Assembly (NCBI GenBank): GCA_022616195.1
Contig: JAKEFG010000001.1
Location: forward strand, 1 to 58,843
Direction of reading: 5' to 3'
From: Candidatus Wolfebacteria bacterium
Lineage (GTDB): Bacteria; Patescibacteriota; Minisyncoccia; Phycocordibacterales; EsbW-18
DNA length: 58,843 nucleotides
The notes under the pieces were generated by a model, which saw nothing but the letters and a program-made list of their open reading frames with translations, was not told the origin of the DNA and did not search any database. Both the position numbers and the translations under genes were made by a program. Below are positions 1 to 58,843 of the stretch, in pieces. How positions within the stretch are numbered: position 1 is the stretch's first letter; each line of letters opens with the position of its first letter.

Positions 1-126
1 ACCACTGTCACTGACGACACGCTTCGTTCTGCGGAACGGTATCTGAACGAAGTTCCTCGTCAATGTCTTGGCTTTCGGACGGCGACGGAAGTATTATTAA
101 CGGAGCACGCTAACCGAGTGTCCTAG
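1..126 (+). mobile_element. 3' end of IS30-family transposase (partial, runs off window start)
   Basis: Frame 1 reads ...SAERYLNEVPRQCLGFRTATEVLL...*, matching the IS30 C-terminal LNxRPRKxLGxxTPxE motif. The right terminal IR probably lies at about 118-143; its partner is outside the window. Confidence 0.7.
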
Positions 127-248
127 TTGGTGGGTACCTTGAGGTCTGGTTTTCTGCTTCTAATTATACTCCAAAAACAATCTAAAGTCAAGTCATGCTC
201 TGTGCCTCGCCGTAGAGCGGCTCAACTGGTACACTATAAGCACGTGTT

Positions 249-1928
249 ATGATTCAATTTGATGAAGACAAGCAGCGCAGTAAGCTGGCACAGCTTCGTG
301 CTGAAGAAGAAGAGGAGCTGGTACAGATCCTCGCAAAGAAAAACGAGCTTTCATATACTGACCTCACCACAACACCGATAAATACCGACGCGCTGCGGCT
401 CATCCGCGAGAAGGACGCGCGGCAAGCACAAGTTGCCGCGTTTGATGTTGTCGGCAAGACGGTTTCAATCGCGACGCGAGCTCCCACATCAACCAAAGTT
501 CAAGAAGTGCTCTCCGGGCTCACGGAACGAGGATACCAGTCAACAATTTTCATGACTTCGGAACGAAGTCTGGAGTCCGCGTGGACGCGCTACGCCGACC
601 TCTCGTATGCACGCGAGAGCAAGGCCGGGGCGCTCGACGTCTCCAACGCGGAAATCAAAGAGTTCTTGGATAAAGCACACGGCCTCGATGACGTAAAAAA
701 ATTCATTGAGGAGACGCTCCGCCTCAAACGAGCCTCGCGTATCTCGCGCATCGTGGAGGTGTTTGTTGGTGCAGCACTTGCGACCAATGCCTCGGACATA
801 CACATCGAGCCGGAGGAGGAGGGTATCCGACTCCGCTTGCGGCTCGACGGCATCCTCACCGATGTAAGCCAATTCAATGAGGACACATACAGTCTCCTAC
901 TATCACGCATCAAGCTGCTCTCTGGGCTGAAGCTTAATATCAAGAACGAGGCTCAGGACGGGCGTTTCAGTATTGAACTCGACGAGAGCGAGATTGAGGT
1001 GCGTACCTCAGTCATCCCCGGACAGTACGGCGAATCAATCGTTATGCGCATCCTGGACCCGAATGCGTTTCTCGTTGATGTTGACCACCTTGGTATTGAT
1101 AGCGACCTCCTCGACATCATCAAGGAAGAAATAGGAAGGCCGAATGGTATGGTGCTTGCTACGGGTCCAACCGGCTCTGGGAAAACAACAACGCTCTACG
1201 CATTTCTCCGCCATATCCACAAGCCATCGATAAAAATCATCACCATTGAGGACCCGATTGAGTATCATCTCAAAGGCGTCGTCCAGACGCAGGTTGACCG
1301 CGCCGAGAAGTATTCCTTCTCGTCAGGACTACGTGCCATTGTGCGGCAGGATCCCGACGTTATTCTCGTCGGTGAAATCCGTGACCGTGATACCGCAGAG
1401 GTCGCCGTACACGCCGCGCTTACCGGGCACCTTGTACTTTCCACACTCCACACCAACAACGCCGCGGGCACATTTCCACGTTTGATCGATCTTGGTGTTG
1501 GCTCGGACGTTATCGGTTCCGCAATGAACCTTGCCCTGGCAGAACGGCTTGTGCGAAAACTTTGCGATGAGTGCAAAGAAGAGGTGCCCGTCGAAGGGCC
1601 GGTGCATGAGCGCATCACAGAAGTGCTCGAGAGTGTTGTTCACAAAGAAAAGATCCGCGGTGTGGAGCGCGGGCGTATGTGGGTCGCAAAGGGGTGTGAC
1701 GCATGTGGCGGCACTGGATACAAGGGGCGTATCGGTATCTTCGAGGGTATCCGTATGAACGAGGCCATCGAAAACGCGGTGCGCAGCAACTCCAGTGAAC
1801 ATGAGATACGCGAAGCAGCAGCACCACAAGGACTCCTCACTATGCCGCAGGACGGTGTTCTCAAGGTGCTTCGCGGCATCACCTCATTCGAAGAACTCAT
1901 CCGGGTGATTGACCTTACAGAAAAGTGA
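249..1928 (+). CDS. pilB: GspE/PilB-family type IV pilus assembly ATPase
   Basis: ASDIHIEP, GPTGSGKTTT Walker A, TIEDPIEY, RQDPDVILVGEIRD, LTGHLVLSTLHTN, two CxxC pairs. Confidence 0.9.
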   Translation: MIQFDEDKQRSKLAQLRAEEEEELVQILAKKNELSYTDLTTTPINTDALRLIREKDARQAQVAAFDVVGKTVSIATRAPTSTKVQEVLSGLTERGYQSTIFMTSERSLESAWTRYADLSYARESKAGALDVSNAEIKEFLDKAHGLDDVKKFIEETLRLKRASRISRIVEVFVGAALATNASDIHIEPEEEGIRLRLRLDGILTDVSQFNEDTYSLLLSRIKLLSGLKLNIKNEAQDGRFSIELDESEIEVRTSVIPGQYGESIVMRILDPNAFLVDVDHLGIDSDLLDIIKEEIGRPNGMVLATGPTGSGKTTTLYAFLRHIHKPSIKIITIEDPIEYHLKGVVQTQVDRAEKYSFSSGLRAIVRQDPDVILVGEIRDRDTAEVAVHAALTGHLVLSTLHTNNAAGTFPRLIDLGVGSDVIGSAMNLALAERLVRKLCDECKEEVPVEGPVHERITEVLESVVHKEKIRGVERGRMWVAKGCDACGGTGYKGRIGIFEGIRMNEAIENAVRSNSSEHEIREAAAPQGLLTMPQDGVLKVLRGITSFEELIRVIDLTEK

Positions 1929-2089
1929 GTCAGCGATTGCTACAATACAAAACGAAATAGCACCGCCGCAACTATGCAGGGGCGCAAAAATATGCTTAGG
2001 TAAGGAGAGGTGGGTGCAGAAATAAAACATCCAGCCCAGAAGCCTCTAAGCAACCCGACTGAGAGTGTGTTAAGGATACTGCTCGCAGC

Positions 2090-2123
2090 CCCCTCATTGT
2101 ATCCCTAGGGATACAATGAGGGG
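2090..2123. repeat. Perfect 34-bp palindrome
   Basis: CCCCTCATTGTATCCCT|AGGGATACAATGAGGGG. Confidence 0.9.
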
Positions 2124-2246
2124 AAAACCAGCAAGGTCCTCACTCACCATCTCCTTGTCAAAGGCGTGCGTGTTGCTTAGAGACGTCTGAACTGGAAACA
2201 AGCTCTTACGCCAGACACAGGCAGTATATTAGCATATATAAAATAA

Positions 2247-3287
2247 ATGTCAAGTACCCCCCGTACAAAGCACAAAAAGACCCTCGGAGACACACCCGTC
2301 GGGCGAGAAGCACAGTTTCTGGACCAAACTTTACGCCCGACAACATGGAATGAATACGTCGGGCAAAAGCATATCAAGGACAATGTCGCCATTCTTCTTG
2401 CTGCGGCGCGTGGACGCGGGCACGCACCAGAACATCTTCTCTTTCACGGTCCGCCCGGGCTGGGAAAGACTACACTTGCTCACCTCATCGCGCACGAGAC
2501 GGGTGCGCAGATGCGCGCAACGTCGGGTCCTGCCATCGAACGCGTCGGCGACCTTGCCTCAATTCTCACCAACCTGTCGCCCGGTGACATCCTCTTCATT
2601 GACGAGGTGCACCGGCTCAACAAAATTATTGAGGAGGTGCTCTATCCTGCGATGGAGACCGGTGCTTTAGATATCATCATTGGCAAGGGTCCCTCAGCAC
2701 GCACTATTCAGCTTGAGTTGCCACCATTTACACTCATCGCAGCGACAACACGCATTGCGCTCCTCTCGGGACCATTGCGCTCTCGTTTCTCGGGTGGCAC
2801 CTTCAAACTCAACTACTATACCGAGGGTGAGATACAAAGTATTCTTGAGCGCTCCGCCCGACTCCTCGGCATTCCGGACGACGGCGAAGCACTTATCGAG
2901 ATAGCCAAGCGCAGCCGCGCCACACCGCGCACCGCAAACTACCTTTTGAAGCGCGCCCGTGACTTTGCACAAGTTGAAAAACTCCCATTCTCTCGTAAGA
3001 CCGTCTCTCAAGCACTTGTGCTCTTGGGTGTTGACGATGTTGGACTCTTTCCTTCAGACCGCGTGGTGATTGAGACAATTATTGACAAATTTGACGGCGG
3101 ACCGGTGGGACTCACCACGCTTGCGTCGGCAACTTCAGACGATGCTGCAACCATCGAAGAGGTGTACGAACCGTATCTGATGCAACTCGGGTTTCTTGAG
3201 CGCACGCCGCGTGGGCGCATCGTTACCAAACGCGGCTACAAACACCTCGGCAAGCGTACCCTCAACGCGCAAGAGAAACTTTTATAA
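2247..3287 (+). CDS. ruvB: Holliday junction branch-migration helicase RuvB
   Basis: LRP..EYVGQ, GPPGLGKTTLA, LFIDEVHRL, EEVLYPAME, EPYLMQLGFLERTPRGR. Confidence 0.97.
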   Translation: MSSTPRTKHKKTLGDTPVGREAQFLDQTLRPTTWNEYVGQKHIKDNVAILLAAARGRGHAPEHLLFHGPPGLGKTTLAHLIAHETGAQMRATSGPAIERVGDLASILTNLSPGDILFIDEVHRLNKIIEEVLYPAMETGALDIIIGKGPSARTIQLELPPFTLIAATTRIALLSGPLRSRFSGGTFKLNYYTEGEIQSILERSARLLGIPDDGEALIEIAKRSRATPRTANYLLKRARDFAQVEKLPFSRKTVSQALVLLGVDDVGLFPSDRVVIETIIDKFDGGPVGLTTLASATSDDAATIEEVYEPYLMQLGFLERTPRGRIVTKRGYKHLGKRTLNAQEKLL

Positions 3288-3292
3288 CAACC

Positions 3293-4222
3293 ATGGCGAC
3301 TTTTGACGACAACGACAAGCTGCGCACAGAGGCGGAAGAAGACACCCGCGCCGCCAAGGAACGGGAGCGTATTCGCGAGGAGCGCAAAAAGCGTTCGGAG
3401 CGGGAACGACTTGAGCGTGAACTTGAGCAGGTAAAGCGTGAATTGGAGCGTGAGGAAAAAACCGTTACGTCCCTAACCGGAGAGCTCAACGAGCTTGAAG
3501 ACGCGCTTGAAACAGAGAAGCGGGCAAGCGGCGTTGCGGCTCGCCGCGACACGGGCACGGACCGGGACGCGGACGAACTCGAGAAAAAACAAGGGGAACT
3601 CTTCAAGCTCAAGAACAAGCAGGGGACCGCGGCAAGCCACCTGAAAACGCTTGAGCGGGAGCTTCCGAAACTCGCCGACCGGGAAAAGGGCGTCGCGGTT
3701 CGCGCGGAACGCGAGGAAAAAGAACTCGCGGCCCTACGGGAAACGGAGTCCGCGCTCCTCCGCGACGAGGAAGAAACCAAACAAGCTATCGCCGAGCTCA
3801 AGCGGCAGCTTGCCGAACGCGAAATCAATTTGAGAGATCTGGAAACGAAACTCGGGGACGCGCGGAAGAAAGAAAAAGCGCACGAGGAAATACTGCGGCA
3901 TACGGAGGACGAGCGCGAAACGGGCGAGGATAGCGCGGAACGGAAAGTCGAGACGGAGCGTCTCAAGCATGATATGCAAACGATGGAGGAGACAAAAAAG
4001 CGCCTTGAGCGGGAGGTCGCCGAACTCAAGAAAAAAGTCGAGGAGCGGGAGGAAGAGCGACAGGAAGTGGTGCGAGGAGCGGCACGTGCCGATGAGGAGC
4101 GCCGCCTGCACATTCGCCAGCGGGAAGAGCGCGAGCGCAAGCTTCAAATTGCGAACCAAAACGTTGTGCGCCTCACAGAACACATCAAAAGACTGGAGAG
4201 AAAAATACAAGGAGCAGTATGA
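3293..4222 (+). CDS. Long E/K/R-rich coiled-coil protein, function unknown
   Basis: 309-aa ORF starting 5 nt after ruvB, highly charged heptad-like sequence. Confidence 0.75.
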   Translation: MATFDDNDKLRTEAEEDTRAAKERERIREERKKRSERERLERELEQVKRELEREEKTVTSLTGELNELEDALETEKRASGVAARRDTGTDRDADELEKKQGELFKLKNKQGTAASHLKTLERELPKLADREKGVAVRAEREEKELAALRETESALLRDEEETKQAIAELKRQLAEREINLRDLETKLGDARKKEKAHEEILRHTEDERETGEDSAERKVETERLKHDMQTMEETKKRLEREVAELKKKVEEREEERQEVVRGAARADEERRLHIRQREERERKLQIANQNVVRLTEHIKRLERKIQGAV

Positions 4223-4306
4223 AATATATGTGTGCCGCAAGAACTCTTCACATGAGTCGTAGGGCACTGCTTGATATGCGATACGGGATGCGCGATACTA
4301 ACGCTC

Positions 4307-4840
4307 ATGAGCGGACACTCCAAATGGTCTAAGGTTAAACATAAGAAAGCGGTAACGGATGCAAAGAAGAGCCGCGAGTTCAGTAAACTCGTGCGGCTCA
4401 TCAAAGCGGAGGCACGGCAGACAGGCGGCGATATAAACAGTCCAAAGTTGAAGGCGGTAGTTGAGAAAGCAAAAGCCGTCAACATGCCCAAAGATAACAT
4501 TGAACGGGCGGTACGAAGCGCGACCGACACCAGCGGCGAGAGCTATGATGCGGCCACATATGAAGCGTATGGTCCCGGCGGCGCCGCAATGATTATTGAG
4601 ATACTCACAGACAACCGCAATCGCGCGGCGGCGGAGATAAAACATATTTTTTCCAAGCGCGGACTCGCTATTGCCTCGCCAGGGGCTGCAAGCTGGGTAT
4701 TTTCCAAAGACGAGCGTGGCGAGTGGCGACCAAAACAAACGCTCACTCTCAATAACCCAGACCGCACGAGTTTGAACGAGCTTATTGAGGAGCTTGAAAA
4801 CAACGACGATGTACAGAATGTATTCACTAACGCCGCCTAG
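4307..4840 (+). CDS. yebC: YebC/PmpR family protein (short form)
   Basis: MSGHSKW start, NMPKDNIERA, YEAYGPGG, TDNRNR, DDVQNVFTN. Confidence 0.95.
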   Translation: MSGHSKWSKVKHKKAVTDAKKSREFSKLVRLIKAEARQTGGDINSPKLKAVVEKAKAVNMPKDNIERAVRSATDTSGESYDAATYEAYGPGGAAMIIEILTDNRNRAAAEIKHIFSKRGLAIASPGAASWVFSKDERGEWRPKQTLTLNNPDRTSLNELIEELENNDDVQNVFTNAA

Positions 4841-4842
4841 AT

Positions 4843-5322
4843 ATGCGCGTCATCGGCATTGATCCAGGATATGACCGTCTTGGTGTCGCCGTTGTGGAAC
4901 GGAGGGGCGAGAAAAATCACGTGTTGTTCTCAACTTGTCTTGAGGCGTCGCGCTCGCTTTCTTTCTCCGAGCGCATCAGAACGGGCGCCGCAGGTGTGGC
5001 AGACATTGTTACAAAATACCGACCGACCGCGGCGGCGATAGAAAAAACATTTTTTAGCAAAAATCAGAAGACAGCCATCGCCGTCTCCGAAGCGCGCGGT
5101 GCAATTCTTTACGTCCTCGCCAACGCGGAGGTGCCGATAACCGAATACACACCGCAGGAGGTAAAAATTGCGGTCACTGGATACGGCAAGAGCGGCAAAG
5201 ACCATGTCGCTGACATGGTGTCGCGACTCACTGTACTCGACGACGCGACGCGACGCGACGACGAGTTTGACGCCGTGGCAATTGCCCTCACCCACCTGGC
5301 AAGTACCAAAGACTTCTCCTAG
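4843..5322 (+). CDS. ruvC: Holliday junction resolvase RuvC
   Basis: IGIDPG, EARG, EYTPQEVKIAVTGYG, DDEFDAVAIALTH. Confidence 0.96.
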   Translation: MRVIGIDPGYDRLGVAVVERRGEKNHVLFSTCLEASRSLSFSERIRTGAAGVADIVTKYRPTAAAIEKTFFSKNQKTAIAVSEARGAILYVLANAEVPITEYTPQEVKIAVTGYGKSGKDHVADMVSRLTVLDDATRRDDEFDAVAIALTHLASTKDFS

Positions 5323-5337
5323 TGGCTCTGTAGAGCG

Positions 5338-5391
5338 TTATCCACAGCATGCCGGTGAGACCCTTGACAGGTTTGGTGGGTTTGTTAAAAA
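5338..5391 (+). promoter_or_regulatory. Perfect DnaA box next to a probable sigma70 promoter
   Basis: TTATCCACA at 5338-5346; TTGACA at 5364-5369; weak -10 (TGTTAAAAA) at about 5383-5391. Confidence 0.5.
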
Positions 5392-5470
5392 TATCTGCGT
5401 CCGCAAATCAGTATTGCTGATTGGGCGGGCACTAGGTCGCATTTACGTGACTAATCACAGAACTCACACA

Positions 5471-5611
5471 ATGGATCTCGCAAGTTTGGATCTTGATTTC
5501 CTCGCAATGTCAGAAGATGAGGAAGACCTCCCCGAAATAGAAGACGGCGAAGAACAGGGGGGTACGAGCGACGACGTAGTCGGCGCGGACGAAGAGGAAG
5601 AGGAAATGTAG
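5471..5611 (+). CDS. 46-aa extremely acidic small protein
   Basis: MDLASLDLDFLAMSEDEEDLPEIEDGEEQGGTSDDVVGADEEEEEM, lying between a promoter and a terminator. Confidence 0.6.
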   Translation: MDLASLDLDFLAMSEDEEDLPEIEDGEEQGGTSDDVVGADEEEEEM

Positions 5612-5622
5612 ATCCGGAATCG

Positions 5623-5665
5623 GAATAAGAAATACCCCACACAATGTGTGGGGTATTTCTTATTC
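5623..5665. terminator. Strong hairpin between convergent genes
   Basis: GAATAAGAAATACCCCACACA-A-TGTGTGGGGTATTTCTTATTC, overlapping the tyrS stop codon. Confidence 0.75.
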
Positions 5666-6862
5666 TGGAACAATCCTCACAAACCGTCGTTTGCCGACTT
5701 TGAGCGTCAAAGGTTCCTGTATACTATGCGAGTCATCGGTTATTGGGCTGTCAGCATCCGTGTTGTGTATAGCCCTCTGTTTCACAAGCCGCCGAAACTC
5801 AGATTTTGACTCCACAACTCCGTTTCCAACAAGAACATTCGCAAGTGTTACCCCCCTCGGCACCCGGAGTTCCTGAATACCCTCCGGAATATTGCCTTCC
5901 GAAAACGTTTTAATGAAGTCCTCCTTTGCTCGACGAGTCCCGTCCTCGCCGTGGTACATCCGAACAATCTCTCCGGCAAGAGCCATTTTTGCCTCTTTTG
6001 GGTGTAGGGCGAGAATCTCCTCTTGTCGGGGCGCGGAAAAATCCGTACAAACGTCAAGATAGATTGGTACAAGATTGTCGCGCATCGACATAAGCTTTCC
6101 GAACATTTGTGTTGGGGTGTCAGTAATGTAGACACAGTTTCCAAACGATTTACTCATCTTTCGGCCATCGGTACCTTCAATGAGACGTGTTGTTAATACG
6201 AACTTGTCACGCCCGCCAAATGCCGCTTGAAGATGACGGCCGGCAAGCATGTTGAACTCTTGGTCTGACCCACCAAGCTCAGCGTCTACATCAAGCACAA
6301 CTGAGTCGTACCCGACCATAAGAGGGTACAGGAACTCATGGAGCCGTATTGGTTTTCCGTCACGCATGCGTCTTTCAAACATGTCACGTTGGAGCATTTG
6401 CTGGACAGTAAATTTGCTCGCGAGTGAAACTATCTTTTCGAAATCGACAGTATCGAGCCACTCGTGATTGTAGCGGACCTCAACACGTGAAAAGTCCAAA
6501 ACCTTCTCGGCTTGTCTCCTATAGCCTTTAAAGTTCTCTCTAACCTCCTCTCGGGAAAGCTGTGTACGTTCGGCGTCTCGGTCAGTTGGATCGCCAATCA
6601 TCGCTGTAAAACTTCCTACAACAAAAATAATGTGGTGCCCCAATTCGGAGAATTGTTTGAGCTTCCGCAGCGGCACCGTGTGTCCGAGGTGAAGCTTTGC
6701 ACTGTTTGGGTCAATACCAAAGTAAACCCTAAGCTGTTCGCCGGACGAAAGTTTCTTAAGTGCCAATTCGCGCGGAATGACGTTTTCAACCCCACGAGTA
6801 AGCACCTCGCCTATCCTTCTTGGGTCGGTCACCACGTCGTGTTTCCCTCTAAAACCAAACAT
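5660..6862 (-). CDS. tyrS: Tyrosyl-tRNA synthetase
   Basis: GIDP, HLGH, GGSDQEFN, KMSKS, C-terminal S4 domain. Start set at MFGFRGK after TGCTACACT. Confidence 0.97.
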   Translation of the reverse strand: MFGFRGKHDVVTDPRRIGEVLTRGVENVIPRELALKKLSSGEQLRVYFGIDPNSAKLHLGHTVPLRKLKQFSELGHHIIFVVGSFTAMIGDPTDRDAERTQLSREEVRENFKGYRRQAEKVLDFSRVEVRYNHEWLDTVDFEKIVSLASKFTVQQMLQRDMFERRMRDGKPIRLHEFLYPLMVGYDSVVLDVDAELGGSDQEFNMLAGRHLQAAFGGRDKFVLTTRLIEGTDGRKMSKSFGNCVYITDTPTQMFGKLMSMRDNLVPIYLDVCTDFSAPRQEEILALHPKEAKMALAGEIVRMYHGEDGTRRAKEDFIKTFSEGNIPEGIQELRVPRGVTLANVLVGNGVVESKSEFRRLVKQRAIHNTDADSPITDDSHSIQEPLTLKVGKRRFVRIVPE

Positions 6863-6905
6863 GTGTTTAGTGTAGCATCCTCTCTGTGGTATCATAACCC
6901 CGCGC

Positions 6906-9089
6906 ATGATACACACACGAAGATTCTCACTGCGGCGTTTTATCACCCGCCACACGATTACAACCATCATTGCCCTCGGTATGGTGCTCGCTGGTATGCT
7001 CGTACTGTGGGCAGCAACACTTCAAATCCCCGACCTTGACACATTCGAGGAGCGAATCGTCCGGCAGTCAACAAAGATATACGATCGCACCGGCAAAATT
7101 CTCCTGTTTGATGTTCATGAGAACGTTCAGCGGACGGTTGTGCCGCTCTCTGATATTGCCCCGGTCATGCGCAACGCAACAGTTGCTATTGAGGATGCCG
7201 AATTCTATGAGCACCGTGGCATCAAACCAACCGCCATCATTCGCGCAACACTCGCAAATCTCGCGTCACTCACGTTTGAACAGGGTGGCTCCACCATCAC
7301 CCAGCAGGTGGTAAAGAATGCCATCTTAACCCAAGACAAAACTATTTCCAGAAAACTCAAAGAGTGGGCGCTTTCACTTAAGTTGGAGCAAGTGCTCTCC
7401 AAAGAACAAATACTTGAAATATATCTCAATGAAACGCCGTACGGCGGCAACCTCTATGGTGTGGAGGAGGCAAGCGGGGCATTCTTTGATAAAAGGGCGG
7501 GGGATCTCTCACTTGCTGAGTCGGCGTACCTCGCTGCGCTTCCCCAAGCACCAACATATTACTCGCCATACGGAGAAAACCGTGAGGCACTTGAGGAGAG
7601 AAAAAACCTTGTCTTGAAACGAATGCTTGAGAACGGCTTCATATCCAAAGAGGAGTATGACGTGGCGGCTGTTGAGCGAGTGATGTTCCAGCCCCGACCA
7701 GACCAGCGGCTGAAGGCGCCTCACTTTGTCATGTTCGTCCGTGACTACTTGGAGAAAAAGTATGGGGAGCGAGCCATTGAGGAGAGTGGCTTACGGGTAA
7801 TTACCACGCTCGACTATTCTCTGGAGGAACAAGCGGAGGAAATCGTAAAGCGACACGCGCTCCAAAACGAGAAGGTGTTTAACGCACAGAACGCGGCTCT
7901 TGTCGCTGTTGACCCGAAGACTGGGCAGATACTCACCATGGTTGGTTCACGAGACTATTTTGACACCGAAATTCCTGGGCAGTTCAACGTGACCACAAGT
8001 CACCGTCAGCCTGGCTCGGCATTCAAACCGTTTGTATACGCAACAGCACTTAAAAAGGGCTACACCCCCGAGACGGTCGTTTTTGACCTTGAGACACAGT
8101 TCTCAACCTCGTGCGCGCCAGACAGCACATCAACAAGCTATCCCTGCTACCGACCACAAAACTACGACTTGGTGACTCGTGGCCCGGTAACATTCCGCAA
8201 CGCACTTGCCCAGTCCATCAACATACCATCAGTCAAGGTGCTTTACCTCTCCGGACTTGATGCTTCACTCCAGACCGCCCGCGACATGGGTATCACAAGC
8301 TTAACTCACCGCGACCAGTATGGGCTCACTCTCGTGCTTGGTGGCGGCGAAGTATCCCCACTTGAAATGGCAAGCGCATACAGTGTGTTCGGAAACGACG
8401 GTATACGGAATCATTACACAGCGATTCTTCGAATAGAAGATCGTGCGGGTAATGTTCTTGAGGAGTTCAAACCCAGTCCGACTCGAGCACTCGACGAACA
8501 AGTCGCGCGGCAGATTTCTGACATACTTTCTGACAATGACGCTAGGGCGCCGGCGTTCGGCCCTCAAAGCTATCTTTATTTCCCCAACCGCGAAGTCGCG
8601 GTCAAAACAGGGACCACAAACGACTACCGTGATGCGTGGATTGTTGGTTACACCCCCTCACTCGCCGTCGCTGCGTGGGCAGGAAACAATGACAACTCAC
8701 CAATGGAGAAGAAAGTTGCGGGGTTCATCGTCGCCCCGCTTTGGAACGAGTTTATGCAAACAGCTCTTGCAACAACACCGGATGAGTCGTTCAGAAAACC
8801 CCGTGCCGAAACGGAAGATTTAAAACCAATCCTCCGTGGTATTTGGAGAGGTGGGGAAGCCTATCCCGTCAACACCAAAACAAGAAGACGTGTAACTGAA
8901 CAAACCCAGCAAGAGGACCAGAGTGAGGTGATAATACAGAACGTACACTCTATTCTCTATTGGGTTGACAAGGACGACCCGCGAGGACCAGAACCAGTAA
9001 ACCCAAACAAAGACCCGCAATTCTCTCGTTGGGAGATTCCTGTCCGTGCGTGGGCGGCGGCCAATAGATTGTTTGATCAGGACAATTAG
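6906..9089 (+). CDS. Class A penicillin-binding protein (PBP1A-like)
   Basis: AIEDAEFYEH, GGSTITQQVVKN, RKLKE, QPGSAFKP, SIN, KTGT. Confidence 0.95.
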   Translation: MIHTRRFSLRRFITRHTITTIIALGMVLAGMLVLWAATLQIPDLDTFEERIVRQSTKIYDRTGKILLFDVHENVQRTVVPLSDIAPVMRNATVAIEDAEFYEHRGIKPTAIIRATLANLASLTFEQGGSTITQQVVKNAILTQDKTISRKLKEWALSLKLEQVLSKEQILEIYLNETPYGGNLYGVEEASGAFFDKRAGDLSLAESAYLAALPQAPTYYSPYGENREALEERKNLVLKRMLENGFISKEEYDVAAVERVMFQPRPDQRLKAPHFVMFVRDYLEKKYGERAIEESGLRVITTLDYSLEEQAEEIVKRHALQNEKVFNAQNAALVAVDPKTGQILTMVGSRDYFDTEIPGQFNVTTSHRQPGSAFKPFVYATALKKGYTPETVVFDLETQFSTSCAPDSTSTSYPCYRPQNYDLVTRGPVTFRNALAQSINIPSVKVLYLSGLDASLQTARDMGITSLTHRDQYGLTLVLGGGEVSPLEMASAYSVFGNDGIRNHYTAILRIEDRAGNVLEEFKPSPTRALDEQVARQISDILSDNDARAPAFGPQSYLYFPNREVAVKTGTTNDYRDAWIVGYTPSLAVAAWAGNNDNSPMEKKVAGFIVAPLWNEFMQTALATTPDESFRKPRAETEDLKPILRGIWRGGEAYPVNTKTRRRVTEQTQQEDQSEVIIQNVHSILYWVDKDDPRGPEPVNPNKDPQFSRWEIPVRAWAAANRLFDQDN

Positions 9090-10186
9090 CGGTTCATTGG
9101 CATCACGAGGTATGTAAACGTTTTGTCGCCGACGCCCTGTATCACCAGTGGTTTTCCCTCCCCACTGAATTTAAGTGTGGTGCTGTCAGCGGTGAGCGAC
9201 TGAAAACTATCGGTGATGTATTTATGGTTGAACCCTATTGCGAGTTCCTCTCCAACAAGCGCCGCTTCGACTTTTGTGGTGTTCTCACCAATCTCGGGAT
9301 TGTTTGTTTCAACAGTAAATTGTTTTTTCTTTGGGGAGATGTTGAAAAGCACCTGATTGAACTTGTTTGAAAAAATAGTTGAGATTTTGAGTGTGTTTAC
9401 CAGGTCGTCTTTAAGAACCGTCGCCTCTGTCGTAAAACTGGTGGGGATGATCTGTTTGTAGTCGGGAAATGTTGCGTCAATAATGCGAGTGGTGAGATAT
9501 GTTTCACCGACAATAACCGACAGTTGATTCTCGCTTATTTGGAGTGTTGCGACGTCTCCTGCTTGGTCCAGCGTCCGGACAATTTCAGTAATGTTTTTAA
9601 GTGGTATGAGAAGCGGGGAAAACGAGTCGACTCCTTTGACTCTTAGCCGCTTCTCCGCAAGCCTGAATGAGTCTGTTGCTGCAAAAACAACGTCCCCGCG
9701 CTCTTCAACAACCAACACGCTTGAGAGCTCTGGCTTCATGCTTGATGGCGATGCCGCATACCACACCGCACGAAGCCCCGAGGCAAGATCTTTTGACGGA
9801 AGCGAGATTGTGTTGGTTTGTTTTGGTTTTGGAATGGTTGGAAAGTCTTCGTGTGGGAGTGTTTTAACGCGCGCCACGCTTCGTTCCGTCGCAACCTCCA
9901 AAACACCATCTTTCGTGCTAAGTACAACCGACGATGAGTTTGGGTTGTTTGCAAGAAAACTGTTCAATATGTCGCCCGGCACCGCCACCACGCCCTCATT
10001 GGTAATTTGTGCTGGGACTTGTATTTCAATACCCAAATCAAGGTTGGTTGCGCGAACGGTAAAGTTTTTCTTCTCGGCAACAAGGAGGACTGCGCGGAGA
10101 ATGGTAAGACTAAGGTTTTTCCCGGTTACTTTTTCCGCTCGAAAAACCATTTGCTCTAGTGTGTTTTTTGGTAGTGTTACGCGCAT
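9086..10186 (-). CDS. dnaN: DNA polymerase III beta clamp
   Basis: ATNLDLGI, ATDSFRLAE, FPDYKQIIP, YLVMPM; next to dnaA. Confidence 0.97.
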   Translation of the reverse strand: MRVTLPKNTLEQMVFRAEKVTGKNLSLTILRAVLLVAEKKNFTVRATNLDLGIEIQVPAQITNEGVVAVPGDILNSFLANNPNSSSVVLSTKDGVLEVATERSVARVKTLPHEDFPTIPKPKQTNTISLPSKDLASGLRAVWYAASPSSMKPELSSVLVVEERGDVVFAATDSFRLAEKRLRVKGVDSFSPLLIPLKNITEIVRTLDQAGDVATLQISENQLSVIVGETYLTTRIIDATFPDYKQIIPTSFTTEATVLKDDLVNTLKISTIFSNKFNQVLFNISPKKKQFTVETNNPEIGENTTKVEAALVGEELAIGFNHKYITDSFQSLTADSTTLKFSGEGKPLVIQGVGDKTFTYLVMPMNR

Positions 10187-10439
10187 GAAACAATAATATA
10201 ATAATGGTTATTAAGAGAATTTCTGTTTTTTTAGATAAAACATATTACTATTATTAGTGTTGTTGATAGGTGGAAAACCAAAACAAAACCCAACAGTCTT
10301 TGTTTTTTCAAGTATATCGGTGCGTAAGCGTGGGATAAAACATCTATGATATTGTTGACAGCTTTTTACCAACTATTAAACTCTCAACTTACACACAAAC
10401 TATCAACACACACAACAAAACTATTCCACAAAGCTGTCC
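10187..10439. promoter_or_regulatory. Probable oriC (dnaA-dnaN intergenic region)
   Basis: AT-rich tract at 10187-10260 followed by DnaA-box variants: TGTTGATAG 10261, TTACACACA 10389, CTATCAACA 10400, TATTCCACA 10422. Confidence 0.7.
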
Positions 10440-11777
10440 TCAAAGTAATGCGCGTATCTGATTAATCTCTTGCTCGAGCTCTGTGTCGGTACCCAGCTCC
10501 CGTTTTATTTTTTCATATGAGTGGATAACGGTTGTGTGGTCGCGGTTACCAATTTTTTGGCCAATCGCTGGGTAGGGCAGACTGAAGTCCTCACGAAGAA
10601 TATACATGATAAGCTGGCGCGGCTTCACAACCTCCTTCTTGCGTGTTTTCTTGTACACACTCTCCTCATCAATGTTGTAGAAATCAGCTATTACCCGCAC
10701 CACGTCTTTAACAGGAATAATACGTCTCGGCCGGAGATTGTTTTTGAGAAGCGTCTTAACCTCACCCAGAGAGAGCTCTCGTTGTTTTAGTTGGCACTGG
10801 CACACTAGTGTATTGAGCGCCCCCTCAAGCTCTCGAACATTGCCGTCTATAGTTGCCGCGAGGTGGTCAAGCACCTCGTCGTTGAACGAAAACCCAAGAA
10901 GCCCCGACTTCGCCTTAAGAATAGCCACCCGGGACTCCTTGTCGGGGGCTCCAATGTCGACGATCATGCCGGCATTAAATCGTGATTTGAGCCGCTCCTC
11001 TAGGTTGGGGATATAGTTTGGATGCTGGTCCGACGAAAAAACAATCTGACGGTTACTGTCGTACAGTGTGTTAAAAAGATGAAACAACTCCTCCTGCATT
11101 TTCTCCTTGTGTGAGAGGAACTGAACATCATCCATGATGAACACATCATATTTACGATACTTTTCCTTGAACGCATTAACTTTGTTTGATTGGAGGGCGT
11201 TGACAAGCTCCTGACTAAATTTTTCCGATGTGATATAAAAAACCTTTTTGTTGGGATAATTTTTTTTCACGACATTTCCAACTCCTTGGATCAAATGAGT
11301 TTTACCATACCCTGTTCTTCCATATACAAATAGCGGGTTGTATGAGGTACCAAGATTTTTGATTACCTGTTGCGCGGCGGCATACGCAAGTTCATTGAAC
11401 GAGCCAACAACGAACGAGTCGAAAACATAACGTGGATTAAGGTTATCTTCCTTGTTGATGTACAGGTCCTGTAGGGGCAATGCTCCTGGTGTGGGTGGGA
11501 GTGTGTGCGTGTCTTCAACCTGGTCATGTTTTCGTCGGGACACAACATACTCAAGCGACCGCACATCACCCACGAACGAACGTAGAGTTTTAAGAAGTAG
11601 AGCGTGGTATTTGCTGGAAACCCACTCTTTAACAAATTGGTTGGGAAGTGACAGATATACCACCCCGTCCTCTTGTTTCGATATATATGCGTCCTTGAAC
11701 CACGTTGTAAAATTAGCTTTTGAGATACCACCCTCAATCTCGGCGAGCGCGAGCACCCACAACTCTTTGTTGTCCAT
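10440..11777 (-). CDS. dnaA: Chromosomal replication initiator DnaA
   Basis: LNPRYVFDSFVVG, YNPLFVYG, GYGKTHL, QEELFHLFN, RDHTTVIHS. Start could instead be 11795. Confidence 0.98.
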   Translation of the reverse strand: MDNKELWVLALAEIEGGISKANFTTWFKDAYISKQEDGVVYLSLPNQFVKEWVSSKYHALLLKTLRSFVGDVRSLEYVVSRRKHDQVEDTHTLPPTPGALPLQDLYINKEDNLNPRYVFDSFVVGSFNELAYAAAQQVIKNLGTSYNPLFVYGRTGYGKTHLIQGVGNVVKKNYPNKKVFYITSEKFSQELVNALQSNKVNAFKEKYRKYDVFIMDDVQFLSHKEKMQEELFHLFNTLYDSNRQIVFSSDQHPNYIPNLEERLKSRFNAGMIVDIGAPDKESRVAILKAKSGLLGFSFNDEVLDHLAATIDGNVRELEGALNTLVCQCQLKQRELSLGEVKTLLKNNLRPRRIIPVKDVVRVIADFYNIDEESVYKKTRKKEVVKPRQLIMYILREDFSLPYPAIGQKIGNRDHTTVIHSYEKIKRELGTDTELEQEINQIRALL

Positions 11778-11880
11778 TGATTGTGTTTGTGTCATACCGG
11801 ACGGTGAGTCAACGTTTTGCATTATATACACCTCACGATTTTACGGAACTTGTACAAAAAGGACATATATGTTAATACTA

Positions 11881-11900
11881 TGTGGGCAACGTGTGGGTAA
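11881..11900. promoter_or_regulatory. DnaA-box-like pair in dnaA/rpmH divergent promoter region
   Basis: TGTGGGCAA at 11881 and TGTGGGTAA at 11892. Confidence 0.5.
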
Positions 11901-11964
11901 CGAGAGCCCGAAAGTACAACCAAGACACATCTACAAGCGAATAGTCAATAATTGTTGAACGGTT

Positions 11965-12099
11965 ATGAAGCGGACCTACCAACCCAAAAAAAGAAAGCGC
12001 AGCAAAACACACGGCTTCAGAGCGCGGCGCTCGTCGCCCGGCGGGTCAAAAACCATTACACGCCGGCGTCGAAAAGGGCGAAGCCGTCTGGCAGCGTAG
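11965..12099 (+). CDS. rpmH: 50S ribosomal protein L34 (not in ORF track)
   Basis: Manual translation: [44 protein letters not shown]. Confidence 0.97.
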
Positions 12100-12102
12100 T
12101 GT

Positions 12103-12447
12103 ATGTTGCCGAGAAGCAAGCGCGCAAACTCACAGATAATTTCCCCCACCCTCAAGCGGGGCAATGTGTATAACACCCCCCACCTCATACTGCGCGCGCT
12201 TCCAGGCAAGCGCACAGCATCAGCGTTTGTTGTTCCCAAACATCTCAACTGTAGCGCGGTTGAACGGAACACGCTTCGCAGGCGCGGGTATGCGGCGCTT
12301 GGCGAGCGTCTTGCAACAGTAGAGACACCGCACACACTCGTGTTCCTTTTTAAACGCGGCGCAAAAACATTGTCGACAAGAGTATTGGGCGATGAAATAC
12401 AAACCCTCTTGGACAAAGCAACTCCGAAGGAATACAATACACCGTAA
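12103..12447 (+). CDS. rnpA: RNase P protein component
   Basis: AFVVPK..SAVERNTLRRR; sits between rpmH and yidC. Confidence 0.9.
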   Translation: MLPRSKRANSQIISPTLKRGNVYNTPHLILRALPGKRTASAFVVPKHLNCSAVERNTLRRRGYAALGERLATVETPHTLVFLFKRGAKTLSTRVLGDEIQTLLDKATPKEYNTP

Positions 12448-13169
12448 TGTTTCGCGCTCTCGTTTACACCCCGCTCTATAACGGCCTGGTGTTTTTGATG
12501 GACCTACTTCCATGGGCGGACGTGGGAGTTGTGGTGGTTGTGTTCACGGTTGTTGTTCGGCTTGTTCTCTTTCCGCTTGCTCAGCGCGCGGTGAAAACAC
12601 AAATGGCAATGCGCGCACTGGAGCCGGAACTCAAACGCGTCAAAGAAAAACACACCGACAATAAACAGAAACAGGCGGAGGAGACCATGCGGCTCTATCG
12701 GGAGAACAAAGTGAACCCCTTCTCCAGTTTTTTAGTGCTCTTAATACAACTACCGATTATTTTTGGACTGTATTTTATTTTTTTACGCGGGGGGTTACCA
12801 AACATTGATACCGACCTTCTCTACTCATTTGTCTCAACGCCGGAGTCGGTTACCATGATGTTTTTGGGTCTCGTTGACCTGTCAAAAAAAAGCCTCATTC
12901 TCGCTGTTTTGACGGGAGTGACGCAGTTTGTGCAAGGCCGTCTTGCCGTTCCCATGACCCCGCCTCGGGCGAAGAACGCGTCGCTCAAAGACGATATCAC
13001 CCGGAGCATGCAGCTCCAGATTAAATACGTCATGCCGGTATTCATTGCTATCATTGCCTACACGCTGCCGTCGGTTATCGCGCTCTACTGGACGACCACC
13101 AACCTCTTCACGATCGGACAGGAACTCTTCGTCCGCAGAACACTCAAGAGGTCGACCAGCGCTCCCTAG
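12447..13169 (+). CDS. yidC: Membrane protein insertase YidC (short form)
   Basis: VRLVLFPL, LYRENKVNPF, LLIQLPII, LYWTTTNLFTIGQE. Confidence 0.95.
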   Translation: MFRALVYTPLYNGLVFLMDLLPWADVGVVVVVFTVVVRLVLFPLAQRAVKTQMAMRALEPELKRVKEKHTDNKQKQAEETMRLYRENKVNPFSSFLVLLIQLPIIFGLYFIFLRGGLPNIDTDLLYSFVSTPESVTMMFLGLVDLSKKSLILAVLTGVTQFVQGRLAVPMTPPRAKNASLKDDITRSMQLQIKYVMPVFIAIIAYTLPSVIALYWTTTNLFTIGQELFVRRTLKRSTSAP

Positions 13170-14398
13170 TCCTCACCTGCAACCGGTTCGAGTTGCACCA
13201 ACCATAACGACCCATCCCGTTTGTTGACGAATGAAAGTGAGCTACCGTCATCGCTCACGGATGGCGACACCATATCGATGGCCTCGCCGAAGTCGAATAA
13301 GTCGGCAATGAGAACTGCGAGTCCGGTCTCAGTGTCTATTTGCCACAGTGAGTCGGAAAGAGAGATGGTGCCACGGTACCATGAATCCGGCATGTCCACA
13401 GGGAGCGCATCCGGTACACCACAGTACACAACAGACGATAGAGACGTTCCCCACACACACTTCTCAGGGACCGTGCGAACGGAAAAGTGTTGTGTCACGC
13501 CACTATCGAGTATTGTTCGTTTGAGGAACATACCATCATCTGCTGACGCATAGATGACTGCGGTGCCGTCCTGATTTATGTTTGTTGTGAGGCCGCGCAA
13601 CCCAGCGAGCACTTTTGAGAACGAGCCGCTCTCAAGGGAGAGCAAGAAGAAGTATCCCGGAACGTTCCCGGACGGCTTTGTCGTCATGCCGATTACTTCG
13701 CTCCCTCCCCACTGCGGCAACCACTCACGCAGCAGCGAGGTAAACACCGATCTCACCGTGCCGTCAAGCAGTGTAATGTTACCCAGACTTCCGTCAGGAG
13801 TTCCAGTGAGGGAGAATACACCGCCCTCGGGGTTTGCGGCAACAGCGAGGAGGTTTGGCGGCAGAAAGTCGCCCGTGAGAAGCCCTCCTGTGCTGGTTCC
13901 CGCCGGTTCATGAACATTTCCCACAAACGTTTCAACGACGTTGGTGTCCTCCTCAAGATACTGCACAAACAGCCGGAGGGGGTCGATCCATACGGCGTTC
14001 TGTATTCGCGGGACGGTAGTGTTACTGACCGGAACTATCACTGTCGATGTCGCATACGCATCAAAGATGTGCCCGGTTGCTCGGTCGATGTAGCGGAGCA
14101 CCAACTTTCCATTCCGTTCGGTAAACACCGCCGCGGCGACCGGATCGGGCACCACCTGTCTCACGGGCGGGACAAATACCCCACCAGCATTGGTTGTTGT
14201 GCCGCCTTCGTCGGCATCGGTGTCGGTCTCTGCCTCGCCACCGAACAAGCCGAGCGGAAAGAACGTTCTGCCACTGTCTTCTGTAGAAGACGCAGTCTGT
14301 TCCCCATCATCACTTGTGGTGTAGAAGAAGATATACCACCCGACAGCTGCTGCTGCGGCGAGGAGAACTATGAAGATGGTGACAAATGTTTTTTTCAT
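13166..14398 (-). CDS. Membrane-anchored extracellular protein, probably beta-propeller
   Basis: N-terminal TM helix followed by a beta-rich region; last gene of the T4SS-like operon. Confidence 0.7.
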   Translation of the reverse strand: MKKTFVTIFIVLLAAAAAVGWYIFFYTTSDDGEQTASSTEDSGRTFFPLGLFGGEAETDTDADEGGTTTNAGGVFVPPVRQVVPDPVAAAVFTERNGKLVLRYIDRATGHIFDAYATSTVIVPVSNTTVPRIQNAVWIDPLRLFVQYLEEDTNVVETFVGNVHEPAGTSTGGLLTGDFLPPNLLAVAANPEGGVFSLTGTPDGSLGNITLLDGTVRSVFTSLLREWLPQWGGSEVIGMTTKPSGNVPGYFFLLSLESGSFSKVLAGLRGLTTNINQDGTAVIYASADDGMFLKRTILDSGVTQHFSVRTVPEKCVWGTSLSSVVYCGVPDALPVDMPDSWYRGTISLSDSLWQIDTETGLAVLIADLFDFGEAIDMVSPSVSDDGSSLSFVNKRDGSLWLVQLEPVAGED

Positions 14399-14415
14399 AA
14401 AAACCTCACCCCGCA

Positions 14416-15312
14416 TTACCTTCCGGAAATCTGACATGGTTGCCCGTAACAAATATGCCAATGCATTGACTCTTTTAAGTACTCATTGTTGCCGTGTTTG
14501 TAAATTATCCCAGCCGATGTATCTTCCGAACTGTCGGCATTGAACATTACCCATGAGTTAAAGTTACCGTTGTTGTCGTCCACATCGACGAATGGTATGC
14601 CCGGACCGTGGGTTAGGTGACCTATTGTCTCAGCACCACCCGTGACAATGATGGCACCACACCCGTTATTGTCAGTTCCGTGACCAATGACCACGTCGCA
14701 CGCATTTTTTGCTCCGATGAGACCACCAATTGCCTGTTGTGGTAGACCTGCGAGGTCGGCACAGGGACGAGTACCAGCGTTGCACGGGGCGACAACACCA
14801 ATACCCTCACCGAGCAGTCGTTCGCGTAGCTCAGCTTCTAGTGGTGTTGGGGGTAGCCCGCCCCCTGGGGCACCCGGTGGTGGAACCTGTCTCCCTACTT
14901 GATCGGTGACACGCTGGAGTGTGTTGACAATATCAAACCGCACAAGGGCGGGGTTGATGGTTTGGAGCAGGAGGAACGCGCCGAGCGCGAGGAGTAGTCC
15001 CCAGAGCGCGTCCTGAATCTTTTCCCGACCAGCGTCCTTCTTGAATATGCTTTCCGAGCCCATATATTCCACACCGCCGATGACTATCATGAGCACCGCT
15101 AAGCCGGTTGCAATGCCAAGCGCGAGCTTGAAGATTCCGTCGAGGTAGCTGCCGAGATTCGGGGCTTGTTCGCCAGCGCTCCCGATGCCCGGCAAGCTCT
15201 CCAGAAGTATTACGTTGGTGTTGCCTTGTTCTTCGGCAACGGTAATGAGGGGTGTAGCGGCCGGTGTCACAAGCAGCAGTAGAACGGCGAGTATGGTGAA
15301 AAAATGTTTCAT
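14416..15312 (-). CDS. TrbC/VirB2-like pilin with C-terminal putative metallopeptidase-like domain
   Basis: Signal peptide; LAVLMIVIGGVEYM..GREKIQDALWGLLLALGAFLLLQTINPAL pilin motif; Pro/Gly linker; VTGG..H..D..HWH tail. Confidence 0.7.
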   Translation of the reverse strand: MKHFFTILAVLLLLVTPAATPLITVAEEQGNTNVILLESLPGIGSAGEQAPNLGSYLDGIFKLALGIATGLAVLMIVIGGVEYMGSESIFKKDAGREKIQDALWGLLLALGAFLLLQTINPALVRFDIVNTLQRVTDQVGRQVPPPGAPGGGLPPTPLEAELRERLLGEGIGVVAPCNAGTRPCADLAGLPQQAIGGLIGAKNACDVVIGHGTDNNGCGAIIVTGGAETIGHLTHGPGIPFVDVDDNNGNFNSWVMFNADSSEDTSAGIIYKHGNNEYLKESMHWHICYGQPCQISGR

Positions 15313-15313
15313 G

Positions 15314-16045
15314 TCAGAATTCTATGGTAAAGGATGCCCGAGCCCTCTGGAGGATAGTTCGCGGGTTGGTAACGTCAAGCGCCACTGACGCGGTGCCGGC
15401 ATCTTCCCCCTTGTGCAATGTTATCTGCGGATTTTCCCCGGCGCGAGTGCCGTTGATGCGCCACGAGTAGACAAAGGCGTCCCGGTCAGGCCCGGAAAAG
15501 AAGAACGGATAGGCGCCGAAGGTTATCTCGTCGCGATTGAGCACCATGTCTTCTGAGAACGTGTGCTCAAAGAGTGTGCCGAGGAGTGGGCTATGCTCGT
15601 AGAAGAGCACCAAGGGGTCCGTGGTCGGGATCTGAACGACGCCCGCGGCGCGTATGGGTCCATCCTTGCTATCGCGAATTTCCACCGCTACCCTCACCGG
15701 CCCGCCCAAGATGCCGCCGGTGCGGTCGAGTGTCCGTCTCCCAAGCCCGGACAAACTTCCAAGCACCACCCCATCGGCTTTCCAGGTGTAGAACAATGCA
15801 TCGGGGTTACCGAACTGAGTGTCCGGTACAGCGACGATGTGCACATCCCCCCCGTCCGGATACAAGGCCTTGCCTTTATACAGGGGTGGCGTGTATGCAT
15901 TTGTCTCCCACAAAAGGTCAACGCCGGCAGGCAAGACAGTGACCGTCTGGACCGGAGCCTGCGAGTTTGCAGGCAACGGATAGGATATAACGAAAAGAAG
16001 CAGAATGACGAGGGCATATACACAATGTTTCTTACAAACTATCAT
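15314..16045 (-). CDS. Secreted Ig-like-domain hypothetical protein
   Basis: Signal peptide; YTPPLYKGKAL; two YxW beta-sandwich-like segments. Confidence 0.7.
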   Translation of the reverse strand: MIVCKKHCVYALVILLLFVISYPLPANSQAPVQTVTVLPAGVDLLWETNAYTPPLYKGKALYPDGGDVHIVAVPDTQFGNPDALFYTWKADGVVLGSLSGLGRRTLDRTGGILGGPVRVAVEIRDSKDGPIRAAGVVQIPTTDPLVLFYEHSPLLGTLFEHTFSEDMVLNRDEITFGAYPFFFSGPDRDAFVYSWRINGTRAGENPQITLHKGEDAGTASVALDVTNPRTILQRARASFTIEF

Positions 16046-16560
16046 GATTCGTTCGGTTGAGGAATAATCCCGTCAATGGTTCCTGTTGGCTGTTTCCGAG
16101 AACGTATGTCTCGGATGTTTGCAAGCCGACCGCGCGCCTCGCGGTTGTGTTCAGTGCTCTGGGTGATTCGCCTCGCGGTCTTGCGCACCGCTGACTTCCC
16201 TCCCCGGAGCGGCGCTTTCCCGGAGCCGCCGGGTTTCGGGAGCGCGATGCCGGTCTTCTCTTCGAGTTTGGTGAACAACAACTGTGCGCCGACAAACGCA
16301 ATCCATGTGGGGATGGCACTGATTGCGGGGATAAATTCAATGAGGGATGTCGTCCCTGTTGTGACAAGTCGTTTAGGGTTTGTAAAACCGATACTCACTC
16401 CATGCAGTTTAAACCACATCCAGAAATGGAGCCATGCGACCGGCACTATCACCACGTTTACGATAGGAATGAAACTCGCGAGGTCGTAGAGACCGGCAAC
16501 ACAAAACATGAGCGCCCATGTCGTATTCGGTACCCGATAGTTTGTGCTGGTGTCAGGCAT
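16042..16560 (-). CDS. Hypothetical membrane protein
   Basis: Hydrophobic N-terminal half (IEFIPAISAIPTW), basic tail; 4-nt overlap with the next gene. Confidence 0.7.
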   Translation of the reverse strand: MPDTSTNYRVPNTTWALMFCVAGLYDLASFIPIVNVVIVPVAWLHFWMWFKLHGVSIGFTNPKRLVTTGTTSLIEFIPAISAIPTWIAFVGAQLLFTKLEEKTGIALPKPGGSGKAPLRGGKSAVRKTARRITQSTEHNREARGRLANIRDIRSRKQPTGTIDGIIPQPNES

Positions 16561-16566
16561 AGTTAT

Positions 16567-18408
16567 CTATGGCGCCGCCGGTGCTTCAAGCGGCTGTCGA
16601 CTTATGCCGCCTTGCTCCGCCCGCGCTTTTCTGATGGCGAGGATCTGCGACGGGTCGGAAGTGATTATCTGGTCTTCGGTATATGAGGCGATGATTTTAA
16701 TGGCGACGTGTTTGAGCCCCGCGAAGAAAATCCCTTCACCAGTATTTGACTCAAGCAGAAGATACTTTTCCTCATCGGTGAGATTGAATGTCCGCTGCAC
16801 CTGGTCTATGGATGTCGGCGACTGTTTGAGAAGAAGTTGGAGGGCAGAGTTGGTAATGATGGGAAGTCCATAGGGAGAGTTCAGAAAGTCACTTACGTCT
16901 TGGGTGATGGTAGCGAGCCCCACGTTATACTTACGTCCGCGCTTGGCAAGACCAAAAAGAAAAGATGCTGTGTCCTCCGACTGCATCATCCAGTGTGCCT
17001 CGTCCACAACCACGAGTTGTTTGCGAAGATCGCGACGCACCGTATTCCAGATGAAGTGTGTAACAATGTACATTGCGACAGGCTTGAGCTCGTCCTCCAT
17101 GTCGCGCAACGAAAAGACAATGAAGCGCTTGTTAATATCTACGTTTGTCGGACGATTAATGAAGCCAGCCCATGTGCCGCGGGTGTATTTTGACAGCCGC
17201 TGAGCGAGCGACTCACCACCCTCCATACCGGAGAGCACGAGCTCAAAATCAGAGAGCAAAGGCGGTTCAATACCAGTAAAATCATTCTCGCCAGTGATGT
17301 CCTTTAAGGCGTAGGTTTCTGTAATCGCGCGGTCAATCATGGAGTCCTCCTCGGGTGAGAGTCCGCCGAGCATAATGCGAAAGAGCCCGACTAGGGTTAC
17401 GATATGCGAACGAAGGATGTTCGTAGGGTCTTCATCGGCGGTAACTGGCGGGAGATCAAACGGGTTGATGTGGTGGTCACCGGCGATCGAGATATTGAAG
17501 TGCCTGCCGCCGGCGGCTTCCGCCATGTACTCATATTCGCGCTCCGGGTCAATCACGATAACACTCGTGTCGAACATGAGCGAACGGAGCACCTCAAGCT
17601 TCGTTGTGTATGACTTGCCAGCGCCGGAGGTCGCAAAGATGACCGAGTTGTAGTTTGGGAGCGAGAATCGGTCAAAGAGGACCAAACTGGAGTTGTGTCG
17701 ATTGATGCCGTAAAGAATTCCTTTGTCCGAGGTGAGGTCAAAGGAGACGAATGGGAAGAGTGAGGAGAGTGGAGAGGTGTTGAGTTTGGAGTATACTTTG
17801 AGTTCATCTTTTGCGATCGGGAGCACGCTCTGGAACCCCTGTTCTTGCTGGAAAAGTGCCGGCCGGATGTAGATCAGTTTCGACTCAAGTATTGATTTAA
17901 TCTGAGACTCCACTTTATCCAATTCGTCATCACTTGACCCATAGATGGCTATGTAGAGTCCAACATCAAAAAGTTTCTCGGTTGCTTGTTGGAGCTGATC
18001 GCGCAGGTTCTCAAGGTCTTGGTATGCAGTGTCGAGCATCGGATCGCGCACCAGCCCTTTCTCTTCACGGATGTTGATTTGACTCTGCACCTCGGCAACT
18101 TTTTTTCTGAACTCCTTGAGAACACGTGAGGTTTCCACTGGCTGTATCACAATTGATATATCGAAAACACGATCGAGATTAATGATAGGCGAGAACCAGT
18201 TATCCGAGAGAAACCGCGGATAGGATATGACAAAGAATGACCGGACGATTTTTTCACCCAGGTCCAGCTGACGGGGTGAGATTTTGAGCGCCGGGGGCGC
18301 AATGATGTCGCGAAGCTCAAGCACACCCGCCTCATAGATGTCTTTTGGGAGGATTGGTGCGATGTCGGACCGCCTTTCTTTTTTCTTTAGAAAATCAAAA
18401 AGTGCCAT
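16567..18408 (-). CDS. virB4: VirB4/TraC-like conjugative ATPase
   Basis: ATSGAGKS Walker A, VIDPEREY, INPFDL, VVVDEAH Walker B, KRGRKYN, ITQ. Confidence 0.9.
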   Translation of the reverse strand: MALFDFLKKKERRSDIAPILPKDIYEAGVLELRDIIAPPALKISPRQLDLGEKIVRSFFVISYPRFLSDNWFSPIINLDRVFDISIVIQPVETSRVLKEFRKKVAEVQSQINIREEKGLVRDPMLDTAYQDLENLRDQLQQATEKLFDVGLYIAIYGSSDDELDKVESQIKSILESKLIYIRPALFQQEQGFQSVLPIAKDELKVYSKLNTSPLSSLFPFVSFDLTSDKGILYGINRHNSSLVLFDRFSLPNYNSVIFATSGAGKSYTTKLEVLRSLMFDTSVIVIDPEREYEYMAEAAGGRHFNISIAGDHHINPFDLPPVTADEDPTNILRSHIVTLVGLFRIMLGGLSPEEDSMIDRAITETYALKDITGENDFTGIEPPLLSDFELVLSGMEGGESLAQRLSKYTRGTWAGFINRPTNVDINKRFIVFSLRDMEDELKPVAMYIVTHFIWNTVRRDLRKQLVVVDEAHWMMQSEDTASFLFGLAKRGRKYNVGLATITQDVSDFLNSPYGLPIITNSALQLLLKQSPTSIDQVQRTFNLTDEEKYLLLESNTGEGIFFAGLKHVAIKIIASYTEDQIITSDPSQILAIRKARAEQGGISRQPLEAPAAP

Positions 18409-18410
18409 GA

Positions 18411-19067
18411 TTATTGTTGTGTTCCCGGAGGAATGGGTTTTCCCAACTCGCCCGGGTTGAAGATTTTGTAGTAGAGCTCAACCAGCTCCTCGGTACCGAG
18501 CCGCACAACGCGGATACCCGCGCCGCCGAGTCCCTGCTCTACAACGCTTAGCCGTTGTTCCAACTGGCTCCGGCTTTCTTCAAACGCCTCAATGCGGTTT
18601 TGCGCTCCCGTCTTTTTGTCACCGCCGCGCACTTTTCCAAAAATACCCTTGACACCCTCGGTTCCCTTGATGGTTGCGGCGCTGTAGGGAACGACGACGA
18701 AGAACCGTTTGGACATGATATTCACGTTCTCCACGAAACGTTTTATAAACTCAATGTATTCGCGCGTCTGGATTTTCATAAGGTCGCTGGTTTGTGCAAC
18801 GTAGCGCTCCTCAAGCAGTGCGATATAGGGGCGAATATCTAGGTCGCGTGACTCAACAAAAATCTGAATCGGGAACTCAAGAGAGTTGAGGAAATTCTGG
18901 AATTGCAAGACAATAGCCTCCTGCTCGTCCTGTGACTTAAGCGCGAAGTTTAAGGATGATGCGAGGAGCACTGCTCGCATGGATCTGTCCTTGAGCACCA
19001 CAACACCCGAGCGTATCTCCTGAATAGGCACGAAATCCTGGGATGATTTTGCTTTTGCCTGAGCCAT
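18411..19067 (-). CDS. TraC-N-like accessory protein of the VirB4 locus
   Basis: SQDFVPIQEIR..LNFALKSQDEQEAI..FQNFLNSL; between prgI and virB4. Confidence 0.75.
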   Translation of the reverse strand: MAQAKAKSSQDFVPIQEIRSGVVVLKDRSMRAVLLASSLNFALKSQDEQEAIVLQFQNFLNSLEFPIQIFVESRDLDIRPYIALLEERYVAQTSDLMKIQTREYIEFIKRFVENVNIMSKRFFVVVPYSAATIKGTEGVKGIFGKVRGGDKKTGAQNRIEAFEESRSQLEQRLSVVEQGLGGAGIRVVRLGTEELVELYYKIFNPGELGKPIPPGTQQ

Positions 19068-19082
19068 GCATCCTATTGTACC

Positions 19083-19493
19083 TTACTTTTGTTCATTCGT
19101 TTGGTCGTGTACGTCCAAACTCCATGCTAAATCTTTTAGTTTGCTATCTGAGAGTTTGGGAACGTAGAGCGCATCTTGTGTCGCCGCCCCGACCTTGCCC
19201 GCGTCTGGTTTTTTGGGTTCTTTCTTCCAAATGTAGAGACGGCTTGTAGTGAAATACTGGAAAAAAGCCGCGAGAACGTCAATGAACGGCTTGTTGTTGT
19301 ATTTATAAAATGCAAGCGCGATGGCAAGACCTGCGGCAACGGCCATCAAAGGAAGCGCGATGAGTACGGGCAGGAAGGTGTAGAGCAGGAACGCGAGTCC
19401 CGCGCCGCCAGCGAGATAAACGAATTGTTTGAAGGTCAGAGGACCGATGACCTTGTCCTCTACCTCAATAAATTGTGGCACCTGGAATCTCAT
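19083..19493 (-). CDS. PrgI-family (VirB3-like) membrane protein
   Basis: MRFQVPQFIEVEDKVIGPLTFKQF followed by two TM helices. Confidence 0.88.
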   Translation of the reverse strand: MRFQVPQFIEVEDKVIGPLTFKQFVYLAGGAGLAFLLYTFLPVLIALPLMAVAAGLAIALAFYKYNNKPFIDVLAAFFQYFTTSRLYIWKKEPKKPDAGKVGAATQDALYVPKLSDSKLKDLAWSLDVHDQTNEQK

Positions 19494-19522
19494 ACTTCGC
19501 ATGCGAAGTATGAGATTCCAGG
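19481..19522. repeat. Perfect 42-bp palindrome covering the prgI start codon
   Basis: CCTGGAATCTCATACTTCGCA|TGCGAAGTATGAGATTCCAGG. Confidence 0.9.
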
Positions 19523-19527
19523 AAGTT

Positions 19528-19954
19528 CAAATGTCAAATGACAAATGTTAAACGATGTGTTCATACCTCATGAATTCAACTTTGTATTAGAAATAATCGT
19601 TGAGAATATCTTAACAAACTCTTCTGCCTCTTGATAAAAATATCGACACTCTTGTTTCTTATCCTGATTGGCTCGAGCGATAACCCGCATCCAGTACATT
19701 GTTTCTTTCGCTTCCTTTCGAGAAATACCTATCTTGTGTACAAAATCCCTTTTTGATTCGGCGACATCGGCTTCCATATAGTTTGCTCCGATACTTGTTC
19801 CTGATTTTGTCGCTTGGTATACCAGCGGTCGGTTTATGGTATCCCGGGACAGTGTTTTCAAGAAAGTTATAAGATTCTCTGAGAATTGTGCTGTGCGTTC
19901 TGCCAAATCATATTCTTTCCCTGTGTGTTTTTGGATTTTGTCATTTGACATTTG
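19528..19954. repeat. 18-bp perfect inverted repeats (heptamer CAAATGW units) flanking four-helix-bundle gene 1
   Basis: CAAATGTCAAATGACAAA at 19528-19545; TTTGTCATTTGACATTTG at 19937-19954. Confidence 0.9.
19568..19951 (-). CDS. Four-helix-bundle protein (23S rRNA intervening-sequence protein family)
   Basis: DLAERT..Q..KSGTSIGANYMEA..AESKRDFVHKIGISRKEAKETMYW. Confidence 0.9.
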   Translation of the reverse strand: MSNDKIQKHTGKEYDLAERTAQFSENLITFLKTLSRDTINRPLVYQATKSGTSIGANYMEADVAESKRDFVHKIGISRKEAKETMYWMRVIARANQDKKQECRYFYQEAEEFVKIFSTIISNTKLNS

Positions 19955-19983
19955 GATTTATCGAATGATTTTACCGTACAAAA

Positions 19984-20607
19984 TCATTCGATGGGTTCCC
20001 GGTACGGATCTTGCGCGGCGGGTGGTGCATGAGGCACATCTCTATCCAGGGCAACACGGTGCTTCTCTGTCTCAGTGTGCACGGCCCCTTTGAGTTTTGC
20101 TTCAACTATGTCGCGCGGCATTGTGCGCTCGACGCCCGGGGCTGATGTTGTGGTCCTGGATGTGGGTGCGAATCCCGGTTCTTTCAGGGATGTTTCCGGC
20201 AGTGGAGTGTCAGCTTGTGTACGTTCCAATGTTTGCTCCTCGTGTTGTTCCCGGCTTTCTTCATCCCAGAGTTGTTTGAGCGACTCGCGTATAGGAGTGA
20301 AAATGAGGCGGTTGACGTCGTTGGTGACTGCCGCGGCGGACTCCGGAGAGAATTTTGCGTGTCGCTCCAGGTTACGCCCGAAATCCTCCAGGGGCTCTAC
20401 GCCGAGAAGCGCGAGCATGGTTTCGTTTTCCAGTGTTTTACTTTCGTCAACGCGCAGGTGGTTTTTCTGCGCAATTTCAAGAAAGTGCGTGTCAAGTTGT
20501 GAGTCGCTGATTGCGCGCTTTAGATCTGCCGGAAGCATGGAGAGCCGTTCGGCAATGATGCGCTCAAATTCGATGTCGCTTATTGGTTGTGTGTTATTTA
20601 TTTTCAT
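19984..20607 (-). CDS. Hypothetical protein
   Basis: LENETMLALLG..IFTPIRESL and C-terminal DPYREPIE; start overlaps the upstream gene. Confidence 0.75.
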   Translation of the reverse strand: MKINNTQPISDIEFERIIAERLSMLPADLKRAISDSQLDTHFLEIAQKNHLRVDESKTLENETMLALLGVEPLEDFGRNLERHAKFSPESAAAVTNDVNRLIFTPIRESLKQLWDEESREQHEEQTLERTQADTPLPETSLKEPGFAPTSRTTTSAPGVERTMPRDIVEAKLKGAVHTETEKHRVALDRDVPHAPPAAQDPYREPIE

Positions 20608-22813
20608 CTGGTTTTGGTTCTTCTTTGGGTTTTTCATCTGGTTTTTCTTTCTCTTCACCCTTCAAAATTTTCTCAACTGCCTCTTTAATTTGTGCCTCCG
20701 GCGTCTTGCCGCGGAGAGCTTCTCTTGCGTTATCGCGCTGTGCCCGTCCCGAGAGGGTCAGGCGGCTCGCGCCGAGATCGCGCTCCGAGGAGAGGCGTTT
20801 CTGGAGCTTTTCCATCACCGCGCGCTCGGCCTGGACCGTGCGGTACTCGCGGTACGCGAGCGCATACTCTTTTTTCTCGACATTAACGGACTGGTCGAGT
20901 GCCGCCTGCAGTTCGACCACCCGCGCCGTGTCTCCCTTCTGCTGCGCCGCAACGAGCTTATTCACCAGGTTGTCGATATTCCCTCGGATAGTGCCCGCTT
21001 CTTGCGAGGTGACGGTTCGTGCGGCATCGACAAGCCGTTTTTCGCTCCCCTGCTCCCACTTGTACTTCTCTCGTTCTTGCTCCAGCTTCAGGCGTGCGCG
21101 AAGAACGTTGTTTTCTAGGGCCAGACGCTTGGGGCTGGTGGTTTGCGTTTGGGCGAGAAGTCTCTTCTGTTCCGCCAGCTCTGCCTTGGCTCTTCTTACG
21201 GGCTCGCGGCGGGCGCGCTCCACGGCTGCCGCGTCAGAAAGCTTCTTCTCCTCATCCAGCCGCTTTCGCCGGTCCTTGAGAAGCTTCTCATAGCCGCCAC
21301 GCTTCGCCTGCCCCATCTGAATGCCCGGTATGCCGAACGTACTCCGCGCGTCAAAGCTCGCCTTTTGGGTCCAGTCGCCAGTTCTCAAAAGACCGCGACC
21401 GAGCATTCGTGCGGCAACATTTTGAGAGCCGGCGAGATTACCGGCAAATTTCGATTCCCGGAGTGCTGCGCCCGCCAGCCCGAAAGTCCTGCGTCCGACC
21501 GCAGCAACAGTGCCGAACGTCGCCTTCCCGGCCATCTTGGTCGCCCAGTCCACGGCGCCCTTGGCGCTCTTGGACGCCATTGTTTTCGCGATGATGATTG
21601 CCGCGACGAGGAAGCCGATGACGATGATGAAGTTGAACGCGATGACGATGAGATCCGCCCCCTTGAACGCCTCCGCGAGGTTGCCGAGGTCGGGTTTGTT
21701 GATTTTTTCAACGAACGTCGGGTTGCTGATGATGATGTAGGAGAGCGATGCGAGGAGCATGAAAACGGGCGCCCAGATTACCTGGTCCCAGAGGGGCGTC
21801 CACCACTTGCGTGACCACTCGCTTCCCTTAGGGAGAATGAGACCGAGAAACATCACTGGCGAGGTGACGAGGAGGATGACAAGAATCACAAAGCGTATTT
21901 CAAGAAGAATCCCGACGGCGAGGAACACGAACGCCGCAATGAGAAGGAAGATGGTCACGAAGAGCTGTCGCACGACGAGCGAAATATCGGCGAAGTCAAC
22001 TGCCTCGGCGGAGAAGAGAGTAACAAGCCGGAGGTGTTGCATGAACGCGGCGGAGAAGCCGATGAGGTTGATGTTGCCTATGTTGACTTCGGTTTCGGAT
22101 GGCGTCGAGGTGCCGGTATTTACGCGAGCGGAGGCGCCGCCCGCCGCTGCCGCGATGGGTTTGTAGAATTCGTAAGTGAGGATGTTTGATGCGTCAATGA
22201 TGACGCGGGTAAAGAAGAACGAAAAGTTGATGAGGAGTGCTGCAACGATGATACTGGCGAGCATTTTCTTGCCGCCGAAACGTTCCACACGGAGAATAAT
22301 CGTGATTGCAAGGAAGAGGAGGATGAAAATGAAGAGCGCATTCATCACGTCGCGGATGAGTTCCCACGCGATGGTGATGCTTCCAATGCTCCGTATGAAA
22401 TCCGCCGCGTGAACGACAGTGATATTGATGGCGATATTGAGCACGACCCCCGCGATGCCGAGGAGTCCTGCGGCGAACGTGACGAGTATGGCGGCGACCA
22501 CGTTCAGAATAGGACTAGTAGCTGCCTGTATCACCTTTCCGGCAGAGTCTTTAATTTCCTCAATCGGGTTTGGGTTTAGGCACCTAAATATACTATTCCC
22601 ATGAATGTCGTATGATGGCCCGGCGCAGAGAACTGGATCCGGACAGGTTGCGACACATTCATTGTAGGTAGGGTAATTTTGTGCCTCAGCGTGGGGCACG
22701 GGCAACATGAAAGACGGCACATACGCCGCGAGGAGAGTCGCCGCCACAATAAGGGCGAGTATGTACCCTTTGTTGCTGCGGGGACGCTTCTTCTGTGATT
22801 GATTGTGTTGCAT
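20594..22813 (-). CDS. VirB6/TrbL-like polytopic membrane protein with coiled-coil tail
   Basis: WELIRDVMN..FIFILL, ALLINFSFFFTRVIIDASN; about 9 hydrophobic segments; charged C-terminus. Confidence 0.72.
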   Translation of the reverse strand: MQHNQSQKKRPRSNKGYILALIVAATLLAAYVPSFMLPVPHAEAQNYPTYNECVATCPDPVLCAGPSYDIHGNSIFRCLNPNPIEEIKDSAGKVIQAATSPILNVVAAILVTFAAGLLGIAGVVLNIAINITVVHAADFIRSIGSITIAWELIRDVMNALFIFILLFLAITIILRVERFGGKKMLASIIVAALLINFSFFFTRVIIDASNILTYEFYKPIAAAAGGASARVNTGTSTPSETEVNIGNINLIGFSAAFMQHLRLVTLFSAEAVDFADISLVVRQLFVTIFLLIAAFVFLAVGILLEIRFVILVILLVTSPVMFLGLILPKGSEWSRKWWTPLWDQVIWAPVFMLLASLSYIIISNPTFVEKINKPDLGNLAEAFKGADLIVIAFNFIIVIGFLVAAIIIAKTMASKSAKGAVDWATKMAGKATFGTVAAVGRRTFGLAGAALRESKFAGNLAGSQNVAARMLGRGLLRTGDWTQKASFDARSTFGIPGIQMGQAKRGGYEKLLKDRRKRLDEEKKLSDAAAVERARREPVRRAKAELAEQKRLLAQTQTTSPKRLALENNVLRARLKLEQEREKYKWEQGSEKRLVDAARTVTSQEAGTIRGNIDNLVNKLVAAQQKGDTARVVELQAALDQSVNVEKKEYALAYREYRTVQAERAVMEKLQKRLSSERDLGASRLTLSGRAQRDNAREALRGKTPEAQIKEAVEKILKGEEKEKPDEKPKEEPKPDENK

Positions 22814-22827
22814 TACTCGTACTATGT

Positions 22828-24645
22828 CTACGGAAGCTCGTCTCTCGGGGGAATGTTTCCGCCGCCTGGAAACTCGTCGGGGTCCCCTGGTGTCTCCGGC
22901 TCAAAGAGAGACACCGATTTGCACGACGACGGTGTGTCGCCTATGCTCACAAAACTCACGCGGAGATCTTTGTATTCCCATCCGTATGACGGCACCTCGA
23001 CGGGGTTCGGGCCGTCACTCGGGAAACTGAAGTCCATAATGAACCGCTTCCTCCCGACGTTGATACCCGGCACGTCGGGTGTACTTGTGAGACCAAGCAC
23101 GCGCCGCCCTGTGTCGCTCTCGGTCACCGTCAGCTGGATATTCTCTCCCGCCGCGTCGTAGACGTAGTTGAAGTGATATGTAGTGCCGACCTGGAGCGGG
23201 GTGCGGGATTCCACTTTTGGTTTTGCCGTGTGCATCTGGCCGACGCCGTGCACGAGCCGCGTGGCGTTTGACGAGGGCGCGTGGGTAATCGTGTAGCCAT
23301 AAAGGTCACGGTTGCCGCCGCGGGCGAGCCAGAAGATGTTGTAGCGCGCGCTGTTTACAGATGGGTGCCAGCCGCCGGGTGTCACGTCAAGGTCAACTTC
23401 AATGCGGTCGTAGGAAACGTTTGCCGGAAGCGGCAGGCTAGCGCGGCCCCATTCGTTGCTCGTAGCGCCCTCCGATGGGTTGAAGAAAGTGCCGTTTGCG
23501 GCAAAACAGGTAGAGGGTCCGGGCGGCCCCGGCGGCTGGTCGTCGCTGGGCGTCGTTGGTCCCCCACCCCCGGGAATATCGGGAATTTCAATGTCGGGAA
23601 ATTCATGCGTGAAGTCATTTCTGTTGTATCCGGCAAGACCCTTATCGCCTGTGAGTACGTCGTTGAGGAAGTAGGCAATGAGTGCATTTAGAATCTCGTT
23701 GATTTCATCAGCCATCTCTATACGGCGTGTTCCTGAGCCGAGGGAGAAGTTCACCTGTTCCTCAATGACCGAACCGGGAGTTGCTGTTTTTGAGGGATCG
23801 CAGAAACGTTCTATGCTACCCGGTGCGGGCGACCCGGCGTCCGGTATGGGAACGGTTGTGGTAGCACCCGGATTGTTCGGATCCGGGACAACCGAATAGC
23901 AATCCTGTGTTTTCCACGAGAGGAATCCTCTCCCCGCCTGAAGCTCTTCTCGTCTGGTTCCGACAGCGGCAGTGATGCGCGAGTTGAGTTCCTGCTCTGC
24001 TTCAACATACGCGCCATAGGGGTTGTTCTTGGGAATCTGCGTGAGTTGGAACCATCCTGCCCAGCTGCCCTGCGCGAAGTCGCCGTTCACGAAGTCGTCA
24101 ACGTTGTCTATCACGTCGCTCAGAGAACACTTGAATTGTTCCGGTCGGCGGTAGTTGTTGATAAGCGCAAGCTGAATTTGCGCCTTGAACGGTGAGCAGA
24201 GAAACTCCAGGTCGGTTCCGACAAACTCCCCGACGGTGTTGTCGACAATATTTCTGTAGAACGTATTGAGGTTGGTGACGAATACCGGGTTGCCGTCAAA
24301 TCCTCCTTGAATCCACGTGATGATGCTATCGGTTATTTGGTCAATGATGACGTTAATGACCTGATAGACCATACAATCAAGAAAAAGGTCTTTGAATTGT
24401 AGCCCGGTGTCGCCTACAGGGACGCTGAAGCCGAGGACGGCGAGCAACTGCTGGAAGCCATAGACAAGACCGGCAACGGCCGCGCAGGCGGCAACCCCCT
24501 TCTCTCCAACCTCAATGATGTCGTTTTCGCTGACTCCGCCAAATTGAGCATACGTTTCCTGCGGAGAGAAAGCTGGAGAGAGACTCGTACCCAGCATTGC
24601 GAGCGCAAGTATTACAACGACTGATTTTTTGAGAGCGGGTCTCAT
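22828..24645 (-). CDS. Secreted/membrane protein of the T4SS-like locus with C-terminal beta-sandwich domain
   Basis: Signal peptide; WIQGGFDGNPVFVTN, LCSPF, NNPYG, GRGFLSW, TPGSVI; Pro linker; beta-rich tail. Confidence 0.75.
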   Translation of the reverse strand: MRPALKKSVVVILALAMLGTSLSPAFSPQETYAQFGGVSENDIIEVGEKGVAACAAVAGLVYGFQQLLAVLGFSVPVGDTGLQFKDLFLDCMVYQVINVIIDQITDSIITWIQGGFDGNPVFVTNLNTFYRNIVDNTVGEFVGTDLEFLCSPFKAQIQLALINNYRRPEQFKCSLSDVIDNVDDFVNGDFAQGSWAGWFQLTQIPKNNPYGAYVEAEQELNSRITAAVGTRREELQAGRGFLSWKTQDCYSVVPDPNNPGATTTVPIPDAGSPAPGSIERFCDPSKTATPGSVIEEQVNFSLGSGTRRIEMADEINEILNALIAYFLNDVLTGDKGLAGYNRNDFTHEFPDIEIPDIPGGGGPTTPSDDQPPGPPGPSTCFAANGTFFNPSEGATSNEWGRASLPLPANVSYDRIEVDLDVTPGGWHPSVNSARYNIFWLARGGNRDLYGYTITHAPSSNATRLVHGVGQMHTAKPKVESRTPLQVGTTYHFNYVYDAAGENIQLTVTESDTGRRVLGLTSTPDVPGINVGRKRFIMDFSFPSDGPNPVEVPSYGWEYKDLRVSFVSIGDTPSSCKSVSLFEPETPGDPDEFPGGGNIPPRDELP

Positions 24646-24648
24646 GTG

Positions 24649-25653
24649 TTATTGTTGAGCAGCATAAATGAGTCGCGCCCCGTCCTCCGACTGAGCAAAT
24701 GTGATGTCATGCTCTATCAAATATGCTGCGATTGCCTGAAGCGACGAAGCCATAGTATCCGTTCCTGCACGATATCGGGTAATAGTAAGGAGTGTCTGTA
24801 TGGGGTCACTTGTAAGTTTGGAGAACCCGATGAGACCATCATGAATGTCAACAAGCGCATTCAAGAGTATCACGTGTACTGACACCAATGACTCGGGGAC
24901 GGGTATTGCCCGAAGAGTCGCAATCCGTGACATGTATGCAACAATGACCGACTCGAGTGATTTCATAGATGCTGGGTCGCCGGTTTGAGCAAATTGCATG
25001 AGCGCCAAAATTTCGTTATTGTTTTCCGTTGCTTTTCCTTTGAAAACACCGCCCACATTGTTGCCGTACGCGTGTAGGGAAGTATCTGTTTCGGGAACAC
25101 CGACAACATCATCCCACGTATACGTTGCTGAAATTTTCGTTGCATCTGAGCCTTGAAGCCGAAGCAGATTTGGAAGGATGAGTTGTGCGGCGGCCTCACT
25201 GGTAACTATCCCACCCTGGCCCCCAGACTCGAGGTACTGGGTGAATATTGAGCGAGCAAGGCGCTCCGTCTCAGAGAGGTCTGTAGTGCTCTGCGTTGAG
25301 GATGCAATTACCGCTTCGTCGATTGCGTCATCTGGTCCTGCAAGTAGGGGATTTCTCCTTTCCGCAACCTCTTCACCATCAGGTGTGCCGTCTCCGTCGC
25401 TGTCGGGGTTCTCTGGATCAGTTTGCCAGAGGGTTTCTTCCCAGTCTTTGAGGGCGTCTGTGTCGCTATCCTTAGCAATGAGTGCTGCTTGCATAGCACG
25501 GGCTGTGGTGAGAGAGCCTGTCTCACGTTGGGGAGTAGTGGTGGCGTGGGGCGCGTACATATACGCTACTCCTACGAGGAGACTAGTAACGAGAAGTGAT
25601 CCTAGTGTCCAGATAAATTGTGTGCTCGGAAGCCAGCGGGCGCGCTCGTTCAT
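24649..25653 (-). CDS. Membrane-anchored protein with bacterial TSP3-like Ca-binding repeats
   Basis: DSDTDALKDWEETLWQTDPENPDSDGDGTPDGEEV. Confidence 0.8.
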   Translation of the reverse strand: MNERARWLPSTQFIWTLGSLLVTSLLVGVAYMYAPHATTTPQRETGSLTTARAMQAALIAKDSDTDALKDWEETLWQTDPENPDSDGDGTPDGEEVAERRNPLLAGPDDAIDEAVIASSTQSTTDLSETERLARSIFTQYLESGGQGGIVTSEAAAQLILPNLLRLQGSDATKISATYTWDDVVGVPETDTSLHAYGNNVGGVFKGKATENNNEILALMQFAQTGDPASMKSLESVIVAYMSRIATLRAIPVPESLVSVHVILLNALVDIHDGLIGFSKLTSDPIQTLLTITRYRAGTDTMASSLQAIAAYLIEHDITFAQSEDGARLIYAAQQ

Positions 25654-25757
25654 TGTTTTGATTATAGAACAGAAATGGTTTGTTGTTGAGGCATAGAAAG
25701 TGTACAAAACAATGTTTTCCTATAGCACGGGATCGTTCCTAAAGGTATACTAACTGT

Positions 25758-26564
25758 ATGGTGTATTATTCTCAGGTATCGAGGCGCTCTACGCTTCTCT
25801 CTCTAGGGACACTTGTTGTTATCATGGTTCTTCCGATGATAGGAAGCGCACAGACAGCACTATTTCCCAGAAATCTTGGTGTCGGGAGTCAAGGTTCTGA
25901 TGTTATCCTTCTCCAGCGGACGCTGAATCAGGATCCCACAACCAGAGTTTCGGCTTCTGGACCGGGTTCTCCGGGGTCTGAAACTGCCTATTTTGGAGCA
26001 CAAACAGAGGCTGCAGTTCGGCGTTTCCAATCAAAGTACGCAGATACAGTACTTGCACCAATTGGTCTTTCAGCCCCCACCGGCTATGTAGGGTCAAACA
26101 CGCGCATGGAGCTAGAGAGGCTGTATGAAGGAGGACAGAGCTTTGTTAAGGATACGACGCCGTCTATTTCTAACCTCCCGGCATTGATACAGGAGGTTAC
26201 GCAAAGATCAACACCCACCCAACCCCCGTCGCTGTATCAGCAGACGGACCCGCATACACTGCCGGTTAAAGTTTTTTCTGTCACTCCAACTTCCGGAGGC
26301 GAAGGAACGGAAGTTACTCTACACGGTCAGGGATTTCTTGAAGAAGGAAACAGTGTGCACGCAGGCTTTGCCTTCCTAACTGACATTCCGTCTCCTGATG
26401 GAAAGAGGATTACATTTACCGTAGAGAGTCCGTTTCCCAATGACCTGATTTTTCCCGAAGAAGTCCGTCAACTTGTCCCGAATCTCGGCTACGGATTTGC
26501 CGTTGAAAACACAAATGGTAAAAGCAACATTGTGCAATTTATGTTTATTCCAAATATTCAATGA
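25758..26564 (+). CDS. Peptidoglycan-binding domain + IPT/TIG protein
   Basis: LGVGSQGSDVILLQRTLN..YFGAQTEAAVRRFQ..GYVGSNT; SVTPTSG..GTEVTLHGQGF. Confidence 0.85.
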   Translation: MVYYSQVSRRSTLLSLGTLVVIMVLPMIGSAQTALFPRNLGVGSQGSDVILLQRTLNQDPTTRVSASGPGSPGSETAYFGAQTEAAVRRFQSKYADTVLAPIGLSAPTGYVGSNTRMELERLYEGGQSFVKDTTPSISNLPALIQEVTQRSTPTQPPSLYQQTDPHTLPVKVFSVTPTSGGEGTEVTLHGQGFLEEGNSVHAGFAFLTDIPSPDGKRITFTVESPFPNDLIFPEEVRQLVPNLGYGFAVENTNGKSNIVQFMFIPNIQ

Positions 26565-27040
26565 AGTTTAAATTTTTGAAAAAAAAAATTCATCCGCTTA
26601 TAACATATCCGGTGCTGGTTATTTTCTCTATCATACTTGTTTTTGTGCCGACATTCCTGTACGTGTCATCGCCGAGTTTTGCTCAGGGAGTGTTTGTTCC
26701 GTTTGAAGGAAGGATTACAAACGTGGATTATTACAGCTGTGTTTGCGGACTCTCCGTCTTACTTACCGTGGAGCCGACAACAGAAGTACAATCAGCCAAA
26801 CAGGAACGCCAACTGTTATTTTTCTACGGACCGCAGGCGCTTGAAGAACTTGGCTTTGACTTTGGCTTCGTTCCAATTCCGCGGGTTTTTGTGTTTTATC
26901 TCATCTGGTATGCAGGACCGCAAAAATTGTTGGGACTCTACACCAATGCCCGTCTTCCGTGTGTTGCGTATGCGGGAACGTCATGCACGGTGTCTGGTTA
27001 TTACCCGGCGATCTGGTTTGTCGGTACGTCAGTATATTGA
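26561..27040 (+). CDS. Hypothetical secreted Cys-containing protein
   Basis: N-terminal TM, PFEGRI..CVC, C-terminal VGTS; 4-nt overlap with the upstream gene. Confidence 0.7.
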   Translation: MKFKFLKKKIHPLITYPVLVIFSIILVFVPTFLYVSSPSFAQGVFVPFEGRITNVDYYSCVCGLSVLLTVEPTTEVQSAKQERQLLFFYGPQALEELGFDFGFVPIPRVFVFYLIWYAGPQKLLGLYTNARLPCVAYAGTSCTVSGYYPAIWFVGTSVY

Positions 27041-27859
27041 TTCTTCGCCTCTCTCCGCGAGAGCGCGCCACGCCGAAAGCGGCACGTCCTCCGCCCGAAC
27101 AGTGTTCGACAGGGTCGCGAAGGTAAACATACTTTCAATGAGATGTTTATCATACCCTGCATGTTTAAAGTTGTAAGCAAGCCGTTTGCGTTTATGCGCA
27201 AATCCTTTTTTCACCAGGTTAAAAAACGTTGTCTCCGCGATTCCATTGGTGACAAAAAAATCACGGGAGATGTTTGCAATTAATAAAAGTGCTGAGTCTA
27301 CTTTGGGCGGAGGGTTAAAGAGAGATGCTTTTACGGTACGCACGTATCGAGGTGTGCCATATGCTTTGACAGAAATTGAGAGTACGCTTTCTTTTCCATT
27401 TTTGGCAATAATTCGTTCCGCAACTTCTTTCTGCACAAGAAGGGTCATAGAGTCCGGTTGATGTTTGTTGGTGAGGAAGTGTTCCAGTATCGCTCCGGTA
27501 ATATAGTATGGAATGTTCGCAACCAGTTTGTAGTATGTGGCCTGCCCCGACCGAAACGTCGGGGCGAGTAGTGAGTAGTTGGAAGGATTAAAACGAAGCA
27601 CATCACTCTGGACAAGAGTGAGTTTCTGTTCCCGGATTTCTTTGGCGAAACGGATTTTGAGGAAGGTGACGAGTTCGGGGTCTTTTTCAACAGCTACGAC
27701 ATGCCCCGCGTGCGCAAGAAGCGCCTCGGTGAGGATGCCCCTCCCCGGACCAATCTCTAAAACGGCTTCATGCGGCTCTATTTTAGCGGCTCGGACAATA
27801 CTTGCCGCGATCCCTTTTGACGTCAGAAAATGCTGCCCGAGTGACTTTTTTGCCCGCAT
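27029..27859 (-). CDS. rsmA: 16S rRNA m6,2A dimethyltransferase
   Basis: KKSLGQHFL, LEIGPGRG, VANIPYYIT, VQKEVAERI, FNPPPKVDSA. Confidence 0.97.
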   Translation of the reverse strand: MRAKKSLGQHFLTSKGIAASIVRAAKIEPHEAVLEIGPGRGILTEALLAHAGHVVAVEKDPELVTFLKIRFAKEIREQKLTLVQSDVLRFNPSNYSLLAPTFRSGQATYYKLVANIPYYITGAILEHFLTNKHQPDSMTLLVQKEVAERIIAKNGKESVLSISVKAYGTPRYVRTVKASLFNPPPKVDSALLLIANISRDFFVTNGIAETTFFNLVKKGFAHKRKRLAYNFKHAGYDKHLIESMFTFATLSNTVRAEDVPLSAWRALAERGEESIY

Positions 27860-27920
27860 AGCACCAATAAGATGAAATTTTGGTTAAGATGTCAAGTTTT
27901 TACCTGTCCACCAAGGACAC

Positions 27921-27948
27921 TTGACGAGATTTTTGCCATTGCTAGAAT
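27921..27948 (+). promoter_or_regulatory. sigma70-type promoter
   Basis: TTGACG-16 nt-TAGAAT, with an extended TG. Confidence 0.6.
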
Positions 27949-27977
27949 GAACTCGTTCGGCAATACCGTCTGGTTTT

Positions 27978-29201
27978 ATGGCTCTATGGAGCCATTTTGA
28001 TTCTCTACGGCTTGCAGTACCTGTCGGAAAGGAGAGAAGGTTCACTGGTACACCACCTTATCTTACTTTTCCGGCTGGTACGGGGGAGAACCCGTTACTA
28101 CCTAACCCTCGGCATATAATACCTCGCCAGCAGGATCCCGACTCTTTATTCCTCTGGGTCCGGAATAGGAACACATACCTAGAGACTGGCTCCTCACGCG
28201 CCCTCTTGGCGATAGTGGTGGCGGCTTTGCTCTTGATTCCGTACGCCCTGGTGCGTACGGGATGGTTTGTTAGGGATGCTCGGGCGTCTACGGAGGACAG
28301 CATTCCCAGGGATCTCAATTCTCAGACGCTCCCACTCCCCCGCGCTCCCCAAAACCCCGGCGGTTTTCTTCTTGCCCGTGGCGGCGGCGACATCACCACT
28401 GTGGGGAACGCGCTTCTTGCCCAGTCGGGTCCCTCGGGGACTATCGCCGATATTGAAACGAATGAGGTGAAAAATGGACAGATTAGTGTCTATGTCGTAC
28501 GCGAGGGTGATACGCTCTCACAGATTGCTGAGATGTTTAGTGTATCAACAAACACCATCCGTTGGGCGAATGACATCAACAAGGACACTGCAATCCAGCC
28601 GGGCGACACACTCATTATTCTTCCTGTGAGCGGGGTTAAGCACACGGTGGCGAAAGGCGATACACTACAGAGCATTGCCAAGAAGTACGGCGGCGATTTG
28701 GAAGAAATTTTGAACTACAATGGACTTTCGGCGGGTACGGAGCTTGCAGTAGGTGACGTGGTGGTCATCCCCGATGGTGAAATTGCCGCTCCGAAACCTT
28801 CAGCGAGCCCGTCAAGTTCACGCGCTCGCATTACCGGAGGTGGTGGTCCTACGTATGCAGGTTACTACATGCGCCCAATTACCGGCGGCACCCGCTCGCA
28901 AGGGCTTCACGGCTATAACGGCATTGATCTTGCCACATACGCCGGCGCCGAGATTTACGCGTCTGCCGCTGGGGATGTCATTATCAGTAAAAATGGCGGA
29001 TGGAACGGCGGCTACGGAAGCTATGTGGTTGTTCGTCACGACAACGGCACGCAAACGTTGTATGCGCACAACAGCAATAACATCGTCGGTGTCGGTCAGC
29101 GTGTGGTACAGGGGCAGGTTATCGGCTATGTCGGCGCGACGGGACGCGCGACGGGAGCCCACGTGCACTTTGAGGTTCGCGGCGCAGCGAATCCGTTCTG
29201 A
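27978..29201 (+). CDS. LysM x2 + M23 peptidase (start uncertain)
   Basis: YVVREGDTLSQIA, HTVAKGDTLQSIA, HGYNGIDLA, TLYAH, HVHFEVR. Confidence 0.93.
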   Translation: MALWSHFDSLRLAVPVGKERRFTGTPPYLTFPAGTGENPLLPNPRHIIPRQQDPDSLFLWVRNRNTYLETGSSRALLAIVVAALLLIPYALVRTGWFVRDARASTEDSIPRDLNSQTLPLPRAPQNPGGFLLARGGGDITTVGNALLAQSGPSGTIADIETNEVKNGQISVYVVREGDTLSQIAEMFSVSTNTIRWANDINKDTAIQPGDTLIILPVSGVKHTVAKGDTLQSIAKKYGGDLEEILNYNGLSAGTELAVGDVVVIPDGEIAAPKPSASPSSSRARITGGGGPTYAGYYMRPITGGTRSQGLHGYNGIDLATYAGAEIYASAAGDVIISKNGGWNGGYGSYVVVRHDNGTQTLYAHNSNNIVGVGQRVVQGQVIGYVGATGRATGAHVHFEVRGAANPF

Positions 29202-29210
29202 AATGAGCGC

Positions 29211-29268
29211 TTAGGTATTGGGCTCTGGGCTCTAGCGGAAAAGCTAACGCCTAGTGCCTAGCGCCTAA
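29211..29268 (+). repeat. Gene-less inverted pair of CTAGYGC heptamer repeats
   Basis: TTAGGTATTGGGCTCTGGGCTCTAGC-GGAAAA-GCTAACGCCTAGTGCCTAGCGCCTAA. Confidence 0.75.
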
Positions 29269-29302
29269 TGGGCTAGGGGGTCTAGATAACCCGAGATAAC
29301 AG

Positions 29303-29337
29303 AACCAAACACCCGCCGTGGAGGCGGGTGTTTGGTT
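29303..29337. terminator. Intrinsic terminator hairpin between convergent genes
   Basis: AACCAAACACCCGCC-GTGGA-GGCGGGTGTTTGGTT followed by TCTTT. Confidence 0.8.
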
Positions 29338-29347
29338 TCTTCCTTTC

Positions 29348-30115
29348 CTACAACTCATATGTTTCAACAAGGTACTGCGCAAGAATTTCCCCCGGGAGCC
29401 CCTCTCCCTCTGTCCAGAATTCTGCCGGAGCGGTGCTCTTATCAGCTGATATGGCGACACCAACTGATGCAAGGAGCTCCACATCGTTCACGCGATCACC
29501 TATAGCAAGCGTCTCTTCGGGAGTCACTCCTATGTGCTTCATAAGTTTTTGGAGACCGGCGGCCTTTGACACGTCTCTCCGTTGAATATCAAACGCTTCG
29601 CCATTCCACATTGTCTTGAGTTCATGGCGCTCGTCATGGCGCTCCACAATATCGTACATTTCAGGTAGTTCCCGTTCAGCATGCACACTTACGATAAGTT
29701 GTTTTGGCTCAATACCCTTGATGGGAAGTGTGCGGGCATCTCTTCGTATGGCCGCGAGCATCCCGAAGTATGTCTCACTATATGCGAAGTGTTGCACAAT
29801 GCGTCCCCCGATGAGCGAGAGGTTTCCGTTTTCTGCCTGCAGGATTGTGCCATCGCCGAGGAGTGTGCCGTACATGGTTTCAAGGTGGAGGAGCGAGCGT
29901 CCGGACGCAATGACAATCATGACGCGCTTTCGGAGACGCGCGAGAAGCTCAACAAGTTTGCGATTTACCATAAACGCACGAATGGTGAGGTCAATATGCT
30001 CAGAAGAAACGTGTTCCCGAATCTCGGTACCGCGCGGTACCGATACGCCGTCGGAATCAAACACAACCAGTTTCAGGCGGTCAAGAGTTTCCCTGGGGAT
30101 ATCTTTGTTAAGCAT
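29348..30115 (-). CDS. HAD-superfamily (class II) sugar-phosphate hydrolase
   Basis: FDSDG, ASGR, AENG, VSKAAG, AIGDRVNDVELL. Confidence 0.88.
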   Translation of the reverse strand: MLNKDIPRETLDRLKLVVFDSDGVSVPRGTEIREHVSSEHIDLTIRAFMVNRKLVELLARLRKRVMIVIASGRSLLHLETMYGTLLGDGTILQAENGNLSLIGGRIVQHFAYSETYFGMLAAIRRDARTLPIKGIEPKQLIVSVHAERELPEMYDIVERHDERHELKTMWNGEAFDIQRRDVSKAAGLQKLMKHIGVTPEETLAIGDRVNDVELLASVGVAISADKSTAPAEFWTEGEGLPGEILAQYLVETYEL

Positions 30116-30120
30116 GGCGG

Positions 30121-32028
30121 TTACCGGAGAATGTCAAGCATTTTTGTTTTACTCATCATGACAACATTTGTGGTGGAGTCGGCACCGCCATAGTACAGGA
30201 AGATGGTGTCGTCGCGAAGTACCGCACCGCACGGGAACACTACCTGTGCTGTTTGCCCCTTCTGTTCATACGGTTCTGTGGGTTCTAGAAGCGGTGCGGT
30301 GGTGCGTGAGCGGACAATAGTGGGGTTCCTACGATCAAGCAGTACTGCCCCGACGCGATAGGTGTTGTCGTCGGCGATACCGTGGTAGAACAGGAGCCAG
30401 TGTTCGCCGCAGAGAAACGGCGGTGCGGCGATGCCTACTTTTTTACTATCCCACATACCGTGTCGCGGCTGGAACAACTGCACACACTTGGTAACTTTTT
30501 GTGTGCTGAAGTCCAAGCTTTCCAGAAAGTCAATACACACAACTTCGCCAATACGATGAAATAGTAAATATTTTCCCCTTACCATCTCCGGGAGAAGTGC
30601 AGTGTCTTTGTCGGCAATACCTGGCGGGGTGATGGTTTCCGGCTTGGACCACTCCCACTCACGCGCCAGGAATTTTTTTACCGGGAGAGAACTCACCGCG
30701 ACCTGCGGCTCATCCTTGCCGTTGTATGCCGTGTAAAAGACGTACAACATGTCCCCGATTTGAATAATTCTCGGATCTTCACAGCCGGAATTGCCGGCTG
30801 ATGCTTTTGTTTCAAATATCTCCCTCGGCACATAGACCGGATCATCAAGCCGCGCGTCAATCCTGATGCCGTCCTTGCTTCGCGCGTACCCCAAGGTGGA
30901 GGTGTTATCAAGTGACATGGCACGGTATAAGAGGTGTACATCACCATTGAGGTCAATTGCCGCCGGGTTGAACGTTGCCTTTGCTTCCCAGAAGTACTCG
31001 GTACGCGGGGTGATAATCGGGTTCTCTGATGCGCGGCGGACATGCCGTTCCCGCCGTTTTGGTAGCATGCTGTCCAGAAGATTTTTCAGGTTGACGTGTG
31101 CAGTGCATGACGTGGTATCCGCCGCGCCATAGAATATCTCAAGCTCATTGCCGCGCACCAGCGCTCCGGAAGGAAAGACGACATGCGGTACCAGACCGAG
31201 GTGCTCATACAGTTCATCGGGGACAAGTATCGGTCCCGCGGTTCTTCCGATACTACGGCGCGGGTCGTCTTTGTCTAGAAGAAGCACCTCAACGCCAAAC
31301 ATCTTGTCGTGTTCGGTAAAGTAGTTTTTCGTGTGCGAGTAAATGAGGAGCCATCCTGCGTCTGTTTCAATGGGAACGGCACCTACCTCCGCCCGGTCTT
31401 GCGGGCTTCGTTTCGGGTCTGGGTCAAGTAGGTGTTCCTCAAGATGCGCGTACCAGTCATTCCAGTAGTCAGGCGACCAAAAGTCCTCAATGGCATCTGC
31501 AAACGCAATGCCAACATATGAAGGCGGGAGATCGGTGTGTACCGTGAGTATGCCCGCGTACTTACCGCCTATTTTTCTCGGGAAGAGCGCAAACGCCTTT
31601 GCATTAAAGGGTGTAACGAGGTGTTTCTCATCAATGGTTTTGAAGTCCCTGGTGGTTGCAACGGCAACCCGGATGCCCTCTGCGGTGAACGGGAACGTAG
31701 AGAGTGCGGTGTAGAAAATATAGTAGATATCGCCAATCTTGGTGATGCGCGGGTCTTCGCACCCGTACCGCTCCCACTCATATTCAGGAACAATAAACTG
31801 TTCGTGGCTGGTGTAATGCTCGTGGTCAGCACTCTCCGCATGCCCGATGGTAGACATGTGGAGCTTCTCGGAACCGAGGAGCTCCGGCTCGCCCATGGCG
31901 CGGTAGAGCACATGCACAATGCCGTCTATCTCCACCGGACTCCAGTTGAACGTTGCTTCCGATTCCCATGAGTGCTCTTTTACCGGCATCAGAATGGGAT
32001 TGTGTTGTGCGCGCTTGACGACAAACAT
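30121..32028 (-). CDS. Tandem two-domain GH130-like glycosidase/phosphorylase
   Basis: Two repeats of NPI..WE..ATFN..LYRAM..GCEDPRI..VVFPxGA..YYGxAD. Confidence 0.88.
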   Translation of the reverse strand: MFVVKRAQHNPILMPVKEHSWESEATFNWSPVEIDGIVHVLYRAMGEPELLGSEKLHMSTIGHAESADHEHYTSHEQFIVPEYEWERYGCEDPRITKIGDIYYIFYTALSTFPFTAEGIRVAVATTRDFKTIDEKHLVTPFNAKAFALFPRKIGGKYAGILTVHTDLPPSYVGIAFADAIEDFWSPDYWNDWYAHLEEHLLDPDPKRSPQDRAEVGAVPIETDAGWLLIYSHTKNYFTEHDKMFGVEVLLLDKDDPRRSIGRTAGPILVPDELYEHLGLVPHVVFPSGALVRGNELEIFYGAADTTSCTAHVNLKNLLDSMLPKRRERHVRRASENPIITPRTEYFWEAKATFNPAAIDLNGDVHLLYRAMSLDNTSTLGYARSKDGIRIDARLDDPVYVPREIFETKASAGNSGCEDPRIIQIGDMLYVFYTAYNGKDEPQVAVSSLPVKKFLAREWEWSKPETITPPGIADKDTALLPEMVRGKYLLFHRIGEVVCIDFLESLDFSTQKVTKCVQLFQPRHGMWDSKKVGIAAPPFLCGEHWLLFYHGIADDNTYRVGAVLLDRRNPTIVRSRTTAPLLEPTEPYEQKGQTAQVVFPCGAVLRDDTIFLYYGGADSTTNVVMMSKTKMLDILR

Positions 32029-32254
32029 GCCAAAATTTAATGAGCACTAGCGAATATAAATTTTGAGCATCCCGTTGTAACTTTACCGTCGCAGAACACG
32101 CGAGATGCGTGGCCGAATAGGCCACCCCTTGCTGGGCGAAGCGTCTCGCCTCGGAATACCTCACGGTGTTGTAAAACCACTCTACTCATGTTTTAGAAAG
32201 TAAAGTTACTGCGGGGTGCCAAATCATAATACACAGAATGCCGACGAATATATA

Positions 32255-34285
32255 TTACCCGACTACAACGCGCCTCATCTCTGTGGTAATCTTTCCTTCG
32301 CGCTTGAGCTCATGGAGAAATCGGTTGAGTGGCGCGGTGGCAACGCACACGTATTTGTCACCCCCGCCGTAGTAGATGAAGAGTGTCTTGTCCACGATCA
32401 CAACGCCGGAGGGATAGATAATGTTTGGCTTCCAGTCGTGCTCGTACCACTCCGCGGGTATCATGATGGGCGTATTCGTGCGGTGGAGCACGTTCTCCGG
32501 ATGCTCAAGGTCAAGGAGCATGGCGCCCACCTTGTAGCGGGAAATATCTTTCTTATCTACGGCGCCGTAAATGGCAAGCCAGCCGTCTTTTGTCTTGACG
32601 GGGGACGCCGCCAAACTGATTTTGTGGCTGTCCCAGTGATTGTGCCGAACGGTGATGCGCTTCTGGTGTTTGACGAGCTCCTTCCAGCGCTCGCTGAACT
32701 GAATCGCATAGCCGTGGTCGTCCGGGTAATCTGTTTCTTCAAATACAAAATGGGGGTAGGTGCCGTGATGAATGACGCACTTGCCGTTCTTAAATCGCCA
32801 ATCGGCGATTGAGGGTGTCGGGTTAATCCAGCGCTTGTCGCTTTCAAAGTTAAGGTCGGGCAGGTACTCAACAATAATGTCGGGCCACGAACGGTGAAAG
32901 ACCACATACTGACCGTTAATGGTCTCCGGCAGGAGACACGCGCTCTTGCTGTCCACTTCGGGCGGTGACATCAGCGCCGGCTCGCTCCACTTATCCCAGC
33001 GTTTATTCAAAAAGTCATCAACACTGATGGAAGAGATTGCGGTGTGTGTTGGCCAGCTTCCTGGCATGGCGACGTAGGTGAGATACACCCGGTCGCCGAT
33101 GCGGACGATTTTCGGGTCTTCGCAGCCGCCCCAGCCGCCGCCTGACGGATTGTTCTCGCTGAACCCAGTTGGATTTTTGCCGGCGCCCTCAAACCACGCG
33201 CGTGCGGCGTATGCCGGTCTCTCGCCGCGCTCGTCAATATGTATGCCGTCGCTTGCCGATGCGTAGCCGAAGCTTGAGGAGCCGTTGTAGCCGACCGCGC
33301 GGTACATAAAGTGTGTCTTGCCGTCCAAACGAAGTGCTGCCGGGTTTAAGGTGCCCATTGCTTCCCACGCGTGGTCTTCGCGCGGCGAGAGAATGGGGTT
33401 ATTATCGTGACGTTCTACCTTCACCGGCTCGCGAACTGCGCCCGTAATGTTAATGAATACGTTTGGAACTGCGACGGCGATAAGTCCTGATGTTTGGGTG
33501 TTCCAATAAAGGAAAATTCGCTCCCCAGTGATGAGCACCCCCACTGGTTTTGCGCCCCCCGTCTCAACCGAGGTGCTCCACAGTGGCTCATCAGAGCGCC
33601 AAATGACGCGGGACGGATCATTTGTATCAAAGAGCACTGCCCCGACCTGCAGGAGTGACTCGCTGGGACTCGTCTGCCGCGAGGCGTCGTATATGACGAA
33701 GAAACCATGTTCCGTCTGCACCGCACCCAAGGGCTTGAATGATGTATCAAATCGGTTGCTCCGTCCACGAGCGAGTGCGTGACCAGACGTGTGCCAAACA
33801 CCCTTGGCGTACAAGAATGCAATGTGCATATCACGCTCGCCAAAGAAGAGGACGTGATGATTGTGGTAGAGGTAACCTGGCACCACGGTTCCGGGGAGCG
33901 CGGTGGTTGTGTCGGGATTCTCGGCGTGCCAGTCAGTCAGATTATCTGAGACGGCGGTGACGCGCTCTCGCGCGTCACCGCTCCGGCGCACATACGTCAT
34001 GAAGAAACCAGTGCTGGTTTCACTTACGGAAAAGTTCTCGCACTCGCGTACGTTCTCAAGTTTTTTGCCTGGCAGTGAGATAGTGATACGTTTTTTGGAC
34101 GGGACAAATGTCAATCCATCGTCGCTTCCAAGGAATCGGAGCGTGTGATGGTCATCGCTGCGGTGTCGTGCGATGAGCACCACCTTCGTTCGGTGTCGGA
34201 GGATGCCCAGGGGCTCATACTCACCCTCGGGGCGGTATTTTTTCTTTCCTTGTATGAGTGCTGTGAACCATCTTACAATTCCCAT
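32255..34285 (-). CDS. GH130-like protein with degenerate N-terminal propeller
   Basis: C-terminal domain has NPIL..WE..NPAA..GCEDPKI..IYPSG..YYGGGD; N-terminal domain lacks EDPR. Confidence 0.85.
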   Translation of the reverse strand: MGIVRWFTALIQGKKKYRPEGEYEPLGILRHRTKVVLIARHRSDDHHTLRFLGSDDGLTFVPSKKRITISLPGKKLENVRECENFSVSETSTGFFMTYVRRSGDARERVTAVSDNLTDWHAENPDTTTALPGTVVPGYLYHNHHVLFFGERDMHIAFLYAKGVWHTSGHALARGRSNRFDTSFKPLGAVQTEHGFFVIYDASRQTSPSESLLQVGAVLFDTNDPSRVIWRSDEPLWSTSVETGGAKPVGVLITGERIFLYWNTQTSGLIAVAVPNVFINITGAVREPVKVERHDNNPILSPREDHAWEAMGTLNPAALRLDGKTHFMYRAVGYNGSSSFGYASASDGIHIDERGERPAYAARAWFEGAGKNPTGFSENNPSGGGWGGCEDPKIVRIGDRVYLTYVAMPGSWPTHTAISSISVDDFLNKRWDKWSEPALMSPPEVDSKSACLLPETINGQYVVFHRSWPDIIVEYLPDLNFESDKRWINPTPSIADWRFKNGKCVIHHGTYPHFVFEETDYPDDHGYAIQFSERWKELVKHQKRITVRHNHWDSHKISLAASPVKTKDGWLAIYGAVDKKDISRYKVGAMLLDLEHPENVLHRTNTPIMIPAEWYEHDWKPNIIYPSGVVIVDKTLFIYYGGGDKYVCVATAPLNRFLHELKREGKITTEMRRVVVG

Positions 34286-34290
34286 AGCGG

Positions 34291-34644
34291 TTATGGTGTG
34301 GCGCGTCCATACTTGTCTGTGACGCGCACGATGTCGTTTTCGTCGAAGTCACCAAGGGATATTTCCAAGACGCGCACGGGCGTTCCCAAAGCTCTGATTT
34401 GGTGGTGTGTGCCGGAGGGTATGGCGTAGGTTTTGCCGGGCTCTAAGGGGTAGGTAGTATTACCAATCGTCACCTCGCCCTCTCCGTCAATCGTGTACCA
34501 GAACTCCTCACGCTCGCGGTGGTATTGCAGGGAGAATTCTTCGCCGGGGTTCACCGTGAGAATTTTCACCGTGGAGCGTTCGTTGCGGGAAAACTGTTCA
34601 AAGGTTCCCCACGGACGCCGTTCAATGTAGGGTTCGCGGGACAT
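34291..34644 (-). CDS. Mannose-6-phosphate isomerase type II C-terminal cupin
   Basis: RPWG, SLQYHREREEFW, LEISLGDFDENDIVRVTDKYGR. Confidence 0.92.
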   Translation of the reverse strand: MSREPYIERRPWGTFEQFSRNERSTVKILTVNPGEEFSLQYHREREEFWYTIDGEGEVTIGNTTYPLEPGKTYAIPSGTHHQIRALGTPVRVLEISLGDFDENDIVRVTDKYGRATP

Positions 34645-34754
34645 AATGATTCCCTCTTAGTATACATCGTGAACTTTATATTTTTTGTGTGTATAAACGT
34701 CACCCGGTCTATTTTCAACACCTTGTGTTTTTGTGTCCTGCCTCCCGGACCGGG

Positions 34755-35063
34755 CTACTGTTTGCTTGAGGTGTGTGATGGGTTGCTGTGTTGGTGCAAG
34801 TGCGTATAAAAAATGAGCGTGATGACAAACGAAAGAAATGTCAGAATGATGAGGATAAGGTCGTCGAGCCCGCCGCTAAACCCCACAAGCTCGCCGATCA
34901 TCCCGAGTGAGATGTCTTTCTCCAGAATGTAGTTGCCGTGTCCGGTCAGAAATACGTTGAGTATACCAAACACGATAGCGCTGAAAAGCGCCGTCAAAAA
35001 TCCTATGCCAAGGGAGAAAATAAATCCTTTTATCACGAATACTGGTTTCTTCGCTGACCCCAT
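34755..35063 (-). CDS. Small two-TM hypothetical protein
   Basis: 102 aa with two hydrophobic segments. Confidence 0.6.
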   Translation of the reverse strand: MGSAKKPVFVIKGFIFSLGIGFLTALFSAIVFGILNVFLTGHGNYILEKDISLGMIGELVGFSGGLDDLILIILTFLSFVITLIFYTHLHQHSNPSHTSSKQ

Positions 35064-35079
35064 GGCAACAACTGCTCTC

Positions 35080-35400
35080 TCACTTGTGTTCTTGTGATGT
35101 AGGGCGTTTTTGCCGAAAGGATGTGATGAGCCAGATAATAATAAGCACAGGATAGTAAATCGCGGCGACGATTATTGTAATGAGAAAAAGTGCGACAAAG
35201 AGCAGATTGCCGTTCTCCCCCACCGTGTTTGCAATGAGTTGTGAGAATGCCAGTGTGAGCGCGGGTATGAGCACTAATGCAGCCCACCGCCACCTGTTTT
35301 TGAGAGTGATGCCAAAAACAATAGTGAGTGCGATGCCGATGATTGGTACAAACGTTCCGACGAGGACAAGAAGGTTTTCAACATGATATCAGTTACTCAT
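35080..35400 (-). pseudogene. Three-TM membrane protein with in-frame TGA at codon 4
   Basis: ATG AGT AAC TGA TAT CAT GTT..., then an open hydrophobic frame to 35080; the ATG overlaps the end of the upstream gene. Confidence 0.5.
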
Positions 35401-35818
35401 CAGGACACGGGGAAAATTCGCAATTGGGGCCGGTGCGTCCGACGTACGAACCGTCGGGGCAGAGCTTCGCTTCAAGCGTACACGCGGTTCCGCCGCTCTG
35501 TTCCCCTCGGATTGCAAAGAGTCCTGCAAAAACGAGTACTGCGATGACAACGAGCGCGCCAATAGTGGCAAAAGTGAGTGAGAGTGCCTCGCGCCGCTTC
35601 CCGTCGAGATACCATATCGCGGGGCGCGCGAAGATGAGAAGTCCCATCACCGCGGCGGAAATGACGAAGACAAGCAGGAAGAGCATTGGGCCGAGGTAGC
35701 CGTCCGGCTCGCCCCCGAAGATTTTTTCAACGTTTGTCATGAACGCGGCGACAAGCGCAATGTAGAGCGCCGCCCCCACCGCGTGCCCGAGCGCGTATTT
35801 GAAGATGATGTTATTCAT
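35393..35818 (-). CDS. Three-TM protein with C-terminal CTxEAKxCPDGSxVGRxGPNCEFxxCP domain
   Basis: Motif visible; start follows TGCTATACT. Confidence 0.8.
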   Translation of the reverse strand: MNNIIFKYALGHAVGAALYIALVAAFMTNVEKIFGGEPDGYLGPMLFLLVFVISAAVMGLLIFARPAIWYLDGKRREALSLTFATIGALVVIAVLVFAGLFAIRGEQSGGTACTLEAKLCPDGSYVGRTGPNCEFSPCPDE

Positions 35819-35841
35819 ACGGAGAAGTATAGCAAATGTCT

Positions 35842-36804
35842 TTAGTAATAGATGGTTTTTGTCCGATGATAAGGTCTGTCGTCTGGGGATTTTGTCTGTC
35901 CGGCATGCCACAGGTAATTGTCGAGTCGTGCAGAGGTCAAGTCGGGATTGTTGGGAATCAGTTGTTGCTTCATTCTTTCTACTGCCCAGATAGTTGCCGC
36001 CCGTATCTCCACTTCTTCTCTTGAGCCAGCGTGGATTTCGACGAGCGAGTCAATTCTCTCTGCAAGAGCGGGTGCGTATGTAAGAATCCCGAACCTTCTC
36101 AATATCTGGGGGACCTTGTAGTCAGCAAAGGCGGTCAGCTTATCGTGATTTGTAAGTTCCCGCTGACTCTTTTTGCCAAGTCGGTAGTTAATCATATCGG
36201 TATTCAGCTGAGCTCTCTTGTGAAAGTCAACTCGCACTCCATCAAGGGTCGTGTGGTCGTCAAAAGAAGGAAAAAATCGCACTAAAAGATTTGTGAGCTC
36301 AACCGCGTCACCGTTCGCGGCATGAAATACATTGACGAGTTGCCCGTCGAAATGTTCCAAAAGCACCTTTCCCCCTTCATGAAGACAATTTACTCGTTCA
36401 TCCAACAGGGGAATTATTATGTTGCCTTTCAACACCTCCTCTAGTTGTTCTTGAGTCATCTCTGACAAATAGTTCGCGTCAAGAACAGGAATGTCGTTTC
36501 TCAAGGCATCTTCCAGTGCGAGAAAGAGTCCGCTGGCACCGTCAAACACTTCCCCGCGGATAGTGACTCGCCATTTTTCTTCGCCCCCTCCTGTCCAAAA
36601 GCAGAAATTGACACAATTAAAGAGACACACCAAACTGATTGATTTTTCTATGTCCCATTCCTGAAGTGTATCTCCCAGCCCCGAGCTCTCGAAATTTCTG
36701 GAAGAAAACGACTTGCAGAATTCCTCAACAGCATCGTCATCGATAAAGACGTGCTCGGAGGAGTTGACTATTTTCTGTGTGGAAGGAAGAACGTCTTGCA
36801 GCAT
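35842..36804 (-). CDS. Queuosine salvage glycosylase (DUF2419/Qng1 family)
   Basis: NFCFW, FHKRAQL, LTAFADYKVPQIL, EVEIRA, LDNYLW, PYHRTKTIYY. Confidence 0.9.
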   Translation of the reverse strand: MLQDVLPSTQKIVNSSEHVFIDDDAVEEFCKSFSSRNFESSGLGDTLQEWDIEKSISLVCLFNCVNFCFWTGGGEEKWRVTIRGEVFDGASGLFLALEDALRNDIPVLDANYLSEMTQEQLEEVLKGNIIIPLLDERVNCLHEGGKVLLEHFDGQLVNVFHAANGDAVELTNLLVRFFPSFDDHTTLDGVRVDFHKRAQLNTDMINYRLGKKSQRELTNHDKLTAFADYKVPQILRRFGILTYAPALAERIDSLVEIHAGSREEVEIRAATIWAVERMKQQLIPNNPDLTSARLDNYLWHAGQTKSPDDRPYHRTKTIYY

Positions 36805-36838
36805 GTGTTTTAGTCGGCTAGTGCCTAGAGCCTAGCAG

Positions 36839-38374
36839 CTACAAGCTGGTTAGTTGTTTTGGCCGGTACTGCAACGCCTCAAGGATGTGTGATTCGGAAA
36901 CATCGTCCGCACTCTCTAGGTCGGCAATCGTGCGCGCAAGTTTAATCACTTTGTGATACGCGCGGGCGGAGAGGTCCAGCTGTTTTGCCGACTGCTTGAG
37001 CACTTCCTCCACGTCGGGCGCGAGCGGCACAAATGTCTCCAGTTCTTTGACGCCCATATCGCTGTTGGTACGCACCGCGTCGTTCTCGCCGAACCGCGTC
37101 CTCTGCAGCTCGCGCGCACCGCGCACCCGTTCGCGTATTGAAACCGACGACTCGCCCTTCTTGTGTTTTTGCGAAAGTTTTTCGTGGCTCACGGCACCCA
37201 CGTCAAGCCAGAGATCAATGCGGTCAATAATGGGTCCTGAAAGTTTTCTGCGGTAGCGCTCAAGATTTGCCGGAGCGCACACGCAGGTTTTCCCCGTACC
37301 GAAGTTGCCGCACGGACACGGGTTCATCGCGGCAAGCAAAATAAAGTTTGCCGGAAATTGGGCGGAGCCGCGCGCGCGTGAAACGGAAACAACCCTGTCT
37401 TCAAGCGGCTGGCGGAGCGCTTCAAGCACCCGCCGTTCAAATTCCGGGAACTCGTCAAGAAACAAAACACCGCGGTGTGCGAGTGTGATCTCTCCGGGCT
37501 TGGGGACGGTGCTGCCGCCGACGAGCGAGATGTGGCTTGCGGTGTGGTGTGGACTGCGCAGGGGCGGGTGTGTCACGAGGTCGTCGCGCAAGGCACCCGC
37601 GACCGAGTGAATGCCGGTTACCTCAAGTACTTCGTCAAAGGAGAGGGGCGGCAGAATTCCCGTGAACGCTTTGGCAAGCATGGTTTTGCCTGTTCCCGGC
37701 GGGCCGTACATCGCAACGTTGTGCCCGCCCGCGGCGGCGATTTCTAGCCCGCGTTTCGCCGTTTCCTGCCCGCGCACGTCGGCAAAATCAATCACGTAGA
37801 GGGGCTCGCGGTACTCTACAATCGTCTGCGGATGTGGCGAGAGAAACGTGTTGGTCTTTTGATTTAAGTGGTCAATGATGTCGGAGAGCGAATCGGCGGC
37901 GAATACCGCAACGCCGTCAATAAGCGCCGCCTCGCGCGCGTTTGCCTCGGGTACGAAAATATCGGTGAAGCCGCGCCGCTTCGCCTCGCGCACGAGCGGC
38001 AGGACGCCGCGAAGCGGACGCAGCTCGCCGTCAAGCGACAGTTCCCCGAGAAAAAGTTTCTTCTCGGGGTTGAATTGCATATCGCCCGCCGCGAGAAGGT
38101 ACGCAAGCGCAATCCCAAGGTCAAAGTTCGCACCCTCTTTTTTGAGGTCGGCGGGCGCAAGCGAGATGACGATTTTCTGGTTCTTTTCTTTTGGCGACTT
38201 CAAGCCGGAGTTCTTGATAGCGGCGGCGAAGCGGTCGCGCGCCTCCTCCACCGCTTTGTCGGGAAGCCCCACAATGGAGAACGCATGAAGCCCGCGCGCG
38301 AGGTCGGCTTCAATGACGATGATGTGCGCGTCAAGCATTGACGTCTGCGCACTGTACACTTTTGCAAATGCCAT
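36839..38374 (-). CDS. comM: ComM/YifB Mg-chelatase-like AAA+ ATPase
   Basis: IVGLPDKAVEEAR, GELSLDG, GPPGTGKTMLA, PGEITLAHRGVLFLDE, AAMNPCPCG, ARTIADL. Confidence 0.95.
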   Translation of the reverse strand: MAFAKVYSAQTSMLDAHIIVIEADLARGLHAFSIVGLPDKAVEEARDRFAAAIKNSGLKSPKEKNQKIVISLAPADLKKEGANFDLGIALAYLLAAGDMQFNPEKKLFLGELSLDGELRPLRGVLPLVREAKRRGFTDIFVPEANAREAALIDGVAVFAADSLSDIIDHLNQKTNTFLSPHPQTIVEYREPLYVIDFADVRGQETAKRGLEIAAAGGHNVAMYGPPGTGKTMLAKAFTGILPPLSFDEVLEVTGIHSVAGALRDDLVTHPPLRSPHHTASHISLVGGSTVPKPGEITLAHRGVLFLDEFPEFERRVLEALRQPLEDRVVSVSRARGSAQFPANFILLAAMNPCPCGNFGTGKTCVCAPANLERYRRKLSGPIIDRIDLWLDVGAVSHEKLSQKHKKGESSVSIRERVRGARELQRTRFGENDAVRTNSDMGVKELETFVPLAPDVEEVLKQSAKQLDLSARAYHKVIKLARTIADLESADDVSESHILEALQYRPKQLTSL

Positions 38375-38377
38375 AGT

Positions 38378-38781
38378 CTAGGCGCTAGCGATTAGGCGCT
38401 AGGCTCTAGCTTGGTAATAAAGACATTGAGCACTTTCATAATCTCTCCCAACAATATTTCAATACGAGAATAATCGAGTAATTTGGTTTCATGAAGGCGC
38501 TTGGCAATTTCAATTTGGGTCTCAAGTTCTCCGCCCGAGCCGGACGCAATAAGCAGAAACTGTTTCATCTGCTGATTGCTCCCGCGCAGTTTTCCTTCAG
38601 CTATGTTTGATGGAATGGAAACAGCCGCGCGGCGCATCTGTGAAGTCAGACCGTAGATCTCTTCTTTCGGGAATTTTCTTGTTACAATGTAGACCTCTTC
38701 TACAAGCTCTACGGATTTTTGCCAAACAGTCAGGTCACGATAGGTTTTCATAGCTAGCGCCTAATGCCTAGTGCCTAATGG
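38378..38781. repeat. Inverted heptamer (CTAGYGC) repeat arrays flanking four-helix-bundle gene 2
   Basis: CTAGGCGCTAGCGATTAGGCGCTAGGCTCTAGC at 38378-38410 versus GCTAGCGCCTAATGCCTAGTGCCTAATGG at 38753-38781; third array at 36818-36836. Confidence 0.85.
38392..38751 (-). CDS. Four-helix-bundle protein (23S rRNA IVS protein family)
   Basis: YRDLTVWQKS..FPKEEIYGLTSQMRRAAVSIPSNIAEG..IASGSGGELETQ. Confidence 0.95.
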   Translation of the reverse strand: MKTYRDLTVWQKSVELVEEVYIVTRKFPKEEIYGLTSQMRRAAVSIPSNIAEGKLRGSNQQMKQFLLIASGSGGELETQIEIAKRLHETKLLDYSRIEILLGEIMKVLNVFITKLEPSA

Positions 38782-38786
38782 CTGGT

Positions 38787-39191
38787 TCACTCCGGGCGGA
38801 GCGAGTCGGCGTGCGTGACGCATGTCAGCGCTGCGGGATTTGCTTCAAGACGTTTTACGTCGATCGCTTCTCCACCAACCTCACACGTACCGTAGGTGCC
38901 GTCTTCAATTTTCTTGAGTGCGCGTTTCACATTGTTGTAGCGGATTTCTAGCTCGCGCAGAACTGCGGTGTTCTCCTCATACTCTTCAATCGCATCCGCC
39001 GCTTCATTCTTATCCGCCTGCATCACATCAATGTTTTCGGGCACCGGCTCCCAGTCCCCGGGGTTGCTCGGATTGATGCGTCCCACGGTCTTGAGTTCAC
39101 CCAAAAGCTTCTGCTCTTCGGCGAGCAGTCTTTCTTTGAAATTATTCAGCTGTTCTGGTGAGAGGTCGCCCATAGTTGTTGCGGTGTCCAT
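38787..39191 (-). CDS. TraR/DksA-family protein
   Basis: ADKNEAAD coiled-coil tip; RALKKIEDGTYGTCEVGGEAIDVKRLEANPAALTC. Confidence 0.88.
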   Translation of the reverse strand: MDTATTMGDLSPEQLNNFKERLLAEEQKLLGELKTVGRINPSNPGDWEPVPENIDVMQADKNEAADAIEEYEENTAVLRELEIRYNNVKRALKKIEDGTYGTCEVGGEAIDVKRLEANPAALTCVTHADSLRPE

Positions 39192-39197
39192 GGTACC

Positions 39198-39235
39198 AGA
39201 AAAGCCGCGCGGGCAATAGCCCGCGCGGCTTTTCT
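39198..39235. terminator. Bidirectional terminator hairpin
   Basis: AGAAAAGCCGCGCGGGC-AATA-GCCCGCGCGGCTTTTCT. Confidence 0.85.
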
Positions 39236-39275
39236 TGAGATACCTCTCTCTGAACGCGCTACGCAGGTAGTGAAT

Positions 39276-39377
39276 TCAATCGTGGAGACGCCGCAGGGGG
39301 TGGAGCGGGGCAATGCCCGCCCGTTCGTCGAGCGTTCCTCGGGCGAGGAGTCGCCCGAGAGTAAGGGTGATGTTCAT
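39276..39377 (-). CDS. Candidate 33-aa peptide
   Basis: MNITLTLGRLLARGTLDERAGIAPLHPLRRLHD*, preceded by purine-rich GAAAGAGAGGGGAAGG and followed by a terminator. Confidence 0.35.
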   Translation of the reverse strand: MNITLTLGRLLARGTLDERAGIAPLHPLRRLHD

Positions 39378-39658
39378 CCTTCCCCTCTCTTTCTTTTTTG
39401 GGTGGATTCCCAATTCCAAAGCGGTCTTTCATCCACCCCCGAAATCAACCGGTTGCGCATACCAGCTGATTCCGAGGGTGGAATGTACTGTTGAGAATAT
39501 TGCAAAGAACTTCTCTCCGACTCCCCGACCGCGTTGCGGTCAGGAAGTCGGAAGAAGTGCCGTCCGTCGCGTATCCAACGCGGAGACAGCACAGGGTGAA
39601 GCGGGGGCACTCCCGCTTCGGGTGAAAAGAACTCAGCACAGTGCCGTGCGGTGGTGGG

Positions 39659-40180
39659 TCAGGCGGGCTGTGGTGGGAGACGAAGTGCCCCCCGCAGGAC
39701 CGTCTCGCCCGCGAATCCGCGGGCGCCCTCCTCATGGACGGCGGCGTACACATACCCGCCGTCCTCCCAGAGGAGCTCGATGTGGCCGTCGGCCCCGATG
39801 GGGCCGAAGAGCTCCTCGGCGCCGCCGAGGAGCTCAGGGTCGTGCTCGGTGAAATCCTCGTTGAGGTCACCGAGCCGCCGGGCGGCGGCGGTCATGTCCT
39901 CGACAGTCCCCGCCAGGTCGTCGAGGTTGATGTCCGCCCACGCCGCCGGCACCTCCCAGCGCTGCCACGACGTGCCCTCGTCGTGGCTCTGGTGGGAGCA
40001 GGTGTCGCTGTGACACCACTCCTCCCACCGGCTTCCGAGATAGCGCCCGCCCGCGGCGGCGAGCGCCTGCTGCAGCTTCGAGGTGGGGTTTTCCACCTCG
40101 ATGACCTCGACCCCGCGCTCGGCGCGGTCGAGGCGGATTGCGGCGGCGAGCGCCTGGAGGGCGCTCTGGATCCTGTTCAT
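39659..40180 (-). CDS. GC-rich acidic orphan protein
   Basis: 173 aa, GAAAGGT SD, strong GC3 bias unlike its neighbours. Confidence 0.7.
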   Translation of the reverse strand: MNRIQSALQALAAAIRLDRAERGVEVIEVENPTSKLQQALAAAGGRYLGSRWEEWCHSDTCSHQSHDEGTSWQRWEVPAAWADINLDDLAGTVEDMTAAARRLGDLNEDFTEHDPELLGGAEELFGPIGADGHIELLWEDGGYVYAAVHEEGARGFAGETVLRGALRLPPQPA

Positions 40181-40341
40181 ATCTTACCTTTCTGCCCCGC
40201 ACAGTCGGGGCACGCTCGGCAGGCCGGTTCATCCGGCCCCCGCCTCTTCCCGCCATCAAGTGACGAGCAAAAGCGGAGACCGGACAACACCACCTCATCT
40301 AGCGATCATTCCGTAATGAGTTAGAAGGTACTCCTGTCCAC

Positions 40342-40369
40342 ATTATACACCCAATACAATTCTTGTCAA
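40342..40369 (-). promoter_or_regulatory. Consensus sigma70 promoter
   Basis: TTGACA-16 nt-TATAAT on the minus strand. Confidence 0.8.
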
Positions 40370-40465
40370 GGGTTTGGGGGTGGGGTAAAAGTAAGGCTCT
40401 ACAAGGTGAGTTTTTCGCACCCTCCCGGTTTCTTTACTTTTGTTTGTTTATGTTACAATCTCGGC

Positions 40466-41440
40466 ATGAGTATTGAGCAGAAAGGAGTGCCTGTCGGCGG
40501 CGGTTCGCCCGATGAAGCAACACGTCGGGCGGTGGACGGAGAAGGTTCAGCCTGGGAAAGAAAAAAACAGCTCGGGAATGAGATGGTAAAGCTTGGAAGA
40601 GAACTCCTCGCCGTTCTTGAAGAAGAATCCGGCACATCTGGAGAAGACAGCCGGAGATTGAGGGATTTGCTTGAACGAGTCGAAGGAATGACAAGCCCTC
40701 GTGCATTGGTAGAAATGATTGAGAACAAAAACATTTTCTTTTCGTATTCTCGTGTTGATGAAGGGATGGTGACCGCATTGCGCAGGAGGTTGGAAAGTTG
40801 GGGAGCAAATCCGTTTCAGGATACGAGTGGAAGCCGGGGAATTAGTTTGGGAGCGGAGCCTAAAGTGGTACGGTCTAGTCCGTACGGGGACATTGTGCGG
40901 CAGGGCGGGCTTGCTTTTCGGAGACCGCCTGCTCTTGGATTTGAACCCAAGCGTACACGCGGGGGCAATCGTGGTGAAGCCGAAATAGATAAGGACGCAG
41001 TAAAAGAAGAGGATGAGGGGATAAGCCGAGGCATTCCTTTAGGTGTTGCATGGAAACCTGCCATCGAGAATGAACTTGCCAAAGGGAATCACGGAATCGC
41101 GGTTCTCTCGAAGAGGGGTCTTGAGAAATTTGATCAGGTGGCGGCGGAGCTTGAAGGAATGCGAAAGCGAGGGGATGTCATACTTCCGGTGTGGGTCGGC
41201 GAAAGTCGAGAGGTACGATCTAAGTTAGAGGAGTGGAAGCGTACTGGCGGAGAGGACGAAAGAGCCGCAGCGGCATTTCTTCTCGGTCTGAATGCGACAC
41301 TGGCAAAGCCGGGGGATTTCAGTGATGACGGAGGAAAACTTGACGCTCTCGGAGAAAAAATTTTGGTCACCTTGAGCGATTTGGAGCGTCGGAAGAAAGA
41401 GGAGGAAGCGGCAAGTCGCAAGCCCGGACTTGGCGGGTAA
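40466..41440 (+). CDS. TIR-domain protein with internal insertion
   Basis: IFFSYSRVD..LESWGANPFQD..IPLGVAWKPAIENEL..IAVLS..VAAEL..ILPVWV. Confidence 0.8.
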   Translation: MSIEQKGVPVGGGSPDEATRRAVDGEGSAWERKKQLGNEMVKLGRELLAVLEEESGTSGEDSRRLRDLLERVEGMTSPRALVEMIENKNIFFSYSRVDEGMVTALRRRLESWGANPFQDTSGSRGISLGAEPKVVRSSPYGDIVRQGGLAFRRPPALGFEPKRTRGGNRGEAEIDKDAVKEEDEGISRGIPLGVAWKPAIENELAKGNHGIAVLSKRGLEKFDQVAAELEGMRKRGDVILPVWVGESREVRSKLEEWKRTGGEDERAAAAFLLGLNATLAKPGDFSDDGGKLDALGEKILVTLSDLERRKKEEEAASRKPGLGG

Positions 41441-41481
41441 GGACAGTATGGTGTCGCTTTCGGGATTTGTATAAATATCCC

Positions 41482-42813
41482 TTACCCCTCAAAACGACTC
41501 ACACTCATGCGGTTGAAGAGTTCTTTCAGGGTCTCGGGGTTGGTGGTGATGATAATGAGGTTCTGTCGCGGGAAGGAGTAGAGCATGCGGATGTCACCTG
41601 CTTTGTTCTGAAGTACCCGCGCGTTGCGGTTGACGATGAGTACATCTTTGAATACATATGGTCCGCTCTCCACCTCAGCGTTCTCAGGAACCGTGTTTGT
41701 CACGGTCTCTTCGGACCCCGAGGTGTCGTCCCCGATTGCTGGTGTGGCGGTTGCCGTAGGCAACCTGTCTCTAACGGGATGAACAAGAAAGGGCAAGTCG
41801 TCTGCCATGAACGGCTCCCACCGCAAAAGTCCCGCGAAGGCGTTTTCGAAGAACGACACGGTAAGAATAAGAAACGGCTCGCTCATCCCCGCAGGAAGTC
41901 GGTGTATACCCACCATGTACTCCGGTTCAACGGAACGCAGGAATGCCGCGTCAATGTGTGTAGCGAAGAGGTTTAAAAATTCGCGCGGGCCGACTGGCGT
42001 GCTCTCTGTACTATTGTCAGCAAGCGTCGCGATGCGTGTTGGGCGTATCACTGTTACTTCGCCTGTGTCACCGGGAAGCGAGTCACGGAGTACTTCCAAG
42101 GTACCCAGAAGCTCGGAGCGAGTGAGGTTGGTAATGTCAAAGTCTGTTTCGTTGTCGGCCGGGACGAGTGTGTCAGTAATCGTTGGCGCATGCAATACCC
42201 CCTGCATTGGCTGGAGCACATAGAGGTAGCCAATGATACCCGTGCCCGCAAGTACCAACACAACACCCAAAACAACAAGGAAAACAGAGAGACCGGAATG
42301 TTTTTCTTCGCCCGCCTCCACGCCCACCCGTTCCTCACCACCCTCTTCTCGCCGTTGCTGTTCGGCGATTGCGATGTCGGCAATTGAGGTCTGGCGGCTC
42401 CGCACCGCGTCGGCGACGTCGCCGTAATAGGTACGTATGGAACTTTCCCGCCCGTGCTTGAGCGCCGCTGATTTGTCGTCGGCCTCGTCCAGGTCAAGTA
42501 TTTCGGACTCGGCCGGTTTGTCCGGAACCGTTTTTTTGGTCTTGTCTGGAAGTGGTGTGTGCTTCGTTTCTGGCTTGGGAGAAGTCATCGGTTTTTCCAG
42601 CGATGATTCAGAGGAAATACTGGTTGCTTGTGCTTTGGGCCGTATCGGCACCTCACCGCCTACGGCAGGCGTCTGCGCCATGAGTTCTTCTATTTCCTGC
42701 TGCAACAGGCGCTCTCCTGGCGGAGTAATACCTTCGTCAGGCACGTTGTTCTTAGAAGCGCCGCGGCCCACTGCGTCGGGGACGATGTTCTCCTCGTTCG
42801 GGTCGTGGTCCAT
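41482..42813 (-). CDS. Single-TM hypothetical protein
   Basis: Disordered N-terminus, IRTYYGDVA, TM, FENAFAGLLRWE; start overlaps the pnp end. Confidence 0.75.
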   Translation of the reverse strand: MDHDPNEENIVPDAVGRGASKNNVPDEGITPPGERLLQQEIEELMAQTPAVGGEVPIRPKAQATSISSESSLEKPMTSPKPETKHTPLPDKTKKTVPDKPAESEILDLDEADDKSAALKHGRESSIRTYYGDVADAVRSRQTSIADIAIAEQQRREEGGEERVGVEAGEEKHSGLSVFLVVLGVVLVLAGTGIIGYLYVLQPMQGVLHAPTITDTLVPADNETDFDITNLTRSELLGTLEVLRDSLPGDTGEVTVIRPTRIATLADNSTESTPVGPREFLNLFATHIDAAFLRSVEPEYMVGIHRLPAGMSEPFLILTVSFFENAFAGLLRWEPFMADDLPFLVHPVRDRLPTATATPAIGDDTSGSEETVTNTVPENAEVESGPYVFKDVLIVNRNARVLQNKAGDIRMLYSFPRQNLIIITTNPETLKELFNRMSVSRFEG

Positions 42814-44980
42814 AGTTTTGTTGTCCTGGGGGTGCTGGCGTCACACCTTTGCGTGACGCGAATTCCGGGTCAGCATCCTTGATGGATAGGTTTATTCTAC
42901 CGTGTTCGTCTATTTCTTTCACTATCACCGGGACTGTTTCGCCCACCGCGACAACGTCGGTTACCGCATTCACGCGGAACGGGGCGAGCTCGGATATGTG
43001 CACCATTCCCTCGCTGTCAAAACCGTTCCCCAAGGGACTTGCGCTTCCCAGGCGCACGAACGCACCGAAGTCAAGAATGCGCGTTACTTCACCCTGAAAC
43101 CGATCGCCACGCTGATGTTCGTGGGTTATCTGCTCAATGAGCTCTTTGGCGCGCGCCGTGCCGCCGTTACCGTTCTTGCCCGTGATATACACGGTCCCGT
43201 CGTCCTCGATATCAATTTCCGTTCCCGTGAGATCTTTGATGGCGTTCACGGTCTTGCCGCCGCCGCCGATGACGAGCCCTATCTTCGTTGGGTTGATTTT
43301 GATCACCTCAATGCGTGGTGCGCGCGGCGAAAGTTCGGCGCGCGGCGCGGGAATTGCATCAGTGATAACCTTTAGGATCTTCAGCCGTGCCACACGTGCT
43401 GCCCCAAGTGCTTCCGCGAGAATTGCTACGGGCACACCTGCCACTTTAATATCCATCTGCATCGCAGTAATGCCACGTAGGGTTCCGGCAACCTTAAGGT
43501 CCATGTCACCATGGTGGTCTTCCGGACCCTGAATATCGGTGAGCACTCTATAGTTCTTTTCGTCCCGCATCATGAGTCCCATGGCAATGCCGGCAACCGG
43601 CGCGGTAATGGGAACCCCGGCATCCATGAGCGCGAGTGTCGAGCCGCAGACGCTTCCCATGGAGGTGGAGCCGTTTGAGGCGAACGCTTCGGAAACGATG
43701 CGAATCGTGTATGGAAACATTTCAACAGAAGGGATGACTGCCTTCAGTGCCTTTTCAGCGAGCGCGCCGTGTCCTATCATTCGTCGATTGAATCCGCCGA
43801 TGCGCCCGGTCTCTCCGGTTGAGAACGGCGGGAAGTTGTAGTGGTGCATGAAGCGCTTCTTTCCCTGTATCTCCATGCCGTCAATGATGAGTGAGTCCTG
43901 TGGGCCGCCTAAGGTAAGTGCGGAGAAAATGTGCGTGCCGCCGCGGTAGAAAATGCCCGAGCCGTGGAGCATTTCGGAAATACCCCCGGGTTGTGCGAAG
44001 AGCGGGCGGAGTTCATCAAACGCTCTGCCGTCAACACGCTCATTCCGCTCAAGCGCCCCGCGATGCACCGCCTCGTCAATCGCGCTCTGGAGAAGCGCCG
44101 CGGCAAGGGACGGGTTTTCATCGGGGAGCTTTTCGCGAACAAGGGCATTCCACTTCTCGCCGAGTTCCCGAATGGCGTCTTTTCCCGGCGCTCTGGTAAA
44201 TATTGCCTCGTCAATCTGCGGACGAGCCTCGCTCTCAAAGAGCGCCTGCGTTTCGTCGGAAACAGTTTCAATGGAGATGTCGCGCTTGGATACCTTTCTG
44301 TCGGCGATGATGCCCTCCTGAAACTTTTGGAGATTCGCGAGCTCTCCCACCGCAGTTTCAAGCCCGAGGGTGACAACATTCTCCTCCGCCTCATTTGCGC
44401 CGGTTTCAATCATAGTGATGAGTCCCTCGCGTCCGCAGACAAGGAGGTCAATCTCATTCCCGGTGTTCTCGCGAGAGGCATAGTCGGGGTTTATCACCCA
44501 CGCCGACTCTCCTTTGTGTCTGCCGACGCGCACCGCCGAAACAGGGCCGTCCCACGGAATGTCGGAGGTCGCGAGCGCTAAGGACGCGGCGTTCACCGCA
44601 AGTGTATCGGGGTCGTCCTCCCCGACGGAGAGCACGGTGATGACCACCTGCACTTCGTTCCTGATGTCGTGGTTGAATAGCGGACGGATGGTGCGGTCTA
44701 CTGCACGACCGGAGAGCACTGCTTCGTCTGACGGCCTCCCCTCGCGTCGCATAAAGCGCGACCCGAGGATTTGCCCCGCCGCGTAGAAACGCTCCTCGTA
44801 CTCAACCGTGAGCGGAAAGTAATCAAGCCCCTCGCGCCGGCCTCCCATGACGGCGGTCGCAAGGACGACCGTATTGCCGTAGCGAAGCATGACCGAGCCG
44901 TTCGCCTGGTCCGCGAGGTCAGTGAATGTTGCTGTGAGTGTCTTACCGCCGATTTCGGTGGAGTATTCTTTTGTATGCAT
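42752..44980 (-). CDS. pnp: Polynucleotide phosphorylase
   Basis: FMHHYNFPPFSTGE, SNGSTSMGSVC, GDMDLKVAG, KH and S1 domains. Confidence 0.98.
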   Translation of the reverse strand: MHTKEYSTEIGGKTLTATFTDLADQANGSVMLRYGNTVVLATAVMGGRREGLDYFPLTVEYEERFYAAGQILGSRFMRREGRPSDEAVLSGRAVDRTIRPLFNHDIRNEVQVVITVLSVGEDDPDTLAVNAASLALATSDIPWDGPVSAVRVGRHKGESAWVINPDYASRENTGNEIDLLVCGREGLITMIETGANEAEENVVTLGLETAVGELANLQKFQEGIIADRKVSKRDISIETVSDETQALFESEARPQIDEAIFTRAPGKDAIRELGEKWNALVREKLPDENPSLAAALLQSAIDEAVHRGALERNERVDGRAFDELRPLFAQPGGISEMLHGSGIFYRGGTHIFSALTLGGPQDSLIIDGMEIQGKKRFMHHYNFPPFSTGETGRIGGFNRRMIGHGALAEKALKAVIPSVEMFPYTIRIVSEAFASNGSTSMGSVCGSTLALMDAGVPITAPVAGIAMGLMMRDEKNYRVLTDIQGPEDHHGDMDLKVAGTLRGITAMQMDIKVAGVPVAILAEALGAARVARLKILKVITDAIPAPRAELSPRAPRIEVIKINPTKIGLVIGGGGKTVNAIKDLTGTEIDIEDDGTVYITGKNGNGGTARAKELIEQITHEHQRGDRFQGEVTRILDFGAFVRLGSASPLGNGFDSEGMVHISELAPFRVNAVTDVVAVGETVPVIVKEIDEHGRINLSIKDADPEFASRKGVTPAPPGQQNYGPRPERGEHRPRRSGPRRF

Positions 44981-44994
44981 GTGTGAGTACCTTG

Positions 44995-45076
44995 CCCACA
45001 CAGGAGAAGTCAGAAATGAGAATGCGGGAGGTTACGCTCACACCCTCTCATCTCTAACCTCTGAGGTCTGTATGGG
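44995..45076 (-). promoter_or_regulatory. Long pnp leader hairpin (candidate RNase III site)
   Basis: Minus strand CCCATACAG..AGAGGTTAGAGATGAGA pairs with TCTCATTTCTGACTTCT..CTGTGTGGG. Confidence 0.55.
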
Positions 45077-45158
45077 TCTTAGGATAGTTATCCTGAGTCG
45101 TAATGTGTTCAATATAGCAGGTTTTAGTGTTATGGAAAAGTTTTCTAAGCCGAATCAT

Positions 45159-45218
45159 CAAAAAACACCGGAAATAGAGTGTCCGAATGGGAGGACACTC
45201 TATTTCCGGTGTTTTTTG
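45159..45218. terminator. 26-bp-stem terminator after the NYN gene
   Basis: CAAAAAACACCGGAAATAGAGTGTCC..GGACACTCTATTTCCGGTGTTTTTTG. Confidence 0.85.
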
Positions 45219-45233
45219 GGTGCACTTTGACCA

Positions 45234-45776
45234 CTAGCCTCGTCCTGGAATCCAGCTGCGTCCGGTTTTCGGAATGAGAAACTTTTTGGGGTCATCGTCC
45301 ATATCGATAAAGTCGTCCGCAGCCTCCTTGAGACGCGCCGATGACGATTTGCCGAAGGCAATCACCTCTACTTGGCACCCGTGGTTCATCTGAATGTACT
45401 CAACCAATGGTACATAGTCGCCGTCGCCCGACGCAATCACCACTGCGTCAAGCTTAGACGCGAGCGTGATGGCATCAACCGCGAGCCCAACGTCCCAGTC
45501 GGCTTTCTTGGCACCACCTGCGAATATCTGCAGGTCTTTTACTTTCGTTTCAATGCCGAGTTTTCCGAGCGCCTCAAAGAATGCCTTTTCCTCGCCCGAC
45601 TCGGTCGCGATGACGTATGCAACTGCGCGAATGAGCTGACGGTCACCGACCGCCGCCTTGAGCACTTCTTTGAAATTCACCCGAGAACCGTTGTAGATGT
45701 TTTTGGCGCTGTGGTAGAGATTCTGCGTGTCAATGAAGACCGCAACTCGCTGCGCCTTATGCTTTATAACACTCAT
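45234..45776 (-). CDS. NYN-domain (LabA/DUF88) protein
   Basis: FIDTQNLY, KADWDVGLAVD, SGDGDYVPLV, LKEAADDFID. Confidence 0.92.
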   Translation of the reverse strand: MSVIKHKAQRVAVFIDTQNLYHSAKNIYNGSRVNFKEVLKAAVGDRQLIRAVAYVIATESGEEKAFFEALGKLGIETKVKDLQIFAGGAKKADWDVGLAVDAITLASKLDAVVIASGDGDYVPLVEYIQMNHGCQVEVIAFGKSSSARLKEAADDFIDMDDDPKKFLIPKTGRSWIPGRG

Positions 45777-45853
45777 ATGGAAATGAAAAAATCAAACATT
45801 AAAAATAAAAGAACAATCTTAAAAACTAGGAACTCAAGATTACTGTTAAAGAA

Positions 45854-46114
45854 CTACTCTTTTACTTTTTTTGCAGCTTCCTCGTAGCGTGAGGGGGATT
45901 TCTTTTTAAGATAGTTCAAATGCGTGCGGCGTTTTGACACCATGCCGAGCAGACCACGTCGAGAGTGTTTGTCCTTACGATTTCGTTTCAGGTGCGTGGC
46001 GAGCTCTTTGATTTTTCTGCTCAAGAGCGATATCTGTACTTCGGGAGAGCCGGTGTCGGTCTCGTGCGTCTGTGACTCCTTGATGAGTTGTTGCTTGTCG
46101 TCTTTTTTCAGCAT
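45854..46114 (-). CDS. rpsO: 30S ribosomal protein S15
   Basis: [28 protein letters not shown]. Confidence 0.98.
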
Positions 46115-46187
46115 GTTCTTGGTACGGAGTAGTATAGCAAATTTTGATGATATGCAAAAAACGGTGGGATGTCGATTACGCACACGG

Positions 46188-46880
46188 TCAATCCTTCTTG
46201 GAAAACATTTCCGACACCCCTCTCCCAAAACGCTCCCCGCGAACGATAAGCCCCCGCCCCTTTTGAGCAAGAAGGATGCAGAGTGTAAGCCAAAAGACAC
46301 CGACCGCAACCCCCGCAAGAACATCAGAGAGCCAGTGAGCGCCAAGGTAGACACGGCTTCCCGCGACGGCGAGCGCGCCCAGTATACAGAGCCCGGTGTA
46401 CAGCGTGTGCAGGAAAGGGCGTGGCCGTGAAGAGGCCAGCACATAAATGAGGACGCCAAAGATAATGGTTGCCGCGATAGTATGTCCGCTCGGAAAGCTC
46501 CAGACGCTCGATACGTCAACGAGAGCGACGGGCGGGCGCGGTGCCCGGAGCGCGGTTTTGGTTACGAATTCGGTGAGGTAACCGAGGGCGGATGCCCCAA
46601 GGAGTACAAACACCGCGCCCGCCCTACGGCGCCACAGGAGGACAATCGCGAGAAGCGCGAGAGTGGGAATAATGGCAAACCACGAGAAAAGATGAGTTAC
46701 TATCGTTGCGGCGAGAATCCACGCCGGTTGCCAGAGCTCCCGAACACGTTCGTACACCTCTATGTCAAAGAGGCGCGTGTGTTCTCCCGACACGGCGACG
46801 AGTAGTACGAGAAAGAGGATAAGAGAGGTAAGGTTAAAGAGAAGGATGCAGAGGCGGTGTCTGTGTACGTGCACTGACAT
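46188..46880 (-). CDS. PAP2-family membrane phosphatase
   Basis: [27 protein letters not shown]. Confidence 0.92.
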
Positions 46881-47011
46881 GTTTTGTTCGGCGCATTGTT
46901 ACTGTTGTGTAGTGTAGCACCCTTACCATAACACGCGTCCAAGAGGTATAATATTGTGCGACCCTACGTGTTATGTTGTTTTATGTTGTAAAGAAAGGTT
47001 AGGCAGAAACC

Positions 47012-47917
47012 ATGGAGCTCCAACGACTCAAACGGGAATTTCTCGAATACCTTGAAGTTGAAAAAGGACGGAGTTTGAAAACGGTCGCGAACTACGAGCG
47101 GTATTTGAATCGTTTTCTTGGAGAGAGCGGTGTGTTATTTCCAGGTGACATTACTGATGAGACGGTCCGTCGCTTCCGCCTCTGGCTTAACCGGCAGAGC
47201 GATGGCAAGGGCGGCACACTCAAGAAGAAAACCCAAAACTACTACTTGATTGCGCTTCGTGCGTTTCTCAAATATCTCGCGCGGCGGAGCATTCCCTCAC
47301 TTCCTCCAGAGCGTATAGAACTTGCCAAGTCACCGGAACGCTCGCTTGACCTCATATCGGCAGATGAGCTTGGGCGGCTCCTCAAAGCACCCCAAGGAAG
47401 CGATCTCAAGTCGCTCCGTGACCGAGCGCTTCTTGAACTTTTGTTTTCAACTGGCATGCGCGTGTCGGAGCTTTGCTCACTTAATCGCGATCTTGATCTT
47501 GGAAGGGACGAGCTTTCCATCCGCGGCAAGGGCGAGAAAGTGCGCGTGGTATTTCTCTCTTCTGCCGCCAAAAACACCGTCAAGACATATCTGGCGAAAC
47601 GGAGCGACATGGACGAGGCGCTCTTTGTTCGACTTGGGAGGGGTGTTCCTAAAGAGGGGTCACTTCGCCTCACTCCCCGCTCGGTGGAGCGCATCGTGAA
47701 GCACTACGCGGTGAAGGCGGGCATTACTCGCAAAGTGACGCCGCACATCATCCGTCACTCGTTTGCTACCGATTTGCTGGAGAACGGCGCCGATTTGCGA
47801 AGCGTGCAGGCGCTGTTGGGGCATGCCAACATCGCGACCACCCAGGTCTATACCCACGTAACCGACAAACATCTCCGGGAGGTGCATAAAGCTTTCCACA
47901 ACAGGCGGTGCGGATAG
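47012..47917 (+). CDS. XerC/XerD-like tyrosine recombinase
   Basis: RDRALLELLFSTGMRVSEL, GKGEK, TPHIIRHSFAT, LLGH..TTQVYTHV. Confidence 0.95.
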   Translation: MELQRLKREFLEYLEVEKGRSLKTVANYERYLNRFLGESGVLFPGDITDETVRRFRLWLNRQSDGKGGTLKKKTQNYYLIALRAFLKYLARRSIPSLPPERIELAKSPERSLDLISADELGRLLKAPQGSDLKSLRDRALLELLFSTGMRVSELCSLNRDLDLGRDELSIRGKGEKVRVVFLSSAAKNTVKTYLAKRSDMDEALFVRLGRGVPKEGSLRLTPRSVERIVKHYAVKAGITRKVTPHIIRHSFATDLLENGADLRSVQALLGHANIATTQVYTHVTDKHLREVHKAFHNRRCG

Positions 47918-47985
47918 TGTTGTATGGGGGTATACTGTGCGTAAGGGTTTTTACATCATTACCCATCGATTTCCATACTATAAGT

Positions 47986-49716
47986 ATGAACAGTATGAAC
48001 ACTCGTCTTACCTTTTCTCTACTTGTTGCGGTGCTCTTTGTGGCACCGGCATATATATTAGTACCAGGGGCTCTTGCGCAGACCTGTTTTCCTCCGCCCC
48101 CAGACAATATTTCAATTCAGGCGCAAGGTGCGACGAATAACTATGGTGTAAGTGGCAGAAGCATCTCAATGACTCAGGGTGTCTCATTCAGTGCTAATAT
48201 CCAGACGCTTGGTATTAGTGGCCCGCTCTCTATCAGCGTCACCGGACTACCGCCCGGGGTTACCCAGAAAGCGAATCCGCTCTATCCGCTCGGGGGTCCG
48301 ATATTCTCCGGTACTCCGACGCAAACAGGTACGTATTCTACGCTTATCACACTTGAGAATGACTGCGGCGATGGCTCATATACTGTTCCATTTGTTGTGA
48401 GTACACCAACGGGCGGTGGTGCACCACCCACACCTACACCCACGCCCCCAACTGGAGGAACACCGTCAGGACAAAGCGGCGTCCCAGGTCAGCTCCTCCG
48501 AACACTTCTTGAGCAGCCGCTCTGTGCTTTTAAAATCTGCGCAAATGATGAGCCGCTCCTTCTGACGGGACGATACAGCCCGAGCGGACACTTTGTTGTT
48601 TCCGGACATGTAACCGTGGAGGGCCGTCAGGGCGTTTGGGCGTTTGCGGAAAATGGGAATTCGGCGGGGATTGGCAACTTGGCGCGGGATGTCGGGGTTA
48701 CGTTTGTGGATGTTCACAATCAGGGCATACGGCCGATGTTGGAGTTTAATGGGAGTTCGGGGTTTGTTCACTCTGTAAGGCCTTCCAGTCCGGCTCTCTC
48801 CTACTATGAATTTTCTGGAGGGAAACTTGCGCATCGTTCGCGTGTTGTAGATATACTTGATCAATCTGGGAATTCACTGTCGCACGACAGCGATTTTGCG
48901 GTTGCAAACGGCTATGTGGCGTTACGATACCGTACCCCACCTAATGAGCTTGTGGTATATCGCCTTCCCGATCTCATCGAAGTAAGCAGCCACTCGTCTT
49001 CGCTCGTGCCGATGATGGGCGTTGGCAATTTCATCGTTGCGGCCGCGAATAATGCCGCGAGCGCACAGGTAGGGCTCTATCGGATGGAGAGCAGTGGCGA
49101 GATAGTGTTTGTGCAGAATCTTTCGGAACTCACGCGATTTTCTGCGTTGGTTAATGATGTTGATGACAGCAGCAGCCCGCGACGTGTTCACTTTCTTGAT
49201 TATCGGTTTGTCGGATCGCCGGCCGTAGATTTAATTACCTATAGTGTAAGCACGGCGGGATTTGATTTCGTCGGAAGGCAGACAATTCAGTTTCCCCCAG
49301 AGTTTGTCACATCGGCAGGAACGGGGGGAAGAGGGTTCCATCCCTTCGCGGTGAGCGGTGGCACGATGGCATTTGCAATGTGTGAGAGAAACCGAACCGT
49401 ATCAAACGGAACCTGCGGAGCAGGTGTGTACATCAACGGCAATTACGCAGGCCTTGTTCCTGCCCCATCATTTACCGATTCGGTGGAGGGCGAGTATGGC
49501 CGCGGCCAGGCGGTCCTTGGCGTGGACATCGCGCCCTCCGGCAGGATGGTTGTGGTGAATAGATTTGGCGCCCAGCTTTGGCAGGTTGGCGCGAGCACCC
49601 CCGTTCCCGGTACAGGAGTCCCTGGCGCTCCCGGCACGGGTATTGACGTGAGTGTCTATCTTGATATTGCGCGGCAGTACATTGAGGTACTCAAACTGTT
49701 CTTCAACGCGCGGTAG
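47986..49716 (+). CDS. Secreted protein with Ig-like domain, Pro/Thr linker and probable beta-propeller
   Basis: Signal peptide; GLPPGV..FSGTPTQTGTY Ig-type motif; beta-rich C-terminal region. Confidence 0.75.
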   Translation: MNSMNTRLTFSLLVAVLFVAPAYILVPGALAQTCFPPPPDNISIQAQGATNNYGVSGRSISMTQGVSFSANIQTLGISGPLSISVTGLPPGVTQKANPLYPLGGPIFSGTPTQTGTYSTLITLENDCGDGSYTVPFVVSTPTGGGAPPTPTPTPPTGGTPSGQSGVPGQLLRTLLEQPLCAFKICANDEPLLLTGRYSPSGHFVVSGHVTVEGRQGVWAFAENGNSAGIGNLARDVGVTFVDVHNQGIRPMLEFNGSSGFVHSVRPSSPALSYYEFSGGKLAHRSRVVDILDQSGNSLSHDSDFAVANGYVALRYRTPPNELVVYRLPDLIEVSSHSSSLVPMMGVGNFIVAAANNAASAQVGLYRMESSGEIVFVQNLSELTRFSALVNDVDDSSSPRRVHFLDYRFVGSPAVDLITYSVSTAGFDFVGRQTIQFPPEFVTSAGTGGRGFHPFAVSGGTMAFAMCERNRTVSNGTCGAGVYINGNYAGLVPAPSFTDSVEGEYGRGQAVLGVDIAPSGRMVVVNRFGAQLWQVGASTPVPGTGVPGAPGTGIDVSVYLDIARQYIEVLKLFFNAR

Positions 49717-49733
49717 TGGTGGTTTATTCGGGT

Positions 49734-50327
49734 ATGGAGAGGCAACAGACACCTCGCCACCAATCTGCGTGGCGTGTTGTACTCCAAGTCGTTGCTGTTG
49801 GAGGACTTTTTGTCGTTGCGGTGTGGCTTGGCGGCGTTGCCGAAGAGAGTTCGTTGGTGCGGGAGGCGGTGTCACAATTCGGCTATGTCGGCATACTCAT
49901 CGTGTCAGTTGCAAGCGGGTTCAACCTCGCATTCCCGGTGCCGGTTGTTGCATTTCTACCGCTCTTTCTCGGTTCAGGGTTCAACTTCTGGACAACACTT
50001 GTGGTAGTGACACTCGGTATGACACTCGGTGACAGTTTAGGGTTTCTCGTCGGCGCTGCTGGACGCCGTGTAGTGGAAGCGGGTCGGCGGAACGACGAAC
50101 GCATCCTCGCGTGGTTTGAGATGGCGCACAAAAAGTTTCCGCGCGGCGCGTATGTGTTGCTTTTTCTCTACGCCGCCTTCGTGCCCGCACCCAACGAACT
50201 CATTGTTATTCCAATGTCGTTTGCGGGGTATCGCTTCCGATTTATGATTCCCATTGTGCTTGTGGGGAATTTTCTTTTCAATACGCTCTCGGCGCTGGGC
50301 ATTCTCGGCGCGGTACGGTTGTTTTGA
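49734..50327 (+). CDS. VTT/DedA-like membrane protein
   Basis: FGYVGILIVS..PVP..GMTLGDSLGFLVG..PAPNELIVIP..Y. Confidence 0.78.
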   Translation: MERQQTPRHQSAWRVVLQVVAVGGLFVVAVWLGGVAEESSLVREAVSQFGYVGILIVSVASGFNLAFPVPVVAFLPLFLGSGFNFWTTLVVVTLGMTLGDSLGFLVGAAGRRVVEAGRRNDERILAWFEMAHKKFPRGAYVLLFLYAAFVPAPNELIVIPMSFAGYRFRFMIPIVLVGNFLFNTLSALGILGAVRLF

Positions 50328-50541
50328 CGTATCATTGGTGATACCTTGGGTGCCAGATGTAAATGTAAACCCGACTGACTGAAGAGGAGTAAAACACGGT
50401 GACAGCAATCAGCTTCATGGCAGATCGCGCAGGGGTTCGCTCTCTCGGCTTCACGGCGTCTGCTCTCGTTATGGACTTTGGACAAGCGGCACGACGGCGC
50501 GAGTTGCGCAGTGAGCCACCCACAATGCTATCATTGAACAT

Positions 50542-51324
50542 ATGCAGTTGGTGTCATGGAATGTCAACGGCCTCCGGGCTCTCCACAGTCAGGGCTACTG
50601 GGAATGGTTTGAGAAAAACAAACCGGATGTTTTCTGCCTGCAGGAAATAAAGGCGGAGGAACAGCAACTGCCGCCTGAAGTGCAGAGACCGGAAGGTTAC
50701 TCTGCGTATTTCAACTCTTCCCGAGGGCGTAAAGGGTACAGCGGTGTTGCGACATACACTAAAACAGAGCCGAAAGGAGTTCAGTACGATGTACTTCCGG
50801 AAAAGTTCAATACCGAAGGGCGCCTCATAGAAACGCGGTTCAAGGATTTTGTGTTGCTCAACGTCTACTTCCCGATGGGTGGTCGCGGCAATGGTCCCGA
50901 AGCAGACCGGGTGAAATTTAAATTGGAATTTTATGATGCATTTTTGGAGCATATTGAAGACCTACGCTCGCAGGGGGACTCCGTTGTTTTTTGCGGTGAC
51001 GTCAACACCGCCCACGAAGAGATTGACATTGCCCGTGCCAAGGAGAACGCGGACCATACAGGGTTTCTTCCCGAGGAGCGCGCCTGGATTGATGAACTTA
51101 TTTCCGCGGGATACATTGACACATTCAGACATTTTCATCCTAACAAGCGCGAGGCGTATACATACTGGGACGTGGTGACTAGATCCCGCGACAGAAATAT
51201 CGGCTGGCGCATTGACTATTTTTTCGTGAGTCCTGACCTTGTGCCGAAGGTTAAAAAGTCAGAAATTCTTTCGGATGTCTACGGCTCCGACCACTGCCCG
51301 ATTGTTCTTGAGCTTGATTTGTAA
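50542..51324 (+). CDS. xth: Exodeoxyribonuclease III
   Basis: SWNVNGLRA, CLQEIK, GYSGVA, GDVNTAH, GWRIDY, SDHCP. Confidence 0.97.
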   Translation: MQLVSWNVNGLRALHSQGYWEWFEKNKPDVFCLQEIKAEEQQLPPEVQRPEGYSAYFNSSRGRKGYSGVATYTKTEPKGVQYDVLPEKFNTEGRLIETRFKDFVLLNVYFPMGGRGNGPEADRVKFKLEFYDAFLEHIEDLRSQGDSVVFCGDVNTAHEEIDIARAKENADHTGFLPEERAWIDELISAGYIDTFRHFHPNKREAYTYWDVVTRSRDRNIGWRIDYFFVSPDLVPKVKKSEILSDVYGSDHCPIVLELDL

Positions 51325-51864
51325 AGGACAGTTGTCCACACCAATGTCCTTTACAAAAAAGACATGTCCTTTAGAATTATCCCAGGATCGCGGGGGCCAC
51401 GATGTCCTTTAGGAATCTCCAGAAGGACACATCCCGCTCTGCGGGAAACAACAAAATAAAACCCCACAAACTACTCTAGGTGGCTCCCACGGAAGTGGTT
51501 CTTTGAGAGTCTCGAGACTCGAAAAGATCGTCTGGGAGTTGCTATCCAGGGCTACACACTCTCTCAAACACACAAAAACCTTAAAACTTTAGGTTTGTGT
51601 GCCTGGATGGACAGCTTTCTGGACACTTCTTTTCCCCACTGTGTCCGCCCAGTGAAAAAAGTGAGGCGGTAAACCGCCTTGTTACACGTGAAACCTCCAC
51701 CCACGAGTAGCTCCGGCGGTTTTTGCATTTGGGGTTGTTTCACAGGAAACATCTCAAGGCGGGCAAATGCTTACTGACAACGTAGAGCGAGAGAAGCGAG
51801 CTCCAGTACACAGGGCTTGGTTCCACTGAGGTCACCACCGAAGTGCCCCGTGGTTACATACCCT

Positions 51865-53394
51865 TTACTCAACCCAGTGTTTCCCGCGTATTTTCTTCAC
51901 CTCTTTTTCCTCTTCCTCCTCGCGACGTTCCTCACCGGCTTTCCCAAGTTTTCTAAGCTCGTTGTCGGAAAGTTTTATGAGTTCCAGAGTCCTTTTTTCA
52001 AGGTATTCGGGCGTGTTGTTGGCCGGGTCATCCAGGATCTCCTCAAGGAGCGCATGGAGAATCCACCCCACTCGCGGTCCGGGTGTTTCATGTGTAACCT
52101 CCATAATCCGTGAACCGTCAATTTTAAGCATTCCCACCGAGACGGGGTCTCTGCTCACTTCTTCAATCATCGCCTGGTATTTCCGAAATCGATAGGGTTT
52201 TTCCTTGGGGCGTCCTGTGCCGATACGATCGGCCACACGGAGATTCATGAGGTCTGAAACGTTCTCATACCCGACGTTTCGCATGAGACGTCGGACAGCG
52301 GAGTGGGTTATTTGCTCGGTGTCAGAGAAGAACATGTGCCAGCGGACGAGCTTATATACCTTGTCTATGACGGCGCTGGCGAATTTAAGCCGCTGTAGAG
52401 CCGTTTTGGCGATTCTTGCACCCGCAACCTCATGCCCGTGGAACGACCAGTCGTTTTTCTTATCCTCCCAAGCTCGTGCCTTTGGTTTTGCGCTGTCGTG
52501 AAATAGTGCCGCAAGGCGAACCTCAAGCTCCCACTTCTTGTCAGCCGTTGCCTGAAGTGTGCGCAAACCATGTTCCCAGACGGTATACGAGTGCGCCTGG
52601 TTTTGTTCTACCCCGATTCCCCACTCAATTTCGGGAAGAATGTAGTGCAGAAGTCCTAATTCATGGGCGAGTTCGAGGCCGGATTTTGGGTTATCCGACA
52701 TAATAATCTTCACAAACTCATCCCGGACACGTTCTTTGGCCACTGCGTCTATGTTTTGGGCCATTTTTTTGATTGCTTCTCCTGTTTCACGGGAAACAGT
52801 AAACCCAAGCTCGGTTGCTAAGCGGACGGCACGGAGTATACGCAAAGCATCTTCGCCAAATCTGTCTTCCGGTCTTCCCACCGTTCGTATGGTTTTGTCC
52901 TTTATGTCCTTTATGCCGCCAAAGAGGTCAACCAAATGTCCTTTAGGGCTGTCCTTTTCGGTGCTGAACCCGTCAATGTCCTTTGCTCCCACAGGGAGTC
53001 CGAGCGCGACGGCGTTTATGGTAAAATCACGTCGCTTGAGATCGTCCTCAAGCTTTGAGCTGAACGAGACGTTATCTGGATGTCTGCTATCGGAGTACGT
53101 TGATTCAAGCCGGTATGTCGTTACCTCTATGGTTTTGAGGGTTGGGTCGTTCGTGTTGTCGTTGACGACTCCCACGGTCCCGAACTCGTTTTCGTAGAAA
53201 GCATGTTCAAAAAGCCCCTGAATTTGTTCAGGTCGTGCGTTCGTGGTGATGTCCCAGTCCTTTGGTTTTTCCCCGCGCAAAAGGTCCCGGACGCATCCGC
53301 CGACAAGATATGCCTCAAAACCGGCATTTTGAAGGGTGTCAGAGACCAGGCGTACCTCTTCAAAAATCTTTATTTTTTGGGTGTTTTTTGGCAC
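51865..53394 (-). CDS. cca: CCA-adding tRNA nucleotidyltransferase with HD domain
   Basis: YLVGGCVRD, DWD, RRDFTINA, EDALRILRAVR, ERVRDE, FHDSAK. GTG start chosen because a longer ORF would overlap a tRNA. Confidence 0.93.
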   Translation of the reverse strand: MPKNTQKIKIFEEVRLVSDTLQNAGFEAYLVGGCVRDLLRGEKPKDWDITTNARPEQIQGLFEHAFYENEFGTVGVVNDNTNDPTLKTIEVTTYRLESTYSDSRHPDNVSFSSKLEDDLKRRDFTINAVALGLPVGAKDIDGFSTEKDSPKGHLVDLFGGIKDIKDKTIRTVGRPEDRFGEDALRILRAVRLATELGFTVSRETGEAIKKMAQNIDAVAKERVRDEFVKIIMSDNPKSGLELAHELGLLHYILPEIEWGIGVEQNQAHSYTVWEHGLRTLQATADKKWELEVRLAALFHDSAKPKARAWEDKKNDWSFHGHEVAGARIAKTALQRLKFASAVIDKVYKLVRWHMFFSDTEQITHSAVRRLMRNVGYENVSDLMNLRVADRIGTGRPKEKPYRFRKYQAMIEEVSRDPVSVGMLKIDGSRIMEVTHETPGPRVGWILHALLEEILDDPANNTPEYLEKRTLELIKLSDNELRKLGKAGEERREEEEEKEVKKIRGKHWVE

Positions 53395-53453
53395 AGATGC
53401 ATTGTAGAACACCTTTTGCCTGCGGTCTATTTTGACGCTATGATGGTGTGTTC

Positions 53454-53525
53454 GCTCCCGTGGTGAAACGGATATCATATCTGCCTTCGAAGCAGCAGTT
53501 CCAGGTTCGAATCCTGGCGGGAGCA
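53454..53525 (+). tRNA. tRNA-Arg(TCG)
   Basis: GCTCCCG/CGGGAGC acceptor stem; anticodon loop CTTCGAA; GTTCGAATC T-loop. Confidence 0.88.
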
Positions 53526-53570
53526 CACTAGAAAGTCGAGAGTGCTCGTGTATAATTACTCACGCTTCAA

Positions 53571-53644
53571 GCGGGCATGGTTTAGTGGTAGAACACGTCC
53601 TTGCCAAGGACGAGACGGGAGTTCGATTCTCCCTGCCCGCACCA
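53571..53644 (+). tRNA. tRNA-Gly(GCC)
   Basis: GCGGGCA/TGCCCGC stem, loop TTGCCAA, encoded CCA. Confidence 0.95.
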
Positions 53645-53762
53645 ACGAGGGATTTTTGTTTGTGTCCTTTTAATAATCCCCAAACTATGGGAACAAAGCG
53701 ACAAAAACACAAAATATTGGGGATAACTCTGTGAGTATGTGTAAAAGACATGTCCGTTAGAA

Positions 53763-53804
53763 ACTAAAAACTAAGGACTAAAAACTAAGGACTAAAAACT
53801 TAAA
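53763..53804 (+). repeat. Six tandem heptamers, ACTAAAA/ACTAAGG
   Basis: ACTAAAA ACTAAGG ACTAAAA ACTAAGG ACTAAAA ACTTAAA. Confidence 0.85.
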
Positions 53805-53874
53805 ACACTCTTACACAGAGCCATATTTGTCAAAAAGACGTCCTTTATGTGTTAATTGTTTCATGTGAAACGTT

Positions 53875-54282
53875 ATGAGGACTGAAAAGAGGTTTATCGG
53901 AGACATTGGGGAGGAGGTTGCCTGTCGGTTTCTCAAGAAAAAAGGGTATAACATCATTGAGCGGAACTATCTCAAAAAATGGGGTGAGATTGACATTATT
54001 GCACGCAAGTCGGGCGAACTACACTTTGTTGAGGTAAAAACGGTGCAGTCAAAAGTTGAAAGTTCAAAGTCCAAGAATGTTTCACAGGAAACGGAAGGGT
54101 ACCGCCCGGAGGAAAACGTGCACCCGGCAAAGCTCAAGCGTCTCGCCCGAACCGTGGAGACCTATCTATTGGACAAAGGCGTATCGGACAGTGTGCCGTG
54201 GCAAATTGATGTGGTAACTGTTCTCTTGGATCTAAAGGACAAAAAGGCGAAGGTGGATATGCTTGAAAATGTTATTTTGTGA
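53875..54282 (+). CDS. yraN: YraN (UPF0102) endonuclease-like protein
   Basis: GDIGEEVA..GYNIIERN..GEIDIIA..HFVEVKT. Confidence 0.92.
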   Translation: MRTEKRFIGDIGEEVACRFLKKKGYNIIERNYLKKWGEIDIIARKSGELHFVEVKTVQSKVESSKSKNVSQETEGYRPEENVHPAKLKRLARTVETYLLDKGVSDSVPWQIDVVTVLLDLKDKKAKVDMLENVIL

Positions 54283-54355
54283 TGAAAAAGAAAAGAACCC
54301 GTTTTACGTCCCCCGCCGTGGCGGGGTGGGTTCGTGACAGGGTTACTGGCCTGGT

Positions 54356-55060
54356 TCACGGTTCTCGGACAAGGAATCGAGTTTTTCTGTACCAACCTTT
54401 TTCTTTTTGGTTGTATTCCTCGTACTGGTGTGCACCGACGGCCAGAACGGCGCCATACTCATCACCACAAACCCCCAAGAACTTTGTTGAGTTCTCTCCT
54501 TCCCACAGCGGGGCGTCGGACTCTTGCCCGGGGGCGATGATGGGCCAGTCAGAAAGGCTGACATGTATTTGGTAAAACCCAACCAACTCATGCGCTCTTG
54601 CGAGTAGGCGGCCTCTCTCGTTAGCTAGTCGCTTGAGCTCCTCCTGTGTGACGGGCCGGTTGAAGTTCCAGAATCGAAAACGCACAAGCTCCTTTCCTTG
54701 CCCGTTGCTTGGAAACATTGCGTCTAGCGAGAGATGCTGCGGAATTTTCCTTGTTGAGGTTGAGAGGCGAAGGGTTCGGCTCGCAGCGATCTTTTCCACG
54801 AGTGTGGTGTCATGGTCGATCTCTGTCTCAAAGACGTCGCTTTCGTAGTCAACACGCGGGAGCCAGCCTATGTACTCTCTGACGAATGCCCCGGCTGCGC
54901 TTTCCATGCCATCTCTTGACTGCCCCTTAAGGAGTTCTAGAAGCTCCAGTCGCCGAGCGTCGACCCCCTCCACCTTCATTGCCTCAACGAGCACCCCTCT
55001 CAACGTCTCCAACCAGAGGTCGCTTGTTTCGGGATGCTCTAGGTCAAGATACTTCTTCAT
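54356..55060 (-). CDS. Orphan hypothetical protein
   Basis: GGAGG SD before MKKYLDL; C-terminal W..KTRFLV. Confidence 0.7.
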   Translation of the reverse strand: MKKYLDLEHPETSDLWLETLRGVLVEAMKVEGVDARRLELLELLKGQSRDGMESAAGAFVREYIGWLPRVDYESDVFETEIDHDTTLVEKIAASRTLRLSTSTRKIPQHLSLDAMFPSNGQGKELVRFRFWNFNRPVTQEELKRLANERGRLLARAHELVGFYQIHVSLSDWPIIAPGQESDAPLWEGENSTKFLGVCGDEYGAVLAVGAHQYEEYNQKEKGWYRKTRFLVREP

Positions 55061-55225
55061 TGTCAACCTCCTCCCATCTTTGTTGTTTTTAGTGAGCTGA
55101 TCGAAATCCGTCATTATTTTGACACAAAATATATCTCCAGTCAAGAAATATTTTCCCACATATTGCAAATGGTAGATTTTTTGCTATAGTGTAAGCATAT
55201 AAAAAGTGTCATAAAACACAACACT

Positions 55226-55969
55226 ATGCAACAGACAAACTCCGCAATAAAAGCCCTTGGTCTCTCTGATATGGAAGCGGAAGTGTACCTTGCCGCCCTT
55301 GAGCTTGGCGAGGGAACCATGCAGGCGCTTGCAAAAAAGTCGGGAGTGAACCGTTCAACAATTTATACCTTTATTGATGAACTCAAAGAGCGGGGGTTCA
55401 TTACGGAAACGAAGCGCGGAAAACGACGGTTGTATGTTGCAACTAACCCCGAGCGTTTGGTACAAATGCAAAAAGTGCGTACTGGTGAATTGGAACGGGC
55501 ACTTCCCGAGTTGCTCGCGATCCACAATAGTGCACGTAACAAACCGAGAGTCACTTTTTATGAAGGTGTGGAGGGCATCAAAGAAATACACGCGGATATG
55601 CTGACGGCAGAACAGGAGATACAAGCATATGAGGACCTGGAGGGGTTGAAGAACAACCTCCCAGCGAGCTTTTTTGAGCAGTTTCCGAAAGAGCGTATGC
55701 GGAGGGGGATTTTATACCGCTCAATTTCTCGGGATTCAGAGACAGCTCGTGTATTTGTGAAAAATAATATTGGATTTTTACGTGAAACAAAGCTTATTAT
55801 CACGGAGCCTCTGAATATTGAGGTCAGTATCTATGGCGATAAGGTGGCACTTATGAGTCTGACATCAAATCCGCCTTTCGGCGTTTTAATTCAAGATAAA
55901 AATATCGCACAAGTGCAACGTATCATGTGGCAAGAATTGTGGAATAGGCTTGGAGAGAAAATTGGATAG
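55226..55969 (+). CDS. TrmB-family transcriptional regulator
   Basis: LGLSDMEAEVYLAALELG, HTH (NRSTIY), PRVTFYEGVEG, IYGDKVA. Confidence 0.9.
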   Translation: MQQTNSAIKALGLSDMEAEVYLAALELGEGTMQALAKKSGVNRSTIYTFIDELKERGFITETKRGKRRLYVATNPERLVQMQKVRTGELERALPELLAIHNSARNKPRVTFYEGVEGIKEIHADMLTAEQEIQAYEDLEGLKNNLPASFFEQFPKERMRRGILYRSISRDSETARVFVKNNIGFLRETKLIITEPLNIEVSIYGDKVALMSLTSNPPFGVLIQDKNIAQVQRIMWQELWNRLGEKIG

Positions 55970-56011
55970 GAAGCAAAATCTATAATAATCTGTTACAATG
56001 CCGACGAATTA

Positions 56012-56082
56012 CGGGGCGTAGTATACCGGTAGTACGCCTGCTTTGGGAGCAGGTAGACCGAGTTCGATTCTCGGCGCCCCGA
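56012..56082 (+). tRNA. tRNA-Pro(TGG)
   Basis: CGGGGCG/CGCCCCG stem, loop TTTGGGA, GTTCGATTC. Confidence 0.95.
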
Positions 56083-56160
56083 AAGAAGAAAATTTTATAA
56101 AGGTAACTTTTTTGAAAAAGAGGCTATGTAAAGAGCTTTGAAGGAAGAGAATAAAAATAC

Positions 56161-56188
56161 TTGACAAAGTTAATGTATTTGCTATAAT
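56161..56188 (+). promoter_or_regulatory. Consensus sigma70 promoter
   Basis: TTGACA-16 nt-TATAAT with extended TG. Confidence 0.82.
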
Positions 56189-56506
56189 ATTCCTAGAATT
56201 AACTAACACATCCTGATAGTTTATTCCGTCTAACCCACGGATGAGCGGGGAGCAATATCGAAAGACTGCGCTATCTGCTCATCCGTGGGTTTTACATTAA
56301 AGGGTGTGTTATAGAAGTTCTTTGAAAGCACAGGTTTCTATCCTGTCAGTTTGAGTCGCCTACAAAGCGGACAGACGAGGATGTCTCAGAGCACGGCGTT
56401 TTAAGAGTAACTAAACAAGCCGTGTTTGTAACGAGATATCTTCATCTGTCCGCTTTTTTCGTTGGCATGCCGCCAGCGAGACGACTTTTACCAAAGGAGG
56501 GAGACA

Positions 56507-57049
56507 ATGAAAAAGACGACGATGATTCTCGGTGTGTTCTTCGCTCTCATGACCGCCACTGCCTACGGGCAGGAGACGGGAGCTCGCGATGAGCGGGGGC
56601 TGCGGTTCCAGCTCAAGCCCGCGAAGTTTCAGGTTTTCGTTGGAGTCGGTGAGGTGATCATCGATGGCGACACCGTCGCCGAGACGCAGATCGGTGGTAT
56701 CGCCACGATCCACCCGATCGGCAAGAAGTTCTTCCTGCGCCCGTACCTGTCCGTTGGCACCATCGATCCTGAGAAGGCTGGTGCAGAGAGCTTTGAGGCA
56801 GTGCAGGGAGGTGCGCTCGTTGGCTACAAGGTGAGTAAGCGGTTCACTGTTCTCGCCGGCGGGTCGGTGACGATGCTGTTCCTCGACAAGGAGACGGAGT
56901 ATCGACCCACCCTGAACGTCGCCACCGCTACGACCATCAAGAAGTTCGAGAGCGGCACGCTGCAACTGCTTACGCCGATCAGCGTGAATCAAACGCCCAA
57001 CGGCGACTGGAGTACCGTTGCAGTTGTGGGCATCGGATTCGTCTTCTAG
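56507..57049 (+). CDS. Secreted beta-barrel-like orphan protein
   Basis: AAAGGAGG SD, signal peptide, amphipathic beta strands, ends VGIGFVF. Confidence 0.7.
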   Translation: MKKTTMILGVFFALMTATAYGQETGARDERGLRFQLKPAKFQVFVGVGEVIIDGDTVAETQIGGIATIHPIGKKFFLRPYLSVGTIDPEKAGAESFEAVQGGALVGYKVSKRFTVLAGGSVTMLFLDKETEYRPTLNVATATTIKKFESGTLQLLTPISVNQTPNGDWSTVAVVGIGFVF

Positions 57050-57067
57050 ACCTCGCTTCAGGGTTTC

Positions 57068-57105
57068 GCCTCATCGTACTCGACCACGGTCGAGTACGAT
57101 GAGGC
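57068..57105. terminator. 18-bp-arm inverted repeat after the beta-barrel gene
   Basis: GCCTCATCGTACTCGACC-AC-GGTCGAGTACGATGAGGC. Confidence 0.7.
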
Positions 57106-57204
57106 ACATTCTTGAGCTTCGAAAATTAATTTGGGAGCTCAAAGATGTTTACTAACAACAGTCACCACGATATGCAATTTTAGAATGGTATACTTTGTGG
57201 TGTT

Positions 57205-58626
57205 ATGAAACCGTCTCTTACTATTGGTCACTTTCCGATTATTGACCACCTCATTCTTGGTGTTGCGGTTCACAACGATAGTTCGCAATATAAGCACTTC
57301 ACACTTAGGACAAAGCTCTTTACCGACTGGCCTGCTATTTCGGAGGCGTTAGAAACAGGTGCGATTGATGGGGCCTTCGTGTTATTTCCCCTGGCGTTTG
57401 AGCTTTTCAGAAGAGGGCTCAAGAGTCATCTTGTTCTACTTGGCCACCGCGAGGGGCAGATACTAATTGCAAAAAAAGGTATCACGAAGGTAGAGGAACT
57501 TAAAGGCAAAACGGTTTTTGTTCCAGACAAGTACTCGACGCACCATATATTATTGTGCCTCGCGTTACGGCAGGCAGGACTGACGCTCGATGATGTCAAG
57601 ATTCAGATGGGTTTCAGTCATCCTCGCGAAATGGTAAGTATGCTTGAAGAAGGGAAGATTGATGCCTTTGTTTCGGCAGAACCGATGGGAAGCGAAGCAG
57701 TGGAAAAGGGAGTAGGGAATGTGTTGAAGCTCTCGCATGATATCAGTGCACACCATGTGGACTGTGTTTTTGTGGTACGAGACGATCTGATAAACAAGAA
57801 TTCCAGTAGCGTTGAGGAGTTCGTTAGCAGTCTGGTAAAGGCTGGATTGTTTATTAACGCGTATCCCCGACAAGCAGCAGAGATTGGAGAATTATTTTTA
57901 GGATGGCCCCAGAAACTACTCTTGCGGGCACTTACTCACGATCGAGCACATATCTTATTTTGGGACTTGCTGCCTCGAATAGAGGAGTTTGCAGAGCTAC
58001 AGGATATCGCAGTAGAGGAGACGCATCTTTGGGATACGGGCATTGATCTAGAAACCTTTATCGAGCCGAAATTTGCCCAAGCTGCATATCGTGAATGGGT
58101 GATTGATACTCGAAGAGAAGTAAAAGATCGAGGTCGCGAGCGCAATCTGCCTGGAAATTTTCGCGAAGCGGCAGATCGCTTCCAGCAATTATTTAGTACT
58201 TCCATACCAATCGCTGGGCTTAGATTCATCGCTTCAGGAGAAGCATATCCAAAAGGAACAGAACGATTAAAGGAAATTTCTGAACTACGGCGGGAGTTTC
58301 TTGAGGACGTATTTGCTGGGCACGCGTATAGTATTACTACTCCGTATGCGAAAAAGAAAGCGTTATCCTTTTTTGTTCCAGAAAATGGTAGTGAACCGGA
58401 TCGAGTCTTGTTTAAACTTACTCATGAGGAGGCGTTGAAGGTGCTCCAAGCATTAGAATGGGGCGAGCGTTTAGCAGAGGTAAAAAAATATAGCGAAGCG
58501 ACTGCAGACAGAGATCTCTTTTCATCGACGGGGAGTATTTCAGCGGTGCAGGATGAAATCCATGTGTATTTTTCTATTGACCTTACAGTGTTTCGATTTT
58601 TGGTTTTGTTGCTCCATTATTTTTAG
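57205..58626 (+). CDS. CmpA/NrtA (NMT1-like) substrate-binding domain with C-terminal extension
   Basis: IGHFPIIDHL, GAIDGAFVLFP, LLGHREG, ELKGK, STHHILL, AEP; no signal peptide. Confidence 0.82.
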   Translation: MKPSLTIGHFPIIDHLILGVAVHNDSSQYKHFTLRTKLFTDWPAISEALETGAIDGAFVLFPLAFELFRRGLKSHLVLLGHREGQILIAKKGITKVEELKGKTVFVPDKYSTHHILLCLALRQAGLTLDDVKIQMGFSHPREMVSMLEEGKIDAFVSAEPMGSEAVEKGVGNVLKLSHDISAHHVDCVFVVRDDLINKNSSSVEEFVSSLVKAGLFINAYPRQAAEIGELFLGWPQKLLLRALTHDRAHILFWDLLPRIEEFAELQDIAVEETHLWDTGIDLETFIEPKFAQAAYREWVIDTRREVKDRGRERNLPGNFREAADRFQQLFSTSIPIAGLRFIASGEAYPKGTERLKEISELRREFLEDVFAGHAYSITTPYAKKKALSFFVPENGSEPDRVLFKLTHEEALKVLQALEWGERLAEVKKYSEATADRDLFSSTGSISAVQDEIHVYFSIDLTVFRFLVLLLHYF

Positions 58627-58637
58627 ATTCTGGTGGA

Positions 58638-58843
58638 ATGATAGATTCTTCATTTAAAGATTTTGTATTAGACCAGTTGGGTCATATCGAAGGCATTCGA
58701 GCGAAGCGAATGTTTAGCGGGTTTGGAGTCTATGCAGAAGACGTATTTTTCGCCATTATTTCTGATGATGTGTTGTATTTTAAAACAGATGAGAGAACAC
58801 GAAAGCGCTATACAGAGGCGGGTGCTGGTTGTTTTCGACCAAG
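58638..58843 (+). CDS. TfoX/Sxy N-terminal domain protein (partial)
   Basis: Manual translation: MIDSSFKDFVLDQLGHIEGIRAKRMFSGFGVYAEDVFFAIISDDVLYFKTD... Confidence 0.88.
   Translation, partial: MIDSSFKDFVLDQLGHIEGIRAKRMFSGFGVYAEDVFFAIISDDVLYFKTDERTRKRYTEAGAGCFRP

Follow-up and report, generated by a model that had tools for sequence, protein, structure and literature searches.

A four-helix-bundle gene between inverted heptamer arrays in a T4SS-like operon: a candidate insertion cassette resembling rRNA intervening sequences

Introduction

Why does a gene of the four-helix-bundle (4HB) family PF05635/TIGR02436 lie in the middle of a T4SS-like operon, enclosed by an inverted repeat that is itself built of 7-nt units, and does it belong to that operon at all? 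This large family has no assigned function. Members are annotated in thousands of genomes, and an “association” with CRISPR, DGR or other loci has been described repeatedly. The locus lies at 19.5 kb of the window, i.e., the whole stretch of 58,843 nt analyzed here. An original prediction, made from the sequence alone, proposed an insertable cassette related to the intervening sequences (IVSs) of 23S rRNA. In Coxiella burnetii, the 23S IVS encodes S23p and has a 28-bp terminal stem cut by RNase III, according to the accessible text of PMC4990558, and CPR rRNA insertions encode 23S_rRNA_IVP (PMC11270868, accessible text).

Results

Anatomy of the cassettes in the window

Inspection of the sequence and a repeat search confirmed a perfect 18-nt inverted repeat around the 4HB ORF (19528-19545 / 19937-19954), which can be lengthened to 23 nt (19523-19545 / 19937-19959; 91% complementary), with 391 nt separating the arms. 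The 18-mer has exactly two matches in the window, one per strand, even with two mismatches tolerated; the mean chance expectation is 0.01, and two matches occurred in 0 of 100 shuffles. The 7-nt period claimed for the arms is real as well: the repeat search found two tandem 14-nt direct copies in them, and a lag-7 scan scores the arms at 17/21 and 16/21. As predicted, one arm contains the ATG of the 4HB gene (19951-19949), and the other stops 35 nt ahead of the prgI ATG at 19493. This ATG is most likely the true prgI start, since it opens MRFQVPQF, the N-terminus common to PrgI homologs. On the opposite side, the C-terminus of the upstream host gene (...DPYREPIE) is kept in relatives and defines the left edge of the insertion. 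The cassette is sense-oriented and sits exactly at the stop/start junction of two genes of the T4SS-like operon (Table 1).

Table 1. Coordinates of cassettes, neighboring genes, hairpins and heptamer arrays in the window
Feature	Position	Strand	Description
prgI (PF12666)	19083..19493	-	start most likely ATG 19493; mechanical ORF list begins at 19502
42-nt perfect palindrome	19481..19522	.	folds as 19-20-bp hairpin over prgI start
Downstream arm	19520..19557	-	approx. 5 tandem heptamers, complementary to upstream arm; perfect core 19528-19545
4HB ORF	19568..19951	-	127 aa, PF05635 / TIGR02436
Upstream arm	19926..19959	-	approx. 4 tandem heptamers, sense strand CAAATGT / CAAATGA type; perfect 18-nt core 19937-19954
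Junction hairpin	19960..19992	-	13-bp perfect stem, 7-nt loop
Upstream host gene, T4SS-like operon	19984..20658	-	224 aa, without Pfam match
Solo intergenic heptamer array	29239..29271	.	CTAG type
Solo heptamer array	36818..36847	.	CTAG type, next gene junction
Second cassette, downstream array	38379..38409	-	ends few nt ahead of next gene's ATG
Second cassette, 4HB ORF	38392..38751	-	119 aa, PF05635 E 6.2e-35
Second cassette, upstream array	38752..38787	-	sense strand CTAGGCx / TTAGGCx type
Intergenic array	53757..53807	.	approx. 7 heptamers (CTAAAAA / CTAAGGA), adjoins two tRNA genes

The predicted RNA fold of the cassette has an MFE of −144.1 kcal/mol (z −6.05; equally stable shuffles 0/100), and the closing helix and both junction hairpins occur in the MFE and the centroid structures. 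At Rfam gathering thresholds, neither cassette of the window gives a match, and the window yields three tRNAs only.

The ends of the host genes, copied in inverted orientation, supply both junction hairpins at 19.5 kb. Upstream, the 5′ arm of the hairpin is formed by the last codons and the stop of the host gene and the 3′ arm by their inverted copy; in the 42-nt palindrome, the promoter-distal half is the prgI start (ATG 19493 and the preceding 9 nt) and the other half is its inverted copy. Public contigs break at this palindrome yet run through its center, and no variant, joint or empty-site form was found in contigs tied to three DNA runs of one study. The search for sequencing runs containing this DNA gave these three and no RNA run. 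Such hairpins were rejected as a general cassette feature: perfect stems of at least 9 bp occur just outside the upstream arm in 6/105 cassettes and outside the downstream arm in 1/105.

The second example that had been proposed at 38.4–38.8 kb, with a different heptamer, is genuine. Its arms (38379-38402 / 38754-38777) match over 24 nt at 88%, consist of a heptamer unlike that of the 19.5-kb cassette and enclose a PF05635 ORF, the neighbors of which are a DksA/TraR-like and a ComM-like gene (both named by eye). Between the downstream array of this cassette and the solo array one gene junction further on there is complementarity (score 12), so that the ComM-like gene is likewise bracketed. A third inverted repeat of the window (9805-9830 / 10274-10299) was rejected as a cassette; it spans the start of a 366-aa gene that, judged by eye, looks like dnaN, the gene of the DNA polymerase III beta clamp.

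The 4HB proteins

The protein encoded at 19.5 kb matches PF05635 (E 4.9e-14, 52.9 bits vs. a cut-off of 33.8) and TIGR02436 (E 8.8e-21, 74.2 bits vs. a cut-off of 24). Its nearest solved structure by sequence is PDB 2RLD (E 1.8e-15, residues 15-126), which contains five chains, and a homopentameric toroid is cited in the accessible text of PMC4990558. By eye, the family motif GxxRxxxSxxxNxxE (PMC3936711) retains S, N and E in this protein, with K replacing R and Q replacing G; the 38.4-kb protein retains the full R...S...N..E pattern. Profile searches found no known catalytic domain in the 4HB protein. The cassette proteins are under purifying selection, with dN/dS values of 0.01-0.24 in the 10 of 12 cassette-protein pairs that were computable.

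Insertion at the prgI junction and elsewhere

Comparison with relatives, which had been suggested as a check for empty sites, bears directly on the claim that the locus is an insertable cassette, and it supports that the arms and the ORF together form an inserted cassette. In relatives, the prgI junction is either empty (1-31 nt) or occupied, the insert being a different 4HB cassette with a different heptamer, a heptamer hairpin lacking an ORF, or a decayed copy. The arrays start 0-10 nt past the host stop, and 0-8 nt separate their end from the prgI ATG. Inserts with an ORF measure 423-533 nt, the ORF-less hairpin in G010 120 nt, and the decayed copy in G029 117 nt with approx. 30 codons left. 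Within one genus, the junction is empty in G015, occupied by three different cassettes in G003, G004 and G007, and occupied by ORF-less hairpins in G010, G016, G014 and G008.

No target-site duplication was seen in seven occupied junctions set beside empty ones. In an all-vs-all blastn of 141 cassettes including 400-nt flanks, no ORF-bearing copies from different sites were near-identical, and recent transposition was rejected on this basis. Several cassette pairs are alike over the ORF only, their arrays differing, e.g., L109 and L080 (78% identical from −10 to +5). The CTAGGC-type heptamer recurs in a Saccharibacteria cassette that lies at a different site and has 62% protein identity.

Generality of the heptamer-bracketed packaging

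In the source genome (631 kb), all five PF05635 genes are flanked by arrays when judged by eye, an inverted-repeat (IR) score of at least 10 is reached at four of the five, and the five cassettes use five different heptamer units. An enrichment of inverted repeats around other 4HB genes had been suggested as a check, and it was found in both larger samples. The related set comprises 41 genomes with 61 PF05635 matches, 60 of them with full flanks; here, an IR score of at least 10 was obtained for 52/60 own-locus pairs vs. 10/60 cross-locus pairs and 2/60 shuffles. The corresponding counts in the cross-phyla set (80 loci, 75 with full flanks) are 54/75, 5/75 and 1/75. Lag-7 periodicity was detected in 32 and 27 of 60 flanks in the related set and in 38 and 46 of 75 in the diverse set; other lags were found in 0-3 flanks, the exception being lag 8, with 11 and 9 in the diverse set. 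Both arms have a common heptamer consensus (rotational distance at most 1) at 35/51 loci, compared to 77/2550 cross pairs. The arrays are predominantly inverted: 89 cassettes are IR-only vs. 8 with direct repeats only (1/60 and 7/75). Array length has its mode at five units, with 4-5.99 units in 36/44 upstream and 30/42 downstream arrays, as measured by a method that overestimates by at most approx. one unit. Mean heptamer distance falls as protein identity rises (3.85, 3.32, 3.09, then approx. 1). The design is a 4HB gene between inverted arrays of approx. 4-5 tandem heptamers, the unit sequence of which varies by cassette.

The PF05635 gene is patchily distributed, being present in 22/41 related genomes. 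Cassettes are co-oriented with both neighbors at 78 loci and opposite to both at 6. The proposal that pairing of the arms would hide the start codon holds for the 19.5-kb cassette, where the ATG lies in the arm, but it is not general: the arm ends at most 10 nt from the ATG in 32/106 cassettes, and a leader of 30-70 nt lies inside the loop in 40/106. The same packaging of one gene family in many phyla and in rRNA genes points to what may be a widespread, barely described insertable cassette.

Solo arrays and a second gene family

Tandem 7-nt units also occur without an enclosed ORF, genome-wide at gene junctions, in intergenic positions near gene starts. Genome G000 contains 54 lag-7 arrays, 35 of them outside CDS; lags 5, 8 and 10 give 4-9 arrays, while the larger numbers at lags 6 and 9, 34 and 33, are due to codon periodicity. 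Among the solo arrays, at least six families of units can be distinguished. Array counts per 100-kb sample are 12-40 in four genomes that have 4HB genes vs. 1-4 in four that lack them, a comparison of eight related genomes only. One ORF-less array-type 26-mer recurs at 20 places in G004 and at 11 in G001 and is present in 11/16 genomes of the taxonomic family; its reversed-pattern control gave 0 in those genomes and 1-3 copies only in G025 and G031, outside the family. The idea that arrays strictly require a 4HB gene was rejected, as G001 carries its 11 copies of the 26-mer and yet no PF05635 match. The GxxExxY nuclease family is packaged similarly, and a single repeat family is common to its cassettes in five taxonomic families.

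Ring proteins reading NAG triplets were the model for the idea of a conserved core plus spacer within each heptamer. This idea was rejected as tested: deviations between units do not cluster in particular columns (0.61 observed vs. 0.62 random), and a conserved core with a spacer is therefore not discernible. Because 7 is not a multiple of 3, at least three units holding TAG or TAA stop every reading frame. As an explanation of the arrays, three-frame stopping holds only partly. Upstream arrays stop all three frames in 27/68 cases on the sense and 16/68 on the antisense strand and lack any stop in 12/68; for downstream arrays, the values are 11/60 sense and 19/60 antisense.

Discussion

Proposed explanation

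Our preferred explanation, to which we assign a probability of roughly 55%, is that ORF and arms are a copy of a widespread PF05635/TIGR02436 insertion cassette of the same kind as the ORF-bearing rRNA IVSs, with a mechanism of pairing and cutting at the RNA level. For the events in vivo, i.e., pairing, cleavage, capping and the target of the protein, we infer the following course. Transcription of the operon would include the cassette, and the arms would pair over 18 bp without mismatch, or over 23 bp with two mismatches, looping out the ORF and its start codon. RNase III, the gene of which is present (G000:C6:25791-26183, E 3.3e-41), would cut the arm helix as in rRNA IVSs. This would free a 4HB message of approx. 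400 nt with a very short leader and split the operon RNA, the new ends of which may be capped by the two junction hairpins. The heptamer arrays are probably bound by the 4HB protein.

Neither of two sequence tests spoke for or against pairing specific to RNA. Mismatches in 112 stems comprise 90 G.U vs. 96 A.C on the sense strand, which does not mark the sense RNA as the paired molecule. Permuting unit order in one arm lowered the IR score from 17.1 to 15.5 only, with 1/23 loci standing out; thus, complementarity exists at the level of the repeat family and not in a fixed register. Counting against the explanation are also the eight cassettes with direct arrays only, the arm ending near the ATG in no more than 32/106 cassettes, the lack of near-identical ORF-bearing copies and of target-site duplications in the comparisons above, and the view of the Coxiella authors on translation of the ORF.

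Alternative explanations

That an ordinary, vertically inherited small gene is flanked by repeats arising from chance low complexity or codon periodicity is highly improbable. Short two-copy repeats are indeed common, and lags 6 and 9 also yield many arrays in G000, but the expectation for the 18-mer is 0.01, a period of 7 is not a multiple of 3, 35/54 arrays lie outside CDS, and the gene is patchy among relatives. Own-locus scores far exceeding the cross-locus and shuffle controls, the consensus shared by both arms and the 18-mer expectation refute this reading. A possible, though rather doubtful, alternative is that the arrays are primarily binding sites of the encoded protein, with complementarity of the arms being secondary. 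A 4HB ring, pentameric in solved relatives, would then sit on approx. five 7-nt units of RNA or DNA, acting by autoregulation at its own flanks and in trans at the solo arrays of other junctions. The narrow array length with its mode of five units, the five chains of 2RLD together with the homopentameric toroid cited in the accessible text of PMC4990558, and the solo arrays throughout G000 argue for this, as do the higher array load of genomes with 4HB genes, the heptamer similarity tracking protein identity and the single repeat family in GxxExxY cassettes of five taxonomic families; the neutral outcomes for G.U pairs and unit order are compatible with it. However, plain binding sites need no inversion, and inverted arrays dominate (89 vs. 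8). Furthermore, unit deviations are not concentrated in columns, G001 has array 26-mers without a PF05635 match, and the array-load comparison covers eight related genomes only.

An element mobile at the DNA level, with the inverted heptamer arrays as transposon-like termini, seems unlikely to us. ORF-bearing cassettes would be its autonomous form and ORF-less hairpins its MITE-like, non-autonomous form, moved either by the 4HB protein acting with host enzymes or through recombination of same-family arrays. Consistent with this are the presence/absence polymorphism of one junction within a single genus, the array 26-mer with 20 copies in G004 and presence in 11/16 family genomes, the Saccharibacteria cassette at a different site, and the symmetric mismatch spectrum, which fits maintenance at the DNA level. 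Against it stand the lack of near-identical ORF-bearing copies elsewhere among 141 loci and of target-site duplications in the junctions compared, a 4HB protein without known catalytic domain, pairs such as L109 and L080 that are similar over the ORF only, and the sense bias of 78 vs. 6, which is unexpected from DNA transposition alone.

A wider reading, which we put forward tentatively and with considerable doubt, unites 4HB proteins and tandem heptamer arrays in one unrecognized pan-bacterial system. Here, protein rings would read approx. five 7-nt units, and cassettes and the far commoner ORF-less hairpins would spread to operon stop/start junctions, punctuating transcripts by processing or translational control. 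Target junctions would include ribosomal-protein operons and rRNA genes; rRNA IVSs and the long-unexplained cyanobacterial heptamer repeats would both be manifestations of the system; and cassettes with GxxExxY nucleases would carry a sister cargo that possibly provides the cutting activity.

Relation to rRNA intervening sequences and significance

The claimed kinship with rRNA IVSs is supported by a matching architecture: an ORF of approx. 120 aa with a PF05635 match lies within terminal inverted repeats, and tandem heptamers precede the ATG. According to the accessible text of PMC4990558, the Coxiella IVS has the heptamer GACAGAT in 2-3 strain-variable tandem copies between its 5′ arm and the ATG, in addition to its RNase III-cut stem, and measures 428 nt, compared to approx. 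430-490 nt for the cassettes here. In one relative, the cassette L023 lies in a 16S rRNA gene, where the surrounding Rfam SSU rRNA match scores 549 bits. In contrast, the 19.5-kb cassette is not inside an rRNA gene; its flanks are protein genes, and its host is an mRNA operon junction instead of an rRNA helix. A further difference concerns the ORFs, which are under purifying selection here, whereas the Coxiella authors report decay and consider the ORF probably not translated (PMC4990558, accessible text). Heptamer-built arms are not stated as a general feature of rRNA IVSs in the accessible parts of PMC4990558 and PMC11270868. In the freely accessible article texts searched, we found no statement of heptamer-built inverted repeats at PF05635 genes outside rRNA.

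We regard the cassette as a broad variant of the IVS element. PF05635/TIGR02436 thereby gains a defined packaging, i.e., inverted arrays of private heptamers at exact stop/start junctions, which it shares with rRNA IVSs. Three puzzles become one question: the role of the IVS proteins, the many tandem heptamers of some bacteria and the occurrence of 4HB genes in unrelated operons. If the explanation is true, elements interrupting essential operons at the RNA level are tolerated, or made use of, in the tiny genomes of CPR. In annotation, 4HB genes within cas or secretion operons are to be read as insertions and not as components of these systems.

Other known repeat systems

The DGR accessory protein Avd has a homologous four-helix-bundle fold (PMC10053308, accessible text), but no reverse transcriptase, template or variable repeat adjoins any of the five 4HB copies of the source genome. 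Its sole RVT_1 match lies on contig C20 with a 127-nt repeat pair, forming one DGR candidate, apart from the five 4HB genes on C22, C9 and C4. With NF033474, the 19.5-kb protein gives no match, two other paralogs of the genome match weakly below the cut-off (E 1e-4 and 3e-4), and the 38.4-kb protein scores 22.5 bits vs. a cut-off of 80.

The tandem heptamer arrays of cyanobacteria are known as STRR. Beggiatoaceae have TAACTGA direct repeats (PMC4679880), and the accessible text of that source does not contain the terms 23S, S23 or four helix. Both resemble our arrays in having 2-6 tandem 7-nt units in intergenic positions near start codons. However, they are described as direct repeats of a single unit in each genome, unconnected with 4HB genes, whereas here each cassette has its own unit, the arrays are mostly inverted, and no single unit is shared genome-wide. 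MITEs and REPINs are likewise short, intergenic and bounded by inverted repeats, and their non-autonomous copies far outnumber coding ones (PMC3116915, accessible text); unlike in these elements, the arms here are tandem repeats instead of unique terminal sequence, and no target-site duplication was seen. At a Haemophilus influenzae locus with a heptameric simple-sequence repeat and a 5′-UTR element targeted by RNase III, the heptamers are likewise part of a transcribed leader and processing by RNase III plays a role, but that locus serves phase variation and has one direct array and no enclosed ORF or 4HB gene, as far as the accessible text of PMC12721329 states.

Plasmid matches to the 4HB query are mostly from Nostoc and Calothrix (15/32 records). 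Among four plasmid loci whose flanks were examined, the arrays of Nostoc PCC 7120 are not clearly inverted and the Calothrix gene is flanked by an array only downstream; in N. punctiforme and Riemerella, the 4HB gene is flanked by inverted heptamer arrays.

Anatomy of the cassette before prgI

In profile searches, the 127-aa ORF before prgI matches the four-helix-bundle (4HB) families PF05635 (E 4.9e-14) and TIGR02436 (E 8.8e-21), and 2RLD is its closest solved structure, judged by sequence. The original prediction placed this ORF within a perfect 18-bp inverted repeat (IR) built of heptamers, with the ATG in one arm; sequence and repeat analysis bear this out. The perfect core of the IR is 18 nt long (23 nt at 91%), and the 18-mer occurs twice in the window, once on each strand, at an expectation of 0.01. 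The predicted label of a T4SS-like operon is fair, as a PrgI-family gene, a VirB4/TraG-like ATPase and a large membrane protein adjoin the cassette (4HB ORF plus flanking arms). A second example, suspected at 38.4-38.8 kb, is real and has a different heptamer.

Features of the window and of contig C20 of the same genome (G000)
Feature	Position	Strand	Remark
Upstream host gene, 224 aa	19984-20658	-	C-terminal codons ...DPYREPIE
Junction hairpin, 13 bp	19960-19992	-	first arm is the host gene's last codons and stop
Upstream array, ~4 tandem heptamers	19926-19959	-	
4HB ORF, 127 aa	19568-19951	-	ATG within upstream array
Downstream array, ~5 heptamers	19520-19557	-	complementary to upstream array
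Perfect palindrome, 42 nt	19481-19522		second half (minus-strand order) is the beginning of prgI, then prgI
Window heptamer arrays	29239-29271; 36818-36847; 38379-38409; 38752-38787; 53757-53807; 54045-54076		
PDDEXK_3 / GxxExxY ORF, 130 aa	C20 (L217) 1301-1756		between ftsE- and ftsX-like genes
DGR candidate	C20 (L217) 2433-5283		RT and 127-nt repeat pair
RT of DGR candidate	C20 2550-3566	-	

In the palindrome, the opening 13 nt of prgI recur as an inverted copy just outside the arm. Inverted copies of the last 11-15 nt of the host gene were seen just outside the arms in three of the eight cassettes at the prgI site, namely in the window (junction hairpin), in G025 (L169) and in G033 (L165). 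The perfect palindrome is missing from the closest cassette (G003). Templated strand switching and selection for RNA end hairpins are both possibilities for its origin.

Heptamer arms around 4HB genes

G000 (631 kb, 24 contigs) has five PF05635 genes, all of which have, by eye, a run of 7-nt units on either side, the two runs being inverted to each other and the unit private to each locus. The threshold for the IR score (>=10) is reached by four loci, and the fifth scores 9. Two of the genes lie inside the ribosomal-protein cluster, one in the gap between S17 and L14 (identities read by eye) and one between adenylate kinase and methionine aminopeptidase. Among 41 related genomes, the family was found in 22 (61 hits); the loci of all hits were taken, 60 having full flanks. 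As anticipated, IR and 7-nt periodicity are enriched around these other 4HB genes: 52 of 60 score >=10 at their own locus, compared with 10 cross-locus pairs and 2 shuffled controls (medians 15, 7 and 7). At lag 7, self-similarity reaches >=15/21 in 32 of the upstream and 27 of the downstream flanks; at lags 4, 5, 8, 10 and 11 it does so in 0-3. Where arrays are clear in both arms (51 loci), the consensus heptamers agree within one letter at 35 loci versus 77 of 2550 cross pairs. The stems have a median length of 24 bp (quartiles 19-30) with 87% Watson-Crick pairs, and the arms enclose a median of 401 nt. Seven loci show neither inverted nor direct arm similarity, including all four hits below the Pfam cut-off. 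Packaging of 4HB genes by heptamer arms is the rule.

Across phyla, one genome per species was scanned with the search pattern VS[IV]PSNIAE, which biases the sample toward one subfamily. The best 80 of 597 confirmed places, 75 of them with full flanks, come from Saccharibacteria, other CPR groups, Bacteroidota, Clostridia, Acidobacteriota, Gammaproteobacteria, Planctomycetota and Methanophagales. Among these 75, IR scores >=10 were obtained for 54 own loci, 5 cross-locus pairs and 1 shuffled control; lag-7 similarity marks 38 of the upstream and 46 of the downstream flanks, lag-8 similarity 11 and 9. On plasmids, 4HB matches were found in 32 records (Nostoc 11, Calothrix 4). Of four plasmid genes whose flanks were inspected, those of Nostoc punctiforme and Riemerella have inverted heptamer arrays, that of Nostoc PCC 7120 has arrays on both sides without clear inversion, and that of Calothrix has an array downstream only.

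States of the prgI junction among relatives

PrgI homologues are present in 37 of the 41 genomes, and 30 loci were inspected. Judging from these sequences, the ancestral junction is an upstream-gene stop followed by the prgI ATG within a few nt. In empty junctions, stop and ATG are 1 nt (G023, G015), 4 nt (G021), 5 nt (G034), 21 nt (G030) and 31 nt (G006) apart, and by eye ~7 nt (G024), ~11 nt (G032) and ~19 nt (G035). Eight genomes (G000, G003, G004, G007, G019, G025, G031, G033) have a 4HB cassette exactly at this junction, with at least five different heptamers and differing 4HB subtypes; the window's subtype and heptamer family recur there only in G003, the two proteins being 50% identical. 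The inserts measure 423-533 nt, their arrays starting 0-10 nt past the host stop and stopping 0-8 nt short of the ATG. ORF-less states exist as well: a 120-nt hairpin of two inverted heptamer arrays in G010, and arrays on both sides of prgI in G016, G014 and G008. In G029, the upstream array and ~30 codons of the 4HB gene remain. In G009, G010 and G011, a 4HB gene is found directly downstream of prgI instead. Empty, differently occupied and ORF-less states coexist in one genus (g2). The search for empty sites proposed with the original prediction thus found the junction of relatives empty (1-31 nt) or occupied by other cassettes, among other states, and the cassette before prgI is, by this comparison, an insertion. 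No target-site duplication was seen between occupied and empty prgI junctions, and in an all-against-all comparison of the cassettes no ORF-bearing pair was near-identical yet located at separate sites. The cassette would at most be a candidate MITE.

A non-heptamer hairpin of ~130 nt with 12-15-nt terminal inverted repeats lies upstream of prgI in three genomes of the genus (L144 in G009, L146 in G001, L155 in G011).

Kinship with rRNA intervening sequences

One cassette of G033 (L023), with five heptamers per side, falls within a hit of the bacterial SSU rRNA model (549 bits), ~120 nt from its 5′ end. This match (1366-2853) covers Rfam model positions 1-1533 in 1488 nt despite the ~430-nt cassette; the 16S gene of G033 may have lost segments, or the alignment may leave some out.

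According to the excerpted text of PMC4990558, the intervening sequence (IVS) in Coxiella 23S rRNA is 428 nt long and has two to three tandem GACAGAT units and a degenerate one directly before the S23p ATG, with copy numbers differing between strains; RNase III cuts its 28-bp terminal stem. An extract of PMC11270868 places 23S_rRNA_IVP ORFs in CPR rRNA insertions, in both 16S and 23S genes. In Pleurocapsa, a 23S_rRNA_IVP gene lies between cmr3 and cmr2 (PMC3936711), which reads as another operon insertion. The window cassette encodes a PF05635/TIGR02436 member and shares the design of ORF-bearing rRNA IVSs; however, it lies outside an rRNA gene, the defining location, and is therefore classed as a broad IVS variant rather than an IVS member. 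We count its ORF as used, whereas the Coxiella authors read theirs otherwise (PMC4990558, in excerpt). A DGR Avd locus was rejected as the identity of the cassette.

Heptamer arrays beyond 4HB genes

With crude CDS calls, G000 contains 54 lag-7 arrays, 35 of which are outside CDS. Arrays at lags 5, 8 and 10 number 4, 9 and 7; those at lags 6 and 9 (34 and 33) are nearly all within coding sequence. Many of the lag-7 arrays consist of CTAG-type units and lie where two genes meet, three within the window. Tandem heptamer arrays are a genome-wide feature of G000 gene junctions beyond 4HB flanks. Unit families are of the CTAGGC, TAGGGT, GTAGT, AAAGT and CGAAAT types. In 100-kb samples, four relatives with PF05635 hits have 12, 21, 40 and 31 lag-7 arrays versus 1, 4, 1 and 3 in four relatives without (other lags 0-4 in both), a lead rather than a test as the genomes are kin. 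A ribosomal-protein operon of G004 (C2:44900-56600, L205; by Pfam L23, S19, L22, L24, L5, S8, L6, L18, S5, L15 from L23 to L15) has arrays at almost every junction, often with two unit families adjoining.

Among the 41 related genomes, an array-type 26-mer occurs in multiple copies, with almost no variation, in one taxonomic family (G004 20 copies, G001 11, G002 8, G003 7, G012 7); in G000 (C4:48732-48757) it is the downstream arm of the fifth cassette. Outside the family it occurs at two places, both in G031, where the reversed-pattern control is equally frequent; this control never matches inside the family, and elsewhere matches in G025 and G031 only, 1-3 times. G001 has 11 copies yet no PF05635 hit, so a 4HB gene in the same genome is not strictly required for the arrays.

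Proposed transcript processing or array reading

We favour a working mode in which the cassette would be co-transcribed with its host operon and the arms would pair in the RNA, enclosing the ORF. RNase III would cut the arm helix, which would free the 4HB message with a short leader and split the operon RNA, while the junction hairpins would shield the new host RNA ends. Neighbours could be read at 104 loci: the cassette runs along both of them in 78 and against both in 6, a strong co-orientation which fits a dependence on host transcription. The fold of window 19470-20000 (-) has an MFE of -144.1 kcal/mol (z -6.05); its MFE and centroid structures each contain the closing helix of 18 bp as well as the two junction hairpins. 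RNase III is encoded in G000. The 4HB proteins are under purifying selection (dN/dS 0.01-0.24 in ten pairs, two further pairs being saturated), and the ORF is therefore used. Taken together, co-orientation, fold, RNase III gene and purifying selection favour IVS-like processing.

Other results speak against such processing or are neutral. Mismatches in 112 stems comprise 90 G.U and 96 A.C, and so give no sign that it is the sense RNA which pairs. When the units of an arm are put in shuffled order, the score falls only slightly (17.1 to 15.5), with only 1 of 23 loci standing out, and eight cassettes, several from Bacteroidota, have arrays in direct orientation only. The distance from arm end to ATG is <=10 nt for 32 of 106 cassettes; a 30-70-nt leader is kept in 40 of 106, with a promoter-like conserved stretch in several relatives. 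A search of sequencing runs for this DNA gave no match in an RNA run. Another reading, that the 4HB protein itself might read the heptamer arrays, is kept alive by a narrow array length with a mode of five units, by the pentameric state of the solved relatives, and by a heptamer similarity which climbs weakly with protein identity. On the other hand, no conserved core was seen within the heptamer units.

The spacer of ~45 nt between upstream array and ATG contains conserved promoter-like blocks (TTTAGA...TTGAAC and GAGTAT or TAGAAT) at L012, L015, L016, L017, L027, L031, L020 and L010. Over all cassettes, the sense strand of upstream arms is C-poor (A 868, T 817, G 687, C 367). Upstream arms are often rich in stop codons; since a 7-nt period is out of step with codons of 3, a run of three units with TAG or TAA closes every reading frame, as it does in 27 of 68 upstream arrays.

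A second cargo

Short tandem units make up the 44-49-nt inverted repeat around the GxxExxY ORF on C20. The same packaging is seen for all six small free-standing PF13366 ORFs found in the 41 genomes, which share one repeat family (period ~8-9 nt) across five taxonomic families. As GxxExxY ORFs are packaged similarly to 4HB genes, array-bracketed small-ORF cassettes form a class that carries two or more cargoes. The repeat that flanks the GxxExxY ORF also brackets, in inverted copies, the whole DGR candidate; the second copy of the candidate's own repeat pair (3886-4012 / 4288-4414; 87%) forms the 3′-terminal part of a 284-aa ORF.

Novelty and other window repeats

The anatomy of the cassette and its generality are solid, and surprising. 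In the literature searched (main texts, outside subscription journals), we found no statement of heptamer-built inverted repeats bounding 4HB genes outside rRNA and no link of 4HB genes to genome-wide heptamer arrays; no published account of array-bracketed small-ORF cassettes with GxxExxY cargo was found in the literature either. A 26-nt IR at 9805-9830 / 10274-10299 (81%) spans the start of a 366-aa gene, which by eye we take to be dnaN, with one arm within the CDS; it is no cassette. Four perfect hairpins in the window (45159-45218, 5623-5665, 57068-57105 and 39198-39235), their stems 17-26 nt and their loops 1-8 nt long, look like terminators.

Follow-up and report, generated by a model that had tools for sequence, protein, structure and literature searches.

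A four-helix-bundle protein gene between inverted heptamer arrays at the dksA-comM junction of a Candidatus Wolfebacteria genome, compared with rRNA intervening sequences and dispersed heptamer repeats

The PF05635/TIGR02436 proteins constitute a very widespread small family to which, as far as we know, no function has been attributed outside the Avd proteins of retroelements. A comparable genetic layout is that of the REP sequences and their RAYT transposases (REPINs). There, a short repeat found scattered between genes also stands, in inverted copies, on both sides of a gene for an HUH/Y1 transposase; the repeat type follows the gene lineage, and hairpin doublets without a gene exist. Members of the PF05635 family have been described inside rRNA genes: a 428-nt intervening sequence (IVS) of a 23S rRNA bears the S23p gene, and its 28-bp terminal stem is cut mid-stem by RNase III in vitro (PMC4990558). 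Three tandem GACAGAT heptamers precede the S23p ATG, the 5' cut falls at the first of them, and Leptospira and Brucella are also named for such IVSs (PMC4990558). In the available text of that paper the heptamers are treated as local to one IVS and not as a family-wide trait.

Tandem heptamers are also known as dispersed repeats. GGGAATC in Xanthomonas and GGGGAYT in Nostoc were reported in a study that also cites the heptanucleotide repeats of Calothrix and counts 70 convergent-pair cases among 186 arrays of X. campestris (PMC4692102), and TAACTGA repeats are present in Beggiatoaceae, cyanobacteria and Bacteroidetes (PMC4679880). Both papers describe the function of these repeats as "to be elucidated" and, in their available text, draw no link with PF05635. 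The resemblance of PF05635 to Avd has been pointed out (PMC10053308), and in PMC8700078 and PMC8491059 the name "four helix bundle protein" appears only within gene tables. A literature search outside subscription journals and supplementary files found no paper linking PF05635 to heptamer repeats.

The dksA-comM locus and its arrays

The window, that is, the whole stretch of DNA analysed here, comprises 58,843 nt. The features around its second four-helix-bundle (4HB) gene are the following:

35842-36804, minus strand, queuosine salvage protein gene (PF10343, E 9e-74)
36817-36838, gene-less third array, with heptamers of the same family as those of the two arms, within the 34 nt that separate the comM stop codon from the queuosine-salvage ATG
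36839-38374, minus strand, comM-type Mg-chelatase/AAA ATPase gene (PF01078, E 4.6e-88; PF13541, E 3.4e-39; PF13335, E 5.9e-29)
38378-38410, downstream (middle) arm, about five heptamers, ending 3 nt before the comM ATG
38392-38751, minus strand, 4HB gene, 119 aa, 23S rRNA intervening-sequence protein family (PF05635, TIGR02436, PDB 2GSC)
38753-38781, upstream arm, about four degenerate heptamers, ending 1 nt before the 4HB ATG
38787-39191, minus strand, dksA/traR-type zinc-finger protein gene (PF01258, E 9e-07, 29.2 bits against a cut-off of 24.9)

The dksA, comM and queuosine-salvage genes are the upstream, downstream and next co-directional neighbours of the 4HB gene. The 4HB protein matched positions 1-105 of the 106 of PF05635 (E 1.1e-34, 119.2 bits against a cut-off of 33.8), as well as TIGR02436 (114.5 bits against 24) and PDB 2GSC (E 9.1e-24), and all four invariant columns of a 43-sequence alignment are present in it (Q38, N49, E52 and E75). 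Judged by these matches, it is an intact member of the PF05635/TIGR02436 family.

The first-pass annotation had placed three arrays at this locus, and all of them were confirmed by period-7 calls, by inverted-repeat pairs and by the letters themselves. Tandem Repeats Finder identified one period-7 array of 4.6 copies at 38378-38409 and one of 3.4 copies at 38754-38777. The sequence ATTAGGCGCTAG lies at 38391-38402 and is matched letter for letter, in reverse complement, at 38754-38765; in the same way, GCTAGGCTCTAG lies at 38398-38409 with its reverse complement at 36825-36836. A repeat search joined 38379-38402 with 38754-38777 as an inverted pair of 24 nt, 88% complementary and with 351 nt between its halves, which bears out the earlier reading of these two arrays as inverted arms around the 4HB gene. 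It also joined 36825-36841 with 38393-38409 (17 nt, 88% complementary) and gave 36817-36851 as a direct repeat of 38753-38787 (35 nt, 74%), so the third array is oriented like the arm upstream of the 4HB gene. The units of the upstream arm, read on the minus strand, are CATTAGG, CACTAGG, CATTAGG and CGCTAGC, the arm consensus of the cassette is the degenerate heptamer YTAGSSN, and the 4HB stop codon is located inside the middle array. The motif YTARNNNYTARNNNYTAR had 12 matches in the window against 0.10 expected (none of 100 shuffles reached 12) and, as a consequence, a chance origin of the arrays is excluded.

The two arms close the 4HB frame in both the MFE and the centroid folds. Their duplex was computed at -42.6 kcal/mol, against -14.8 +/- 3.5 kcal/mol for a shuffled arm; the fold of the whole region was only modestly better than its shuffles (z -2.5). 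Neither promoter-like nor minus-strand terminator-like sites were found across the four genes, as would be expected if they were co-transcribed. There was no Rfam match in 36000-40000, and the genome encodes RNase III.

Compared with the IVS of 23S rRNA, the locus has a protein of the same family in the loop, terminal inverted repeats for which a stem of some 28-30 bp is predicted, a 5' arm with tandem heptamers close ahead of the start codon, and a host that encodes RNase III. In addition, a cassette of a relative (L023) lies within a 549-bit SSU rRNA match, that is, inside a 16S rRNA gene. Unlike the described IVS, the window cassette is found not in an rRNA helix but between protein-coding genes of one predicted transcription unit, although its terminal inverted repeats likewise close a stem-loop. 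Both of its arms are heptamer arrays, its downstream arm holds the 4HB stop and abuts the start of the next gene, and its cleavage is a prediction. The reading that we favour on balance, with some reserve, is that the region is an IVS-type cassette whose terminal repeats are heptamer arrays and whose transcript is probably cleaved by RNase III. In the dksA-4HB-comM transcript the arms would form a stem of some 30 bp around the 4HB frame, and RNase III would cut this stem by analogy with the 4HB-bearing IVS of one 23S rRNA. The 3' arm contains both the stop codon of the 4HB gene and the start of comM, so translation of comM would probably require either cleavage of the stem or ribosomes that read the 4HB frame to its end.

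RNA pairing alone may not be what the arms are kept for. Among the arm mismatches of 112 cassettes, read on the sense strand, 105 were G.U and 119 were A.C (p 0.39); there is no wobble bias, and pairing therefore seems not to be what keeps the arms alike. The arms would rather be terminal inverted repeats of a lineage-specific word, probably read by the 4HB protein itself.

The junction was also studied in relatives. In 24 of 29 dksA loci comM lies at most 250 nt from dksA, with a spacer of 1-9 nt in 8 of them, and tblastn found no match to the window 4HB protein in the 29 loci (E<=1e-5); by this comparison, the cassette sits within an otherwise tight dksA-comM junction of a small genome of Patescibacteria type. 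Target-site duplications were not seen by eye at the dksA-comM and trxB sites, and no transposase or other mobility mechanism was found for the cassette. The trxB site is not a clean insertion, because in the filled state the cassette takes the place of a terminator and a promoter. Four DNA runs gave no joints of cassette presence or absence (X1 is probably the source of the assembly, X2 comes from a relative, and X3 and X4 hardly contain the organism). The DNA of the relative in run X2 matched 31 letters on the array side of the joint 36836/36838, so this relative seems to keep a sequence like the third array after comM.

Inverted arms and heptamer type across the 4HB family

The window contains another cassette, whose elements are:

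19083-19502, prgI (PF12666, E 4.1e-12)
19525-19552, downstream arm of the first cassette (Tandem Repeats Finder and inverted repeat)
19568-19951, minus strand, 4HB gene of the first cassette, directly upstream of prgI (PF05635, 52.7 bits; TIGR02436, 74.2 bits)
19937-19954, upstream arm of the first cassette, made of CAAATGN heptamers that extend over the annotated start codon

The arms of a gene were called when the flank-to-flank inverted-repeat score was 10 or more. In this genome and 40 relatives, 48 of 57 4HB genes had such arms, against 4 of 72 control genes from the same loci. Across many bacterial phyla the figures were 63 of 78 and 2 of 85, for loci found from a 16-sequence protein alignment, a closer set than the 43-sequence one; this set includes Bosea, Thiohalocapsa, Flavobacterium, Collinsella and Clostridia. 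Arms of the same kind were present on the 4HB genes of Moorena, taken as a separate sample. Clear arms were missing in 9 of the 57 and 15 of the 78 cassettes. The first cassette of the window was counted below the threshold only through the start codon chosen, as it has an exact 18-nt inverted repeat (19937-19954 with 19528-19545). As an internal negative control, the weak PF05635 matches beside reverse transcriptases (L089 and L090) had an inverted-repeat score of 8, under the threshold.

The heptamer type was then mapped against the 4HB protein tree. Heptamer units differed by a distance of at most 1 in 33% of the cassette pairs with 55-70% protein identity and in 0.8% of those below 35%, the latter being comparable to the 0.9% of random units. 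The expectation that each divergent 4HB gene would have its own repeat was thus upheld: the heptamer tracks the protein clade, and the five 4HB genes of this genome have five different heptamers. The nearest relatives of the window 4HB protein (L151 and L152, about 60% identity) also have a CTAGGCA heptamer, but they lie upstream of prgI, and TTAGTGG is common to a gammaproteobacterium and a Ruminococcus whose proteins are 56% identical. The heptamer is conserved with the 4HB protein lineage, and the cassette is a unit, with gene and arms recurring together across loci and phyla. This general pattern is stronger than the first-pass annotation had proposed.

The same annotation had tied 4HB cassettes to DNA-transfer genes, and this was sustained only in part. 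PrgI was indeed the commonest downstream neighbour (15 of 114 cassettes), but comM stood beside a cassette once among the 114, and the neighbours belonged to 135 Pfam families, including trxB-like oxidoreductases and M50 peptidases. Elsewhere, cassettes stand before prgI, trxB and rplN.

Dispersed gene-less arrays

The CTAG heptamer had been regarded as private to the second cassette of the window. It is instead the commonest dispersed array type of the genome, with about 30 such arrays, the third array among them, in 631 kb. Another one is found in the window:

29244-29270, gene-less CTAG-family array, between convergent M23/LysM peptidase and HAD hydrolase genes

Runs of at least three TAG/TAA at spacing 7 numbered 41 in the whole genome, against 1 to 8 for each of the spacings 4-6 and 8-12, and 39 of the 41 were outside a crude gene map that covers 88% of the genome. 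Period-7 arrays numbered 20, against 1, 1, 0 and 0 for periods 8 to 11. These arrays are tandem, intergenic, present in many copies and in excess over other periods, as dispersed heptamer simple repeats (STRR-like) are. As in the published heptamer repeats, they consist of two to many 7-mers, about 90% of them intergenic, on both strands, often near gene ends and often as convergent pairs. The gene-less ones were found in co-directional spacers (11 G-type and 9 C-type), convergent spacers (9) and divergent spacers (7), with no strand bias, and the arrays adjoin start or stop codons, often within 3-17 nt.

The number of period-7 arrays was compared with the presence of 4HB genes. Seven genomes with 4HB genes had 20 arrays in 631 kb, 12 and 23 in 200 kb, and 18, 18, 6 and 4 in 100 kb; five genomes in which 4HB was not detected had 1 and 1 in 200 kb, and 1, 1 and 0 in 100 kb. 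In G005 (98% complete), where no 4HB gene was found, there were 4 arrays in 53 kb. Arrays were thus dense in all 7 of the sampled genomes that carry 4HB genes, and sparse in 5 of the 6 where none was detected, a co-occurrence that rests on 13 mutually related genomes and is uncorrected for phylogeny. Within genus g2, array density differed with 4HB presence in 4 of 5 genomes (G001 and G006 versus G003, G009 and G010). Arrays of periods 8-10 numbered 0-2 in every sampled genome.

As regards sequence, 33 of 80 gene-less arrays had at least two 7-mers in common with a resident cassette arm and the other 47 matched no resident cassette; pairwise 7-mer sharing was 8.9% with resident cassettes versus 2.2% with non-resident ones. 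Gene-less inverted array pairs were found in G000 (C6:12919-12986, C21:31583-31624 and C5:58587-58651) and at the dksA site of G019 (L038). Gene-less arrays and hairpins of cassette heptamers are therefore scattered intergenically, mainly in genomes that carry 4HB genes, and the third array after comM is one of these scattered copies and not a dedicated partner. A direct link with the published repeats, one that the papers describing them do not draw in their available text, was provided by X. arboricola (G041): its sole PF05635 gene is flanked by inverted GGGAATC arrays, and GGGAATCGGGAATC had 169 matches in that genome against 0 for the reversed control. In Moorena GGGAATC arrays are numerous as well, but GGGAATC arms were absent from the 4HB genes examined there.

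The 4HB genes resemble the RAYT genes in that inverted copies of a repeat, one also scattered elsewhere in the genome, stand on both sides of the gene, in that the type of repeat goes with the gene lineage, and in that hairpin doublets without a gene occur. This is a likeness of layout and not membership: the protein is a four-helix bundle of 119 aa and not an HUH/Y1 transposase, with PF05635 and bAvd as its only matches, and its repeat is a tandem 7-mer array and not one palindrome, with no mobility chemistry found. We propose tentatively, as a possibility less likely to hold than to fail, that PF05635 proteins are the trans-acting partners of the dispersed bacterial heptamers and that each lineage recognises its own 7-mer. 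The armed gene would be the master copy, gene-less arrays and hairpins its non-autonomous offspring, and rRNA IVSs would be cassettes that landed in rRNA and are made harmless by RNase III. If so, the system would parallel the RAYT/REPIN layout with a different chemistry, would explain the excess of heptamer repeats (GGGAATC of Xanthomonas, the cyanobacterial heptanucleotides and TAACTGA of Beggiatoa) and would give a function to a very common protein family. Through the tie between PF05635 and heptamer repeats, the repeats gain a candidate partner and the protein a candidate ligand, and rRNA intervening sequences come to be seen as one of the sites where a general cassette lands. Cassettes inside operons (before comM, prgI, trxB and rplN) may in turn shape the RNA processing and translation of their neighbours.

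Other explanations of the cassettes and arrays

The TRAP ring, which binds spaced triplets, offers a model for a regulatory reading of the same data, in which a ring-shaped 4HB oligomer binds its own tandem heptamers, the arrays at gene boundaries are candidate targets, the arms of the gene itself serve autoregulation, and the spread of the arrays has been selected for regulation and not selfishly. Heptamer identity is kept at protein divergences at which neutral DNA is saturated, the lack of wobble bias suggests that sequence rather than pairing is conserved, and the proximity of arrays to start and stop codons, their rarity where no 4HB gene was found and the cassettes preceding PrgI genes are consistent with it. 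Furthermore, the relative 2GSC is a pentamer of four-helix bundles (PMC4990558). However, arrays are found in both orientations relative to transcription, and some lie between convergent genes, so a regulator acting at the RNA level fits poorly. The neighbours have no common function, more than half of the gene-less arrays (the 47 of 80) lack a matching resident 4HB, and G005 keeps its arrays with no detectable 4HB gene. For these reasons a cognate regulon is considered rather unlikely.

Still less probable is a mere preference of target, according to which arrays and hairpins arise by replication slippage and 4HB genes insert into, or survive in, hairpin loops, arms and dispersed arrays sharing a heptamer with no functional tie to the protein. 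The gene-less inverted pairs, the arrays of G005, the position of rRNA IVSs at helix tips (PMC4990558) and the heptamer excess reported together with a slippage hypothesis (PMC4692102) would agree with this. Nevertheless, one protein clade has one heptamer at different loci and in different phyla and, therefore, either gene and arms move together or the protein chooses the heptamer. Moreover, array density in genus g2 follows 4HB presence, which a lineage-wide slippage bias does not explain, and arrays of periods 8-10 are practically absent everywhere.

The first-pass annotation had also suggested an RNA switch, in which the middle array pairs with either the upstream arm or the array after comM and this choice sets comM expression. 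The middle array does span the region where comM starts, both other arrays are complementary to it (-32.5 kcal/mol for the third array, again well beyond the shuffled arm), and an array-like sequence seems to be kept after comM in the relative of run X2. The proposal is not supported, as the third array is non-specific and weaker than the true partner: of the 23 other arrays of the family that were tested in the genome, 22 form a duplex with the middle array that is no weaker than that of the third. The third array also lies 1.5 kb downstream, so that transcription reaches the nearer and stronger partner before it; gene-less arrays are found in all gene configurations with no strand bias, and the three-array layout was absent from the dksA-comM junctions of all 29 relatives. 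A riboswitch or attenuator has two exclusive and specifically conserved pairings; here the second partner is non-specific and the layout is not shared by relatives. A switch of this kind is very improbable.

Finally, that the window 4HB protein is the Avd of a diversity-generating retroelement lying by chance near repeats can practically be dismissed, since its matches to PF22296 (bAvd, E 3.9e-05, 24.5 bits against 40) and NF033474 (Avd, E 1.1e-4, 22.5 bits against 80) are below the curated cut-offs and the one reverse transcriptase of the genome is on another contig (C20), with its own Avd-like frame beside it. The protein shares with Avd a homologous four-helix-bundle fold but has no adjacent reverse transcriptase, and the reverse-transcriptase-adjacent L089 and L090 differ from armed cassettes in having no heptamer arms. 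Dependence of cassettes and arrays on a reverse transcriptase was ruled out, as G003, G004 and G010 have cassettes and arrays and no reverse transcriptase, and G017, which does have a reverse transcriptase, lacks a 4HB gene and shows 1 array in 200 kb.

Concerning the composition of the heptamers, many units hold TAG or TAA, but the arrays are not in general six-frame stop signals, as GGGAACA, CTGGAAA, GTATGTG and others are without stops. Likewise, the upstream arm is not always G-rich and the downstream one C-rich; this polarity is reversed in deeper clades.

Genes and arrays at the dksA-comM junction

The locus is a minus-strand series of four genes with short spacers throughout:

38787-39191, minus strand: dksA/traR zinc-finger protein gene
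38392-38751, minus strand: gene of a 119-aa four-helix-bundle (4HB) protein
36839-38374, minus strand: comM-type Mg-chelatase ATPase gene
35842-36804, minus strand: queuosine-salvage protein gene

The 119-aa protein matched PF05635 (23S rRNA intervening-sequence protein; E 1.1e-34, positions 1-105 of 106) and TIGR02436 ("four helix bundle protein", 114.5 bits), and has a solved relative, 2GSC (E 9.1e-24). The three heptamer arrays described in the first-pass annotation were found in place, exact 12-mers included: the upstream arm (38753-38781) and the downstream arm or middle array (38378-38410), which with the gene form a cassette, and a third array past comM (36817-36838) that is oriented like the upstream arm as a direct repeat (35 nt, 74%). 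Twelve matches to YTARNNNYTARNNNYTAR were present in the window versus 0.10 expected. The 4HB stop codon falls within the downstream arm, which ends 3 nt short of the comM ATG; the predicted fold places the comM AUG at the stem base. Across the four genes neither promoter-like nor minus-strand terminator-like sites were found, which hints at a single transcript.

In many 4HB genes the downstream array itself encodes the final residues and the stop codon, the stop thus being supplied by the array; here (38392-38410) ...EPSA* is encoded by GAGCCTAGCGCCTAA. Directly past its comM stop, at the place of window positions 36836-36838, a groundwater relative (run X2) has 32 additional letters, a hairpin-like word, after which 31 letters of its contig match the array side of the window.

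The genome that contains the window, as contig C22, has 631 kb in 24 contigs and is rated 98% complete; its junction was compared with the dksA loci of 29 relatives. In 24 of them comM begins at most 250 nt past dksA, with a spacer of 1-9 nt in eight; the gap is about 0.9-1.1 kb in two, and comM was not within the locus in three. A tblastn search with the 4HB protein of the window gave no match in any of these 29 loci. The cassette is an insertion into a conserved dksA-comM junction. Gene-less heptamer arrays occur directly past the dksA stop in several relatives: the 88-nt spacer of G019 (locus L038) consists of two inverted arrays, and one array each was found at loci L052, L061 and L063.

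Inverted heptamer arms in the 4HB family

Five PF05635 genes were identified in the genome, each with inverted arrays of its own distinct heptamer, which bears out the earlier claim that every 4HB gene has a different repeat. In the window's first cassette (4HB gene at 19568-19951, upstream of prgI) the arms form an exact 18-nt inverted repeat (19937-19954 / 19528-19545). PF05635 matches were obtained in 21 of 40 relatives, or 22 of 41 genomes including this one. When the 100 nt upstream of the start were compared with the 100 nt downstream of the stop and scored for their best ungapped complementarity, 48 of the 57 4HB genes from this genome and its relatives scored at least 10, versus 4 of 72 other genes of the same loci. 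A pattern search of species genomes added 80 loci (78 scorable) from Patescibacteria, Bacteroidota, Clostridia, Proteobacteria, Acidobacteriota, Actinomycetota and others, where the same score was reached by 63/78 4HB loci versus 2/85 controls and strong lag-7 periodicity in both arms by 42/78 versus 3/85. Two weak PF05635 matches adjoining reverse transcriptases (L089, L090) had a flank-to-flank inverted-repeat score of 8, under the threshold. In the relative G033, a bacterial 16S rRNA gene harbours a 4HB cassette whose arms are of CTGGAAN type (L023:1366-2853; SSU match 549 bits); this is one element type, present both in rRNA and between protein genes.

Mapping of heptamer type onto a tree of 57 4HB proteins, a check suggested by the first-pass annotation, revealed that the types group by clade. 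The same trend was evident in the consensus units.

Share of pairs with a consensus-unit distance of at most one base, among 62 cassettes with clear arms
Protein identity 55-70%: 33%
Protein identity 45-55%: 6%
Protein identity 35-45%: 2%
Protein identity <35%: 0.8%
Random units: 0.9%

L151 and L152, whose proteins come closest to that of the comM-side cassette (about 60% identity), have its CTAGGCA unit too but are located upstream of prgI, and TTAGTGG is common to Thiohalocapsa and Ruminococcus cassettes whose proteins are 56% identical. Because neutral DNA is saturated at such divergences, we infer that the heptamer sequence itself is probably under constraint, and not its pairing alone. 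Mismatches between arms showed no sense-strand wobble bias (105 G.U versus 119 A.C), in line with such a constraint.

Dispersed arrays and the third array

Throughout the genome, runs of at least three TAG/TAA numbered 41 at a spacing of 7 versus 1-8 at spacings 4-6 and 8-12; 39 of the 41 fall outside the 88% of the DNA that a crude gene map covers, and about 30 are of the CTAG(G/C)NN type, as at the comM-side cassette. The first-pass annotation had proposed that the middle array, having two alternative partners, may act as a switch. The duplex energies were -42.6 kcal/mol for the upstream arm with the middle array and -32.5 kcal/mol for the middle with the third array, versus -14.8 +/- 3.5 kcal/mol for the middle array with a shuffled third array. 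Of 23 other family arrays from elsewhere in the genome, 22 equal or surpass the third in pairing with the middle array, so that the third is no special partner. Among the gene-less arrays, 22 stand in spacers of co-directional genes (11 G-type, 9 C-type), 9 separate convergent genes and 7 separate divergent ones. As many arrays pair equally well and gene-less ones stand in every gene configuration, the switch is not supported.

Period-7 arrays (at least 3 units, at least 85% lag-7 identity, low-complexity excluded) were then counted in genomes with and without 4HB genes; all but G000, the window's own genome, were sampled in part, and the set consists of related genomes, so the figures express a contrast and not a corrected statistic.

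Period-7 arrays in genomes with and without 4HB genes
G000, 4HB found: 20 arrays / 631 kb
G003, 4HB found: 12 arrays / 200 kb
G019, 4HB found: 23 arrays / 200 kb
G010, 4HB found: 18 arrays / 100 kb
G009, 4HB found: 18 arrays / 100 kb
G004, 4HB found: 6 arrays / 100 kb
G007, 4HB found: 4 arrays / 100 kb
G017, no 4HB found: 1 array / 200 kb
G026, no 4HB found: 1 array / 200 kb
G001, no 4HB found: 1 array / 100 kb
G032, no 4HB found: 1 array / 100 kb
G006, no 4HB found: 0 arrays / 100 kb
G005, no 4HB found: 4 arrays / 53 kb

Periods 8-10 gave 0-2 arrays in each sampled genome. One genus comprises G001, G005 and G006 (no 4HB found) together with G003, G004, G007, G009 and G010 (4HB). The exception is G005 (98% complete), whose four arrays all stand at gene boundaries (L371, L373), yet no PF05635 match and, in its sampled part, no 4HB gene was found; these arrays may be relics left after loss of the gene. 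Among 80 gene-less arrays of five genomes, 33 shared at least two 7-mers with a resident cassette arm and the other 47 matched none, pairwise sharing being 8.9% for resident versus 2.2% for non-resident cassettes.

The available text of PMC4692102 reports 186 GGGAATC arrays of unknown function in Xanthomonas campestris, 89% intergenic and 70 as convergent pairs; the words S23, "intervening" and "helix bundle" are absent from that text. GGGAATC arrays were located in species genomes, four of which were searched for PF05635. X. arboricola (G041) gave 169 matches to two tandem GGGAATC units versus 0 for the reversed control, and its single PF05635 gene, just upstream of an accC-like gene, has inverted GGGAATC-type arrays on both sides. 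Four Moorena 4HB genes have inverted heptamer arms, none of GGGAATC type despite many such arrays in the genome; arms and dispersed arrays thus match often but not always.

In the window, a UPF0102/NERD nuclease-like gene (53875-54282) has upstream of it a long AAACTAA-type array (53757-53806, 6.6 copies), the unit of which is similar to the arms of the cassette at C9:22597 of the same genome. A second period-7 array, AAAGTTN (54047-54075), is within that gene.

Proposed mechanism and neighbouring genes

For one case studied at the bench, the available text of PMC4990558 describes a terminal stem of 28 bp that has the S23p frame in its loop and is cut mid-stem in vitro by recombinant and E. 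coli RNase III; three tandem GACAGAT units, whose copy number differs between strains, precede the S23p ATG, and the 5' cut falls at the first unit. Since RNase III is encoded in the window's genome and the cassette arms are predicted to pair (fold and duplex energies), the dksA-4HB-comM transcript would be cut at the arm stem, and comM translation would depend on this cut or on ribosomes finishing the 4HB frame within the arm. The absence of wobble bias and the heptamer conservation point to arms that would be terminal repeats built of a recognition word; as 4HB lineage predicts this word, the protein itself is the obvious candidate for reading it. In layout, REP sequences and their RAYT gene come closest, although the 4HB protein has no known catalytic fold.

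Prior work covers S23p-bearing intervening-sequence (IVS) elements and their terminal repeats, the heptamers of one IVS, the dispersed heptamer repeats of several phyla and the 4HB fold. In the open-access literature searched we found neither the rule that PF05635 genes are bracketed by inverted heptamer arrays, nor a heptamer following protein lineage, nor the co-occurrence of dispersed heptamer arrays and PF05635 genes; RNA cleavage at this locus, 4HB binding and a mechanism of spread are proposals.

A requirement for reverse transcriptase was rejected: G003, G004 and G010 have cassettes and arrays and no such gene, while G017 has one but lacks a cassette, with a single array in 200 kb. At C20:2550-3870 of the window's genome, a reverse transcriptase frame (340 aa, PF00078 E 6e-15) adjoins a divergently placed Avd-like four-helix frame (C20:3505-3870); the two probably form a diversity-generating retroelement that is distinct from the heptamer cassettes.

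A same-strand gene lies at most 250 nt downstream in 114 of 135 cassettes. These genes match 135 families in all, PrgI being the commonest (15/114); next come trxB-like oxidoreductases (6) and M50 peptidases (5). The prgI-linked 4HB proteins (13/127 by N-terminal motif) are dispersed over the tree and their heptamers differ, which makes the prgI upstream region a recurrent site in Patescibacteria. The earlier association of cassettes with DNA-transfer genes is thus half supported: prgI recurs and comM occurs once.

Where genus g2 genomes lack the trxB-linked cassette, its place is taken by a terminator hairpin along with a promoter-like element; where it is present, arms and a conserved promoter-like motif within the cassette are found. 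Four cassettes (L015, L016, L017 and L012), three of them trxB-linked, have a conserved promoter-like motif, TTTAGATTTATTTGAAC followed by a TAnnnT box, between upstream arm and start codon, about 45 nt before the 4HB ATG, with variants in L020, L027 and L031. Cassettes with this motif take the place of the terminator and promoter of the empty site and may bring their own promoter.

Directly past the downstream arm of the first cassette is a perfect, loopless 42-nt palindrome (19481-19522, 21 + 21 nt). Its right half is the prgI start codon and first codons (conserved N-terminus MRFQVPQF), so that a hairpin would enclose the prgI start, and it looks like an inverted duplication of the prgI 5' end. 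Two further cassettes of this genome stand in core operons, L003 (C9:22597-22974) directly before a putative ribosomal protein L14-like gene and L002 (C9:29187-29543) before a putative methionine-aminopeptidase-like gene (both by N-terminus); in both, the downstream arm touches the next start codon and a ribosome-binding site is not obvious.

Follow-up and report, generated by a model that had tools for sequence, protein, structure and literature searches.

A conserved DNA word bracketing a parS array in Patescibacteria is a putative protein-binding site, most likely of a lineage-specific regulator

Why should a second short DNA word be packed into the same few kilobases as the centromere sites of a bacterial chromosome? 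This question is raised by the window analysed here, a stretch of 58,843 nucleotides from Candidatus Wolfebacteria bacterium (GCA_022616195.1). An initial annotation reported 11 exact copies of the 8-mer TGTCCTTT at positions 51323 to 54241 (2.9 kb), an interval shared with six parS sites, and proposed either a bipartite centromere or sites for an unidentified partition or origin protein. Our analysis upholds one part of that proposal, namely that the word is a selected DNA element providing sites for some protein, but it does not support a bipartite centromere and it weakens the link to the origin. We conclude that the word is a conserved putative protein-binding site bracketing the parS array, and that its binder is most likely a lineage-specific regulator and not ParB.

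A 9-mer clustered at the parS locus

An exact search of the window recovered all 11 copies, and the two copies that lie outside the cluster, at 11858 and 17298, are exactly the pair listed previously. The resulting total of 13 was reached in none of 100 shuffles (mean 2.46). The one-mismatch class is barely enriched (62 versus a shuffle mean of 50.3, with 62 reached in 4 of 100 shuffles) and includes all seven near matches named earlier (51357, 51422, 51988, 53256, 53743, 53751 and 53839). Both pseudo-palindromes described there, AAAAGACATGTCCTTT at 51357 and AAAAGACATGTCCGTT at 53743, are present in the sequence. The six parS sites likewise correspond to 16-mers at 51680, 51736, 52084, 52783, 53857 and 54078 that carry one to three mismatches to TGTTTCACGTGAAACA, which we take to be the parS consensus. 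Seven of the 10 parS-like matches in the genome with up to three mismatches, and all four with up to two, fall in this locus.

Density across the genome (631,136 bp in 24 contigs) also agrees with the annotation. An order-3 Markov model predicts about 24 copies of TGTCCTTT where 59 are found, and the word is about 50-fold denser at the parS locus than elsewhere, such that the 2,919-bp interval holds 11 copies where the density of the rest of the genome predicts 0.22 (Poisson P ~1e-15). The functional unit is the 9-mer TGTCCTTTA, with the extended form TGTCCTTTA-K-A. The ninth position is occupied by A in 16 of 19 clustered 8-mer copies versus 8 of 40 unclustered copies, the latter residing without ninth-base preference in coding sequence (groEL, trmD, a histidine kinase). 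The parS interval contains eight exact 9-mers versus 0.07 expected, and 17 of the 24 copies in the genome fall within three loci: the parS locus (eight), a wHTH gene divergent from ftsK (six), and the region upstream of a surface-protein gene (three). The word is thus not restricted to the parS locus, and its further clusters lie on other contigs, at C17 17612-18207 (six copies) and C7 11062-11097 (three copies), where a parS-like scan of the contig region found no parS. Rather than the genome-wide dispersal and strand skew of a KOPS-like FtsK-orienting sequence, which we ruled out, the few clustered 9-mers exhibit the features of a regulon motif, including non-random over-representation, clustering, and conservation at orthologous positions.

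This conservation extends to the centromere itself. The parS array lies in or over yraN in all 10 relatives examined, including a family from another order, and in each of the 10 related loci searched, which represent several families, the array edge has an exact 9-mer at a distance of 38-195 bp. In five genus-g2 relatives the nearest copy is at the yraN 3' end, 38 bp past the last parS, where it belongs to an inverted pair in four of the five. The distance from the word to the parS edge differs between lineages (38 to 308 bp), and neither spacing nor orientation relative to parS is fixed. The annotation had named two observations that would refute it, an equal frequency of the word elsewhere in the genome and a lack of enrichment near parS in related genomes; the results contradict both.

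The promoter, cca and yraN modules

The elements of the locus, together with those near dnaA and farther downstream, are as follows (window coordinates).

10440-11840, minus strand: dnaA
11857..11900, minus strand: TGTCCTTTT (8/9 copy of the word) and DnaA-like box TTACCCACA, upstream of dnaA
51322..51330, minus strand: exact TGTCCTTTA, overlapping the xth stop codon; left arm of an inverted pair around the DnaA-like box
51332..51340, plus strand: DnaA-box-like TTGTCCACA, one mismatch to TTATCCACA, which we take to be the DnaA-box consensus
51345..51353, plus strand: exact 9-mer; its 3' part together with CA makes up the -35 hexamer TTTACA
51350..51377, plus strand: predicted sigma-70-like promoter, TTTACA-16-TAGAAT, 10/12 consensus matches
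51357 and 51422, minus strand: one-mismatch copies
51365..51373, plus strand: exact 9-mer 20 bp downstream of the 51345 copy, whose 3' end opens the -10 hexamer TAGAAT
51384..51730, plus strand: putative non-coding transcript of ~340 nt, from the promoter to ...GGCGGTTTTT, with blocks conserved in relatives
51403..51411, plus strand: exact 9-mer, ~20 nt into the putative transcript
51680-51695 and 51736-51751: two parS-like sites
51865..53400, minus strand: cca, CCA-adding/poly(A) polymerase family with HD domain
52896..52985, plus strand: five copies inside cca (9-mers at 52896, 52905 and 52937; 8-mers at 52950 and 52977)
53454-53526, plus strand: tRNA-Arg
53571-53644, plus strand: tRNA-Gly
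53663..53847, mixed strands: module upstream of yraN with word copies, a DnaA-like box and a tandem repeat
53663, plus strand: word copy TGTCCTTTT of this module
53718, minus strand: its DnaA-like box TTATCCCCA
53742, minus strand, directly against 53751, plus strand: its copies TGTCTTTTA and TGTCCGTTA
53839, plus strand: its copy CGTCCTTTA; the module also has a 14-bp tandem repeat containing AAGGAC twice
53875..54282, plus strand: yraN (UPF0102); one parS-like site overlaps its start codon (53857), another lies at 54078
54233..54241, minus strand: exact 9-mer at the yraN 3' end, codons L-K-D-K
55774..55789: seventh parS-like site, three mismatches, inside a TrmB-like HTH gene (55226-55969, plus strand)

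The predicted promoter is the joint-best consensus match in a scan of 51200-54400, tied with 53529-53556, and its core elements are overlapped by the copies at 51345 and 51365, but not by intragenic copies. The putative transcript contains the parS site at 51680, whereas the site at 51736 lies just past its predicted end. This RNA has no Rfam family match, and RNase P RNA was rejected as its identity. Among 11 xth-cca intergenic regions, TGTCCTTTACA is present in all, and nine retain a direct pair of the form TGTCCTTTACA...TGTCCTTTA(G/C/T)A at a spacing of 20-22 bp. In nine of the 11 loci, the first copy that overlaps the promoter is preceded by a DnaA-like box with at most one mismatch, usually at a distance of 3-5 nt (~13 nt in L021).

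The start codon of cca is uncertain because the long open reading frame continues into tRNA-Arg, and the gene carries the parS-like sites 52084 and 52783. Its five internal copies of the word, three of which fall in an insertion missing from genus-g2 relatives and two at KDIKDK codons, are read in two frames, as K-D or as K-G-H. Homologous versions of the module upstream of yraN occur in L013, L016, L018 and L027. Simple promoter repression does not account for copies that reside away from promoters, such as those at the yraN 3' end, in cca and in the interior of the wHTH gene.

DnaA-like boxes stand beside the word at conserved positions, namely the xth-side promoter and the region upstream of yraN, and also upstream of dnaA. 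DnaA-box clusters outside oriC are similar to these arrays in being built from an asymmetric 9-mer in mixed orientation, in occupying both intergenic and intragenic positions, and in occurring at the binder's own gene. Unlike a DnaA box, however, the word is identical to TTATCCACA at only five of nine positions, and canonical DnaA-like boxes are adjacent as separate elements in a genome with a single dnaA. We therefore rejected this identity. Nor is the word at the skew switch. In the complete relative genome G003, GC skew reaches its minimum and gene orientation switches at dnaA, 42-46 kb from the locus, and the cumulative GC skew of the window is consistent with a minimum at dnaA. It is this distance that weakens the annotation's suggestion of an origin protein.

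A candidate binder encoded beside ftsK

The most likely binder, assigned only via gene linkage and co-variation, is the ftsK-linked wHTH protein. In nine genomes, four of which are from another order with 23-25% protein identity, its gene carries between three and six 8-mer copies each. All 27 K-G-H/Q tripeptides in these genes are encoded T|AAA-GGA-CAx, whereas codon usage in the adjacent ftsK genes is mixed, with GGA at 4-54% for Gly and AAA at 20-90% for Lys. This fixed encoding demonstrates selection on the DNA, not on the protein. The gene is flanked by ftsK and a secreted protein gene, and its pairing with ftsK is found in lineages of several orders.

The protein (~260 amino acids) is predicted to comprise an N-terminal four-helix bundle (pLDDT ~90), a disordered linker rich in K, G, H and Q and, at the C-terminus, a winged helix of the DeoR type. 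The HTH_DeoR match, at 22.0 bits against a cut-off of 21, covers residues 234-277 of the 296 in the scored protein, and a domain search found no DeoR sensor domain. We consequently do not regard the protein as a DeoR-family regulator, given that the HTH is C-terminal rather than N-terminal and is not joined to a sensor domain. Its structural neighbours, all weak, are Avd/S23p-type bundles and ArsR/MarR/AspA winged helices. The N-terminal domain yields TM-scores of 0.74-0.84 to 2gsc, 2rld, 4dwl and 8ub7 with Foldseek E-values of 0.016-0.15, and every fold match of the protein has an E-value above 0.01.

Co-variation of the word between loci provides the second line of evidence. Where a lineage uses TGTCCGATA or TGACATTTA, its wHTH gene shares that variant with yraN or cca, and no locus other than the wHTH gene bears the lineage's word in every one of the four variants observed. 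G102 has 13 copies of TGTCCGATA (reversed control 0), including three beside the wHTH gene and two as an inverted pair after yraN/tRNA-Pro. G096, a distant genome, has 27 copies of TGACATTTA (control 6); four exact 9-mers, among seven copies of the 8-mer TGACATTT, are beside the wHTH gene, three lie inside cca and others upstream of alaS. The variant in G096 marks cca and other loci, not yraN. The wing of the protein reads GDNRW in G102 rather than G-x-K/R-RW, and in G096 the wing is altered as well as the recognition helix (HPRTILRDI versus SEKTIQRDL).

Genome-wide totals are less uniform. In five genomes from three other families that encode the wHTH protein, the 9-mer is not enriched (2-10 copies versus 8-13 for the reversed control). 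Many genus-g2 relatives likewise have totals no higher than the reversed control (e.g. 13 versus 17 and 15 versus 20), and in these relatives the signal is carried by 9-mer positions only. In family f12, TGTCTTTT is not enriched genome-wide (67 and 84 copies versus 80 and 101 in the control), and thus the evidence from this family could reflect AT-rich codon usage.

On balance, we consider it slightly more probable than not that TGTCCTTTA arrays are sites of the wHTH protein, forming a small regulon that includes the centromere locus, a prediction made from sequence. The N-terminal bundle would oligomerise the protein, a property that we assume carries over from Avd-type proteins, and several tethered winged helices could then bind arrays of two to seven sites with loose spacing and orientation. 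Candidate targets would be the protein's own gene and the ftsK control region; the xth-side promoter, where two sites over the -35 and -10 elements beside a DnaA box may repress the conserved non-coding transcript; both borders of yraN, the carrier of the parS array; the cca gene; and promoters of aminoacyl-tRNA synthetase and surface-protein genes. ParB would not read TGTCCTTTA, and the word would co-cluster with parS because the centromere array sits within one conserved target locus of the proposed factor.

Known systems resemble this arrangement in part. Iteron-type centromeres with small adaptors (ParR-parC of R1, TubR-tubC, AspA of pNOB8) also present short direct-repeat arrays in or at the binder's gene or promoter, and a small (winged-)helix binder that occupies many sites cooperatively and regulates itself, as proposed here from sequence. 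Unlike those systems, the neighbourhoods inspected have no partition NTPase gene next to the wHTH gene, only ftsK and the secreted protein gene, while the word occupies several chromosomal loci and overlaps the promoter of an unrelated transcript. The missing NTPase gene led us to reject an iteron centromere with adaptor. CtrA of Caulobacter and MtrA of actinobacteria, which regulate the cell cycle globally, have sites at genes for replication, division and surface structures. The likeness lies in an asymmetric site repeated at ~1-2 helical turns, in DnaA boxes alongside, and in targets such as the region upstream of dnaA, that of ftsK, and genes that encode surface proteins or are pilin-like. 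In contrast to CtrA and MtrA, the candidate lacks a receiver domain and does not belong to the OmpR type; its predicted architecture is a four-helix bundle plus C-terminal wHTH.

Competing explanations and implications

A centromere-flanking accessory role is possible but unlikely. According to this explanation, the sites recruit a protein that works with ParB-parS, perhaps as a roadblock confining ParB-CTP clamps to a short array, or as an anchor or bridge from the origin-proximal centromere to division via ftsK, and promoter overlap is secondary. Exact copies border the array in all 10 relatives, including f25, where yraN is not adjacent to cca, and G102 does so with its own variant. In the window's lineage, parS and word spread together over the same 3-4 kb, into cca; many copies lie away from promoters; and the candidate gene is paired with ftsK across several orders. 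Against this, conserved arrays occupy parS-free loci, namely the ftsK-linked wHTH gene and the region between valS and a surface-protein gene; G096 and G017 have no word near yraN; in G024 the xth-side pair persists and the 7 kb examined contain no parS array; and the distance to parS is variable. In Bacillus subtilis, RacA-ram and Noc-NBS have palindromic sites scattered over hundreds of kilobases. There too a second specific word, read by a non-ParB binder as proposed here, shares the origin-proximal region with parS, whereas the present word is asymmetric, tightly clustered within 50-300 bp of the array, and found at promoters elsewhere.

More doubtful still is that the wHTH gene is merely a target and that the binder is another global or cell-cycle regulator acting with DnaA, either the TrmB-like HTH protein or an unrecognised factor. 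The DnaA-like boxes that abut the word at the xth-side promoter (9/11), yraN and dnaA fit this possibility, as does the recognition helix SEKTIQRD/EL, which is near-invariant in 25 of the 26 listed family members despite the different words TGTCCTTTA, TGTCTTTT and TGTCCGATA. The TrmB-like gene is also syntenic with the locus in L003, L006 and L016. However, it was not found in the yraN loci fetched for f25 (L027), G102 (L069) and G027 (L061), it has no word copy inside or just upstream, and the wHTH gene alone carries each lineage's own word.

It is very improbable that ParB itself reads the word as a second box. In plasmid P1, parS combines ParB box A, box B and an IHF site, and one ParB reads both words in a fixed arrangement. 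Two distinct short words are likewise packed into one centromere region here and in relatives. But the ParB of this genome has the ordinary chromosomal set of domains (ParB_N, HTH_ParB and ParB_C) with no extra domain, a list that is compatible with second-word reading by the dimerisation domain. The word forms conserved arrays far from any parS and lies at a core promoter, its spacing and orientation to parS vary, it is absent at the G096 yraN, and it changes between lineages while parS is constant. These observations speak against a bipartite centromere in the P1 sense. Least credible of all is a by-product of coding or composition (K-D/K-G-H peptides, codon usage) or a part of the replication origin, since the unclustered coding copies and nearby DnaA-like boxes that might suggest it are outweighed by the many intergenic copies, the two reading frames, the 27/27 synonymous encoding and the remote skew switch.

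Should the wHTH protein prove to be the binder, a broader and at present improbable extension is that, together with the arrays of TGTCCTTTA, it constitutes a chromosome-organising or cell-cycle system peculiar to Patescibacteria that couples replication, segregation and division. A multivalent binder could bracket the yraN-embedded parS array, where it would delimit the ParB complex or protect it from transcription, while also sitting beside DnaA boxes and controlling ftsK. Almost nothing is known of gene regulation and chromosome handling in these uncultured, tiny-genome bacteria. The present analysis supplies a DNA word whose variants are conserved across several families, from two or more orders within a single class, together with a specific candidate binder whose architecture is undescribed and a short list of conserved targets comprising the centromere-bearing yraN locus, cca, a predicted non-coding transcript and ftsK. 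It also offers a clear example of putative binding sites written into coding sequence by fixed synonymous codons. If these sites shape the ParB complex, they would represent a centromere boundary of a new kind; otherwise, they would still define one of the first reconstructable regulons in the group.

Distribution of the word in the window and the genome

An exact scan of the window recovered every copy of the octamer TGTCCTTT listed in the initial annotation, 11 of them at 51323-54241 and one each at 11858 and 17298, as well as all seven of its near-matches. Shuffled sequences carry 2.46 copies on average, and none of 100 shuffles reached the 13 observed. As a class, one-mismatch octamers are hardly enriched (62 in the window versus a shuffle mean of 50.3). 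The source assembly (631,136 bp in 24 contigs, 98% complete, with the window as contig C22) holds 59 copies of the octamer, compared with approximately 24 expected from an order-3 Markov model. The earlier proposal that the octamer is commoner at the parS locus than elsewhere agrees with these data, in that 11 copies reside where 0.22 would be expected from the octamer's density outside the interval (P ~1e-15). The six parS sites described for the same interval are likewise present as parS-like 16-mers, with a seventh at 55774. When scored with the parS consensus, the locus accounts for seven of the genome's ten parS-like matches at three or fewer mismatches and for all four at two or fewer.

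Clustered copies of the octamer are followed by A in 16 of 19 cases, unclustered copies in only 8 of 40, and the 9-mer TGTCCTTTA is the selected unit. There are 24 exact 9-mers in the genome, including eight at the parS locus, six on contig C17 (17612-18207) and three on contig C7 (11062-11097), with the others single or paired. Due to the clusters on C17 and C7, the word is not limited to the centromere region. Lone copies in groEL, trmD, a histidine-kinase gene and one further ORF look like background. One exact 9-mer is also present in a sequence of about 100 bp shared by the ends of two contigs (C3 11989 and C4 61110), a repeat at which the assembly broke and which is perhaps located upstream of rRNA genes.

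Features of the parS locus, in window coordinates
50542-51324 (+): xth, with a 540-bp gap on its 3' side and then cca
From the xth stop codon: first sub-cluster, in which an inverted pair, 51322 (-) and 51345 (+), encloses the DnaA-like box TTGTCCACA
51865 to about 53400 (-): cca, then tRNA-Arg, tRNA-Gly, a 230-bp gap and yraN
Within cca: second sub-cluster of five copies, some read as K-D and others as K-G-H, three of them in an insertion missing from the genus-g2 set of relatives
Upstream of yraN: third sub-cluster of degenerate copies, with a DnaA-like box and a 14-bp tandem repeat containing AAGGAC
53857-54093: parS array in yraN
53875-54282 (+): yraN (UPF0102), with one exact copy of the word in its 3' end

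The insertion in cca (which includes VGAKDIDGFSTEKDSPKGH) spans 52930-52990 on the minus strand and holds the three word copies; a conserved RRDFT(I/V/M)NA block is found in 10 of 12 relatives in an anchor-based slice of this position only. Approximately 2.5 units of the tandem repeat ctaaaaactaagga, each with an AAGGAC core, occupy 53760-53800 between the DnaA-like box and yraN. The seventh parS-like site resides in the coding sequence of a TrmB-like HTH gene (55226-55969, +) that is syntenic with the locus in three relatives.

Conserved settings among relatives

At least one exact 9-mer is present in 30 of 31 genomes from the same family and order. Totals in relatives are often no higher than those of a reversed control word (for example, 13 versus 17 and 15 versus 20), and thus the signal lies in position rather than in count. 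Three conserved settings emerged from 20 regions fetched from relatives. Because these organisms share ancestry, the fractions reported here exaggerate how far the support is independent; the separate lineages are, roughly, families f1 (two genera), f8, f9, f12, f16, f25, f70 and f75.

The first setting is the border of the parS array. Arrays in relatives comprise 3-7 sites over 0.33-0.70 kb inside or over yraN. All ten relatives that have an array carry an exact 9-mer at a distance of 38-195 bp from its edge, which bears out the expectation that the word would accompany parS in related genomes. The edge copy in five genus-g2 genomes is located in the 3' end of yraN, 38 bp past the last parS site, and forms an inverted pair in four of them. 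The yraN coding sequence itself hosts the parS array in all relatives examined, one of which comes from another order (loci L003, L006, L008, L011, L013, L016, L018, L019, L022 and L027). The ParB gene is far from this array, at a distance of about 300 kb in the complete genome G003. A preprint (2024-2026) reportedly links YraN to D-loop resolution during natural transformation.

The second setting is the gap between xth and cca, where TGTCCTTTACA is present in 11 of 11 loci, a second copy falls at the -10 position 20-22 bp downstream in nine, and a DnaA-like box (one mismatch at most) lies just upstream in nine. In the window, 20 bp separate the copies that start at 51345 and 51365. The hexamers TTTACA and TAGAAT come from the 3' parts of these copies, with 16 nt between them, and the resulting promoter ties for the best sigma-70-like match in a scan of 51200-54400. 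Conserved non-coding blocks follow downstream and, in six of nine related loci examined, end in GGCGGCTTTTT (GGTGGCTTTTT in locus L021); they look like a transcript of some 300-340 nt. The corresponding unit in the window, 51384-51730 (+), has a strong promoter, the shared blocks ACCCCACA..TCCTTGCC..TTGTTCTTT and CTTACCCCACATCC, and the GGCGGCTTTTT end. At the gathering score, Rfam reports only tRNAs in the window and five related loci, and it gives no credible match to 51300-51900 at E<=10. Eight copies of the putative transcript yielded no consensus structure with RNAalifold (4 pairs, -1.24 kcal/mol), a result that says little because the alignment is poor. RNase P RNA is distinct from the putative transcript, since it maps to C7 27494-27905 (+), where a divergent candidate scores 54.6 bits, well short of the Rfam gathering score of 100 (E = 1.3e-16).

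The third setting is a gene that is divergent from ftsK and codes for a winged helix-turn-helix (wHTH) protein of about 260 amino acids, in which word copies lie within the coding sequence itself. In the window's genome this gene occupies C17 17359-18138 (-). Among nine such genes, all 27 K-G-H/Q tripeptides are encoded as AAA-GGA-CAx after a codon ending in T, and the word is additionally read in a second frame as K-D. In the adjacent ftsK genes, GGA makes up 4-54% of Gly codons and AAA 20-90% of Lys codons. Judged by codon choice, selection on the copies in the wHTH gene acts at the DNA level, and the disordered linker of the protein is evidently a place where sites were written. Seven relatives have a further array in the interval separating valS from a large surface-protein gene, and the window's genome has a corresponding array upstream of such a gene.

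Of 301 genomes scanned across the class, 7 contain a direct pair of the word, compared with 2 for the reversed control. Three of the seven belong to the window's order, its own genome included, and four to family f25 of another order, where 6-7 copies per locus fall within the wHTH homolog next to ftsK (protein identity 23-25%). Copies in f25 also flank the parS-bearing yraN on both sides, and yraN does not adjoin cca there.

A candidate binding protein

The wHTH family is present in 42 of 101 genomes sampled from the class, and the repeat word at its gene differs by lineage, being TGTCCTTT(A), TGTCTTTT in family f12, TGTCCGATA in genome G102 and TGACATTTA in genome G096. G102 contains 13 copies of its variant and none of the control word; three of the copies are next to the wHTH gene, and another two make up an inverted pair immediately after yraN/tRNA-Pro. 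The G096 variant has 27 (control 6), of which four exact 9-mers are beside the wHTH gene (seven copies there when the 8-mer TGACATTT is counted), three are inside cca and others are upstream of alaS, with none near yraN. Likewise, nothing was found near yraN in G017, and G319 carries a 9-bp-spaced pair within cca. In f12, the KDIKDK codons of cca read AAAAGACA; because TGTCTTTT is ordinary background there, we counted co-variation in this family weakly. The seven copies of TGACATTT (L096 2949-3650) lie between the wHTH gene and a gene for a sigma-70/ECF-type sigma factor, and therefore this array may also act on the sigma-factor promoter.

Pfam detects only a marginal C-terminal HTH_DeoR domain in the wHTH protein (22.0 bits, cut-off 21), NCBIfam returns nothing above its cut-off, and the ESM Atlas neighbors are hypothetical proteins, mostly from Minisyncoccota. 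The AlphaFold model (mean pLDDT 73) consists of a four-helix bundle that is confident over residues 2-114, a disordered linker (119-190) and a winged helix (190-257). Foldseek found no match in the PDB at E<=0.001; the folds that come closest are bundles of the Avd/S23p type, with TM-scores of 0.74-0.84, and winged helices of the ArsR/MarR/Zalpha/AspA kind. Avd-type bundles form oligomers.

Two observations favor pairing this protein with the word. First, across all four variants, only its gene consistently bears the word of the respective lineage. Second, the most divergent word, that of G096, coincides with a changed recognition helix (HPRTILRDI versus SEKTIQRDL) and an altered wing, and the wing in G102 is GDNRW. 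Against pairing, however, the recognition helix is otherwise nearly invariant despite variation in the word, and the 9-mer is not enriched in five protein-bearing genomes from three other families. A predicted complex of ParB with the wHTH protein scored 0.00, which speaks neither for nor against binding.

Among other candidates for the binder, we judged the TrmB-like neighbor unlikely, and we rejected a second ParB-like protein that is found, among 17 genomes, in the window's genome and as a weak match in G004. This protein (C14 75-929, -; locus L002) has ParB_N and HTH_ParB/KorB domains without ParB_C, and is possibly of mobile-element origin. Literature searches at the level of titles and abstracts found no description of the word, of parS arrays internal to yraN or of the wHTH protein; papers matching the word or its complement were on other topics and seemed to match through primer sequences.

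Possible functions of the arrays

Word sites might serve as boundaries or insulators for the ParB complex, given that copies occupy non-promoter positions and that parS and the word spread together into cca in the lineage of the window, but we consider this role unlikely. The bipartite centromere suggested in the initial annotation, with the word as a second ParB box, does not fit the data. The word differs among lineages while parS is constant, some arrays are free of parS, the spacing to parS varies, and ParB has its usual three domains. An origin at the locus is rejected because GC skew turns at dnaA, which weakens the origin half of its other suggestion, sites for a partition or origin protein. 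In G003, assembled as a single contig, the cumulative skew changes direction at 540-550 kb, dnaA lies at 544.6 kb and the locus occupies 587-591 kb; the window's layout agrees. A KOPS-like role is rejected since the 9-mer is too rare (24 copies) and clustered.

We instead favor a model wherein the wHTH protein is multivalent and binds TGTCCTTTA arrays, with binding, oligomerization and regulation all inferred. At the xth-side promoter, the protein would cover both the -35 and -10 elements beside the DnaA box and thereby repress the putative non-coding transcript. Binding at the divergent pair of its own gene and ftsK would provide autoregulation and control of ftsK. At yraN, which hosts the parS array, the protein would occupy the borders on both sides of the gene.
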